Assembly (NCBI GenBank): GCA_002269645.1
Contig: NIVC01004075.1
Coordinates: 1-61,729, forward strand
Length of the DNA stretch: 61,729 bases
Origin: Macrostomum lignano
Lineage: Eukaryota
Direction of reading: 5' to 3'
In this document: one piece after another, positions 1-61,729 of the stretch
Position numbering within the stretch: position 1 is the first letter of the stretch
How the letters are laid out: each line of letters begins with the position of its first letter
Position numbers and translations under genes: made by a program
The notes under the pieces: model-generated
The model's input: the letters and a program-made list of their open reading frames with translations, nothing else
Told to the model about the DNA's origin: nothing
Database searches by the model: none

Positions 1-671
1 GCTACTCTCAATCAACGGCTCCCTGTGCATCCGGCCTGAGTTCACTCGCACCATTCCCGAGGGTGAGCTCCGAGCAGCCTGCGCTTTCCTGTGCAGCCGG
101 GAGCCCAGCTGCCAGGCCTTCACCACCGCCGCCGGACCCTGCCAGCTGTTCGTGTTCGACAGGTGCAGCAAGTCGGTGAGGAACTGCAGCAGCTGCTCCT
201 CAGAGGTCGCCTGCTCGTCAAGCAGCAGTCGGGTCTCCCGCCCGGCTCGCTGTGTCCGTCTGACTTCGGCGACGACCGGTGCGGAGTGAAGTACAGACTA
301 TACTCTGAGTTGGGTTACTGGGCAGCTCAGAAGCAACGGTGCGAGTTCGGTGGCGGCCTGGCAATGATGGCGGATGCGGTGGACTTAGCCGAGATGGACT
401 ACATCAACCAGCTGTACACCAAGTACAGTCTGAACCTCAATCTGTTCCTGGACGGCTACCAGCCAGCAGGCAGTGCGGAGCCGCGAGGAGGCTGGGTGTG
501 GAGCACCTGCGGCATCACCGTGAATGAGAGTCTGTGGTACGGCCATGAGCCCGACAACAACGGCGGTAACGAAGAAGCCCTCGCCAGAGGGTCGTCTACG
601 GACGGCTTCACGACGTGCGACAGAACACGGACAGGGGCGTCGTGTGCGAGTGCGTGTCACCCTTTGACTAG
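1..671 (+). pseudogene. Partial, frameshifted copy of the PAN/apple + C-type lectin gene (5' end outside the window); pseudogene or consensus error
   Basis: Near-identical reverse complement of the intact gene at 19994-20758, with at least 4 single-base indels (near positions 10, 60, 200 and 600). The homologous stop TAG is at 669-671. Confidence 0.75.
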
Positions 672-1200
672 ACATTGATATCGCCGTTTTGGCATTCGAT
701 AGATTTCTTGACCGCTTGTTCTTCAGAGTCCCAAAGCTTTGTCTTAAGGCTTTAAATCAGATAGTTTTTTGGCGGTGTCGCACTTACAAAAACTGCATCT
801 GCCAGGGGAAAAAGACTTTGGATTTGATGCTTTGATTCCCACCGCCATCAAATGCATGTAATTTTTGAGGAATCGCACGAATTTGTGTATTATTTTCGTC
901 GCTTTGTACACCAGTCATGTGATAAAATGACTCGTGAAGAGGCTTTTGATTGTTAATTTGAGTATGGACCAGGAAGTCTTACTCAAGTGCTTGATCTTGT
1001 GCGCGCTATAAACTGCCAGCATTCCGCATGTAAGACTCGTACGTCTTTAGTGCTTGCAAATATCGCTCTGACCCACCGACTGGACCACTACGATTACGCA
1101 ACACCGAACTGCATGTTGACTGAATTGAAAAAATGGCTCTCTACGCTACAATACACAATCAGCTGTTGATCATAACCGATACTGCTTTGTTCACTGGCCT
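1..1200. repeat. Left arm of an inverted segmental duplication (partner ~19455-20668)
   Basis: The lectin CDS plus ~520 bp of 3' flank match the reverse complement of 19455-20668, with divergence rising away from the CDS. Confidence 0.9.
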
Positions 1201-1771
1201 AGCAAAAATTCAGCGACAAAGTCGAATCCACATGGCGACAGCAAATATTGAGAATGCGGGAGCAGCAATGTGACTTTTCTATTTTTGTGGAAAATGTAGC
1301 CAGAAATTCACAATTGAAGGAAGGCCTGCATTAACGTGTAGCGAATTGAGCAGATGCAATTTCTGTCTGCGGAAGCTTCATATCGCATAGACGGTACCCC
1401 GTTCTAGAGACTATCGGTTGGCTGCAGGTTACTAGCTAATCTATCTGTGCTAATGCACGAGCATTGTAATGCTATTTAAACAAAGGATCGATAGATCGTT
1501 TCATCGTGAAGGCTGTTTCAGACTGGTTTGTTTTTAGCCTAACTGCAGCTATATATGTAGGCTCGTAAAATCAGCCGATCTTCCGTTGCTGAGCATGAAA
1601 TCTAGTTGGTCTGGATCGATTTCCAGAGTAGACTTGACATCATGGGTTTTTTTTTAGAGGCAGGGGGGTTGTGTGCACCCTGGCGCACTTAAGCGACATT
1701 AAGCACACAACCGGCGAGAGCATTACTGCCCATTCGACGACTCCCCTGAGCAGGCATACAAGTGGCGGATA

Positions 1772-1820
1772 CGTACGCAGGCACACACGCACACAGGAGT
1801 GTACAGCGGCCCTAACTTAT
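1772..1820 (+). repeat. Short dispersed repeat family copy (core CACAC..CACACAGGAGTGTACAGCGGCCCTRACTT)
   Basis: Related copies at ~17324-17404 (+), ~18185-18265 (-), ~36200-36275 (+), ~38015-38075 (+), and partially at ~23470-23495. Confidence 0.6.
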
Positions 1821-3228
1821 ATTATGAGTTCCCACTCCTTTTCCAAGGAGAGAGCGTGCAAAAATGACGAAGTAGAAGAGAATGTGACGTTATTATACGC
1901 ATGGGTGCATTCTGATGCGAACAATGGGCGGGTTGCGCAAGGGATCAGGCGGGGGAGAGAGACGGGCAATCATGCGTGACTGTTTTATAATTTCAGGCAT
2001 CGACCACTTGAGTTCAGAATTTAAACTCGGAACCGTTAAATAGAAAATTGTATCTTTTGTAACCTAGAAAGCGAACAAATGATGAAGTGAATTAACATTT
2101 TGTGATGCACATGGCGAACAAGTCAAAACTGCAACTGCGATTTAAGTGTCAGACCACATGTGTGTGCTCAATCAGATGTTTTCACCGGCCAAGCAGCGGG
2201 CAGAAAGCAGTAAACTCTTGGCAACCGCGATGACATCCACTGTCTGGTAAACTCTCAAGCTCGATTTGCACGGCTGGCATGACTTGTCTGAATTTAACTG
2301 GCTCTGTGTCTTAAACTCAATGCTCTGTCTGCGCCTGGGCTACAGACAGACCATAGAAGGTGTTTTGACCATAGACAAAAGTAGAAGCATTGGTTGAATA
2401 TCATTGGCAGTGTCTTAAAATGAATACTTGAATTCTTAAATAAAATTAAATATTCTATAATGAGTATAGACGTGAGAGTGCATGGCTAACAGAGTTCGAG
2501 GGGAAGCTACACCTTTTTCCATTCTATTTTGGCAAACGTGCAATCAAAGTCGAAATCTTTTCATTCAATTCAGACAGTTTATGGTAGTTCTTGGCCGGAC
2601 GTGCATTCAATTCCGACAAATGTACTTTCAAAAGCGACAATTTTCAATCAAAGCAAACAAGCTACCACGAGAAACCGACACTTTGCAATCAATTCTGACA
2701 GTTGGCTATAAATTGGCTTTTTCTGTCCTCCTATCTATGGCTCATACTGCGAAATGTCCAATCAATTCCGACAAATTTCAATCTATTTAGACAAGCTACT
2801 TTTACTTTGGGTGGGGCCAGGGCTAAATGCCATAGACACATCATGGAGAGAAACTTGGAGATTCGGAACACCCATAGATTTAACCTTGCACCAAAGCAGC
2901 ATATCGGCGTGATATGCTTGAGTGAGTAACGAATAGTACTGTAAACGTCGTCACCGGAGCCAACTGCACGGCTTAGTACAACCATTGTCTGACTTATGTA
3001 CCGCGCTGCTTTGCGGAAGTGCCGATTGATGGCTAAAATCTGACTGCTGAATCTTTATGAACCTCATGAACTCTGCTGACTGCTTCAGTTTAGTTGTCCT
3101 GTTGCATTTTGAAGTATACTGTAAATGTACAGTACATGTAGTATGTACTCCAATGGCTTGTCTAAATAGATTGAAATTTGTCGGAATTGATTAAAAATTT
3201 CGCAGTATGCGCCATAGATAGGAGGACA

Positions 3229-5442
3229 TGATGTAACCGCCCTTGTCGCCTGTCCGCTCCGTAGAGAGACGAACGCATGGCTAGAGGGGGCAATGACCGT
3301 AGGCTGCCTATGACCGGGCAATGACCTGACGGACCTCCAGCACCAGACTGTCCCGCCCACATGATTAGTAGCTTTGGTAGCGCTTCGTGACCAGAGGGCC
3401 AAGGACCCACATGGACCCCACCTGTAGCCAAGGTGCAATAGTTGGTCACTCGGTCATAGTATGACCGAGTGGCTGCCACCACTCTATGTGACCTGGCGCA
3501 CCTGGATCTTTCTACCAGACCTCTCGAGGCTAGAGCCCCGCCTGGATTGGTTACCAGGGGATTTAGGCTAACAGGGGAGACGCATGCAGCCGAGTACAGG
3601 GACTCTGCTTGGGGCATGATCGGGAACTCTGGGCTCAATCCTGGAGGATTTCTCAGCAGGGGATCCTTTGTGGCTGTGAGCGAGGCTGACTTGCGACTTT
3701 GATTACTAAGAGTAGTATGAGGCGAACATGTACTGTCTACAGTTTAGATTGCTCAGGGCGAAGGGACGCGTTAGCATGGGGTTGCAACCTTCCTACTGCC
3801 ATTCTGTGCCAAGACTCGCTAATCCCTCTACTGCACGCACACGCGGCCCCGCAGCACGCACTCACAGGCGGGCTTTGCACGGGGAGAGGCCATTAGCTTA
3901 CCCAAACTTCCTTATGCTTTGCCACCCCGGGAGAAAGGCTTAGCAAGCCATGAGTGAAATGATGGTGAAAGATTGAATAATGATGAAGTTAGTTAATAGT
4001 TAATAATTAGGCCCTTAGGCAAATAAGCAGGCAATTAGGCGGCTTCACTATTGAGTAAAATACAGCAAAAGATACGGTATCACAATTGGCTCAGCTCTCT
4101 AATCAGACAATGGAAAATAGGCAAACCCCGGATAAGCAAAGGCAATTAGAGCACAAATTAGTAGCAGGAACTTACCGGCAGCTGCACAGAGAGAGAGAGA
4201 GGCGGAGTGACCGAGGGCGGCTGTAGGCTGCAGTCAGGCAGACGGTGAAGCGGCGATGCGCTGGAGCGACGAGGCGCTGATGTAGATCAGGCGATGCTGA
4301 TGATGCTGGGCGGTATCAGACCGCTGGCCGATAGGCGAGCTCACTTGGGGAGCTAAGGATAACTTGGCGGTAACAGACCGCGGCCGGCAGGGATTCGTCT
4401 TATAGACGAATGGGTCAGAACTCAATCTGACAGCAAGTCCAAAGAAGGACGAGGAGAGGAACAGAGATAAACTCAGTTGAGTATTCTCATGCCGAAATCG
4501 CTTCCTTTTATAGACCTCACAGCCGCCTCCTCAAGGTCGTTACCATGGCTCCCTCTCTCTGATTGGCTGCCGGCAGAATGACGTCAGAATGAGTCATGAT
4601 GAGAAGCATGAGACCGGCATAGCAACATGAGAAATCGGGAAATTGCGCAATCCGGAGGTGGGGTGGGGGATAATTGGCGCAGCGGGTGGTCGCGAAAGTG
4701 TTGCGCAAGCAAACATTGAGAACAATAGGGCTGGGGTCGAGAACAAAGGAATTGGAAATCGGGGATAATTGGGGAAAACTGAGAACAATGGAAAAGTAAA
4801 CATTGGAGAAAAGGTGATAATTAGGTGCGAAAACGAGAACAAAAGAAAGAGAAAATCGGAGAAAATGTGATAATTGGTGGGGGTCGAGAGAACAAAAGAA
4901 GCAAAAACGAGAACAATAGAAGCGGAGGTGGGGTGGGTGTCACATGAGAAATTTGGGAAGGAGAACAATAGCGTGAGAAAAGGTTGCGCAAGAGAGGGGG
5001 ATGAGTCATCGATGAGTCACCGAGGGGGAGAAGGGGTCACACGACTTGCGTCACCGTTTGGGAGTTTGAGAGGGGATGGGGAGACGGTGAGCACACAAAG
5101 TACTGTAAGTAGACACAGGGAAAGAGGGGACAGCGCAGGAAAAGAGTGCAGAGGGAGACAAAAAAAGGAGGAGGTAGAGAAAGTACAGGAAGAATAGGGC
5201 GGGAACAGAAGAGATAGGGTAGAGGGGGAGGTACAGAAAGGGGTAGGGGCTCCGGAAAGGCAGGTGTGGCGGCAGGAGAGACGGGACCAAGGCAGCAGGA
5301 GGGTGCAGCAGAGCGGGAGTCTCCAGGCCCGGTCGGAGACCTGGCCGAGTCTCGACAGCTCTGTGCAGAGGGTGCACGGGATAGGAGGCACTTTCGAAAA
5401 AGTTCCCATGCCCTATCCCGCGACCAGAGCGTGGTTACATCA
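3229..5442 (-). repeat. 3' LTR (2214 bp)
   Basis: Direct repeat of 14169-16384 with about 7 differences by eye (3 substitutions, 4 one-base indels). TG...CA ends with 10-bp inverted termini. Confidence 0.97.
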
Positions 5443-5459
5443 CACCCCCACTGCCTTTT
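5443..5459 (-). other. Polypurine tract (AAAAGGCAGTGGGGGTG) before the 3' LTR
   Basis: Purine-rich run directly abutting the start of the 3' LTR on the minus strand. Confidence 0.7.
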
Positions 5460-6501
5460 GTGACGGAACTGGTTCCGTCATCATCACTGCCCAACATGGA
5501 ACCACACAGACGGGAGCGGGATCTCAACCGAACGTGAAATCACAGAATTAACAAACCGCGAGCGGGAATGGAAAAAGGCGATAAAATAGAGGGGATAGCA
5601 ATAAATTCACAAAACGAGATACATAGGTTGGAGTGCAATACAGAATTTCAAAAATTTCAACTGTTGCTGTGGCTAAAGTGGGAGGGGGGAAACACAGACA
5701 GCGCAATAGTAGGGAGAAAAATAGCGAATTGTCAACAATAAATTATCATAATTGGATAGAAGCGCAGCTGGGAAAGAGAGGAAACGGGGAAGGGTGAGGG
5801 AAGTGGGGAAAAAGAAGGGGGAAGGGTTGCTAGCACACAGCCAAGGGCAGAGCCTCGGGGAGAATGACGATTACACAGGGGAAAAATACTAATGCAGCGC
5901 AGTAAATTAATAAGCTAATTTCGCCGGGAGTTCAACCGCACGGAGGCCTAGCGTCCTTGAAGGCTCGGACCCCGCTTCAGCCAGTCAGAGGGCTTCGGGG
6001 CGATCGGTTGTAGGCTGGGAGGCGCCGCGCCGTGCGCTGGCCACTGTATAAAAGGCGCCACTGATAACGGGAGCCGGCTGCCTGCAACCTACACGGAGTC
6101 GCAGTTTCCAACCAAGGCACTCAGCGCGATTTTCCAAACTATACAACTACTCGGTAAGTCCCATCACCAACCTGATTTCCTTTCGCCTATACGTTAAACG
6201 AAATCTACCCACTCGCCATGCCTTTCGTTTTAAACTGAGCCAATTGCAGTAATAATATATGGCCTTTCTTACGGTAAAAGTAGTGAGCAGCCAACACAGA
6301 GCCATTTTTAGGAATTTTTAGAATAATGACACAACAATGACTCGTATATTGGTTATTAAAGTTTAAAAATGAATATTATGGAAGAACCGAATATTAATAG
6401 GATAATTTCACACACACACACACGACAAACACACAACGCAAGGGGGCGGAAAGGCGGGTCGGACCGGCCGGCGGACGTCGCTCAGCAGGCAGTCAGCATC
6501 C

Positions 6502-7851
6502 TTACTCGAAATGGGCCTCTTGATTTAGCTGGTACGGGCCATATGCCGCCACCTGAGCCATGGCACTTGCCCATGCTTCCACATAACGTTGGGCTGCCGC
6601 GGCCGTGAGCACCACTCGGTGCCATCGGCTAGGCAAGATGTCGTTGCGCAGCACGCCCCTCAACTGCGGCAGAGTCGGGATGCCCAGGGCTTGGCATTGG
6701 ACGACGAAGGCCGCATTCCGTACTTGTTGCAGCCGTGTCAGAGTTGGTGCAGACAGGGGCGGCTGCGCGATTGCAAAATGCTGCAAAGTGCCACGGGGCA
6801 CCTCGGCCAGGCCCGCGTAGCCGGGCTCAACGTCGCCCAGGGCCGCCAACACCCACCCACAGCGGCGATTGAACCGTTGCGAGAGAGTGGCGGCCCAGGC
6901 CACTGTGGCAAACGGCGCATAGAGGAGGGGCGCAGAGGCCGGCGCGGAGGCCGCAAGAATGCCGTCGTGGATGACGAGAGCCTCTTCCCATTCGGCGCCC
7001 TCGCTCAGGAAGCCCCAGAGCAGCCCTGGCAGGTCCGCAGGAAGCATGCCCCAGCGGCTGGCCAAGCTGGCCAGGCCAATCAATAGCCGGGCTCTCTGGG
7101 TTGGTGTCAGTTGTCTAGTCATCTGAGAGGAGGCTGCGCAGCTGATGATCACCTTCTTGTAGACCGGCCGATCGCAGGTGCTGAAGATTGCTGTGATGGG
7201 GGCACAGGACGGCGGCCGGGCTGTCAGGTGTGATGGTTCCTCATCCACAACCTTGCGGAGGAACTTGGCGGCCTGCCGGACTAGGTCGCCGAGGGCGTAT
7301 TTGTAGGCGCTCTGGGCCGCTGCCTCGATGTACATTAACAGCGTATTGTCAACCAATCCCAGCAGGGCCGCTTTTGACAGGATGAGCAGACAGGGCCGGT
7401 CCAGGTTGTCGCGAAGTTGGCGCTCTAGAGTCGCATGCCTGTCCTCGGCCTGGAGTGGGCCATGATAGGACTCAGGCCCGACCCAGTGCACCAGATCCAT
7501 AGCTGTCGCCGAAGGTTCGCCAGCCACCTGACCCCAATCGACTTCTTCTCTTTGCAGGGCGATGTCCACACTTCGGCGGCTGTTGGGCAGAACATCACGC
7601 AGGCGGCGGGCCGCCTCGCCGAATTCGGCCGCCAGGTCCGAAATGTCCGCGGTGTCGCCCCCAGCATTGGCCGGGTCGATTGTCTCGTCACCTTCTTCGA
7701 CCCTGGCGGAGGCCGCCGCTGGCGGCTCGGGGCCGTCCTCCGCCTCTTGGATGGCGTCACGGGGCCGCTTTCGGCTAACTGGGCTGGCAGGACGCTCAGA
7801 CGGTAAGCTGGAGCATAGCTGAATTCGATTGATGGTAGGCTTCGTGTCCAT
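6502..7851 (-). CDS. 449-aa accessory ORF of unknown function inside the LTR element (env position, not env-like)
   Basis: Long GC-rich ATG-initiated ORF with a basic RKRPR motif, an acidic N-terminus and a Leu/Ala-rich remainder. Same strand as gag. No recognisable RT/IN/env motifs. Confidence 0.75.
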   Translation of the reverse strand: MDTKPTINRIQLCSSLPSERPASPVSRKRPRDAIQEAEDGPEPPAAASARVEEGDETIDPANAGGDTADISDLAAEFGEAARRLRDVLPNSRRSVDIALQREEVDWGQVAGEPSATAMDLVHWVGPESYHGPLQAEDRHATLERQLRDNLDRPCLLILSKAALLGLVDNTLLMYIEAAAQSAYKYALGDLVRQAAKFLRKVVDEEPSHLTARPPSCAPITAIFSTCDRPVYKKVIISCAASSQMTRQLTPTQRARLLIGLASLASRWGMLPADLPGLLWGFLSEGAEWEEALVIHDGILAASAPASAPLLYAPFATVAWAATLSQRFNRRCGWVLAALGDVEPGYAGLAEVPRGTLQHFAIAQPPLSAPTLTRLQQVRNAAFVVQCQALGIPTLPQLRGVLRNDILPSRWHRVVLTAAAAQRYVEAWASAMAQVAAYGPYQLNQEAHFE

Positions 7852-7942
7852 GTCAAGCTGGATAGTTCATAGAATGCTTCAGCGATTGAAGGACAGAATG
7901 ATTTCTCTGATTGATGATTTCCAGCTCTGGCAGGCGTGGGTC

Positions 7943-8080
7943 TTCTTATAGTGCCGGGGCTGGCTTCCCATTGGTTGAGCACATTGGGAGGCACACCTGC
8001 TGCGGCCGGGGTCGCCGTTGGCTTGGGACCGCTCGCTCTAGTCTCCGTGCGCTCTGATTGGCTGGTTCCGCCGCTTCCTG
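7943..8080 (-). promoter_or_regulatory. Putative internal promoter for the 449-aa ORF
   Basis: Minus strand: CAGGAAG (8074-8080), CCAAT (8057-8061) within CTCTGATTGGCTG identical to the LTR CCAAT context, TATAAGAA (7943-7950), then ATG at 7851. Confidence 0.45.
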
Positions 8081-8394
8081 TTTCCTCACCTGTGAGCAGG
8101 GGGCAGACCCGAGACCACCTCCGGTCGCGCCCGCGGCAGATCCGTACTCCAGCCGACAGAGATCGCACTCCCACCTCACATGCACACATTCAGATCAGGC
8201 ACACAAATTAATTTGGTTAATATGAATAGAAGAGGGATTTGGGAGATTAGACTCCGGAGGATAAATGATGATGCGGCCCAACTCCCTTCGATTTCTTCCT
8301 TCAACGCCACGCGCACGCAGTTCTCATCCATGCCTCCGAGACCCTCATAAACTTAACAGCCGAAAGAATTCGAAAGAGGAATTAATCATTAATT

Positions 8395-8765
8395 TGACTG
8401 CCACCAGTTTGATGTACTATTATAAAAGAGAAAGGGGAACCTACCACCATCTTGGCGCATTACCAAAGAAAAGAAAAGGAGGATCAGCCACCATTTTGAG
8501 AGAGGTTGCTAGGGAAAACTGCCACCAATTGTACATTAACAGGGAAGAGAAAGAGGGAACCCGTCACCAATTAGAGTGGATTGCCCGGGGAAACTGCCAC
8601 TATTTGCCCTTCTACCAGAGGAGAGGAAGACGAAAAACTGCCATCCTTAGAGGTGTATCATTAAAAGAAGGCGGGGAAGAAGGCTACCACTACTTGATCA
8701 CCTAGAGCTCAAGGGAAGGAGAGGGAATGAAGAAAGGAAGAAACCCCCAGGAAGGCCACTACCAC
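8395..8765 (-). repeat. Array of ~9 degenerate TGGTGGCAG-type motifs separated by pyrimidine-rich spacers
   Basis: On the plus strand RCCACCA-type motifs near 8400, 8444, 8487, 8521, 8563, 8596, 8640, 8685 and 8760, mostly 32-48 bp apart. Confidence 0.6.
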
Positions 8766-8855
8766 ACGCCATAAAGTTAAAATCCCCATCTATCTACATC
8801 CTAATACCCGGCTAGTTCCCTACTTCTATTTCATCCCTTAAATTCTCATTTTCAG

Positions 8856-9262
8856 GATTCCGGCCGCTAGTAGCCGAGCCCATCCTTGAAGAGGAGTCCG
8901 ACTACGAAGCGCCCGAAGACAGCCATTCAGAGCCGGACGCCCCCTCTGATTCTGGGCCGGCTGCGCCATCTGGTGACATAGGCGCCGCGGCTCCCGGGCC
9001 ATGCGACCGCCGGGCCGCCAGCGAACCAGCGTCCGGGGCCGGTTGGCATCCGGTACCACCGCCGTTGTCAGCCCGAGCGCACGCTCCGCCGCCGGTCGCC
9101 GCGGTGACGCCCGTGGCTGCCGCTCCACAGCCCTTGCCAACCCCTGTGGTGGAGACCGACGGCTCCTGGCATTTGGTCGTGCTGTCGACGGCCCTAATAG
9201 CCGGTCTCACAATGCACTGGCTACTGCTCTTGGAGCTATTTCTGCGGCTTCCCAACTGCTGA
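8856..9262 (+). CDS. Antisense coding exon inside the LTR element: acidic/Pro-rich segment with a C-terminal hydrophobic anchor (~135 aa)
   Basis: Acceptor ...aattctcattttcag at 8855, then an open frame FRPLVAEPILEEESDYE...WHLVVLSTALIAGLTMHWLLLLELFLRLPNC* (extends ORF 9065-9262 upstream). No start codon identified. Confidence 0.5.
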
Positions 9263-9849
9263 TGCTGGTGGTTCTTAATGCTTACTTACTAATTCTGAAC
9301 TATCTGTCCCCATAACTTGACTTTAATTACTTACCTGACTTTACATTGACTAAACCACTGGCCTACTCTAAACTAATTGCTGCCCCATTTGCCTGATAAA
9401 CTTAATTACATTGAAGGCCCCCCCCTATTGCCTCATCGAAACCAATTAAAAGTTTCCCAAAATCGGACTTTCACAAAGTGTGAACAAACACACGAAATCA
9501 GACCTAAAGGTGCTAATTTCCTACGGTCCCAGACTTCCATTGTTCCCAGAAAATCTTAAACAGCGGGGCAGGACCTCCTGTGGAGCAGACCCATAGAAAT
9601 TTTACTAGTTTCCAAGTTAATATTTACTGATAGGGAATTAACGCATACTGTACGGGCCTAATTTTCGAGCTAAAATCTTAGATATTTAAACAACACCAAC
9701 GAGCACGAGGTCACAACATAAATTCGAGTAATAGAGGGCATACGTAAATACGCGAAAAGCGGTCTCCAACGGGGCAACACGAGCAAAATTTCGACACGCG
9801 AATCGGGGGGGGGAATTAAGCAATCACTGGCTAGCTACCGATCTGTTAC

Positions 9850-10374
9850 TCAGCGGGGGTCGAATGGGAGACTCACACCTAGCAAGTAAACCTTTTCTGT
9901 TCGATAGTCTATGATAGCATGCGTACTGGCTAGAAAAGCACTACCCAGGAGGGAAACTGCTGCTGAATTGCCAACGACCAGAAAGAGGATTCTCACCTCT
10001 TCTAGCCCAATAACTGCTGTGAGGGTGGCCTGGCCTAGCATCTCTAATTCATTGCCCGTGTAGGACACGGCCTTCACACATGGGGGCTCCAGGGCCTCCA
10101 CACTCTGTCCGGTAATTTTAGTAAAGTCTTTGACTGTTAGCAAAGACAGCGCACTGCCCCCATCTACCAGGAGGCGGGTGGGAACATTCTCAATTGGCAA
10201 CTCTACAACAATATCTCTCCCGCGTTGTCCTCTAGCTGGTCTTGGCTGATAGAAATCGGGTACCTTCTCAAATCTAAACTTCTTGCTGGGCGGACGTGGC
10301 AGGTTAAGCTGGGCCCTAGAGAGGGAACGGGGCTGAGTTCGGGCCGGGCCATTCAGCCCTCCCACGGGTTTCCC
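9850..10374 (-). CDS. Retropepsin-type aspartic protease, reached from gag by -1 frameshift
   Basis: LLVDGGSALSLL catalytic motif and C-terminal SLLGSAFL...IIDY. Overlaps the gag 3' end in the -1 frame at GGGAAAC (10368-10374). Stops at 9850 with no downstream RT. Confidence 0.88.
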   Translation of the reverse strand, partial: GKPVGGLNGPARTQPRSLSRAQLNLPRPPSKKFRFEKVPDFYQPRPARGQRGRDIVVELPIENVPTRLLVDGGSALSLLTVKDFTKITGQSVEALEPPCVKAVSYTGNELEMLGQATLTAVIGLEEVRILFLVVGNSAAVSLLGSAFLASTHAIIDYRTEKVYLLGVSLPFDPR

Positions 10375-11798
10375 GAACCCGGGGGCTCTTCAGGCGTGGA
10401 AGGAGGAGGCATCAGAGCTTGCGCGCGCAGCTGGGCGAGCCTCTCCTGCCTCTCCCTGGTAGCCTCGTCTAACATATCTCTGCCCCACTCCTCTAAATCT
10501 TGCCTATGGCGATCAGGTGGCGCACGAAGCTGCAATTGCTGCTGCTGCACACCCGGCGCCGGCGGCGTGGGCGCCTCCTGAATTGCAAGCGGCGGGGGCT
10601 GGGGTTGGCGCCAGTTCCTACTGCTATTAGAGCCGCCCTGCCCCTGCCTCCAGTTCCTGTTGGGAGTGGCGGGGCGAGGGGGCCTCATCTGCTGGGGCAG
10701 CTGGGCAACAGACTCTGCTGTCGCCTTCATAGTTTCATTGAGCTGCACCAGCTGGTTGCGCAGATCCTTTTGCGTTTGCTCTAGCGCGCCCAACCTCTCT
10801 TGCATCTCTGATAGGCCGTCACCGTCCTCCTCCGTCTCGTCAGCTTCCTGGTTCACCATCCTGACCCACTTGCGAGGGGGCCTGGGTGGCTGCTGAGGTT
10901 GCAGACGGACTTCGGTGCGGGACTCAGACCTGGGCGGGCCACTACTGTCCCATTTCCCGGCTAAGTCTGCGGCTTCTAACAGGGCTTGCTGCTGTTCTAA
11001 CACCTGCTCAATTGTCTGCCAGCGACGGCTCAACAGATCTTGTCTGACCTGGCGGGGGAGCTTAGCGTGTTCCAAGTAGGTGTACACGATTTCTTGTTCT
11101 CTCTGCTCACCCTGAATCTGAGGAAACATGGCCGTTATCTGAGATCTTATCATAGCAGCAAAAGCACTATGTGATTGGCCGGGTTTCTGGCTCAGATTCT
11201 TCAGCTTATTTCTCTTAGCCAGATCAGTGTTGGCCTCGCCCAACTGCTCTCCTAATCTAGATACGAACTGCTCAAAGGGCAATTGCCCGTCCAATCCTAA
11301 GGCTAAGTTCTGAAATTCACCTGGGAGGTGCGAGATGAGCACCTGCTTCCTAGCCTGATCTCCTACAGTTCTCTCCGCGTCCAGCTTGTAGATCATTCTC
11401 TCTACCCATTGCACAAAACAGTGTTCGCCGGGAGAGAACTTTTCTACGTAGATTTTCGGCCTCTGGGCGTCTTGGCCCATGTTTAGCTGGTTAAACGCAT
11501 TGGCTATAGCGGCAACTAAGTCTCCTAGCTGCGGGACTGCCTGAGGAGGATTCTGGGCTGCGTCCGGGGGAGCAGCGGCGGCTGCTGCGCCACCCTGATT
11601 GGGAGCGGGAGCTGCTACTCCTTCATCTGGTTCCTCAACTACTACTGCTTCTGGAGGCTGAGGGACCTGGTTACCAGCGGCTGCGGCCATTGCGGCTGCG
11701 GGGGCGGCAACTGCTGGGGTGTCAGCGGCCGAGGGTGGTTGACCAGGGGCGTCTGCGCACACAGCTTCTACGACCCTATCTCCACGCGCCCGTGACAT
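10353..11798 (-). CDS. gag: Gag (Ty3/Gypsy capsid-like), 481 aa, no CCHC knuckle
   Basis: Ala/Pro-rich N-terminus; capsid-like core with LKNLSQKPGQSHSAFAAMIRSQITAMFP; coiled coil; Arg/Gln-rich C-terminus. Lies downstream of the PBS. Confidence 0.88.
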   Translation of the reverse strand: MSRARGDRVVEAVCADAPGQPPSAADTPAVAAPAAAMAAAAGNQVPQPPEAVVVEEPDEGVAAPAPNQGGAAAAAAPPDAAQNPPQAVPQLGDLVAAIANAFNQLNMGQDAQRPKIYVEKFSPGEHCFVQWVERMIYKLDAERTVGDQARKQVLISHLPGEFQNLALGLDGQLPFEQFVSRLGEQLGEANTDLAKRNKLKNLSQKPGQSHSAFAAMIRSQITAMFPQIQGEQREQEIVYTYLEHAKLPRQVRQDLLSRRWQTIEQVLEQQQALLEAADLAGKWDSSGPPRSESRTEVRLQPQQPPRPPRKWVRMVNQEADETEEDGDGLSEMQERLGALEQTQKDLRNQLVQLNETMKATAESVAQLPQQMRPPRPATPNRNWRQGQGGSNSSRNWRQPQPPPLAIQEAPTPPAPGVQQQQLQLRAPPDRHRQDLEEWGRDMLDEATRERQERLAQLRAQALMPPPSTPEEPPGSGNPWEG

Positions 11799-14147
11799 GT
11801 GAATGCCGGATAGCTGGGGGAGTACCCACTACCGGGAAGGAAAAGAAAAGAAAACCGGGGCAACTACAGGTAAAGACCGAAAAGTTGATCCGAAACACAC
11901 AAACACACTCACACACACAAACACAGACAAAACTCACACACTTGCGGCGTCGAAGAAAACAAATTGAAAAACGGGTGGCTCCACATAATTCCATTTAGGC
12001 AGTCCTAACGGCTTCACTCGGCAAAGCACACTGACTCAAACTGCGGCTACCACTACCAGTTGTCTATGGCACATCCTGACAGGGAAAAATTGGCTATTCA
12101 GAGAGACTTGACCTTCATTTTGCGGCCATGCTAGGGAACCCAAATGCCGACCGTAAACGGACTTACGGCACCTGTACAAATTCTCCCCTAGGGTTGCGCG
12201 CCGGACCCCATTTCCTTAAGAAAGCTACTACGAAGAAGCGTTGGCGCCTGGACCCAAAAACCCAAGTGGCGGGAGCAATCCCCATGGAGGTCCTCCCACT
12301 TTACTGCCCTTGCACAGCCGGAAAACCGTCGGAGTCCAGTGGGGCTTCCACCTCAGGACTACCAATCTTGTACACGCAGCTTCACAAAAGGCGGGAATCC
12401 AGCTCCCCTACGTCTAGCAGAATCCACAAAAACCAAGACCTCCCCCTTCTGTTCAGAGCGAAGGCGCGCAGCGGGAGTCCAGACTAAACTGTCCCCGAAG
12501 TTTTCAGGTTAGGCGGATTACAAGCCTGAAACTCTCGCCCGCTTTCCTAGGATAAACAGACCTAAGTGAGTATCTTCCTGAAATGCTTGCCCCTCCGATA
12601 CTCCACCTTTGCTGCAGCTCGAAATAGCATACTTGGGACCTTTATCTGATGGCGGAGAAAGTCCTACAGTTGTCAGCCTCTCCACTTTACTGTACTTGAA
12701 CGCCCGGTTCTACCAGGAGACAGCGGTACCTCCATCTAGGTTATTCCAAGTTGCCAGAGACGTCAACCCGTCTTATTGACCTTGCGGGGCACTGGGGTGG
12801 CACTCTATGTACCGGGGCTTTACATTAGGGGACTGCATGCAACCCTGCGTCTAAGCGCTTAGTGGGCTGCAGTGGCCAGAGGGGAAAAGAGTTGCGCAAT
12901 AGCGCCTTCCTGGGCCAGGCTGACAAGTCGGGCAGGAGCGCCGTTCTACCGGGTCGGGCTGATTGGCACACCCACCTCCCCTATCAGACTGACAGCAGGG
13001 GGGAGGAATTACTAAAGGAGGAGAATGCAGCAGGAAACATTACGAGATCACTGGGGGCCACCAGACTTCCAGTACACCATTCCAATACTCACTGAACTCC
13101 ACTATCAATAGGATACTATGGGATCTACTATTTCCAGCCACTGCACCAGCCCAAATGCAACCAAAGCAGTTACTACCGGGTCTGCAATACAGTGGGGAGA
13201 GTCAGCAGACACGTTGGGATCGAATCCCAGCCATGAAGGCACCAGGGGTTACCGCAGAATTCAGGTCCGGGCTGATCGCAGGTATTCCATAGGAGGTGAC
13301 ACTTTTTTTAGCCCGAGATTTTTGAGTCACACTGATACCCTACAGAGATACAATCACACCGCTATTCCCATTCCTGCGAGACTTTGGTATCCCCCAATGT
13401 TTCCAAGGCCATGACTACTGCTTCCCTTACTATGCATATATAGCGAGTTCCCCATAGCCCTTGATAGCTGTTCATTCTAATGGACAAACAAAACACGCTC
13501 CGGTCTCTACGCATTTCTAGGATTAACTGAGCGATCAGGGAGAGCGACTGTTACACTCCCCGAGTAAAAGAAAGAGGTAGGACAAAGGAAAGAAATGCTT
13601 CGCTTCCAGCTTCCCTGTGCTTGCGTGATGAGGCTTCCGTACCTGGCTGGCTGTCCACCTCAACACTCACACAGTTCTGCTGTAGGCTAGGCGAGAGAAA
13701 GAAAGGGAGGGGAAATAAAGCATATTACCATGAAATAGAAAGTGAGTCCGGAAAATTCACTTTCGCAGTTCTTCACACACTCCGTTACCAGGTAGCTATT
13801 CTGATTGTAATCAAATCCGCTCGTCTACCACTTCACACTTTCTAGCGCTGAAACTGATCGGCTAAATTAATTTTAAATTGAATCAGGGGCTTTTGGCGAA
13901 TGAATGAATTTGGAAATTTCGAATGAATTGAACGAATTCGCAGCCCGAAAAATTTGAAAAGTTACATTAATATTTTTGGATTTTGTTGCCTCACGCCATG
14001 GGAGAAGAGAATGACGATTGGCGATTTTTACGATTGGTAGATTTAGACATGGCACTCTTTGCGCTTCGGCCACCATTCTGAGGGATGCCACAGGTGCGCT
14101 TGTCACATCTAAACCACCAGTCCGAAACTCAGCGCTGTTTGCACCAG

Positions 14148-14165
14148 ATCCCACCGCTGCCACCA
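14148..14165 (-). other. Primer binding site, tRNA-Leu type
   Basis: TGGTGGCAGCGGTGGGAT, 3 nt from the 5' LTR end. Complementary to the 3' 18 nt (ATCCCACCGCTGCCACCA) of the tRNA-Leu(AAG/TAG) sequence as I recall it. Confidence 0.9.
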
Positions 14166-14168
14166 TTT

Positions 14169-16384
14169 TGATGTAACCGCCCTTGTCGCCTGTCCGCTCC
14201 GTAGAGAGACGAACGCATGGCTAGAGGGGGCAATGACCGTAGGCTGCCTATGACCGGGCAATGACCTGACGGACCTCCAGCACCAGACTGTCCCGCCCAC
14301 ATGATTAGTAGCTTTGGTAGCGCTTCGTGACCAGAGGGCCAAGGACCCACATGGACCCCACCTGTAGCCAAGGTGCAATAGTTGGTCACTCGGTCATAGT
14401 ATGACCGAGTGGCTGCCACCACTCTATGTGACCTGGCGCACCTGGATCTTTCTACCAGACCTCTCGAGGCTAGAGCCCCGCCTGGATTGGTTACCAGGGG
14501 ATTTAGGCTAACAGGGGAGACGCATGCAGCCGAGTACAGGGACTCTGCTTGGGGCATGATCGGGAACTCTGGGCTCAATCCTGGAGGATTTCTCAGCAGG
14601 GGATCCTTTGTGGCTGTGAGCGAGGCTGACTTGCGACTTTGATTACTAAGAGTAGTATGAGGCGAACATGTACTGTCTACAGTTTAGATTGCTCAGGGCG
14701 AAGGGACGCGTTAGCATGGGGTTGCAACCTTCCTACTGCCATTCTGTGCCAAGACTCGCTAATCCCTCTACTGCACGCACACGCGGCCCCGCAGCACGCA
14801 CTCACAGGCGGGCTTTGCACGGGGAGAGGCCATTAGCTTACCCAAACTTCCTTATGCTTTGCCACCCCGGGAGAAAGGCTTAGCAAGCCATGAGTGAAAT
14901 GATGGTGAAAGATTGAATAATGATGAAGTTAGTTAATAGTTAATAATTAGGCCCTTAGGCAAATAAGTAGGCAATTAGGCGGCTTCACTATTGAGTAAAA
15001 TACAGCAAAAGATACGGTATCACAATTGGCTCAGCTCTCTAATCAGACAATGGAAAATAGGCAAACCCCGGATAAGCAAAGGCAATTAGAGCACAAATTA
15101 GTAGCAGGAACTTACCGGCAGCTGCACAGAGAGAGAGAGAGGCGGAGTGACCGAGGGCGGCTGTAGGCTGCAGTCAGGCAGACGGTGAAGCGGCGATGCG
15201 CTGGAGCGACGAGGCGCTGATGTAGATCAGGCGATGCTGATGATGCGGGCGGTATCAGACCGCTGGCCGATAGGCGAGCTCACTTGGGGAGCTAAGGATA
15301 ACTTGGCGGTAACAGACCGCGGGCCGGCAGGGATTCGTCTTATAGACGAATGGGTCAGAACTCAATCTGACAGCAAGTCCAAAGAAGGACGAGGAGAGGA
15401 ACAGAGATAAACTCAGTTGAGTATTCTCATGCCGAAATCGCTTCCTTTTATAGACCTCACAGCCGCCTCCTCAAGGTCGTTACCATGGCTCCCTCTCTCT
15501 GATTGGCTGCCGGCAGAATGACGTCAGAATGAGTCATGATGAGAAGCATGAGACCGGCATAGCAACATGAGAAATCGGGAAATTGCGCAATCCGGAGGTG
15601 GGGTGGGGGGATAATTGGCGCAGCGGGTGGTCGCGAAAGTGTTGCGCAAGCACACATTGAGAACAATAGGGCTGGGGTCGAGAACAAAGGAATTGGAAAT
15701 CGGGGATAATTGGGGAAAACTGAGAACAATGGAAAAGTAAACATTGGAGAAAAGGTGATAATTAGGTGCGAAAACGAGAACAAAAGAAAGAGAAAATCGG
15801 AGAAAATGTGATAATTGGTGGGGGTCGAGAGAACAAAAGAAGCAAAAACGAGAACAATAGAAGCGGAGGTGGGGTGGGTGTCACATGAGAAATTTGGGAA
15901 GGAGAACAATAGCGTGAGAAAAGGTTGCGCAAGAGAGGGGGATGAGTCATCGATGAGTCACCGAGGGGGAGAAGGGGTCACACGACTTGCGTCACCGTTT
16001 GGGAGTTTGAGAGGGGATGGGGAGACGGTGAGCACACAAAGTACTGTAAGTAGACACAGGAAAAGAGGGGACAGCGCAGGAAAAGAGTGCAGAGGGAGAC
16101 AAAAAAAGGAGGAGGTAGAGAAAGTACAGGAAGAATAGGGCGGGAACAGAAGAGATAGGGTAGAGGGGGAGGTACAGAAAGGGGTAGGGGCTCCGGAAAG
16201 GCAGGTGTGGCGGCAGGAGAGACGGGACCAAGGCAGCAGGAGAGGTGCAGCAGAGCGGGAGTCTCCAGGCCCGGTCGGAGACCTGGCCGAGTCTCGACAG
16301 CTCTGTGCAGAGGGTGCACGGGATAGGAGGCACTTTCGAAAAAGTTCCCATGCCCTATCCCGCGACCAGAGCGTGGTTACATCA
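14169..16384 (-). repeat. 5' LTR (2216 bp)
   Basis: Direct repeat of 3229-5442, adjacent to the PBS. Confidence 0.97.
15445..15536 (-). promoter_or_regulatory. LTR core promoter (TATA, CCAAT, CRE, AP-1); same motifs at 4505-4596
   Basis: TATAAAAG 15445-15452, CCAAT 15502-15506, TGACGTCA 15519-15526 and TGAGTCA 15530-15536, in canonical order and spacing. Confidence 0.7.
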
Positions 16385-17680
16385 GACAGAAAAAGCCAAT
16401 TCATAGCCAACTGTCAGAATTGATTGCAAATTGTTTGAATTGATTGCAAAGTGTCGCTTTTGAAAGTACATTTGTCGGAATTGAATGCACGTCCGGCCAA
16501 GAACTACCATAAACTGTCTGAATTGAATGAAAAGATTTTGACTTTGATTGCACGTTTGCCAAAATAGCTCGTAGAATGGAAAAAGGTGTAGAAAGGACTA
16601 AAGTTACTAAAGGACTAAAGGGGCTAAAGAACAGATAAAAAAAAATAGAGTTTATCTAAAGAGTAGACATACGCGGTAATTATAAGTACAGAGTGAGGCG
16701 CGTGAACGGATATGGCGTACATATTGAGGCGGGGCGCTGGTAAAAGGGAAGTCGATACATTGAATTTGTAATTCCAGTAAAGTTGATGACATCAATATGC
16801 ATAGTAACAGAGGCAAAAGGGGACGGGGGCAAGCCAAGAGACAGGCGCCGCAGGGAAGAGAAGGGAGCGAGAGAGAGAAAGTACAATAGTGCGCAGTGAC
16901 AGGCAATAGCATTGGAGATGAAGGGATTTACATGGAGGGATTCAGATGAAGGGGTGTGATGCTGCATCTACCGTAGAGTACGGATACATCAGCAGAAGAA
17001 GATCTGTGAGGATGGAAGGTGCTGTTAGCAAGAGATGGCGGGCAGCCGGGGAGAAGTGGCACTCACCCAGGGCCATATCCCTCGTCTCCTAAACCAGAGC
17101 CCAAGACAATTGGGAGCAATTAAAAATGAAAAATTGATGAGGCTCTCGGGCGCCTAAACCGTGCAGGATACAAAATGCACTACACTAATACTAAAAGGTT
17201 TTTGTAGATTAGCAACTAAATTAGAAAAAGCTCTGCTTGTGTTTCTTAACTAAGACGGATTTGTCTCAGCTGAGTTTAGCCAGTATCATATAATATTTAG
17301 CTGAGCACACAAGCGCTAATACTGTACGCAGGCCCGCACTCACACACACGCTCACACCGGGTGTACAGAGGCCCTGACTTTCTAATCGTCAGGCGTGTAC
17401 AGTCTATGTGCCCCGGGAGTGGCCCTCATAATTTGTGAATTGCACAACGAACTAGGGGTCATGGCGCAAGAGTCAGACGCGCCCTGCCCTGCCTCATGCC
17501 AATCTGATATTACTTTTTGTAGATGAGGTACGCGAATGGTCCCTGATCGGCTGGGGGCTATGAGATCTCACCTCACTCTCCCAGAAGTCTCATGCCTATA
17601 CTCTCAATGTACTTTTACCGAATCTCACCAAATTAGACTGTTACTTTTAATGTACTTCTCAATCATTTGATATGCCTAGT

Positions 17681-17820
17681 GCCTAGTGGCTAGAGCGTCG
17701 GACTCACGACTTGAAGGTCGGGGGTTCGATTCCCGATTCCACTGAGACAATTTGTGTCCTTGAGCAAGACACAAATCTGCATTGCTTCAGTTCACCCAGC
17801 TGTAAAATGGGTGCTAGAAT
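17681..17820 (+). mobile_element. tRNA-derived SINE with a CORE-like domain
   Basis: A-box-like TAGTGGCTAGAGCGTCGG and B box GGTTCGATTCCC. These are followed by GTGTCCTTGAGCAAGACAC...CTTCAGTTCACCCAGCTGTAAAATGGG, which resembles the MIR/CORE consensus. Confidence 0.75.
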
Positions 17821-18380
17821 TAGCTGGGGTAATTGAGGGTGTGTGTGGAGACCCCCGTACGCAGCCTTCAGATGCGCCGCGCAATAGCTGCGGCTGAGCT
17901 GTCGGTTGCACATCTGGTGCAACTGGGGCAGGCGTAACCAATTATCAATTATTTTAGGATGAAAAAAATTATTTCAAGCTCTGCAATAATCTTTGCGAAA
18001 TCTGTTTAAAACCACATCTGGTCGTCATCTGTTTATTATTTAGCTCAGTCATACTGCAGAATCTGCCCAGGCTCAATTCCAAGTGCAGTCACATTCATTT
18101 GGGGCTAAATTGGAATCTCGGCTTGGCTCTGCTTGTGCAATTAACGCCATTGAGGGCCAACCCCCCAAGGCACAGTGAGGTGTACATGACTAGCCACGAT
18201 AAATAAAGTTAGGGCTGCTGTACACTCCTGTGTGAGTGTGTGCCTGTGCGTATGAGTGCGTACGCATCCGCGCGCTTGCAAGTGTGCTCGCGGTGCAATA
18301 ATCTCTGGCCGACCAACCCCAACTTACGAATTCAGTCAAATCCAGTATGTACGCAATGAAAGTAATCTTAACATATGTAT

Positions 18381-18967
18381 CAGGGGCGTCGCCACCCGGG
18401 GGGGGGGACAGGGGGGACGTCTCCCCCCCCCCCGAGTAAAAGTTATGGGGGGGACATGCCAATGCTTTGTCCCCCCCCCCCCCCACTCAACCTCATGATC
18501 CGTTACGAAAATCAATAATTTTGCTTCAGGGTGACAAAATATAGTGCCTGCAGCGCCAAAATGAGTGCCTGCAGCGCTAAAATGAGTGCCTGCAGCGCCA
18601 AAATGAGTGCCTGCAGCGCCAAAATGAGTGCCTGCAGCGCCAAAATGAGTGCCTGCAGCGCTAAAATGAGTGCCTGCAGCGCCAGAATGAGTGCCTGCAG
18701 CGCTAAAATGAGTGCTTGCAGCGCCAAAATGAGTGCCTGCGGCGCCAAAATGAGTGCCTGCAGCGCCAAAATGAGTGCCTGCGGCGCACAAAATGAGTGC
18801 CTGCAGCGCCAAAATGAGTGCCTGCGGCGCACAAAATGAGTGTCAGCAGCGCCAAAATGAGTGCCTGCGGCGCCAAAATGAGCGCTGACAACATCGATTC
18901 AGAAAATAATGTACATGTAGAATTCTTGGCTTTGTCCCCCACCATAAAATCCATGGCGACGCCCCTG
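18381..18967. mobile_element. MITE with CAGGGGCGTCGCCA TIRs and an internal 21-bp minisatellite
   Basis: Perfect 14-bp TIRs with flanking AT on both sides. Second family member at 29297-29600. Confidence 0.85.
18543..18878. repeat. 21-bp minisatellite (AGTGCCTGCAGCGCCAAAATG), ~16 copies
   Basis: Direct reading of tandem units inside the MITE. Confidence 0.92.
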
Positions 18968-19993
18968 ATACATATTTAACATGTACAATACAGAAGAGTT
19001 CAAAGAGAATTTAATGTTTGCGAATGAGATATTTCATCTCAGCCCATCACAGAGTATTCTGTCTAAGTCTGTTTGCTCCGCTTGAGTTGTAAGTGTCACT
19101 TGTGCCTGTAAGCTGACGTGACGTGAATCAATAATTACAGAACCAGTAAGTCAGAGCTATGAAAAGTTATGTCTAGCGATATTTGCATTGGGATAAAAAA
19201 ATAGGATAGAATCCCGAATCCATTTATTTTACTTCACACATTTTCGTTATCACTTCAAAGTGAATTTGACAGTTTGTAAAATTGTAAAATATAGGCGTGC
19301 ATCTCTTTGATATTATATACACACAACTCATGTTGCAGTCTACAGATGAGTTATTTAAGAATTTCTAGGATAGCAACAGTGGAATTATGGATTATAACCA
19401 TCTATTCTTCGGGATTAAAGTCTATTTTACCCAGAAATTTTACAGTCCAAAGACAGCCAGTGAACTAAGCAGTATCGGTATGATGCAACAGCTAATTCTG
19501 TATCGTAGCGTAGAGAGCCCATATATTCAATTGATTGAATCAGTCAACATGCAGTTCGGTGTTGCGTAATTGGAGTGGCCAAGTCGAGTGTCAGAGCGAT
19601 ATTTGCAAGCACTAAAGACGTACGAGTCTTACATGCGGAATGCTGGCAGTTTATAGCGCGCACAAGAACAAGCGAATGTGTAAGACTTCCGGAGTCCATA
19701 TTCGATCTCAAATAACAATCAAAGCCTCTTCACGAGCGATTATATCACATGACTGATGTACAAAGCAACGAAAATAATACACAAATCGTGCGATTCCTCA
19801 AAAATTACATGCATTTGACGGCGGTGTGAATCAAAGCATCAAATCCAAAGTCTTTTTCCCCTGGCAGATGCAGTTATTGTAAGTGCGACGCCGCCAAAAA
19901 CTATCTGATTTAAAGCCTTAAGACAAAGCTTTGGGACTCTGAAGAACAAGCGGTCAAGAAATCTATCGAATGCCAAAACGGCGATATCAATGT

Positions 19994-20758
19994 CTAGTCA
20001 AAGGGCGACACGCACTCGCACACGACGCCCCTGTCCGTGTTCTGTCGCACGTCGTGAAGCCGGCCCGTAGCCGACCCTCTGGCGAGGGCTTCTTCGTTAC
20101 CGCCGTTGTTGTCGGGCTCATGGCCGTACCACAGACTCTCATTCACGGTGATGCCGCAGGTGCTCCACACCCAGCCTCCTCGCGGCTCCGCACTGCCTGC
20201 TGGCTGGTAGCCGTCCAGGAACAGATTGAGGTTCAGACTGTACTTGGTGTACAGCTGGTTGATGTAGCCCATCTCGGCTAAGTCCACCGCATCCGCCATC
20301 ATTGCCAGGCCGCCACCGAACTCGCACCGTTGCTTCTGAGCTGCCCAGTAACCCAACTCAGAGTACAGTCTGTACTTCACTCCGCACCGGTCGTCGCCGA
20401 AGTCAGCCGGACACAGCGAGCCGGGCGGGAGACCCGACTGCAGCTTGACGAGCAGGCGACCTCTGAGGGAGCAGCTGCTGCAGTTCCTCACCGACTTGCT
20501 GCACCTGTCGAACACGAACAGCTGGCAGGGTCCGGCAGCGGTGGTGAAGGCCTGGCAGCTGGGCTCCTGGCTGCACAGGAAAGCGCAGGGCTGCTCGGAG
20601 CTCACCTCGGGGATGGTGCGAGTGAACTCAGGCCGGATGCACAGGGAGCCGTTGATTGGAGAGTAGCGGCTGCGGCACGTCTGTGCGCTGCAGTGACGGA
20701 CAGTCGGCAGTGACAGCAGCGAGATGTACAGCGGCAGAAGGTGCAGCAGCTGCGGCAT
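19994..20758 (-). CDS. Secreted PAN/apple + C-type lectin domain protein, 254 aa, intronless
   Basis: Hydrophobic signal peptide. PAN-like Cys pattern (CAFLCSQEPSCQAF...CQLF). CTLD features: C..FGGGLAM, WVWS, WYGHEPDN, terminal VVCE. Confidence 0.85.
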   Translation of the reverse strand: MPQLLHLLPLYISLLSLPTVRHCSAQTCRSRYSPINGSLCIRPEFTRTIPEVSSEQPCAFLCSQEPSCQAFTTAAGPCQLFVFDRCSKSVRNCSSCSLRGRLLVKLQSGLPPGSLCPADFGDDRCGVKYRLYSELGYWAAQKQRCEFGGGLAMMADAVDLAEMGYINQLYTKYSLNLNLFLDGYQPAGSAEPRGGWVWSTCGITVNESLWYGHEPDNNGGNEEALARGSATGRLHDVRQNTDRGVVCECVSPFD

Positions 20759-21555
20759 ATTTTCTGACTGTACTCGTTCGGTCTCAGTGCTTCAGCTAGC
20801 TTTGAATGCAGCAGAGCCGTCTCCTTTTAGCCTGTCTCTCAGCTGAAGAAATAGTCTGCTAGTTATTTGCCACTCTCAACCCTTTGCAGATGGTTGCCTT
20901 CTCTCTGCTCCGCTCCCTTGTTCTAATTGGGTATTTGGGATTCCTCTTCAGAATGGCTGCGTCTTTCCTACCGACAGCAGTTGCTGCCTGTCTCTGGCTT
21001 CTCTTCAGCAAGCATGCTGTTTCGGCAACCTCGGTATCGTTCTCACTCAGGTGAGGGTTTGTTTACGAAGCTGTGCTGGTAGTTGCATCCCTTATTTTGG
21101 AAGCGTTTCTTTCTCAGAAAAATTATTCTGCATTCTGAGTTTTGCCACATTCTTGCTGCGAGTGAATTTGCTCTAATATTCCGTATTAGTTCTCTATAGC
21201 TTTTTCCCTATCTCCACTACTTCCGCCTGTCACTGCCACCCATCCATCCCATAGCATCCGCCATGCTTCAACGGCTAGCATAGCATTGGTAATTCTGGCA
21301 GTTGCAACGCAACGCAAAAATGTTCGAACGCAACCGTTTTAGCAGAGCGGGGTTAGTGTGAATATCAGAGTATAACCTCGTATATGTGTAACATTTACTG
21401 TATATTTTTATGAATTAATTAATAGGATGAACAACCCTCTGAATACCCATTTTCATACTGATCCTAATAGCTTAGTGCCAGTTTACATAAATAGCTTTTT
21501 CATATCGAAAGTGAGCAAGGTTTTGAGCAACTCGAGGCTTCAGCTCGCGGGTGCG

Positions 21556-23295
21556 TCACTCCCTCTCAATGCCGCTGCCTCCGACCGTGAGCTGCTTGAC
21601 CTCCTGAGCCTCCTGCACCAGAGCGCAGAAGCTGCAGAAGAACCAGCAGCAGAAGTCATTAACGATTGACCCGTCGATGCCTTGCACCTCCCGGATGCGG
21701 CTGCGCACGTAGGTGCCCACGATGCAGGGGATGCAGAGGCTGCACAGGCAGCACAGCACGCAGTTCTCGCCCACCGCCTGCGAGTTCTTGGCGAACACGT
21801 AGCAGGGACAGAAGAAGGACAGAAGGCAGATGCCTGTCAAAGGCGAGGTGTGCAAACGGGTGATTAATAACAGAAACGTTCGGTCGCCACTACTAATCAA
21901 GTAGTCTGTAACGATTTCTAAAGCCGATGAAGGCATCTTTGTGCGTCTTTCAGTAAAAATTACAATATCTCACCTTTAGAACTTTTGAATTGCCAATGTC
22001 TGGCATTTTCTTCAAGGTTAATTAAAAAATTTCATCAAAACACTTTTCTATAAATGACAACCGAGACACAGCAGGCAAACCAGAAAAGTTACCGGCGAGA
22101 GCTCAGTTGTCCCTGGTGCATTTTCCTAGACAGAGTTTTCCCGATCGAGTTGGTCTATGGTAAAAGTACCGTTCTGTGGCGCGGACAAGTGCAAACTAGT
22201 GCAACTGGGAGCGGCTGCATAGAAGCCCTCGCGCCCGCTAGCCCTTCACGCTACGTCTGTGTGCCGCCAACCCCGTAGATTAGGGATGGACGCCCCGACA
22301 TCGTCGTGAGCGCCGTCCTCCAGCAGAGGGCCTGTCCCGCCTGACAGCCGCTCGTATTCTTCAGCCGGCAGCTGCTGTCTGCCCAAGTTAAAGTATAGCG
22401 CCTTCGACCGTGAAGCTTCTGGCACTGTGCCTAGCGGTCCGCCACTTTCGTTACTTTCCTTTACCGCATTGCAGACCGTTTCGTCTGACCCTGCCTCAAC
22501 CGCGACGTTCGCCGGTGGGTTCGCAGCTGCATCGCCTGCCAGATGGCCAAGGTCCAGCAGCACGCCATCTGCGACGTGGCGTTCGTTCATTCGCACTGGA
22601 TCGCCCGTTTCCGCGTGCCTGGCGACCTCAATTCCAACCGTTCGGCCCGCAGTTCACTTTGGAGCTGTGGGCAAGCGTCTCCCCACCTGCTGGGCATGCA
22701 AAGCTGCACGAGACGACAGGCATCCACCCCAGGCCAAAGGGCTTGTGAAGCTCAAGGCTTCCCTGCAGACGCGGCTTACGAGGCTGTCTTGGATCACCGG
22801 GCTGCCATGGGTGCTGTTGGACATCCGCACCGCTCCCAAGGAGGACCTGGGTCATCGACCGAGCTGATGTTCGGCGAATGTCTGCATGCAAGCCGGCCCA
22901 CCCGAGGGCCACGACGCGTTCCGCACGCACCTCCGCCAGGCCGTGCACGCTTTCCGCCCGCCACCGACATCCCGGCATGGCCGCCGCCCCGCCGCCCGGC
23001 CTGCCAGCCTGGACACCGTTTGGCTTTGGTCCGGCGTTGCAACCACCATACTTCGGCTCCTTCAAGGTGATGGAGCCTCGCGCAAGCAAACAACATTAAT
23101 TTGTTTGCAATAGCTGCTGCCCGCTTCAGTTCTTAATGATAAGCAGACAGAAGACTTCCTTTCTCGCCAATGAACATCTCCTACATGGGTCTGTAAGATT
23201 TAAATAGTTCTAGAATCAAGGATGTAAGATTTTAAATTCAACCCACCGCAGTCGTCGAAGCAGCCGAAGATGCTGTGCCGCCAGCCGGGTTCCAT
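21556..23295 (-). CDS. PLAC8/cornifelin family Cys-rich protein, 2 exons (23295-23247, 21833-21556)
   Basis: The spliced product MEPGWRHSIFGCFDDCGICLLSFFCPCYVF...RSRIRE..GI.GS...DFCCWFFCSFCALVQEAQE is a typical PLAC8 motif. GT-AG phase-1 intron joins in frame. Confidence 0.9.
22200..23100 (+). mobile_element. Degenerate Gypsy pol remnant (RNase H and integrase pieces) in the PLAC8 intron
   Basis: Frameshifted fragments: DAPDIVVSAVLQQ, PLVFFSRQL, KYSAFDRE/LLALCLAVRHFRYF, LKASL...LPWVLLDIRTAPKEDL...ELMFG, LQPPYFGSFKV. Confidence 0.85.
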
Positions 23296-23827
23296 GATTG
23301 CGAATTTGTATTAGTTGTTTATATGAAGGCTACAGTTTTTGATGTGTTCTAGCTGGAATCAACGAGGATTGAAAGCTTTCTCGAGGACAGAGATGAAAGA
23401 GAGACGCAGTTTTCCACGCATAGCCTATATAGTGAGTTTCTATGATAGCCGTTTAACACTGAGAAACGCAGTGCAGGGTCCACCCTAACTTTAAGAATGC
23501 TCGCAGCCAGTGCGCCTCACCTGAATGCCCACTCTAGCAGCCTCGTGACTCAGACAATTTGCACGAGGCTTAGAACTAACACGCGCACACGCACACATAG
23601 GACCAGCGGGTTTAAAGACTGTCTATTGTGCAGCATTATAAATACCCTGATATTTTGTTATTAGTATAAGCCAGCACCGACCAATGAGAGCACTGCAGTT
23701 GCATCTCGTAGCCTCTGTGTGCGAGTCGAGCAAAAGCAAAAACAGTTTTAAAACAGACAACCTCAAAGACGAGAAGTATTATTTCCTGAGAGAACAATTG
23801 CACGGCAGACTGGCACAGCTGTAGCAT

Positions 23828-26800
23828 ATGGAAGCCGCAACCGACTGTGCGCCGGGATGGCTGAAAGAGCGGACTCTGACATCGCTTGAAGATGTTTATG
23901 AAAGTGAGTCTGCTTTCGGGCTGAGCGGATTATATAACTTTTATCTGTTTTTTTAAAGGAAATAATATTATGAACACTGATTCTAGAACACAGAGTATCA
24001 TGACCCCAGAGCAGCATGACCCCAGAGCAGCATGACCCCAGAGCAGCATGACCCCAGAGCAGCATGACCCCAGAGCAGCATGACCCCAGAGCAGCATGAC
24101 CCCAGAGCAGCATGACCCCAGAGCAGCATGACCCCAGAGCAGCATGACCCCAGAGCAGCATGACCCCAGAGCAGCATGACCCCAGAGCAGCATGACCCCA
24201 GAGCAGCATGACCCCAGAGCAGCATGACCCCAGAGCAGCATGACCCCAGAGCAGCATGACCCCAGAGCAGCATGACCCCAGAGCAGCATGACCCCAGAGC
24301 AGCATGACCCCAGAGCAGCATGACCCCAGAGCAGCATGACCCCAGAGCAGCATGACCCCAGAGCAGCATGACCCCAGAGCAGCATGACCCCAGAGCAGCA
24401 TGACCCCAGAGCAGCATGACCCCAGAGCAGCATGACCCCAGAGCAGCATGACCCCAGAGCAGCATGACCCCAGAGCAGCATGACCCCAGAGCAGCATGAC
24501 CCCAGAGCAGCATGACCCCAGAGCAGCATGACCCCAGAGCAGCATGACCCCAGAGCAGCATGACCCCAGAGCAGCATGACCCCAGAGCAGCATGACCCCA
24601 GAGCAGCATGACCCCAGAGCAGCATGACCCCAGAGCAGCATGACCCCAGAGCAGCATGACCCCAGAGCAGCATGACCCCAGAGCAGCATGACCCCAGAGC
24701 AGCATGACCCCAGAGCAGCATGACCCCAGAGCAGCATGACCCCAGAGCAGCATGACCCCAGAGCAGCATGACCCCAGAGCAGCATGACCCCAGAGCAGCA
24801 TGACCCCAGAGCAGCATGACCCCAGAGCAGCATGACCCCAGAGCAGCATGACCCCAGAGCAGCATGACCCCAGAGCAGCATGACTCAGTACCTCGAACTC
24901 ATTACCGCATTATTATAATCCTGCAGAGCTGCGGCAGGGTGGCAGCGGCGGCAGCGCGGGTCCACAGGAGGCCTATCGCCAGCAGTGCGACCGGCTGAAG
25001 GCGGCCCTGGCCCGAGTCTGCCTGCTGCAGCTCAGCGATGCCCGGGTCCGGCTGTGCTTCTACTACCCGCACGACAGACAGGCCGCCGCTTTTCTCAAGG
25101 CGCTGCGGGTAAAAAATTCCTATACGATAATTTGTGTTCAACCAATTTATAGTACTGATCTGTACTTATGCTTAGAGCATACTAAATATACGAGCGTACG
25201 TTCCTTACGTCGGCTGTCTGGGAACTTATAACAAACTAGAGCTCAAAACACATCCAAACCACTCCAGCTGAATCCGAACCTACTCGAGCTCAATCTCAAG
25301 GACAACGGGTTCGACTCCAAGGCCAAACTGACAAGACTAAGCCGACTGCTTGAGGACCATGGCACCATTGCCAGGCTGGTGAGTCCAGCTAAATTTTGTT
25401 TTAAACAAATTGAAAAATTCAACTTGTCGGATGGATTCGTTGAATATCGAGATAGTTTGTGTGTTATTTATGTTTCAGTTTCAACAATTAGTAATAAACA
25501 TTGAGCTTTATTATTGCACTTTCGAAGCACTGTTAATTTTTCCAATATTTTCCGGCATTTATTGAAAAATTATTGACTGTCAAGTTTTAGTTGAAAAATT
25601 TCAGCTCGAAATGGTTAATTGATTGGTCAATCAAAAAACAAAAAAAATAGATGCCGCAAATAAAAATAAACCTAAATGATTAAAGTTCAGTATCCAATCA
25701 ACAGGTGACTATTCCAAAGCAAAAACATGACATGACGCGTTAGCTTATTGGTATATTTTTTGTATAAGTTTTTGCACTCTGTGTAAACAAATATTTTAAA
25801 TAAAAACTCATTTTAATAAAAAATCTTGTAAATTAAGAAATCTTTTTAAATACAAGAAATAAACAAATCTATATTTTGATTCGGGAAAAGTGCCGCTATT
25901 TTATTAAATTTGCAGCAAATGCATGCTAAAAATTCAAACTTTCGCGCATTTCTTCTGAAAAGATTTTCTCATTCGAAACGGATTTTGATCGTCCTAAGAT
26001 TGTGCACGATAAAACTCAATTGGATGCAATGCATTGTGCAAAATATCCGGGTTTCCAAAAAAGTCTGTTAAGTTAAAAATTATGTTTGAAAAGAAAGTTT
26101 ATTTTAAGTAATTCATTGATTTGTCTATTGATTAAAATCTGTTTATTCCCGATTTAGGTTTCTTAGCACTACAATTTAATAGATATATTCTTAGCTTGCT
26201 CTGTGCATTTTCAATAGTTTAATTTAAACAAACTCCATCATTTTGAAAGTGTGCCGGAGACGCAACTACGATATAAAAACCGCTCATTAAATAGCATTTT
26301 AATTACAAGCATGTAGTTTAAAGCATCACTTTCACCAACTGCAACGCCGTTTCTGTTTGCAGAATCTGAGCCAAAACAGACTTACAGGCGGGCCATTCGC
26401 TACTCTGCACTCTGCGCTGAGCCAGGGTGCCTCGCTAGTGAGCATGAAGCTGAGCCGCTGCGGCCTGGCTGACAGCGACGGAGCCCTGCTGGGCAGCTTT
26501 CTCACGGTCTCTGGTGGGAGAAGACTGAGGGGTCTTCTTTATCAATAAAGCAGGCATATATCATGTCAATAACCGTTCTTGAGGCCGCGGGTCAAGAGTG
26601 GGCGCAGTACAAGCCGGACAGCATAGGACGGAGAAGGCATCGAAAGTTTAGAGAAGCAGTCACAGCTTGGGACACAGACAGAAGCAGTCACAGCTTGGGA
26701 CACAGACAGAAGCAGTCACAGCTTGGGACACAGACAGAAGCAGGCACAGCTTGGGACACAGAGGACACAGACAGAAACAGACACTGCTGGGACACAGACA

Positions 26801-29197
26801 GAAGCAGTCACAGCTTGGGACACAGAAACAGACACAGCTTGGGACACACAAACAAACACAGCTTGGGACACAGACAGTAAAAGACAGCTTGGGACACAGA
26901 CAGAAACAGACACTGCTGGGACACAGACAGAAGCAGGCACAGCTTGGGACATAGAAACAGACACAGCTTGGGACACAGAAACAGACACAGCTTGGGACAC
27001 ACAAACAAACACAGCTTGGGACACAGACAGTAAAAGACAGCTTGGGACACAGACAGAAACAGACACTGCTGGGACACAGACAGAAGCAGTCACAGCTTGG
27101 GACATAGAAACAGACACAGCTTGGGACACAGAAACAGACACAGCTTGGGACACACAAAAAAACACAGCTTGGGACACAGAAACAGACACAGCTTGGGACA
27201 CAGAAACAGACACAGCTTGGGACACAGAAACAGACACAGCTTGGGACACAGAAACAGACACAGCTTGGGACACAGACAGTAAAAGACAGCTTGGGACACA
27301 AACAGAAACAGACACAGCTTGGGACACAGACAGTAAAAGACAGCTTGGGACACAGACAGAAACAGACACAGCTTGGGACACAGACAGAAACAGACACAGC
27401 TTGGGACACAGACAGAAACAGACACAGCTTGGGACACAGACAGAAACAGACAGCTTGAGACACAGAAGCAGACAAAATGAGACGTATCTCAGGCAAACAA
27501 TCTAACTGAACTAAAAGCAACATTGAAAGTTAGAAAGGATATTCTCTTTGAGGTTGTGCTGCAGCCTATCATCAGTGTAAATTGCATACTTCAATGCCCG
27601 CAGAGGGACAAGCACCTGGAGCACCTTGACATCAGCGGGAACAATTTGGGACCACAAACTGCCACCGCTTTGGCCCAAGCTCTGCGAGTGAACGCCTACC
27701 TGATTGACCTGGACCTGTCTTGGAACACCTTTAATAGCGCCTGCTTTGCCACCCTGGCCAGCGGATTGGCTGTGAGTGCGAGCGCACCTGAGATCAATGT
27801 CGGTCAACATCAAAGAAAACCAGTTAAATCAATAATTGATCAGGTGTTATCATAAAATAGATTTTTCATAAAGTAGCAGACAAAGTAAAGCGTGCGGCTG
27901 CTATTTAAATAAGGCGGCGGCAACATCAAAGGATTTAATAGCTTGTACATTAAAGGTGGAGTAGGGTGGCGGCCGTAAAATACACTGGTGAATCGTTTGC
28001 GCATTTCCTTCTGTCGATTGGGGAATAATTTCTTTGAGTGGAGAATTCCTTGAATTGGGAATTTTAGTGAGTGCATGGGGAATTCCGTGAATTGGGAATT
28101 TTAGTGAGTGCATGGGGAATTCCTTGAATTAGGAACTTTGGGATTGGGGAATTCCCTGAATTGAGAATTTTTGGCGAGTGGGGAATTCCTTGAATTGGGA
28201 ATTATGGTCAGTGGGGAATTGCGTGAATTAGGAACTTTGGGATTGGGGAATTCCCTGAATTGAGAATTTTTGGCGAGTGGGGAATTCCTTGAATTGGGAA
28301 TTTTGGTCAGTGGGGAATTGCGTGAATTGGAAATTTTGGTTAGTGCAGAATTTCTTTTGAGCAGAGAAATTCTTCGATTGGGGAATTCCTCGAATTTGGA
28401 ATTTCGGAGAGTGGGGAATTCCGGCAATTTGGATAATTTATCAGTCATTTTGCCCTCCCCCACACTCGACAGGCCAACTCGGAGCTGCGCCGGCTGAACT
28501 GCAGCTGTAACGGCGCCGAGGACCGCGGACTGGCGGCGCTGCTGAAGGCGGCAACCGCGGACGCCAGCCGGCTGCGCGTGCTGGAGCTGGACAACTGCCG
28601 CGTCACTCACCTGAGCACGCCGGAGCTGCTGCAGTGCCTTCGCCGACAGCCCGGCCGACTGCACGCCGTCAAGCTGAACCGAAATCTGTTTAGGGAGGCC
28701 GACGTGCTGCAGCTGCTGGCTGCGGTGGCGGCGCTGCCCGAGTCACAGCTGGCCCTCCTGGAGGTCAATGTGAGTCAGTTTGAGACAGGCTCTCTCCGAG
28801 TGCCAGTCAGTCTGAGACAGGCTCTCTCTCCGAGTGCCAGTTAGTCTGAGACCGGCTCTTTTCGAGTGCCAGTCAGTCTGAGACCGGCTCTTTCCGAGTG
28901 CCAGTCAGTTTTAGACAGACTCTCTCTGAGTGCCAGTCAGTTTTAGACAGACTCTCTCTGAGTACCAGTCAGTTTGAGACAGGCTCTCTCTCCGAGTGCC
29001 AGTCAGTCTGAGACAGGCTCTCTCCGAGTGCCAGTCAGTTTGAAACGCCACATGCAATAACAAAATGACGAAATCTCCCTCAGAATGTGCCTCGAACCCA
29101 GTCCATCACTGAAGCGACACCCGCTGGTCTGCGTGTGACTCTCCGTCTGGAGAAGGAGGTCAAAGTGCGGATGGTCAACGCGGACTCGCTCGCCTAG
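23828..29197 (+). CDS. LRRC74-like RI-type leucine-rich repeat protein, 363 aa, 7 exons (23828-23903, 24927-25108, 25268-25378, 26363-26506, 27604-27771, 28473-28769, 29084-29197)
   Basis: Exons join in frame at GT-AG sites. LRRs: LLELNLKDN, NLSQN, MKLSRC, LEHLDISGNNLG, LIDLDLSWN, LRRLNCSCN, LRVLELDNC, VKLNRN. The C-terminal pattern resembles LRRC74A/B. Confidence 0.78.
24000..24884. repeat. Perfect 16-bp tandem array (ATGACCCCAGAGCAGC), ~55 copies, LRR gene intron 1
   Basis: Period 16 with no variants seen. Confidence 0.97.
26650..27475. repeat. Complex minisatellite built on CAGCTTGGGACACAGA(C/A)A units, LRR gene intron 4
   Basis: Variable-length units sharing GCTTGGGACACA. Confidence 0.92.
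28020..28430. repeat. Degenerate GGGAATT-based repeat, LRR gene intron 5
   Basis: Recurrent GGGGAATTCCTTGAATTGGGAATTTT units. Confidence 0.85.
28775..29045. repeat. ~32-34-bp minisatellite (GAGACAGGCTCTCTCCGAGTGCCAGTCAGTCT), LRR gene intron 6
   Basis: About 8 units starting right at the splice donor. Confidence 0.88.
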
Positions 29198-29239
29198 GAC
29201 TTGCTGCTGTCAGTGCAGTGGAATAGCATTGTTGCAGTG

Positions 29240-29800
29240 GGATATTGGAGTGAGGTGGGTGTTAGAGTGGGGGTGTTGGAGTTGGGTAGGTGTTGGCAGG
29301 GGCGTCTCCATGGATTTTATGGTGGGGGGGGGACAAAGCCAAGAATTCAATATGTTCATGTACATACTCAATTCCTTTAACATTATTTTCAGAATCGGTG
29401 TTGTCAGCGCTTATTTTAGCGCCGCAGGCACTCATTTTGTTGCCGCAGGCGCTATGTTTTGTCATCCTGAAGCAAAGTTATTGATTTCCATAACTGGTCA
29501 CAAGGTGGGGTAGGGGACAAAGCATTGGCATATCCCCCCGTACATAGCTTCTATGTGGGGGGCCTTGTCCCCCTTGCCCCCCCTCTTGGCGACGACCCTG
29601 GGTGTTGGAGTGGGGTGGGTGTTGGAGTTGGGCGGGTGTTGGAGTGCGGTGGGTATCGGAATGGGGTGGGTGTTAGAGTGGGGTGGGTGTTGGAGTTGGA
29701 TGTCGGAATGGGGTGAGTGTTAGAGTGGGGTGGGTGTTGGAGTGGGGTGGGTGTCGGAATGGGGTGGGTGTTGGATAGGGGGTAGGTGTGGAGTGGCGGG
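29240..29800. repeat. G/T-rich degenerate repeat (GGGGTGGGTGTTGGAGT) interrupted by the MITE
   Basis: Units are present on both sides of 29297-29600. Confidence 0.75.
29297..29600. mobile_element. Second copy of the CAGGGGCG MITE family (inverted, only ~2 copies of the 21-mer)
   Basis: Termini CAGGGGCGTCTCCA...TGGCGACGACCCTG. The interior is homologous to the reverse complement of 18381-18967. Flanked by GGTGTTGG on both sides. Confidence 0.82.
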
Positions 29801-30860
29801 GTTAAAAAGCTGATTAGACACAGTGCGGCGACACTCATATCCAGTGGAAGATTGATCATATTTTCTTTTACAAAATGAATTGCCATATATTCCCAAATTA
29901 TGTTACATCTCTCATTCACTTTACATTTACTTTTAAATTTGCATTTTAAGAACTTTTTAAAACAAAAAATCACTAAATATTTTACACGAATGCCATATCT
30001 GTCACTAAAATTTAAAGTGATGTTTTAACATATTTTCTATTTATATTACTGGAAGTAACAAATAAAAAATCAATAAATATTGAACGCATTCAGATAAGCT
30101 GACGGATGCGAATGATAACCGAGTTCAAAAACGAGTAAAAGAAACTATAAAGTACTGAAAAAAGCATTTTGTTGGAGTGCAACTACTTCTAGTAGCCAGG
30201 AACGGTTTTTTAAATAACTTAAACAATCTAAAAAGCACAGCCTCATTTAAACACTAAAAAATCGAATGATGGATTTTTTTTTTCATTCATAACTACGCAT
30301 ACGGAAAACAGTCATGTCCCTTACTGCCTACTAACAGTATCACAAAGTATGAAATTTTAGGAAACAACGCCAGATAGAAATAAAGCAAGCAATTTACAAC
30401 AAACTCTCTGCGCAAATAAGTCGCAAATTTGAGCAATGGGCTGAGAAATGAATGGATTTAGCAATCTACTACTGGCTATGCTGGGAGATTCGCATGATAT
30501 GATAGGATATTATCCGTTAATAATTCTGCCAAATAGCAGCATTCAGAGTAACTACATCAGTGCAATGGTCCAGCAGCTGTTTCGGAGCAAATTTGGCTGA
30601 AAATCGCAGACGCCGAATACGGAAAAGTAAAAAGCAGCGCTTTATTCTCTTTAGAATAAAAATAAAATTGCGATGCTTGATTACATCCGCTTCAAGACGA
30701 GTTTTTCAAGGCATTTACGGTAGGTCAGCTGGTAGGTCAGTGTCACCCAGTCAATGGCTGGCACAAAACCAGCTTGAAAATCAATAAAATATCGCAAGAA
30801 AATGTAATAGCAACTGATTAATTAAGGTTCTCTGACTAACGGTGGCGGGTAACTCTGGCC

Positions 30861-33800
30861 TCATTGACTTCTGAGCTGATAGTCGCCATTCTGAGTGATG
30901 TAGCGAACCCAAGGCAGCGCTTGGTAGCCGCTCTTCTCGAACACTTTCAGGTAGCGAACCTGGGGGGAGGGGTTAAAGGCAAGTTAAATTAAAAAATAAA
31001 GAATCCGAACTAATTAGAGTCATGCTTTTGCTAACCCAAGAGATTGATGCGATGTGACCTTGAGATCCAAGAGTGTGTGTGGCGTGACCTTGAATACGAT
31101 GGGGTGGTGGCGTGACCTTGATATCCGATGAGGTATGAGGTGGTGGCGTGACCTTGAATCCGATCGGGTGGTGGCGTGACCTTGAGATCCGATGAGGTAT
31201 GAGGTGGTGGCGTGACCTTGAGATCCGATGGGGTGGTGGCGTGATCCGATGGGGTGGTGGCGTGATCCGATGGGTGGTGGCATGACCTTGAGATCCGATG
31301 GGGTGGTGGCATGACCTTGAGATTCGATGGGGTGGTGGCGTGATCCGATGGGGTGGTGGCATGACCTTGAGATCCGATGGGGTGGTGGCATGACCTTGAG
31401 ATTCGATGGGGTGGTGGCGTGACCTAGAGGTCCGAGAACTTAATGGCAAGGCCGTAAAAACTCCCCAGAAAACGGCCAAGAAATGGCGCACCTGAATCCC
31501 GGACACGGTGAAGTAGGGAATCTCGAATCTGACCGAGACGGGTGGCCGGGCCTCCAGTTCATCGGTCTCAACGCTAGGCAGGCCGAAGTGCGCTCGCATG
31601 ATGTGCTCCTTGCCGCCAGGGAAGGACTTGATGCTCCACACCACCGAGTTTGTCTCCGGCTCGTAGCGACAACTGCCGGCTGTGGTCTGGCGTGTGGGGA
31701 ATGTGTATTGATAGCAGATAGGAATGGTATAGGAGTGTAAGGAATGGGAAGAATGGGGACGGGAAGAATGAGGACGGGAAGAATGGGGATAGGAAGAATG
31801 AGGACGGGAAGAATGGGGACGGGAAGAATGGGGACGGGAAGAATGGGGACGGGAAGAATGGGCACGGGAAGAATGGGGTCGGGAAGAATGGGGACGGGAA
31901 GAATGGGGATAGGAAGAATGAGGACGGGAAGAATGGGGACGGGAAGAATGGGGACGGGAAGAATGGGGACGGGAAGAATGGGGATAGGAAGAATGAGGAT
32001 GGGAAGAATGGGGTCGGGAAGAATGGGGACGGGAAGAATGGGGACGGGAAGAATGGGGACGGGAAGAATGAGGACGGGAAGAATGGGGACGGGAAGAATG
32101 AGGACGGGAAGAATGGGGATAGGAAGAATGAGGGTGGGAAGAATGGGGACGGGAAGAATGGGGACGGGAAGAATGGGCACGGGAAGAATGGGGTCGGGAA
32201 GAATGGGGACGGGAAGAATGGGGACGGGAAGAATGGGGACGGGAAGAATGAGGACGGGAAGAATGGGCACGGGAAGAATGAGGACGGGAAGAATGGGGAT
32301 AGGAAGAATGAGGACGGGAAGAATGGGCACGGGAAGAATGGTGACGGGAAGAATGGGGTGGGAAGAATGGGGACGGGAAGAACGGGGACGGGAAGAATGG
32401 GGATAGGAAGAATGAGGATGGGAAGAATGGGGTCGGGAAGAATGGGCACGGGAAGAACGGGGACGGGAAGAATGGGGATAGGAAGAATGAGGACGGGAAG
32501 AATGGGGTCGGGAAGAATGGGGACGGGAAGAATGGGGATAGGAAGAATGAGGACGGGAAGAATGGGGTGGGAAGAATGGGGACGGGAAGAATGGGGACGG
32601 GAAGAATGGGGACGGGAAGAATGGGGACGGGAAGAATGGGGACGGGAAGAATGAGGACGGGAAGAATGGGGACGGGAAGAATGGGGACGGGAAGAATGGG
32701 GATAGGAAGAATGAGGGTGGGAAGAATGGGGACGGGAAGAATGGGGACGGGAAGAATGGGCACGGGAAGAATGGGGTCGGGAAGAATGGGGACGGGAAGA
32801 ATGGGGACGGGAAGAATGGGGACGGGAAGAATGAGGACGGGAAGAATGGGCACGGGAAAAATGAAGACGGGAAGAATGGGGATAGGAAGAATGAGGACGG
32901 GAAGAATGGGCACGGGAAGAATGGTGACGGGAAGAATGGGGTGGGAAGAATGGGGACGGGAAGAACGGGGACGGGAAGAATGGGGATAGGAAGAATGAGG
33001 ATGGGAAGAATGGGGTCGGGAAGAATGGGCACGGGAAGAACGGGGACGGGAAGAATGGGGATAGGAAGAATGGGGTGGGAAGAATGGGGACGGGAAGAAT
33101 GGGGACGGGAAGAATGGGGACGGGAAGAATGAGGACGGGAAGAATGGGGACGGGAAGAATGAGGACGGGAAGAATGGGGATAGGAAGAATGAGGGTGGGA
33201 AGAATGGGGACGGGAAGAATGGGGACGGGAAGAATGGACACGGGAAGAATGGGGTCGGGAAGAATGGGGACGGGAAGAATGGGGACGGGAAGAATGGGGA
33301 CGAGAAGAATGAGGACGGGAAGAATGGGGACGGGAAGAATGAGGACGGGAAGAATGGGGATAGGAAGAATGAGGACGGGAAGAATGGGCACGGGAAGAAT
33401 GGTGACGGGAAGAATGGGGTGGGAAGAATGGGGACGGGAAGAACGGGGACGGGAAGAATGGGGATAGGAAGAATGAGGACGGGAAGAATGGGGACGGGAA
33501 GAATGGGGATAGGAAGAATGAGGACGGGAAGAATGGGGACGGGAAGAATGGGGATAGGAAGAATGAGGACGGGAAGAATGGGGACGGGAAGAATTTGGAT
33601 GGGAAGAATGGGCACGGGAAGAATGGGGATAGGAAGAATGAGGACGGGAAGAATGGGGACGGGAAGAATGGGGACGGGAAGAATGGGGACGGGAAGAATG
33701 GTGACGGGAAGAATGGGCACGGGAAGAATGGGCACGGGAATACTGGGAACCACATGCACGCAGTCACCTTGAACTTGGGCGAGTCCACATCCTGCGGCAC

Positions 33801-36800
33801 GGGAACGATAATGTCGACATTGTTAGCCGTGCTGCGCCGCTTGAACTGGCTCTTTGCCTGCAAATTTTCAGGGGATATTTTAATATATAGATTCTCAATG
33901 AGAGGTGATTAACTCTAAATAAAACAGGGAAGTAAGTTCTCTGACCTTGACCATATATTCAACCCGGCTGTGAGCGTGCCGCTCCACAACTGACTCGACC
34001 CAAATAAGCGGCTTTACCTGAAGTTGAGGGGTAAAAATAATACAATGGATAGTATTGCAGTTTTATTAAAGCCTTGCGCGTAAGTAATAATAGGCTAATC
34101 TAGACGATACAGTATGTCGGTAACCAGCCAATATATTGCGGTTAGTTGTTACTGAACCTCCTACTGCATACTACTAATAAGTAGTTTACTAAATACCTGA
34201 TTTCAGCCTTCTGTTGATAATTAGCTTGCTCTTAAAATATTCCAAGTTAAAGGTGATAGTAAAGCAGGAGTGCTAAAATTCTGCGACAGATATTACAGAA
34301 GCAGCTATTAATATTTCATAGTAAAATGACAGCTAGTGACAACCTGACCCTTTTACGGACCCTTGGAGGGCTGGGATTCAGATTCCGAAGTGTTGGGATT
34401 CAGATTCCGAAGTGTTGGGATTCAGGTTCTGAAGGGCTGGGATTCAGATTCCGAAGTGCTGGGATTCAGGTTCTGAAGGGCTGGGATTCAGGTTCTGAAG
34501 TGTTGGGATTCAGGTTCTGAAGGGCTAGGATTCAGGTCTGAAGTGCTGGGATTCAGGTCTGAAGTGCTGGGATTCAGGTTCTGAAGGGCTAGGATTCAGG
34601 TTCTGAAGGGCTAGGATTCAGGTCTGAAGTGCTGGGATTCAGGTTCTGAAGGGCTAGGATTCAGGTCTGAAGTGCTGGGATTCAGGTTCTGAAGGACTAG
34701 GATTCAGGTCTGAAGTGCTGGGATTCAGGTTCTGAAGGGCTAGGATTCAGGTTGTGAAGAGCTAGGATTCAGGTTCTGAAGTGCTGGGATTCAGGTTCTG
34801 AAGTGCTGGGATTCAGGTTCTGAAGGGCTGGGATTCAGATTCTGAAGTGTTGGGATTCAGGTTCTGAAGGACTAGGATTCAGGTCTGAAGTGCTGGGATT
34901 CAGGTTATGAAGTGCTGGGGTGTAGGTTCTGAAGTGTTGGGATTCAGGTTCTGAAGGGCTAGGATTCAGGTTGTGAAGAGCTAGGATTCAGGTTCTGAAG
35001 TGCTGGGATTCAGGTTCTGAAGTGCTGGGATTCAGGTTCTGAAGGGCTGGGATTCAGATTCTGAAGTGTTGGGATTCAGGTTCTGAAGGGCTAGGATTCA
35101 GGTCTGAAGGGCTGGGATTCAGATTCCGAAGTGCTGGGATTCAGGTTCTGAAGGGCTAGGATTCAGGTTCTGAAGTGTTGGGATTCAGGTTCTGAAGGGC
35201 TAGGATTCAGATTCCGAAGTGTTGGGATTCAGGTTCTGAAGGGCTAGGATTCAGGTTCTGAAGTGTTGGGATTCAGGTTCTGAAGTGTTGGGATTCAGGT
35301 TCTGAAGTGCTGGGATTCAGGTTCTGAAGGGCTAGGATTCAGGTCTGAAGTGCTGGGATTCAGGTTATGAAGTGCTGGGGTGTAGGTTCTGAAGTGTTGG
35401 GATTCAGGTTCTGAAGGGCTAGGATTCAGGTTGTGAAGAGCTAGGATTCAGGTTCTGAAGTGCTGGGATTCAGGTTCTGAAGTGCTGGGATTCAGGTTCT
35501 GAAGTGTTGGGATTCAGGTTCTGAAGTGCTGGGATTCAGGTTCTGAAGTGTTGGGATTCAGGTTCTGAAGTGTTGGGATTCAGGTTCTGAAGTGCTGGGA
35601 TTCAGGTTCTGAAGTGCTGGGATTCAGGTTCTGAAGTGTTGGGATTCAGGTTCTGAAGGGCTAGGATTCAGGTTGTGAAGAGCTAGGATTCAGGTTCTGA
35701 AGTGCTGGGATTCAGGTGCTGGGATTCAGGTGCTGGGATTCAGATGCTGGGATTCAGGTTCTGAAGTGCTGGGATTCAGGTGCTGGGATTCAGGTGCTGG
35801 GATTCAGGTGCTGAAGGAATGGCATTCCTGAAGGACCCGAGCTGAGATTTCTGAAGGATCCGAGTCGTAGAAGATAGGAGAGATAAATTCGACACAGTAC
35901 GAAAGTAGGGCAAATAAAGCACAATAAAATCAAACCAAATATAATATAGAATTGCTAAGCAGCCATGCATCTAGAAAGAAATAACTGTGTCAGCGTGGCG
36001 GCAGTGGTAACGAAAACAACACGGACAGCGATAGTAACTGACAAGCTTACACCGTTTCCATGAAATACGTGATGCGAGCCCTGCACCGAAGGGATATTTT
36101 TTAGTTTTTATCATTCCTTTAGACTGGGATTTTGTAAACATGTTTATAACAATAGGAGGCAATCGCACCGTCACCTCAGCGTGGCTAAGCCAGTGGGTAA
36201 AACACACGCACGCTCACACAGAGTGTACAGCACCTTTTGACTTTCCAATCGCCAGGCATGTACACTCTGTACAGGCAAGTTAAGCAGCTTGCTAGTCGAG
36301 TAGCAGCCCCACTCCCAGACTGAGTGATCAACCTCTGCTCACGAAGGCGGTGAGCTCAGATTCTGATCCGCGGACTACTCACGTGGGTGTTGAGCCGGTA
36401 GGACATGAGCTCGAACTCGCCATCCGGGGGCACGAATGAAATTGTCCGGTCCGATTCGAAGCGGGACAGGCGGACGCACTGGTGAAATTTGACGTCCTCC
36501 AGCTCCACGGACTTGTTGCGGCCTCCTGGGGCGGATTGGGGGCAAGGCGGGGTTAGCTGCGGCTGTTACTGGCAGGACTCGGTTGCGGATATAATGTGCC
36601 GGCAAAAACAGGGTTAATAGGGATAATGTCCGATCACAGAGTCTGGGGTTGGGAGAGTGGGATAATGCCCGATCACAGAGTCTGGGCTTGAGAGAGTGGG
36701 ATAATGCCCGATCAGAGTCTGGGTTGAGAGAGTGGGATAATGCCCGATCACAGAGTCTGGGCTTGAGATAGAGAGTGGGATACTGCCCGATCACAGAGTC

Positions 36801-38712
36801 TGGGGTTGAGAGAGAGAGTGGGATAATGCCCGATCACAGAGTCTGGGGTTGAGAGAGTGGGATAATGCCCGATCACAGAGTCTGGGGTTGAGAGAGTGGG
36901 ATACTGCCCGATCACAGAGTCTGGGGTTGAGAGAGTGGGATACTGCCCGATCACAGAGTCTGGGGTTGAGAGAGTGGGATAATGCCCGATCACAGAGTCT
37001 GGGCTTGAGAGAGTGGGATAATTCCCGATCACAGAGTCTGGGCTTGAGAGAGAGAGAGAGTGGGATAATGCCCGATCACAGAGCCTGGGGTTGAGAGAGA
37101 GTGGGATAATACCCGACCACAGAGTCTGGGCTTGAGAGAGAGAGAGTGGGATAATGCCCGATCACAGAGTCTGGGGTTGAGAGAGTGGGATAATACCCGA
37201 CCACAGAGTCTGGGCTTGAGAGAGAGAGAGTGGGATAATGCCCGATCACAGAGCCTGGGGTTGAGAGAGAGTGGGATAATGCCCGATCACAGAGCCTGGG
37301 GTTGAGAGAGAGTGGGATAATGCCCGATCACAGAGCCTGGGGTTGAGAGAGAGTGGGATAATGCCCGATCACAGAGTCTGGAGTTGAGAGAGAGTGGGAT
37401 AATGCCCGATCACAGAGTCTGGAGTTGAGAGAGAGTGGGATAATGCCCGATCACAGAGTCTGGAGTTGAGAGAGAGTGGGATAATGCCCGATCACAGAGT
37501 CTGGAGTTGAGAGAGAGTAGGACAATGCCCGATCACAATCCGTAGTTAAATTTCAACAATCTATACCGGAAAAACAAGCTTAAAAAGTTCAGATGGACTC
37601 GAAACTCCGCGCTCGAATGCTTACTTCCTGTGGACTCGAACAGCACTTTATCGTTGAGGCCCAACTGCAGTTCGGGCATACCGCTCAGGTAGGTGCGCAA
37701 ATTAATGAAGCCATTAATTTCGCTTTGCAGCACGTTGCCGGACGCGCTGACAAGCAGGTTGACATTCTCGATGACGTCGAGGAAAACTTCATTTTTGCGA
37801 TACTTGATACCGTCGGGGCGCCAGGACACCTGAGGTTGCGCGGGTTGGGGTGGGTGAGGCGGGTCTGTCAGGTAGTTGCTATTGCGCAGATTAAGGGTGA
37901 AATTAGCAAGTGGCTCAGCTATTCAGCTGTATTTGCTAGCCTTTCAAGGCAACAGCCGTCCCATAGATAGCAAGGAGGCCTGCAGTCATGCCCCGAGTAC
38001 CTGCGTGCACACGGGTTACGTAGGACGCAGGTGTACACTCACACAAGGATGTACAGCGGCTCTGACTTTCTATACTGTGCTTCGAGGGAGGGAGGAGGGC
38101 TATTGGACGGAATAGTAGTCACGTGACTGCTCTCAGCCAGGGTTGGTCCTTACAGTAAATCGCAAGACTTAAGCTCATGAGAATCTATGCAAGTTGAGGT
38201 GTTTAAGACAATTTGATGTCAAAAGTAGTTGGAATAGAAACTGTCACCTGATTAGTGATGGCCGGGGGAGGCTTCGGCGCCACCTCCAGCTTGTGACACT
38301 CCTGCGTGATGTACTCCTGCAGGATGCGGGTATCTGTAGTCTGTGGGAACCCGAAATCCATCACCTCGTCTAGCAGCTCGTAGATAATAACAAAATTGTC
38401 TCTAATACTCTCCTCCTCGAGATCTTTGAAGTATTCGATGAATATTGATGCGACCTTGTGCAGGAAAGTGAATACTAAACTTGCATTGGCATTCTTTCTT
38501 GTAGTGGCCACGATGTACACATTGCTGTGCTTGATGTACAAAAAGTAGACCTCTTCGCAGGGCAGTATTGGCTGCAGGGTGCCATCTTCTTCGCGTTCCA
38601 TCAGCAATGGCATGAACTTCTCAATGACAGACATGGGAACATCGCCGCGATAGTTACGACTAATTAATACTTTGCCTTTAATGTCTAGGAAATAAATAGC
38701 TGAGGCAGACAT
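30861..38712 (-). CDS. AP1M1: AP-1 adaptor complex mu subunit, 422 aa, 7 exons (38712-38248, 37829-37625, 36525-36383, 34017-33946, 33857-33768, 31686-31492, 30959-30861)
   Basis: In-frame GT-AG joins give MSASAIYFLDIKGKVLISRNYRGD...VSWRPDGIKYRKNEVFLDV...KSVELEDVKFHQCVRLSRF...SGYQALPWVRYITQNGDYQLRSQ*. Confidence 0.97.
31050..31430. repeat. ~29-bp minisatellite (GATGGGGTGGTGGCGTGACCTTGAGATCC), AP1M intron 6
   Basis: Tandem units with truncated variants. Confidence 0.88.
31742..33740. repeat. 15-bp minisatellite (GGGAAGAATGGGGAC), ~130 copies with variants, AP1M intron 5
   Basis: Period 15, occasional 14-bp units, recurring variant blocks. Confidence 0.97.
34370..35820. repeat. 21-22-bp minisatellite (GGGATTCAGGTTCTGAAGTGCT), AP1M intron 3
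   Basis: Tandem units that collapse to GGGATTCAGGTGCT at the right end. Confidence 0.95.
36620..37535. repeat. 39-45-bp minisatellite (GAGAGTGGGATAATGCCCGATCACAGAGTCTGGGGTTGA), AP1M intron 2
   Basis: Unit length varies through an embedded (GA)n. Confidence 0.95.
38118..38127. promoter_or_regulatory. CLEAR/E-box palindrome GTCACGTGAC in AP1M intron 1
   Basis: Perfect 10-mer (12-bp palindrome AGTCACGTGACT), ~120 bp past exon 1. Confidence 0.5.
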
Positions 38713-41608
38713 TATGCCAGGATGAATTAGGTCATAAGGGTTAACAATTGCTGAAATTTTGGAAAGTTAAATTTATTTGTATTAAACTATATAAAAAATT
38801 GTATACTAAACTCATAAGTTATATAACTTGATAACTTAATTGCACCATTTAAACAATTAATTGCACCATTTAAACAATTAATTGCACCATTTAATCGCAC
38901 CTAATATTCAACATTTAAACCATAATAGATTTTCAACAAAATAATCAAATATTTGATAAAGCTTAGAGTTTAGACTTAGAACTTAATTTTTAAGACAAAT
39001 TTTAATAATGAAATGTTGTATTATAGCAACTATTGTGTTCAGATGAAAATTTAAAATGTTAAAGTTTTATTCTTTTATATTGTAGAAAACTAGTGATTAG
39101 TACCATAACACATTACTAGATATCTTATGAAATGATGTATCAGAACAAATCAGCTTTTGTAATTGTAGCTCGTATTAGTACTGCATTATCTTCACTTTAT
39201 AATTATTAAACTCTTCAAAACTTTTATAGATTAAAAATATCAATTTAAGTTGGTTTATATTAATTGACTCCTTACTTTAGGGCACTTACAATTTCAAAGA
39301 AAATATTTTTAAAATAGATCGATATGATTGTTGTCAATTTTTTAGACAATATTGAAAGTAGTTTCCAAGAAAAATGTGCGATTTAATTTTCATGCAAAAA
39401 TTCCGTGGTACTTTATAACAAAATTTCTTTTTTATTCCTACTTTTATTAGTGCTTCACTTTAAAAGTAGGAATCACTCTGTTTTAAATACGACAGCTGAT
39501 TGCTTTTAAAAACGCATGAGCTCAATGACAACAGCAACGACGACAAACAACAATTATGAAAATGGTGCAATTCATTCACGACACGATCAAGACCTAGCGT
39601 TCAAATTGTTCGAATTAAATCAAAGCTTTTAATAGTTTTGTATCCCTTTGCTAAGGCCCTTAACAAACTAGATGAGAGACTTTACAAGTATTTATTTGAG
39701 TGGAATCTGACATTGTCATTGACAATGACAGTAATAATATGGACAGGCCACACAGATGACAGCTTGGGGGGGGGGCAACCTAATACTAACTAGGGCCTAG
39801 GCCTTTCCAAAAGCAGTGGCCACATCCCACATCTCGACACCTATTTGCGCCATTAAACATATATACTTTAATTGAAATTGAAATTCATTTTAATTCAATC
39901 ATTTTTTAATCAAATGGCTTAATTTGTATTAGGTAATTAGGACTAAGCTTTTAGTTATTTTTGCTGGCAGGCTCTAGTTGACATAGGTCTATAGACTATA
40001 GTTTAATTTCTTTAGTTAATTTATTTCATAAGGCCTATTATCTACAATACTTATTTACCTATTAATATAAACTAGATTTAAGGTATACAAGCTCATTGCA
40101 AAGCTATGCTTTGGCAAATGCATGGCATATTTATAATTAAATTAAATACATTAGTTATATCAATATAAATTAATTACTTGGTCCCTACCTTTAGAGGTGG
40201 ATATTTTAGTAAAATGTTTTTTAGTAGTACAACTAGGCTTAGAGTCAGAGACAGTTGCTAACTCTTATTAGATAAAAACATAAAAATCATAGGGAGGACC
40301 AAGCAAATGTTTGCCAAAAATGCCATTCCTTTAGGGCTTTACCCTCTATAATCTACCCCCTTAACAAATTTCTAGTTGTGCTATTATGTCTTTTAACAAT
40401 ATCCTTTTTTAGTTTGCATATTATTATTTTGCTAAATATTTAATTCAAGTAGGCCTAATAGGGCCTATAGTTTACCCTTTATAGCATAATAAAATATTGA
40501 TTAAATTTTAATAAATAATGTTATAATTTACTTGCCCTAGCCTTTAAATTCCCAAATAGGAATCAAAACTGGTTTTTAATGATAATTAAAATTGAGTTTT
40601 TTTACATTTTAAATTGAATTTGAAATTCATAAAACTATTATTAATAATTCCATTGTAATAATATAATTTGTATATTGAATTATTTGATACATGCTATTTT
40701 AAAAGGATAAAATCTTGATTTGTAAGGTAATACACCTAGAAGGCTCAAAGTCTAAACCAAAAAGACTCTAGATAAAATTAGAGACATATGATATATACTA
40801 TGCAGACCTTATGGGATACATAGAACTTAGATGTGCAGATATTTAGACTAAGACCATCAAAGAAATAGATGGGAACTAAGAACCAATAAAAGCAAGGATA
40901 GGATATAGATTGCTATTTGTTGATATCCTAAGCATTTAATTTAGCCTTTAAGGGATTTATGGATCTAAAAAGCATATTGTACAAAATCCTGATAGACAAA
41001 CAAAGGAAATTTTAAGTTTGTTTTAGTTAGTCTATAGGTCTAAACTTTAGTCCATAGTCACCACTGCAACACTATTTTGGCATTTGCTTCTTTTTGTTTA
41101 TCAAGTCTGAGATTTACTTTCCCTCTTTTCTTTTTTTAGCCTTTCTATTTCCTCTCTATTCTTTTGTCCCAAATCTCTCTCTTAGTGTAGGTCTAATTAT
41201 CTTAAATCATTCTAATTTTTGTGGCATCTTTATCTTTTTTCCATTCAATTTAAAAAATGGGAAATTGGAATTAAAATTCTATCTATCTCTAATTTGTACT
41301 TAATACTATATTATTTTATGATTAGTATTATTTGTAACAGCCTAACATTATAATTTAGCATGAGCCATTATTTCAAACCCTACAATAAAGCAAATCACTT
41401 TGTCCTGGAATTTTTAACCCATACATGGTTTTTACATGCTATAAAATGTCTTTATAATATTGAATTATCATTAGTGGTGGTGAGGGTTATTTAGATGGGA
41501 CCAACATCCCAGGTTTTTTGGGATGATGAAATATTAAAAATATCTTCTATGAATTCGATGCCTCACTCTTAACCCCTGTCTACAATATGATAAACAAAAT
41601 TTTGCCCC

Positions 41609-42808
41609 ATGCAGTCACGAGTGGCCTCCACCAGCTGCTATTTGGTGGCAGCGGCTGCCTGTCGGCCAGCAGCACTGCCAGGCTGCAGACTGCTACTGCA
41701 GCCTTCCAAGCGGCTTCCTCATTGTAGCAGAATCTGCTTTCAGCGTAACCTAGCAACTGGGAATTCTACCGCTACCAGCGCCGCGGCAGGGGTGCTGTCG
41801 GAGACTCAGCTCGGTGTCTACCTACCTGCTCCTGAGGGCCTGGTGAACGCCAAGATTTCGGCAGGCGTTGATCCCAGCCTGGCCGAGCTGGGATTGGCCA
41901 CCAGCGCGTGGCCAGCCGATCTGGTCCAGCGCACTCTGGAATGGCTTCACTGCTCAGCCGAGCTGCCCTGGTGGGCCGGCATCACGGCATTCGTAGTCAG
42001 CGCACGCATTCTCCTGTTCCCCGTCATGGTGATGCACAGGCGCAACTGTAATCTCTACATTAACGCCCTGTCGTCGCAGCAAACCCAGACAGCGACGCTG
42101 CTGCAGGCGGTGAAAGCCGGCCGAATGGAGGAGGCCGAATGGCTGCAGAAGCAGCTAACTGACCAGATGCACAAGCAGACTTTGCCGCTGCTGAAACGCG
42201 TCATGGCCTGCCCGTTGCTGGCCTTCCTGCCCGTGTTTGGCAGCACTTTCTACGCGTTGAACCGGCTGTCCACCAGCGGCTTGCCCAGTCTGGAGTCCGG
42301 CGGCGCCTTCTGGTTTGCCGACCTCACCCTGCCGGATCCGTACCTAGGCCTGCCAGTGCTCAGCATAGCAACCACCTATGCTATGCTGCTGACTGGCTCG
42401 GAGATGCCTCAGTTAAACAAACTTCCCGGCTCAAAGTTCACCAAAACTCTGCTGTTTGGCCTGCCGCTGGTTGCCCTGCCTCTGGCTATGCACTTTAGCG
42501 CGGCCGTTGTGTACTTTTGGTCGTTAAACAACGTGCTATCGCTGGCGCAGGGTACGCTGTTGAAGCGACCAGGCGTCGCCAAGGCGCTGAACATCCCGCA
42601 GGTGAATATCGGCCGGGCCTTCTCCGGCGCCGGTGCCAATCCTTTAGCGGAATTTCGTGAAATTTTCGACGCCAAGCGCGGCTCCGAAATGCCGCGCGTG
42701 ATGGAGGAACAGATGCGGAATCTGCGCGACCAGCGGCAGCAGCAGCGGCAGCAGCAGCAGCAGAGTTCCGGGGTCAGCGATCGCAAAGAGTCATCTGGAA
42801 AGAATTAA
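41609..42808 (+). CDS. OXA1L: Mitochondrial inner-membrane insertase Oxa1 (YidC/Oxa1 family), 399 aa, intronless
   Basis: Presequence-like N-terminus; LPWWAGITAFVVSARILLFP; PSLESGGAFWFADLTLPDPY..LP; FWSLNNVLSLAQ..LL..P...LNIP; charged C-terminal tail, which favours Oxa1 over Cox18. Confidence 0.88.
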   Translation: MQSRVASTSCYLVAAAACRPAALPGCRLLLQPSKRLPHCSRICFQRNLATGNSTATSAAAGVLSETQLGVYLPAPEGLVNAKISAGVDPSLAELGLATSAWPADLVQRTLEWLHCSAELPWWAGITAFVVSARILLFPVMVMHRRNCNLYINALSSQQTQTATLLQAVKAGRMEEAEWLQKQLTDQMHKQTLPLLKRVMACPLLAFLPVFGSTFYALNRLSTSGLPSLESGGAFWFADLTLPDPYLGLPVLSIATTYAMLLTGSEMPQLNKLPGSKFTKTLLFGLPLVALPLAMHFSAAVVYFWSLNNVLSLAQGTLLKRPGVAKALNIPQVNIGRAFSGAGANPLAEFREIFDAKRGSEMPRVMEEQMRNLRDQRQQQRQQQQQSSGVSDRKESSGKN

Positions 42809-43183
42809 AAATACCGAGCTGCAAAATTGAAGCGCTAATTAGATGACGAAGCATTTTTATGACAATTAAAAAATAGTTACTCGCACCTTTTACCTTTTCA
42901 ATATTGTCTTTTGTAAAACTTGCTAGTGAAAATTTGTCAGTGTTCAAGCTTTGAATTGGAGCAATTTGAAAACTGTGTGTCTTTTTATACGTAGTTATAT
43001 TAAAATGATCTTAGAAGTTTCGTGAAAATTGGTTTCTTTATTCTTTTTTAAAATTTTCCATAGATTTGCCTCAGATGAGTAAATTGTGAATTTTTAAGTC
43101 CTCTTTGCTCCCGAAAAATATAGACAAATTCGCATTACAACGCTACTTTCAGTAGTAGTGTTGCAAAACCGCCGCCAGTTATA

Positions 43184-43933
43184 ATGCTTGCCACGGCAAC
43201 TTGGGTGGCGCGCTGTCGACACAGCCGCCTCAGCACCCCTTGCCGCTTCCATCGGTTGTTCTCCGGCGATGCGGCCCTCAACGCCGGTCTCTGCGTCCTG
43301 GCCGGCGCTGCCGCCTGCCTGACGCCGCCGTGGGCAGCCGTCACGCGTCGCGAATTGACCGCCCGCTGCGCCCACCTGACTGGCGGTGTCGCCGCTTTTG
43401 CCGACTGCGTCGACGCGCATCGAATAAAAAATCTGAGCGCCTACCGGCGTCGCCTGCAGGACTGCGAGCGGCACTGGGCCGGGTTCACTCGCCGCGCCGG
43501 CTACGCCGTGCTGCTGCACGTCGGCTGTCGGGCTGTCGCCGTCTCGACGGCCGCCGTCGCCGTGCAGCTGTTGGTGGAACCGGTGCTGAGCCTGGACAGT
43601 CAGGCAGTCTTGGCCCTGGCTGTTGGGGCCACCGCGTTCTGGCGACTGTTTCGTCTGGCCAGGCTGACCGGCCTGCAGTCGGCGCACCTGGTCTGCCCGC
43701 ACTATCCGCGCGCCGTCCAATTAGCCGCTCTGGCCTCCTCGGCGCCATATTTTCTTGCCTCCGGCGCTATTGGCGCCGTGTACGCCGCGCCGCCGCAGTT
43801 GGCGCTAATGCTAGGCGCGTTTCTAATCGGCCAGGCGGCAAAAGGCGCCATATTGGACACGGCTTGGGCGCGCCGGCGCTGGCGCCTGCCGGTATTTGCG
43901 TCCTGCCTGCGGAGAGCGCCAGCTGGGAGTTGA
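43184..43933 (+). CDS. Orphan multi-pass membrane protein, 249 aa, intronless
   Basis: GC-rich ORF between AT-rich spacers, in tandem with OXA1L and DPH3, with several hydrophobic Ala/Leu/Val segments. Family not recognised. Confidence 0.6.
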   Translation: MLATATWVARCRHSRLSTPCRFHRLFSGDAALNAGLCVLAGAAACLTPPWAAVTRRELTARCAHLTGGVAAFADCVDAHRIKNLSAYRRRLQDCERHWAGFTRRAGYAVLLHVGCRAVAVSTAAVAVQLLVEPVLSLDSQAVLALAVGATAFWRLFRLARLTGLQSAHLVCPHYPRAVQLAALASSAPYFLASGAIGAVYAAPPQLALMLGAFLIGQAAKGAILDTAWARRRWRLPVFASCLRRAPAGS

Positions 43934-43984
43934 GCTGCTTGTTTTGGAGATGCAGACTGCCGCCCTGTCTCGGGAGAAGCCGAG

Positions 43985-44094
43985 GGTTGTGGGATGGTAG
44001 CGGAGGTTGTGGGATGGTAGCGGAGGTTGTGGGATGGTAGCGGAGGTTGTGGGATGGTAGCGGAGGATGTGGGATGGTAGCGGAGGATGTGGGA
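43985..44094. repeat. 20-bp tandem repeat (GGTTGTGGGATGGTAGCGGA), ~5.5 copies
   Basis: Period 20, just 3' of the orphan gene. Confidence 0.9.
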
Positions 44095-44508
44095 TTGAGT
44101 ATAGCGGACGGTTCGGAAATAGGCTGTCACGCTGTAGTATGTATAGGATTGGCATTAGCAAGATGTCACAGTCATACTATGTAGATATTCTTCCCGTATT
44201 GTAGTTCATAGCCAAACAGTGACTTGCATTTTAATGGAGCCACACTTTAATTATGAATGTTTTGCAAAATTATTAATATTCAAAATACTCTTGTACGCAT
44301 CTTGTTTTTTAAACTGTTTTTTTTAAATTCTATATAGCACAATGTTTGCGCTACTGTTCTGGCAACAAAGACTCTTATATAAATAGCATTCCATATCTTC
44401 TCTATTTTATTTCAGAGCTAAAGCAAACAAAGCACCGTCTTAGTTCGCGTGTTTGCGCGTTAAATATAACAACATATAAAAAATACTACAGAAAACTAAA
44501 GGATCAAG

Positions 44509-44763
44509 ATGTCAGTGTACCACGACGAGATCGAGATTGAGGACATGGAGTGGTGCCAGGACGAGGCCAAGTTCTACTATCCGTGCCCGTGCGGCGACCA
44601 GTTCGAGATCAGCCTGGAGGAGCTGGAAGGCGGCGAGGACGTGGCCAAGTGCCCGTCCTGCTCACTGATCATCAGAGTCATATTTGAGGAGGCGGACCTG
44701 AACAGGCTGGTTGTTGGCGCCGCTCAGCTTGGCATTGGCAGCGCAGTCACTGCGAGCGCTTAA
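44509..44763 (+). CDS. DPH3: Diphthamide biosynthesis protein 3 (CSL zinc finger, Kti11)
   Basis: [10 protein letters not shown]...[34 protein letters not shown]. Confidence 0.96.
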
Positions 44764-46162
44764 ATCTAATAATACAGTCCACTATTCTGGGATGTAGTAG
44801 CTAAATAACTAAAAATACGATCCGGACTGTTAAGCCATGGACGTCTGAGCCTGTCTGTGGACTGGAAGTACGGACTAAATTTTGAGTTTCATTGAGCTCG
44901 CTTTACAGTCTGTGGGTTTCGGATAATTGGGTCATAATACGTCGTAAAAATGACTCGCCGCTAACCGCTATTTACTCAAGGGACTGACTGGTCCAAGGCA
45001 TTACCAAAATGATCTATTAAGTTACGTCATTTACAGGCAAATTTTTTTCTGCTAAATAAATCATTTCGGCCGCAGTTCTATCTGTTCAGATAAAACCGAA
45101 GCATGTTCAGCAAGAACGAACGTCAGAGACAAATGCTTGTGGATTATAATAATGCATGGTTGTGGTTCTTTGTACATGATTATCAATAGACAGTATATTT
45201 ACTCATATGTGCAGAAGAAAAACAAGCTACAACTAATAGTAATTTACGATTATAATATTTGCAGTAGATTTACCGATGATGTTGCCGGAGACTGGCTGCA
45301 GTCTAATAGGAGTAACTAAACACAGAAAAAATGGATTCCAAAAAGCACTATATACACTGCCCGCTGGCAAGACCCGAAACCAGATACCAAAACTTTTGTA
45401 CACCTTGCTTGAAGCATACGAACTAAAAATCTGCCGAATTGTTATAATATAAAACACATGACCGAGCTTTAAACGTGTCAAAAAATATTTTTTGTTATCT
45501 GCTCTGTTAAGTTGTCAAAAAAAGTAATTTACGGAACACAGAAAGCTCACAGAGCCTTGCAGTCTTGAGTACTAAGGAAATAGATTTGTACATGACAAGA
45601 CGGAGCAGGTTATAAAAACGCAAAGTGAAGTGAAAAAATAAACAATATTATCTAACGCATGCAAAGTATATAGGACATCAGAGGGTGACCTTTAACTGTC
45701 ACTGACTGAATTCTATAATCTGCAGGTCAAGATGGGCACTCGGCTATGATAAAGCTTCTGGATATTCAATTTAGTTTGTTAAAATATAGTGAGCGTCAAT
45801 GCTTTCAAAAATTAGTACATAGTGTAAAAACAATTTAAATTGTTACCATATGCTTATTAACAACGATACTAACTACTTCAAGTAAACAAACGAGTAGCAA
45901 AATAAATCACTGACGAAAATAGTAAAAAATCGACTTTATCGACTGGGCTTATACACTCGCAATAGTAAAATTGATACTTAAAGCAAGCTGAAAACTTTAG
46001 TTATCCAATTGAGATAAGAAAAAATTCCTTAACAACCAATAGAACAATAATTACAAAACATTTATAAAGGAAAGTTAAACCCCAAACCTTGTAGTGTCCG
46101 CGAACCACTCCTGACAACCAGAGCGTAAACTCTGATCATCCAGGTGTCACAGACTCACTCAC

Positions 46163-49100
46163 TCAGGCCTTCTGGTAGCACTTGTTGCACACTCGTACTT
46201 CTATGTCCCAGCCGCGGGCGGGCACGGGCTGGCGCTTAGGCGAGCAGGGGTCGCAGACGCCCATGCCGCAGCGCCGGCAGTGGTGAATGCTCCGCTTGCT
46301 GTGGAACGGCTTTTCGCAGCAGCTGCACTGGCTGATGTCATCGTCGCGCTGCCAGTAGGAGGGCCTGGCGAAGCTTTTGATAGCACCGGCGGTGCTGCTG
46401 TACACAGAGCCGCAGGCGGAGGTCAGCAGTTCGGTGTACTGCCGCAGCTTCGTGTCGTTAGCGACCACCGAGGCTGGCGCGCTGCCGGAGCTGCTGTAGC
46501 AGGTCTCGCATACCCGCACCTGACATCCGGACAGAATATAGAAGCTTATGTAAACAGTTGCTGCTTACAGAATCTCCTATTTTAATAAGCGTCTGATGCT
46601 ATATTCCTCATTTGCTATATCACCTTTTCAGACTGATTCCATCTGATCTCCCAATTCTGATCCCACCTGATCTCCCAGTTCTGATCCTATCTACTATCCC
46701 AGTTCTGATCCCATCTGATCTGTCAATTATGATCCCATCTGATGTGTCAATTATGATCCCATCTGATGTGTCAATTATGATCCCATCTACTCTCCCAGTT
46801 CTGATCCCATCTGATCTGTCAATTATGATCCCATCTACTCTCCCAGTTCTGATCCCATCTGATCTGTCAATTATGATCCCATCTACTCTCCCCAGTTCTG
46901 ATCCAATCTGCTCTCCCAATTCCGATCCCATCTCTCAGGCCAACAGCAAACCCAAGAGGAGTGTGATGCCCACCTTATCAGAGCCGTAGCCGCTGACATG
47001 AGCCCTGTAGTTGCTGCAGCGGTGGCAGAAACCTTGGCCGCAGCTTCGGCAGTGATGCTTGTCCATGTCCGGCTCTTCTAAAAAGCTCAGGCCGCAGCGG
47101 TGGCACTTTTCTATCTGACTGTTTGGCACCCAGTTGGAGGGCGCGATACTGTCCGATATGTAGTCCGTTATCACCTGGCAAGTGGGGTATTTCAGTCGCG
47201 GTTATTGGTATTGAATGGTGAGGGATCTCAGTTGGTCTGGTGCTGGGATATTCTAATTCTTCAGTAGTTTCATACAGTCTGGGAAATCAGAGGGTCAGAG
47301 GACACATGGTCAGGGGTGTATAAGAAGTATCAGACAGTCAGGAGCGCCAAAAGGTCAAGTGTGTCTGATGAGGTGTCAGATGACCAGGGTGTCAGACGGT
47401 CAAAAGCTAGTGTCAGAGGGCAGGGCTGTCAGATGGTCAGTAGTGTCAGATGATCAGGGTGTCAGATGATCAGGGTGTCAGATGATCAGGGTGTCAGATG
47501 ACCAGGGTGTCAGACATTCAAGAGCTAGTGTCAGAAGACAGGGCTGTCAGATGGTCAGTAGTGTCAGATGGCAAGGGTGTCAGATGATCAGGGTGTCAGA
47601 TGACCAGGGTGTCAGACATTCAAGAGCTAGTGTCAGAAGACAGGGCTGTCAGATGGTCGGTAGTGTCAGATGACCAGGGTGTCAGACGGTCAAAAGCTAG
47701 TGTCAGAGGGCAGGACTGTCAGATGGTCAGTAGTGTCAGACGGCAAGGGTGTCAGACGGTCAAGAGCTAGTGTCAGAGGGCAGGACTGTCAGATGGTCAG
47801 TAGTGTCAGATGGCAAGGGTTCAGACGGTCAGACTAGTACAAACCTGCGTCGGCAGGGCGGCGCTAACGGAGCTGACGGCAAAGTTGACGCCATCCAGCA
47901 GTCGCTGAGCGGCATTCAGCGAGCCTTCAGCTCCGGGCACAACGTCGGCGTCGTCCCAGACGTGGCGAACCTCGGAGCGGACCACTTTGGCCCGCTCGGG
48001 ATCCTCGTTGCCGTACCAGTGCTGCCGGCTGCGGTAGATAACGCCGCAGGTGGGGCACTCTAGCACGTAGCCGGACCAGGCGTACTTGGCCAGGCCAAAC
48101 AGGCCAGACTCGCCGCGGCCGCTCAGCTGAAAGAAATGAACCGGCTTCGGGATCTATTGCCTGCACAATTTGGCCGCTTGCCAAGCCATTCTGAAATCCG
48201 CAAATTCTCATGACTGGCATCTGCTAATCCCGCAGTGCACTAATTCTCATGCAGTCTGGCGATAATCTCGCAGTGCACTTATTCTCATGACTGTCTGGTA
48301 TCTGCTAATGCCGCAGTGCACTAATTCTCATGCAGTCTGGGGATAATCTCGCAGTGCACTTATTCCCATGACTGTCTGGTATCTGCTAATGCCGCAGTGC
48401 ACTAATTCTCACGCAGTCTGGGGATAATCTCGCAGTGCACTTATTCTCATGACTGTCTGGTATCTGCTAATGCCGCAGTGCACTAATTCTCACGCAGTCT
48501 GGGGATAATCTCGCAGTGCACTTATTCTCATGACTGTCTGGTATCTGCTAATGCCGCAGTGCACTAATTCTCATGCAGTCTGGCGATAATCCCGCAGTGC
48601 ACTTATTCTCATTCAGTCTAGCATTATCTGAGCTTTGTTAATTTTCAACACACCTGATAAGCCACATCATTCCGCTGCCCTCTAAGATAGCAGGTCTCGC
48701 ACAGGAACACTTTGTTATCCCGTTCGGCTGTGTAGCGGCAGTTCGAATCCGGCGGCGCCAGGTGACCGCGACCCCCAGCCGAGCCGTGGTTCATGCTGAG
48801 GGTGCACTTGGCCTGGCAGCACACGCACCGGCTGCCACAGGTGAAATACTCGTCGGGGAAGACGCTCCTACGCAGATCGGATATCTGGCCGGAGAATTTC
48901 TCGTTTAGAGCGCGCAGCATGCCGTAGATGACTCTGATGGGACGGGGCGAGCGAATTTCGTTAGAGTGCAGCGCCCGGTGCAGGCGCTTGCGCAAAGGCT
49001 CGAAATTGGTCGGCTGGCCGGGCGAGCTGCGAATGCCGACGTAAATCAGTTTGGCGTAGGCGCACGACTTGCCAGTAGAGTTCAGTCGCTCGAATCTGTC

Positions 49101-51341
49101 GCGCAAGTCCTGCGCGAGAAGAGTATTTTATACGTGGGGCAAACTGAACACGGTACTCTAAGTAGAATAATTGGAAGCTTTAGTTATTGTAGCGAATTAG
49201 CAACGATTGGGTCTCCAGGGAGCACGGCAATTTACTGACTGCCAATGATTTAGATTAGAGTTTAAGGTAGGGTTAAGGCTAGGGTCTAAGATGGGTTCGG
49301 GTTAGGGTTTAGGAATGCTGCTTTGGGATATAGACTATAGAATAGGCTTAGTCCAAGGTTTAGTCAGTCAGTCAGTCAGTGAGCCAGCTCATACCTGATC
49401 ACCGCCAGCCAGAGTCTCGGTGTGATGCGTCTCGTGGAACACGATCGCTTTAAGCCCGAAACGCGACAGTGGCGCAATGTTGCCCGAATCCTCTTTGGGA
49501 ATGGCTTTGACCAGCTCGTCTTTAAAGTGCTCAGTGTAGGAACGGCTGGCGTCCCCCAGAAACAGGAACATGTCGTTCTGCAGCCGGTCGGCCTTGATGC
49601 GGTACAGGATTATGTCGCTGATGGCCAGGATCTGCGGCAGCGGCGAGTGGGAGATCTTAACAATGACAGCCACCTCGGTAAATCTGCCACTACACCAGCT
49701 CTAACTGTAGAATCTGCCACTACACCAGCTCTAACTGTAGAATCTGCCACTACACCAGCTCTAACTGTAGAATCTGCCACTACACCAGCTCTAACTGTAG
49801 AATCTGCCACTACACCAGCTCTAACTGTAGAATCTGCCACTACACCAGCCCAAACTGTAGAATCTGCCACTACACCAGCCCCAACTGTAGAATCTGCCAC
49901 TACACCAGCTCTAACTGTAGAATCTGCCACTACACCAGCTCTAACTGTAGAATCTGCCACTACACCAGCTCTAACTGTAGAATCTGCCACTACACCAGCT
50001 CTAACTGTAGAATCTGCCACTACACCAGCTCTAACTGTAGAATCTGCCACTACACCAGCCCTAACTGTAGAATCTGCCACTACACCAGCCCCAACTGTAG
50101 AATCTGCCACTACACCAGCCCCAACTGTAGAATCTGCCTTTGCCACTACACCAACCCTAACTGTAGAATCTGCCACTACACCAGCTCTAACTGTAGAATC
50201 TGCCACTACACCAGCTCTAACTCTAGAATCTGCCACTACACCAGCCCTAACTGTAGAATCTGCCACTACACCAGCCCCAACTGTAGAATCTGCCACTACA
50301 CCAGCCCCAACTGTAGAATCTGCCTTTGCCACTACACCAACCCTAACTGTAGAATCTGCCACTACACCAGCCCAAACTGTAGAATCTGCCACTAAACCAG
50401 CTCTAACTGTAGAATCTGCCCCTACACCAGCCCTAACTGTAGAATCTGCCACTAAACCAGCTTTAACTGTAGAATCTGCCACTACACCAGCCCCAACTGT
50501 AGAATCTGCCTTTGCCACTACACCAGCCCCAACTGTAGAATCTGCCACTACAAAGGCCCTAACTGTAGAATCTGCCACTACACCAGCCCTAACTGTAGAA
50601 TCTGCCACTACACCAGCCCTAACTGTAGAATCTGCCACTACACCAGCCTCAACTGTAGAATCTGCCACTACACCAGCCCAAACTGTAGAATCTGCCTTTG
50701 CCACTACACCAACCCTAACTGTAGAATCTGCCACTACACCAGCCTCAACTGTAGAATCTGCCACTACACCAGCCCAAACTGTAGAATCTGCCACTACACC
50801 AGCCTCAACTGTAGAATCTGCCACTACACCAGCCTCAACTGTAAAATCTGCCACTACACCAGCCCTAACTGTCCATCAAGTCCCCTACCCTCCATCATAA
50901 AATATGTGAGCTGTCTCTCTCCTTTATCACCTTGAGCAGCAGTCGGGTGCGCTGATTCTCATTAGAAGTCTCTCCCTGCAGACCCTCGGTGTCCAGCACC
51001 AGAGCCCGACTCTGACTGTCCAGCGCGGCCCAGACCCCAACCGTGCAGCTCTCCGGCCTGGCCGACGTGGCAAACACCGGCCTGCCGTCGAAGAAGGCAT
51101 GATTCAGCGTATGCGATTTGCCGTCACCGGTCTTGCCAAATATGGAAACCACTTTGACTGGCGTGTCCGGCCGGCAGTTGAGTCGCTGGCACAGTTCGTC
51201 CGCCGAGCTGCACTGCAGTTCCTCGTCGCAGTTGATCAGTAGGGTGGACTCAATGGCCGGGTGCTCGGCGATGTCTTTCTCAACTGGCCGAGTGTCGTTC
51301 AGGCTGAGGCTGTCCATGCCAGTGTCAAGGCCGCTGCTCAT
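46163..51341 (-). CDS. ZFYVE1: ZFYVE1/DFCP1 double-FYVE P-loop NTPase, ~647 aa, 6 exons (51341-50931, 49631-49395, 49109-48654, 48126-47845, 47174-46974, 46519-46163)
   Basis: KVVSIFGKTGDGKSHTLNH, DTEG, QRTRLLLK|ILAISD, FPDEYFTC, GLAKYAWSGYVLECP.CG..YRSRQ.WYGN, and two FYVE domains. All joins are in-frame GT-AG. The start Met is inferred. Confidence 0.94.
46630..46930. repeat. TGATCCCATCT-based minisatellite, ZFYVE1 intron 5
   Basis: Alternating GATCCCATCTGATCTGTCAATTAT / ACTCTCCCAGTTCT subunits. Confidence 0.85.
47350..47835. repeat. GTGTCAGA-based complex minisatellite, ZFYVE1 intron 4
   Basis: Recurrent GTGTCAGATG/GTCAGACGG blocks. Confidence 0.85.
48225..48612. repeat. 81-bp minisatellite (dimer of GCAGTGCACT..ATTCTCAT subunits), ZFYVE1 intron 3
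   Basis: About 4.7 units, period 81. Confidence 0.9.
49680..50872. repeat. 30-bp minisatellite (GAATCTGCCACTACACCAGCTCTAACTGTA), ~39 copies with 36-bp variants, ZFYVE1 intron 1
   Basis: Period 30; occasional TTTGCC insertion variants. Confidence 0.95.
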
Positions 51342-51377
51342 CTCCGCGACTGTCAGGGCATGAGAAATATAAACATG

Positions 51378-51387
51378 GTCACGTGAC
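51378..51387. promoter_or_regulatory. CLEAR/E-box palindrome GTCACGTGAC upstream of ZFYVE1
   Basis: Perfect 10-mer ~36 bp upstream of the inferred ATG. Confidence 0.55.
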
Positions 51388-51989
51388 AGCTGTTTTGCCC
51401 AATAGCGACACAACTTCAAGTGTTAACAATCGAAGGGGTGCAGTTTTAATATGAAAAATATTAGTTTACTTAAAAGAGTCCAGGGAAGATTAATGTGCAT
51501 TGGTGGGCTGAAGCTAGAAGCTAGAAGCTAAATTCAGGTATTTAGAGTTAGAATCTGACATTTAGAATTAGCATAATTCTAAAATAAATTAGGATGCTAA
51601 CATGCAAGACAAGAATCAAAAGGTGCAAACTCTTTTGCTGCACTTTTTCATTTAGTCTGGCACAAATTAACTTCTGACTATAATAGGACTTATATCCAAA
51701 ATGTCATTCTAGTGTGTACCTTCCACTTTTGGTGTAAGACCAAGATGGCCACACATTGGATCTCTATCAATCTAGGCCTCTCTCTCTACCATCAATTAGA
51801 AACTTAATAGTTATTGGTATATTAATTATTATATAACATGTTATAAATCAATTATATTCATAAAAAACTGATAATAATAGGATTGACCCTATCAATTCTA
51901 TCACTATCAGTTTATTAGGAAACAATTGCTACAAGTAAAGTTATGTAAAAAATTGGATAAATACAGGGCCTATTTCAAGAAGATTTCAA

Positions 51990-53345
51990 GAAGAGAGGAT
52001 AAAGAGATGATAGAAAAGACAGTAGATATGAGAGATAAGAGATTAAAGATGACCAAGGGGAGAGAAGAGAAGAGTGACGCAGGAATAATGAAGAGGAGGA
52101 GCAAAGAGAAGAGAATATAGAGGGAAAAAAGGAGGGGAAAGAGGAAAAATGAGAGAGCAAAGGAGGGAGGAAAGATGGGAAGAGAGAAGAGGGATAAGAG
52201 AATACAGAGAGAGAGAAGAGACAGGAAAGATGAGACAAGAGACGGTAGAGAGAAGAGGGGAAAGATGAGAGATGAAAAAGAAGAGGGTAAGAGAGAAAAT
52301 AGGAGTATGAGAAATGAGAGCAAAGAGGAGAGACAAGAGAGAAAAGAGAAGCGAGAGAAAAGAGAAGCAATAGATAAGCGAGTAGAGATGAGAGATGAGA
52401 GAAGAGAAGAGATAAAAGAGAATAAAGAGAAGACAGGAGAGAAGAGATAAGAGAGAAGAAGAGAGAGAAAGAGGCTAGAAGAGAAGGGAGAGAGGAGAGA
52501 GATGAGAAAAGAAATGAGAGGGCAAAGGGAAAGATGAGAAAATAGAGATGAGAATGCAGAGATGAGAGAGGAGATAAGAGCAAAGAGCAGAGAAGAGATT
52601 AGATAAAAGAGCAAAGAGGAGAGAGGAGACAGGAGAGAGTCTCAGCCTGGACAAAAGCAGTCAATTTTTGTAAACAGGGAAAACATGCTATGATATTTCA
52701 GAGGTTTTATGGAGGATTTGGAAGATTTAGAAGATTTTAGACATATACCCAGACAAGTAAAAAGCATATTTTTATAGATTTCAGTTTCATAGTCTTGATT
52801 GATTGAAATTTGAGAGAGATAATATTTTTTTAATTGATGGATTATAGATTGAAGGAGATAGTACATGCTGGATTATAATTTAATAGAGAGGATTTTGATG
52901 ATATCTGCTTCATAGAGAGGATAAAATGGCTAAATGAAAGGGAATAAAGAAAAGAGAAAAGGAAAGAGTAGATAAAAGATTAGATGAAAGAGAATATGAA
53001 AAGAGAGAATTAAAAGGGATAGATTAGAGAAAAAAGAGAATAAAGGCAAGAGAAGAGATGAGAGAATTGAGAAGAGAGGGGAGAGGGGGTAAGAGAGGAG
53101 AAACAGGAGACAGAGGGAGTAGAGCTGAAAGACGAGAGAGAAGAAATAAATGAGTAGAGATGAGGAGAGAAAAGCAAGAGGATAAGGGAGAGAGGAGAGG
53201 AGAGAAAGTAGAGAGATGAGAGAGCAGAGAGGAGATAAAAAAGAAGAGAGAGGAAAAAGTAGAGAGGAAAAAGTAATGAGGAGAAAGAAGAGAGTAGAGA
53301 TGAGAGATGAGAGAGCAAAGAGGAGAGAAGAGATAGATAAGAGTC
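51990..53345. repeat. Low-complexity GA-rich tracts (51990-52640, 52930-53345)
   Basis: Nearly pure A/G on the plus strand. Confidence 0.9.
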
Positions 53346-55484
53346 TTAGACTAGATGATGGCAGGCAATCAATTTTTGCAAACAGATAAAACAACATGGT
53401 TATTGAAAGGTTAATAGAGGATTTGGATAATGGGATTCATGTCATTGGATTCAGCTGATGGATTTCAGGGAATGAAATTCTGGCAATAGGAGTTCTATCC
53501 CCTTACTCTGCCAATGGAGGAGTTGGCCTTATATAGGGCCTAGGCCCTACTATATAGCCATTATAATATTGTTATTTATTTAAAAAAATTATTTTTTATT
53601 TATAAGGCCTAGGCCCTAATCCAACAATTTATAATATAATATAGTTATAATATAAATAATAAGGCAAACTGAAAATCATTATGCCTAGGCCTAACAATCA
53701 ATTAGACAAGGATTAGTATATTGTCTATATATAAGAAAATATGCTATAATCTAGATAGGCCTGGTTAGATTAGGCCCCCCTAGTTAGATCTTCATTGTTA
53801 AATTTAAAGTAATTAGGCCTAATTAATATCACCTTTAATTCAGGGGTCAGATAGGGCCCATAGATAAAAGCAACTAGGCTATACTGCTAAGATGAAAGTA
53901 GATCAGGCCTAGAATAAATTTATTTAAAAAAATTTATTTATTATTTATAAGGCCTAGGCCTTATCAACCCAATTATTTAGGCCTAGCTATAAAACTAGGC
54001 CTAGGGCCTAGGCCCCTTTAAATTTAGTCTATCATTTACTAGCTTATAAATATAGCTATTGCTATGTCATTTCATAATCAGACTAGGCCTAGGCCTACTT
54101 ATTACTTGTAGACATAGACCTGGTAGGCAGGCCCTAAGTAAATTCTAATACAGGTAAAGGCCCTAGCCCTAGCCCCTAGGCCAGGGCCTAGGCAGCTAGG
54201 CTTAATTAAACTAGAACATGCAATTAAGGCCTATATTAGTTTTTTGTTTGCCCTAGTAGGCCTACTAAATATACTTGAGTCTTGACAATTAATAGCATTA
54301 GGAGTCAGGACTAGGTATTATAGGCAGGCCTAGCTATTGTGCTGCCCCATCCATAGTCTAGACTAGAGGCTAGAGGCCTAGAGCTAGAGGCTCATTCCAT
54401 ATAAGCATGGTCGTAACATGACAGGTTATTTTTACTTATAAAATGAAATCTAATAATAGATTATACTAAACCAATATTTCAAATGAAAGATTATTTTGTC
54501 TAGAATATATTTATAGAGTTTCATATAGATATCATCATTAGTATAGATGCTATTAAACCTTAAATGACACTTATGGTCGTAACAACAGGATTTTTGACAT
54601 ATAGAAACTAAAAGGTAAAAGTCTTATAACATTTTTCATTTTTGATATTTTGCAATACATTTTTAAAATTTGACTAAGAACATCTTTAGAAATCATACTC
54701 TTTTATTAGAATATATAAACTCAAAAGGCAACAAAGATACAAAAGAAAAGGCAGCCTTATGGTCGTAACATTATGGTCGTAACATATTTTTTTCTGTCAA
54801 TTCAGTAACTTTGAGGTACTAATACATTAAAAATATAATAGATTATTTGGTCACCAATGCTTTTATCTGATGATGCAAGTACTATACTTTTATCTATAGT
54901 TTGTTTCAACCTTCAAAAGCTTTCTATTTGTTTTTAAAAGGTACAAAATCTTAATGATGTCTTTTGCTTCGAAAAATGTCCAAATTTTTACAAAAATGAC
55001 TTTTTGCCAATTGATAACATACTAATCCAACATTTTACCATTCCTTTATTCTTAGATTGTATATATTGCACAATATAAACATTTGGTAAAAAAATAGGCT
55101 AATTAGGCAATGGCAAGCAAAAATATTGACTTTTTTCTATTTTCCAAATATGTCCATCTTATATGGAATGAGCCTAGAGCAAAAAGGGTTAGGCCTACTG
55201 CCTACTGGCCTATGCTATGGTTCATGCCTATAAAAATAGACTCTTTTTCTTTTAAAGGCGCATGTTTAGGAGTTACTTCGATAGCCTTTGGCCTTCGATT
55301 AACAGTGCATACGCCTACCATACAAGGCACATTGCACAGTTATGGTTAGGCTTATATGATATTGATATTGCAATCCCAGTCCCTTTTGATTGCATCATCA
55401 ATCAACAATCAACCCAACATCGCCCTTAAGGCTTCTTTATTCAACGGTTAATGATTTATTTTAATTCTAAATATTTTTCCGACC

Positions 55485-56434
55485 TGTAATAAACTTTTGC
55501 ATAAATCAGCTTTAGATTTTTAATATTAGATTGTTTACATTACTTTGTTTAGTAAGATCTTGTTTTCAAGAAATTTCACTATTTGATTCAAACTAATTGT
55601 TGGCTGGCCAATTCGCGAAAGCGAAATGGACGTTGGGTCAGGTTCAGAGTCCGAAGAAAAAAGTGACCAGGAGCAAACTATTTTGTTTGTGAATAAATTT
55701 TGCCAATAGCTGGATTCCTACTTTTTCATAAACCAATTAATAGAATGGTGAATGACAATGTTTTATAAGGTAGATATTGATATTTGATAACAATGTACAC
55801 AGTACACACCAGGGTCAGGATCGTGTACCGCTGTACGCCGGAACGAAAATTGCTTCCGTAGCTCATGCACGCCAATGTACGCCAACGAACTTTTTATCGC
55901 ATACAAAAATACGCCAAAATAGAAATTACAAACTACAACTAATATGAAAAGCTTGCACAATTTTAATATTTGATCAACCTATGAGTTAAAACTGAAAATC
56001 TTTTTACTAAACTGTAGAGAACTAGTTCATTTTAACTAATTTCGTTTTACTTTTACTTTCTTAGAAAGGTTAAGCCCGGTTTTTTAAATTTAGTTTTTGT
56101 AGCCGCGTATTCTTGAGTTTTAACTGCCGGGACTTCTTTAGTCAGAGAAAAACTTGATTTATTTGCGTTCCAGCTTGCTTGATTAAATAGACTGACCGCG
56201 ATGGGGGAGGGCAGGGTGAAAAACGCAGCTTAGAAAATCCTAACCAATCGGATTTCGCCGATAGGGTAGGCACTAAGCACTCTATTGGTTGGGGCTCGTT
56301 ATTCACGCGTTTTCAGCCAATCAGAAACAAAAAGAAATTTCTAGAAAAGGCTATACGCAGGGGTGGGGTGACGCAGAAAGAAATACGGAGAAAACACTAG
56401 AAGTGCACGCGCACGCAAATTGAGCACTATTACA
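55485..56434 (-). repeat. Probable 3' LTR (~950 bp) of the second Gypsy element
   Basis: Perfect 7-bp inverted termini TGTAATA...TATTACA, preceded on the minus strand by PPT GAAAGGGGAG (56439-56448). The partner LTR is outside the window. Confidence 0.65.
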
Positions 56435-56690
56435 AAAGCTCCCCTTTCAACAGTTTAATGTCCTCATTAAACCCAAGGGGTGGAAACGACAGATGAAAGC
56501 TACTCCAATAGGGAAGAACAGAACCAGCTGTAGCAAATAGAACAATTCGAGATAACCGGGTTTCGAACAATTAAATCTAAATCAGGATTACTAAGCTAAT
56601 AGATAGACGCTATTAAAAAGTTCTAGACCTACGACCTATAAAGCAAAACTGCTGGCTACAACCAGTCAGTCAGTCCTCAACGTGCGTTAG

Positions 56691-59600
56691 TCAGTCCTCA
56701 GCGTCAACAAGTTGCCCTTCATCGTCACTACTGGCGTCCTGATCAGCACGCTGAGCAGACTGGGTCCGTTGCAGACACGCTCGCTTCAACTTGTTGACAT
56801 GCACGACGCGCCCCTTGATCTCCCCGTCCGTGTAATTGATCGGCCGCACCAAGTAGTTGACAGGTGATGTCTTGCGCATGACTTTAAATGGGCCTGTCCA
56901 CGGTGATTGATGCTTCGGAGGCAGACAGTTGGTCCTGGACAGCACAGCAGGCGGAACGAACAGCCACACTAGATCGCCGGTGCGAAACTTGCGCTTCTGG
57001 GCTTTCAGATCGTAGTACCGCTTCTGCCGTCGTTGAGCCGCGCCAGTTGACCTCCGCACAGCGTCAAAGGCGTCCTGCAGTCGTTGAATGGTCTCTACTG
57101 CGTACTGGCCGACGACGGATGGAGGCTCTGGGGACCGATAGACAACGTCCAATGGCAGAACCACCTCCCGGCCCGTCATCAGGAAATGTGGGGAAAATCC
57201 GGTCGTCGCGCTGATGCTGCTTCGATAGGCTAGGAGACAGTACGGCAGGGCGTCCTCCCAGTCCAGCGGATCGACAGTTTGAAGGTGGCAGCGCAACATC
57301 TGATGGAGTGTCCGATGAAATCTCTCCACGAGGCCGTCACATTGAGGATGATAGCCCGACGTTCGAGTCTTGTCGACCTCCAATAGTGTACAGAGACTGC
57401 GAATGATGCGGCCATCGATGCTCTTGCCGCGGTCGGAGTGGAGAATATGCGGAGCACCCCACCTGGAGATCCAGTTGTTGAAGAGGGCCTTGGCAATTGT
57501 CGTCGCCTTCTCGTCCGGAATCGGCACCAGCTCCGTCCACTTGCTGAAGTAGTCGACGATGCTCAGGATCCGATCGTTGCCGTTTCTGGAAGCGCCGACC
57601 TTGACAATGTCGAACCCGACACGCTGCATTGGAAACCCTGCAGTGATGGACTGTAGCGGCGCCCGCTTGATAACCGGAGTCTTTGCCCGCTGGCAAACCT
57701 GGCATGACCGAACGGCCAACCGGACGCTCTCCGACATTTTTGGCCAGTAGCAACGCGTCTTTAGGCTGGCCAGCGTCTTGACTTCGCCCAGGTGGCCGAC
57801 GTTGTGAATCTCGTCGACAAATTCGCGTTGTCGGCAGCGGGGAATGACGGGTACTGGCTTTGTGTTGACCAGCCTGTGCAGTGTACCGTTCACGAAACAC
57901 AAGTCATGCACCTTCTGCGCCAGCACCAGGCTCTCCGGCGGTACTCGGTCGCGTTGTCGGTCGGTAAACCTAGTCTTGCCGTCGGCCAGCAGTCGGAACA
58001 CCGGACTGATAACCGGATCCTGCAGCTGAAGCATACGTAGCGTCGGTGGCCTGTTGTCTGCCGCTGGCGCTGCGGATTCATCTTCGTTGGTGTCGTCCTC
58101 GCTGCTGCTGCTTTCTTCGCTGTCGTCCGACCGGGGCTGATGGATTTGCTTGCGCCTTGATGGCACGGTGCCGACGCAGACATGCACATTGTCGGTCTGA
58201 ACAGCTTCGTCGGTAGCCGTCGACACTAGCTTGATGGTCGCTGCGTTGATCTGGGCGGCAGCGGCGGCATCACTGTTGGCGTCGGTCTGGCAGGCAACCG
58301 AGGATGTCGTCCTGCTGGTGGTCTCATTTGTTGGTCGACACACCCGACACTGGTTGGTACAGCGCTGCTGCTGACGGGACAGCGCATCGGCGTTGTTGTG
58401 TTGACGGCCCGGCCGATAGAGTACTCTGAAGTCGAACTCGTCTAGCGTCTGCAGCCACCGCGCGAGTTGACCTTCGGGCTCCTTGAATGTCAGCAGGTGC
58501 GTTAGAGACTGATGATCGACCCGCACGGTGAACTTCCGAGGCAGCAGGTAATTCCGGAACTTCCTGACATGCTCAACGACGGACAGCAGCTCCCGCCTCG
58601 TTACACAGTAGTTGCGCTCGGCTTTTGTTAGTGCTCTGCTGGAGTACGCGATGACTCGTTCTTCGCCCGCCTGCAGTTGAGAGAGTACCGCACCAATGGC
58701 GCAGTCGCTGGCGTCAGTGTCCAGAATGAACTCCGAGCTGGTCGCACTAGTATCCGGGAAGGCGAGGATTGGAGCAGAGGTCAGTGTTGCCTTCAGTTGG
58801 TCGAATGCTTCTTGGGCCTTGGACGTCCACTGAAACCTTTCTGTCGGAACCGTCAGGCGTCGTAGCGGCTCGGCGATCTTTGAATAATCCCGAATGAACC
58901 GTCTATAGTAGGCTGCGAGACCTAGGAAGCTCTTGACCTCCTTGGAAGTTCGGGGTGTAGGCCAGTCTCGGATCGCAGCAGTCTTTGACTCGTCGACGGT
59001 GATACCCGACTTGGAAACTCGATGGCCCAAGACGATCATCGTGGTGTTGGCGAAATGGCATTTAGATGGCTTCAAGCGTAGGTTCGCGTCCCGCAGCCGC
59101 TCGAACACCGCCCGCAGCCGATAGTTGTGCTCCTCGATAGTCCGGCCCATGACAATAACGTCGTCGATGAAGACCAGGCACGCTTGCCAGGTCAGGCCTT
59201 GGAGCACCAGCTGCATGAGGCGTTGAAAGGTTGCCGGGGCATTGCGCAGACCAAACGGCATGACGTTGAACTCGAAGAGGCCTTGATGGCAGATGAAAGC
59301 AGTTTTCTCTTTGTCGCGCTCCTCGACCTCAACCTGCCAGTAGCCACTCTCCAGATCGAGTGCCGAGAAGTAGGCGTTGCCTTGCAGCGCATCGAGTGTG
59401 TCGTCGATCCTCGAAATTGGAAAAGCGTCCGGCTTGGTGACCTCATTGAGCAGTCGATAGTCTAAGCAAAAGCGCGCTGTCCCGTCCTTCTTACGAACAA
59501 GCACGATTGGCGAAGCCCAAGGCGATGAAGACGGCCGGATTACTCCTTTGGTCAGCATGTCGTCGATCAATTCGGCCTGCTTGTCGATGACTGGACGCGC

Positions 59601-59696
59601 TGCACGCCGCAAACCCTGCCGGATCGGCCTTGCCCGCGCCGGTGTCGATGCGATGCTGCAGGACTGCAGTTCGACCAGCATTGCCAGGGGATGCAA
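56691..59696 (-). CDS. pol: Pol: RT, RNase H, integrase (HHCC, DDE, GPY/F)
   Basis: SPWASPIVLV, RFCLDYR, MPFGL.NAPATFQRLM, VFIDD, ILDTDAS, RELL, DHQSL, ADALSR; H..GHLG...C..CQ, VGFD, HSDRG, GLVERFHRTL, WTGPFKV. The true N-terminus joins the upstream frame at ~59630. Confidence 0.95.
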   Translation of the reverse strand: MHPLAMLVELQSCSIASTPARARPIRQGLRRAARPVIDKQAELIDDMLTKGVIRPSSSPWASPIVLVRKKDGTARFCLDYRLLNEVTKPDAFPISRIDDTLDALQGNAYFSALDLESGYWQVEVEERDKEKTAFICHQGLFEFNVMPFGLRNAPATFQRLMQLVLQGLTWQACLVFIDDVIVMGRTIEEHNYRLRAVFERLRDANLRLKPSKCHFANTTMIVLGHRVSKSGITVDESKTAAIRDWPTPRTSKEVKSFLGLAAYYRRFIRDYSKIAEPLRRLTVPTERFQWTSKAQEAFDQLKATLTSAPILAFPDTSATSSEFILDTDASDCAIGAVLSQLQAGEERVIAYSSRALTKAERNYCVTRRELLSVVEHVRKFRNYLLPRKFTVRVDHQSLTHLLTFKEPEGQLARWLQTLDEFDFRVLYRPGRQHNNADALSRQQQRCTNQCRVCRPTNETTSRTTSSVACQTDANSDAAAAAQINAATIKLVSTATDEAVQTDNVHVCVGTVPSRRKQIHQPRSDDSEESSSSEDDTNEDESAAPAADNRPPTLRMLQLQDPVISPVFRLLADGKTRFTDRQRDRVPPESLVLAQKVHDLCFVNGTLHRLVNTKPVPVIPRCRQREFVDEIHNVGHLGEVKTLASLKTRCYWPKMSESVRLAVRSCQVCQRAKTPVIKRAPLQSITAGFPMQRVGFDIVKVGASRNGNDRILSIVDYFSKWTELVPIPDEKATTIAKALFNNWISRWGAPHILHSDRGKSIDGRIIRSLCTLLEVDKTRTSGYHPQCDGLVERFHRTLHQMLRCHLQTVDPLDWEDALPYCLLAYRSSISATTGFSPHFLMTGREVVLPLDVVYRSPEPPSVVGQYAVETIQRLQDAFDAVRRSTGAAQRRQKRYYDLKAQKRKFRTGDLVWLFVPPAVLSRTNCLPPKHQSPWTGPFKVMRKTSPVNYLVRPINYTDGEIKGRVVHVNKLKRACLQRTQSAQRADQDASSDDEGQLVDAED

Positions 59697-59843
59697 AAAC
59701 GGTGCTGAACTCTAACAGCAAATCCTTGACCGACTGTTGCTCTTCGACGGAGATAGAGCTTTCGATGTGCACGTCGTTCAGCCAGTTGGTGCGAGGTAAG
59801 TCCGTCGCTAAAGCTGTTGTTGATGTAGCCGTGCTGACCGCGA

Positions 59844-60155
59844 CCGTCGCCGCCGTGCTGCCAGCGGCCGTCGCCGCCGTGCTGCCAGCGGCCGTCGCCG
59901 CCGTGCTGCCAGCGGCCGTCGCCGCCGTGCTGCCAGCGGCCGTCGCCGCCGTGCTGCCAGCGGCCGTCGCCGCCGTGCTGCCAGTGGCCGTCGCCGCCGT
60001 GCTGCCAGTGGCCGTCGCCGCCGTGCTGCCAGCGGCCGTCGCCGCCGTGCTGCCAGCGGCCGTCGCCGCCGTGCTGCCAGCGGCCGTCGCCGCCGTGCTG
60101 CCAGTGGCCGTCGCCGCCGTGCTGCCAGCGGCCGTCGCCGCCGTGCTGCCAGCGG
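59844..60155. repeat. In-frame 24-bp tandem repeat, 13 copies, encoding (A[AT]GSTAAT)13 in the PR-RT linker
   Basis: Read from ORF 59491-60420 and from the DNA period of 24. Confidence 0.95.
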
Positions 60156-60389
60156 CACCCGATTGCTGAACGAATGGCTGACTTCCTAGCGGGGAAAAGA
60201 TGCCAACAATGTCGCCGTCGCTGATGTTGACCGTGTGGTCGTCGACGTTGATGACTGCTAGGCCCATGCCTCTCTCGACCAGCTTGGCAACACAACGACC
60301 CACCAGGAGCCCCTGTGATCTTGTGCCGGTGACGACTCCTGGACACTCCGATCGCGTCCACGAGGCCGACTTTGCTGGTTTAACGGGGA

Positions 60390-60926
60390 TTATCCAGCGC
60401 TCCCCTGGCTGCAGCTGCACGGAGGCCGCTGATACGAGCTTGCAGGTCTGTGCTGCTCTTTACTTTTTCGAGCTGGAATCGACACGCCTAGGCTGTTGAA
60501 AGTGATGCAACCGGCTTGGAGATGGACCGAGACGTCGTGTTCACTGAGGAAGTCACAGCCCAGGATGACGGACGTCGGGTGAAGCTTCTCGAGTACGACG
60601 AAACGATGATGGACTTGTACGGTTCCCAGAGTCACTGCCAAAGTAGTCTCGCCCAGCACAGACTGTAGGTTGCCATCCACGCCTCTTATGATGATGCTGC
60701 TGGGCTGCAGCCGCCGCCTAGCTTTCTTACATATGTCATCGCTGATGCAGGACACCTCTGCCCCGGTGTCGATCAGACAGTGGCGCCGTCGTCTAAGGAT
60801 GCGCGCTGTGACGAAGCGCACCTGGCCAGGCTGGCAGCTGCTGAGGCGTGGTGTTGAGGCCGAATGCGTTAGTGCTGAGAGGGCCGGTGCTGGCCTCGTG
60901 AACCAGCCCCCTCGGCGTTTGGGCAA
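60390..60926 (-). CDS. Retropepsin protease segment of pol
   Basis: CLIDTGAEVSCI and VILGCDFL. In the -1 frame relative to gag; a 1-nt shift near 60465 leads to the linker frame. Confidence 0.88.
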   Translation of the reverse strand: MPKRRGGWFTRPAPALSALTHSASTPRLSSCQPGQVRFVTARILRRRRHCLIDTGAEVSCISDDICKKARRRLQPSSIIIRGVDGNLQSVLGETTLAVTLGTVQVHHRFVVLEKLHPTSVILGCDFLSEHDVSVHLQAGCITFNSLGVSIPARKSKEQHRPASSYQRPPCSCSQGSAG

Positions 60927-61729
60927 TTGCGTCGGATGTGGCCCGGCTGACCGCAGCCGAAACAGTTGGAACTAGCCGGTGATTGCTGTCGTTGCTGTCC
61001 TCGACCGCCAGATGAGGCAGGCTGCTGAGGCATTAGTGGTTTCGGTGGCGCTGAAAGTTGGCTCTGTGGTGGTCTCGGTTGCTGGGGCTGGATTTCGCCA
61101 CGGCCAGCATCCATGTAGGCCCGGGTTTCTCGAAGCTGCTGGGCTATTCGTAGAACCTGCTCCACAGTGCTTGGTGGTGTTGGTTGATTCAGTAGTCGCT
61201 CGGTGACGTAGCCGTCATTGAGACCATGCATGAACTGCTCGCTAACTGTCTGTTGGACGTAAGCCTGAGCTCTTGGGTCCGGGTATGCCCTTGCAGCTAG
61301 CCGTTGAAGCTCCGTCAGGTACGTTTCGAAGCTCTCCTCTGGTCGACGCTGCCGAGCACGGAACTCGCGGCGAAGTAACGCTGCACTCTTGGCCCCGCCG
61401 TGACGAGACCGGAGGTGTTCAACGAGGCCCTCATAGCGGACACCAGGTAGCTGGTCCAGGGTTGTCCCCGGTGGCAGTCCGACGTAGGCACACTGGATCG
61501 CCAGCCAGGTGGTGTACGTTGCAAAAGCCGGTCCGAGGAACGCAGTCAGGGTGTTGATCTTGTCGGCGTCTCGAAGGCCTGGGAACCGGCTAATATAGGC
61601 GCTGATCCTGATGAGAAAGTCGTCGAAATCCTCCCGACCGTTGTACGGTGCAGGCTTAGGTACTGGCGGAAGAGCCGGTACTGGATTGTAGTCTGGCAGC
61701 GCTGCGTATCCGTGAGCTGGAGGATAGGC
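60869..61729 (-). CDS. gag: Gag C-terminal part with CCHC zinc knuckle (frameshifted, 5' end outside the window)
   Basis: PAPYNGREDFDDFL...; FRARQRRPEESFETYLTELQRLAARAYP...EQFMHGL; CFGCGQPGHIRRNC. Confidence 0.85.
   Translation of the reverse strand, partial: AYPPAHGYAALPDYNPVPALPPVPKPAPYNGREDFDDFLIRISAYISRFPGLRDADKINTLTAFLGPAFATYTTWLAIQCAYVGLPPGTTLDQLPGVRYEGLVEHLRSRHGGAKSAALLRREFRARQRRPEESFETYLTELQRLAARAYPDPRAQAYVQQTVSEQFMHGLNDGYVTERLLNQPTPPSTVEQVLRIAQQLRETRAYMDAGRGEIQPQQPRPPQSQLSAPPKPLMPQQPASSGGRGQQRQQSPASSNCFGCGQPGHIRRNCPNAEGAGSRGQHRPSQH

Follow-up and report, generated by a model that had tools for sequence, protein, structure and literature searches.

The window, a 61,729-nucleotide stretch of the Macrostomum lignano genome (GCA_002269645.1, contig NIVC01004075.1, positions 1 to 61,729), carries on its reverse strand a whole Ty3/Gypsy-type LTR retrotransposon that lacks pol (3229..16384; 13,156 bp; 4-bp target-site duplication GACA), which we call A1, of the A type. 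Its two 2.2-kb LTRs, the 5' LTR at 14169..16384 and the 3' LTR at 3229..5442 (both on the minus strand), are 99.6% identical; the 5' LTR has the ends TGATG...CATCA, a CCAAT box at 15506 and a TATA at 15452. Between them, all on the minus strand, lie a primer-binding site complementary to the 3' end of tRNA-Leu (14148..14165), the 5' UTR with the start of gag (11589..14168), a gag of 481 aa (10353..11798; dN/dS 0.10 against the copy on contig C100), an aspartic protease frame with the motif LVDGGSA (9850..10389) that overlaps the end of gag and has a weak Pfam aspartyl-protease match (E 0.02), the gene studied here, ORF449, and a 3' UTR with its polypurine tract at 5455-5443 (5443..6276). A GGGAAAC at 10374-10368, within the gag/protease overlap, is presumably a -1 frameshift site, judging by the type of motif. 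The element thus shows the Ty3/Gypsy hallmarks of LTRs, a tRNA-Leu primer-binding site, a polypurine tract and a 4-bp target-site duplication (window, C100 and C936). No RT, RNase H or integrase was found within 3229-16384, and only gag and the protease frame precede ORF449. A1 sits in one arm of an inverted-repeat, MITE-like sequence (window 2507-2796, 3156-3228 and 16385-16591), and it lies between the two copies of an inverted gene duplication (1-1198 and 19456-20667, 95% identical), whose product has, by eye, a C-type-lectin-like C-terminus.

ORF449 (6502..7851, minus strand) encodes 449 aa with an acidic N-terminus followed by a predicted helical bundle and alpha/beta domain. The first-pass annotation of this region, made from sequence alone, described an intact orphan frame in the element's sense, and this is confirmed, as are an NLS-like RKRPR (residues 27-31), the acidic N-terminus (13 D/E and one K/R in residues 33-78) and the absence of a signal peptide (best 12-residue hydropathy within residues 1-30, 0.3). 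It was also right that the product does not look like an envelope or fusion protein: there is no signal-like N-terminus, C-terminal anchor or transmembrane segment, the model is a helical bundle plus an alpha/beta domain, and the best 19-residue hydropathy window, a borderline 1.7 at residue 154, is modelled as a helix of the bundle. Two descriptions hold in part. ORF449 occupies the env position in that it follows gag and protease, but no pol stands before it; and the supposed helical body applies to about residues 150-285 but not to residues 288-436, which are predicted to be alpha/beta. The RKRP is kept in the three alleles of this family (family 1) and is absent from the homologue in a second family and from the protein P0004, both described below. 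As for a known pol or env domain, there was no match to ORF449 in Pfam, PDB sequences, NCBIfam or PHROGs, nor in word-index protein searches, viral contigs or metagenome contigs.

The annotation had further proposed that ORF449 has its own promoter-like region, and the motifs it listed are present: CAGGAAG starts at 8080, CCAAT at 8061, and TATAAGAA lies at 7950-7943, 92-99 nt upstream of the ATG. The 13-mer CAGCCAATCAGAG is common to the ORF449 upstream region and the LTR promoter; such sharing was found in 0 of about 300 random internal 300-mers, though part of the match is generic NF-Y consensus. The putative internal promoter (7943..8065, minus strand) consists of CCAAT at 8061, CCAAT at 7974 and TATAAG at 7950. 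Both CCAAT boxes and TATAAG persist in three alleles of about 75% identity, which makes a promoter of its own plausible, but CAGGAAG does not. Upstream identity among these alleles is 65-72% at -360 to -120 compared to 20% in the last 40 nt. The spacing is not kept in family 2, where TATAA lies 32 nt and CCAAT 439-462 nt upstream of the ATG. The alternative splice acceptor TATCCAG does exist at 7864-7858, 6 nt before the ATG, but it is not conserved in the three alleles and no such joint occurs in the RNA-run contigs.

These contigs come from four presumed-RNA runs of four studies and span the whole A1 element, although they are uninformative as to strand, start site or level. A single GT-AG joint was found in them; it is antisense, runs from 7802 to 8856 and occurs in two of the four runs. 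It defines an intron of an antisense transcript (7803..8855, plus strand), whose donor is kept in three alleles, and a following exon (8856..9262, plus strand) with a constrained Pro/Ala-rich frame that has a C-terminal hydrophobic stretch and differs from C100 by 23 synonymous and 15 non-synonymous codon changes. In the 3' UTR, an antisense TATA (6047) and a GTAAGT donor (6154) can be read from the sequence (6047..6159, plus strand) and recur in the partner element described below. The joint and the constrained downstream exon together indicate that a second, antisense gene likely overlaps ORF449, so that RNA over the frame cannot be credited to ORF449. Neither this transcript nor the partner element figured in the annotation.

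A search of the genome (764 Mb, 5269 contigs) gave at least 79 matches to ORF449 on 37 contigs, among them 15 full-length copies without stops at 99-100% identity, a further allele without stops on C100 (77%) and pieces with frameshifts. Compared with the C100 allele, dN is 0.142 and dS 1.33, giving a dN/dS of 0.107 (bootstrap 0.075-0.147) that is far from neutral, and the differences fall 79/44/227 on the three codon positions. Such strong purifying selection bears out the earlier idea of an accessory protein. Constraint is uneven, with a dN/dS of 0.32 in residues 1-95 and 0.043 in residues 271-449, and comparison with the pieces of a pseudogene on C201 gives 0.10. Among 27 near-identical loci, two of which are repeats, there are 15 synonymous, 11 non-synonymous and one stop variant; many copies have 1-6 indel columns, which may be decay or assembly error. 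The other five frames across ORF449 hold 9-15 stops, and ORF449 is thus the constrained frame. DNA identity to C100 is only about 75% for the cassette but 92-99% for LTR, UTR and gag, indicating that old alleles are carried in a homogenised backbone. Judged by its sequence, ORF449 is a real, strongly conserved accessory gene that is neither env-like nor a piece of pol.

Could ORF449 instead be a recently captured host gene, as the annotation had also suggested, or a neutral passenger? The C201 copy (72% identical) has no other element parts within the 40 kb examined, and the cassette has been lost repeatedly, both of which would fit. However, stops and frameshifts mark the C201 copy as a pseudogene, and no intact relative outside these elements was found among 79, 35, 19 and 14 genome matches, searches which intron-split or very distant paralogues could escape; the related genome sequences all lie in these elements, are fragments of them, or are that lone pseudogene. 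Against a passenger stand both the dN/dS of 0.11 and a homologue at the equivalent position in a sister family (family 2, carried by the A2 elements), which has 388 aa, 22% identity and an hhalign probability of 95.7% (E 1e-8). Together these make the captured-gene or passenger explanation very improbable. Outside the genome, only the Logan proteins P0001/P0004 (437 aa, 31% identity over the full length) and P0003 were found; a further candidate, P0002, was set aside as a repeat protein that matches residues 74-114.

We fetched 20 regions that were positive for gag and negative for ORF449. In 16 of them the cassette is deleted and its flanks are joined, by four junction types, one of which, between two TG tracts, accounts for 12 of the 16; two of the remaining regions end at contig ends and two are cut by other sequence. 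Cassette-less copies have multiplied, from which we infer that any needed ORF449 product must work in trans, and ORF449 likely does so. Two such copies stand in tandem with one LTR in common (L051-L052, C4958:5501-22100). A protein that is dispensable in cis, with a putative promoter of its own and an NLS-like RKRP kept in three alleles, could be a suppressor of host silencing, by piRNA or chromatin, acting for the same two-part element that we propose below; the occurrence of two alleles only 75% identical in a 95-99% identical backbone could likewise reflect conflict with the host. Yet purifying selection is strong, and strongest in the C-terminal domain (0.043); the N-terminus (0.32) aside, nothing suggests that the amino-acid sequence changes rapidly; family 2 and P0004 lack the NLS; and none of the known domains of chromatin or RNA silencing was matched. 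We therefore consider a silencing suppressor unlikely.

Of the structure predictions for ORF449, an earlier fold from 3 sequences was unusable (pLDDT 34); the model of residues 96-449 from 14 rows has a pLDDT of 53 and a pTM of 0.56, and all structural matches rest on this one model. The predicted layout is an acidic, low-confidence N-terminus (residues 1 to about 150), a helical bundle (about 150-285) and an alpha/beta, SGNH-like domain (about 288-436). In Foldseek searches of the PDB, SGNH hydrolases fill 6 of the 10 best rows at E 0.09-0.28, with no fold match at E<=0.001, and the viral fold rows of highest probability are mostly hydrolases of the SGNH kind. VIA aligns model residues 193-341 onto whole SGNH domains with Z 5-6.8 (OatA, Z 6.8 over 134 residues, rmsd 4.4; TesA, Z 6.0), but non-SGNH rivals score as high or higher, namely receiver domains (Z 7.6) and ATP-citrate lyase (Z 7.5). 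The helical half has only generic bundle matches, and the ESM Atlas gave only leads below 0.9, to PD-(D/E)XK clusters. A global hhalign comparison to 63 SGNH domains covers 141 columns and is weak (probability 1-3%, P 0.015-0.018; 3 of 60 block shuffles as high). In this profile alignment GWVLAALGDV falls on block III, H411 on the catalytic His and VIHDG on the second strand; the structural alignments disagree on the place of VIHDG. Reading the TesA range without gaps puts Gly297 of VIHDG at Ser10, the nucleophile of TesA.

The catalytic residues themselves are mostly missing. H411 is present in all aligned sequences that extend that far, but the GDS motif is absent from every family member, the block III Asn position is V341 (Val or Ala in the family), D-x-x-H occurs in family 2 only, and the model has no nucleophile serine in structural register. 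A search with an SGNH HMM recovers none of the ORF449 family (best E 0.27), comparison with the host SGNH enzyme alone yields no match, and none of the bacterial and host SGNH domains compared is significantly similar to ORF449 in sequence. On the strength of the model, the balance tips slightly towards a C-terminal domain derived from an SGNH/GDSL hydrolase, with Gly297 at the nucleophile position, and catalytic activity appears unlikely.

An active or membrane-directed protein of this kind has precedents. Passages of PMC5408684 describe a GDSL ORF3 in the bdelloid Vesta LTR elements and catalytically dead GDSL derivatives in Athena-L, and according to parts of PMC3905857 the ZfL2-1 ORF1p esterase binds lipids and membranes, not oligo-A RNA. 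ORF449 resembles the ORFs described there in being an extra frame in the env position without a transmembrane segment and with a predicted SGNH-like alpha/beta domain; the Vesta GDSLs, as presented in that source, keep S-G-N-H, whereas ORF449 keeps only the His and adds a helical bundle and an acidic N-terminus. ORF449 might then be a membrane-targeting SGNH-type protein, possibly a hydrolase using Ser265 and His411, like the ZfL2-1 ORF1 esterase or the Vesta ORF3. Besides the known env-position GDSL ORF3s (PMC5408684, in part) and the binding of liposomes by the ZfL2-1 esterase even with active-site mutations (PMC3905857, in part), this explanation can point to S265, which is nearly invariant and near which the global profile alignment would place block I, and to the conserved H411. 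S265, however, lies inside a predicted helix (250-266) and not after a strand, and the missing GDS motif, the Val or Ala at the block III Asn position and the lack of a transmembrane segment or signal peptide all speak against it, leaving this a possibility of low probability.

Other env-position frames in this genome differ from ORF449. Those of five canonical families (C390, C1310, C590, C514 and C100:607101) have no similarity to ORF449 or SGNH. Four canonical elements carry one such family (L113, C390:164519-165640; L114, C1310:24584-25453; L115, C590:51430-52182; L123, C100:607101-608228), whose members begin with a long Pro-rich stretch and have in common a helical C-terminus with an RLD motif; this family is unrelated to ORF449 by profile. 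In another canonical Gypsy family a 521-aa ORF lies downstream of pol (L112, G000:C514:223395-224957). By eye, its N-terminus resembles a DnaJ J-domain.

Gag searches revealed where the missing enzymes may come from, a second element type, B1, present in 9 copies. It shares with A1 the LTR (99% to the A1 5' LTR), the 5' region to 11589 (96-99%) and the 3' UTR to 6276, so that LTR and UTR identity in this pair is 96-99% overall, whereas the capsid part of A1 Gag is only about 27% identical to the partner Gag. The coding region of B1 is one ORF of 1543 aa, Gag-spacer-RT-RNaseH-integrase, and the RT-RNaseH-integrase order of a Gypsy pol is found in the B partner only. B1 has no D[STGC]G motif upstream of RT and no protease match. 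A protease profile from 7 canonical elements matches A1 and two A2 elements (E 9e-6, 7e-9) and finds nothing in 9 of 9 B1 and 2 of 2 copies of a related type, B2 (best E 8.9), some B copies being covered only partly by the stretch scanned. The alignment of canonical elements to B resumes downstream of the canonical protease, and only about 35 low-complexity residues separate Gag from the pre-RT spacer in B. Thus neither A nor B by itself carries the full gag, protease, RT, RNase H and integrase set of an autonomous Ty3/Gypsy element. Their complementary domain sets and shared ends suggest that A and B likely depend on each other to move.

The same division is found in a second pair. A2 (C4636, C847 and others) has a gag 36% and a protease 40% identical to those of A1, the latter with a canonical DSG, and B2 (C3095, C1757) has a protease-less pol that is 54% identical to that of B1. 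LTR and UTRs of B2 and A2 are about 97% identical, and B2 retains the last 39 codons of the A2 ORF. In a midpoint-rooted Gag tree of few rows, the Gags of A and B fall together in a single clade apart from five canonical Gags (100/100), and B1 groups with B2 (100/98); B1 and B2 are sisters by Gag and also by RT, in an RT tree of six rows, all from the M. lignano genome, with four canonical RTs left out. Recurrence of the protease/RT split in a second, deeply diverged pair points to a likely old two-component lineage of LTR retrotransposons. The present halves are both young, the LTR pairs of A and B being 99.5-99.8% identical. Two further loci hold truncated alleles of the family-2 ORF, at 80% identity, together with 3' UTR and LTR (L142, C1319:184058-184777; L150, C2038:133278-133982); on C1319 a canonical gag-pol element occupies the place of the element's rest, probably a nested insertion.

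The numbers of the two types, about 57 A-type gag loci against 9 B1 copies, would also be expected if A were an ordinary non-autonomous parasite, B being processed by the protease of another Gypsy family or of the host, the pair not obligate and ORF449 serving A only. Canonical protease-bearing families are present in the genome, and the A1 protease reads DGG in place of D[ST]G. Several findings count against a mere parasite. The division is seen in both pairs, their B pols being sisters and their A gags and A proteases homologous; the protease of A2 has the canonical DSG; the copy on C100 keeps the A1 protease frame open; and co-packaging is suggested by the Gag N-terminus and UTRs that the two types have in common. 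We regard a parasitic A type as distinctly unlikely. The B polyprotein could still be cut by another family's protease.

The reading we prefer, tentatively and from sequence and model together, is that the gag-protease element with ORF449 and the protease-less RT-integrase partner form one obligate two-part retrotransposon, in which ORF449 would be a non-catalytic helper in trans with an SGNH-esterase-like domain. The A type would make the bulk of Gag and, via the -1 frameshift, Gag-protease, and the B type a single Gag-RT-RNaseH-integrase polyprotein to be cut in trans within mixed particles. Both RNAs would use the same tRNA-Leu primer site and LTR ends, and template switching between co-packaged A and B RNAs would keep the shared regions alike. 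We infer trans-cleavage and co-packaging because the domain sets are complementary and the cis regions shared, and this part of the scheme, taken as a whole, is very probable. Within the two-part element, ORF449 may bind the elements' RNA or RNP, a role favoured because the protein is soluble, trans-acting and, in family 1, NLS-bearing. Oskar OSK is said, going by the titles of references, to bind RNA. OSK (PMC7250577) is called a non-catalytic SGNH domain in PMC3905857, and ORF449 would resemble it in a predicted SGNH-like fold without catalytic residues; PF17182 (OSK) gave no candidates in the M. lignano genome. According to PMC10309623, CERV of the C. elegans element Cer1 exports genomic RNA and is made from spliced element mRNA. 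Like CERV, ORF449 belongs to an animal LTR retrotransposon and is an accessory protein distinct from Gag and Pol, and the likeness that we propose is one of role, not homology, CERV differing also in its spliced mRNA. By analogy with these two, ORF449 might serve the nuclear exit of unspliced genomic RNA or its gathering for packaging, but this is a guess that we would not lean on. Anti-silencing and membrane targeting are close rivals to the RNA or RNP role.

At the level of the lineage, we think it probable that these elements represent an old, obligately two-segment animal LTR lineage, with a capsid/protease/accessory segment and an RT/integrase segment that diverged together at least once, the two genomes setting the Gag-to-Pol ratio. 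The accessory genes of the A segment would then be an SGNH-derived pseudo-enzyme and an antisense membrane protein. Angel/Halo is reportedly a comparable grass pair, for which no literature match was found, and PARTC as a complementing pair was not borne out. The closest precedents are mutualistic pararetrovirus pairs and wheat Cereba/Quinta. PMC5491270 describes ePVCVL and ePVCVL2 of grasses as mutualistic non-autonomous pararetroviruses. As with A and B, each is an incomplete reverse-transcribing genome, their domain sets complement one another, and their non-coding regions are nearly identical, a likeness that recombination maintains. As described there they are plant viruses with a protease in both partners, whereas A and B are integrating animal LTR retrotransposons that both keep Gag, are split between protease and RT-RNaseH-integrase, and have accessory genes in one half. 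For the wheat pair, parts of PMC11302176 present RLG_Cereba as fully autonomous with its own protease beside RLG_Quinta; the B-type RT partner has none, so dependence would be mutual, unlike that of Cereba and Quinta.

Extra env-position ORFs and Gag-donating non-autonomous partners are already known. Apparently new is a mutual split in which one LTR element holds the protease and its partner RT-integrase, and which two diverged pairs show alike; no such split was found in the literature searched, which left most subscription journals outside it. If true, it would offer a natural model for the origin and persistence of segmented genomes among reverse-transcribing elements. ORF449 itself is a new retroelement protein family under strong constraint, and possibly another esterase fold reused without catalysis. 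Annotation seeded on RT would pass over the A type and list the B type as one more ordinary family; a survey of M. lignano (PMC12801592) is RT-seeded, and the main text, in the portion available, is without the words "protease", "non-autonomous" and "ORF". The window holds a separate Gypsy element of its own (56691-61231, minus strand) with RT, RNase H and integrase, whose RT is 46% identical to that of B1 and whose coding region contains a 24-nt tandem repeat.
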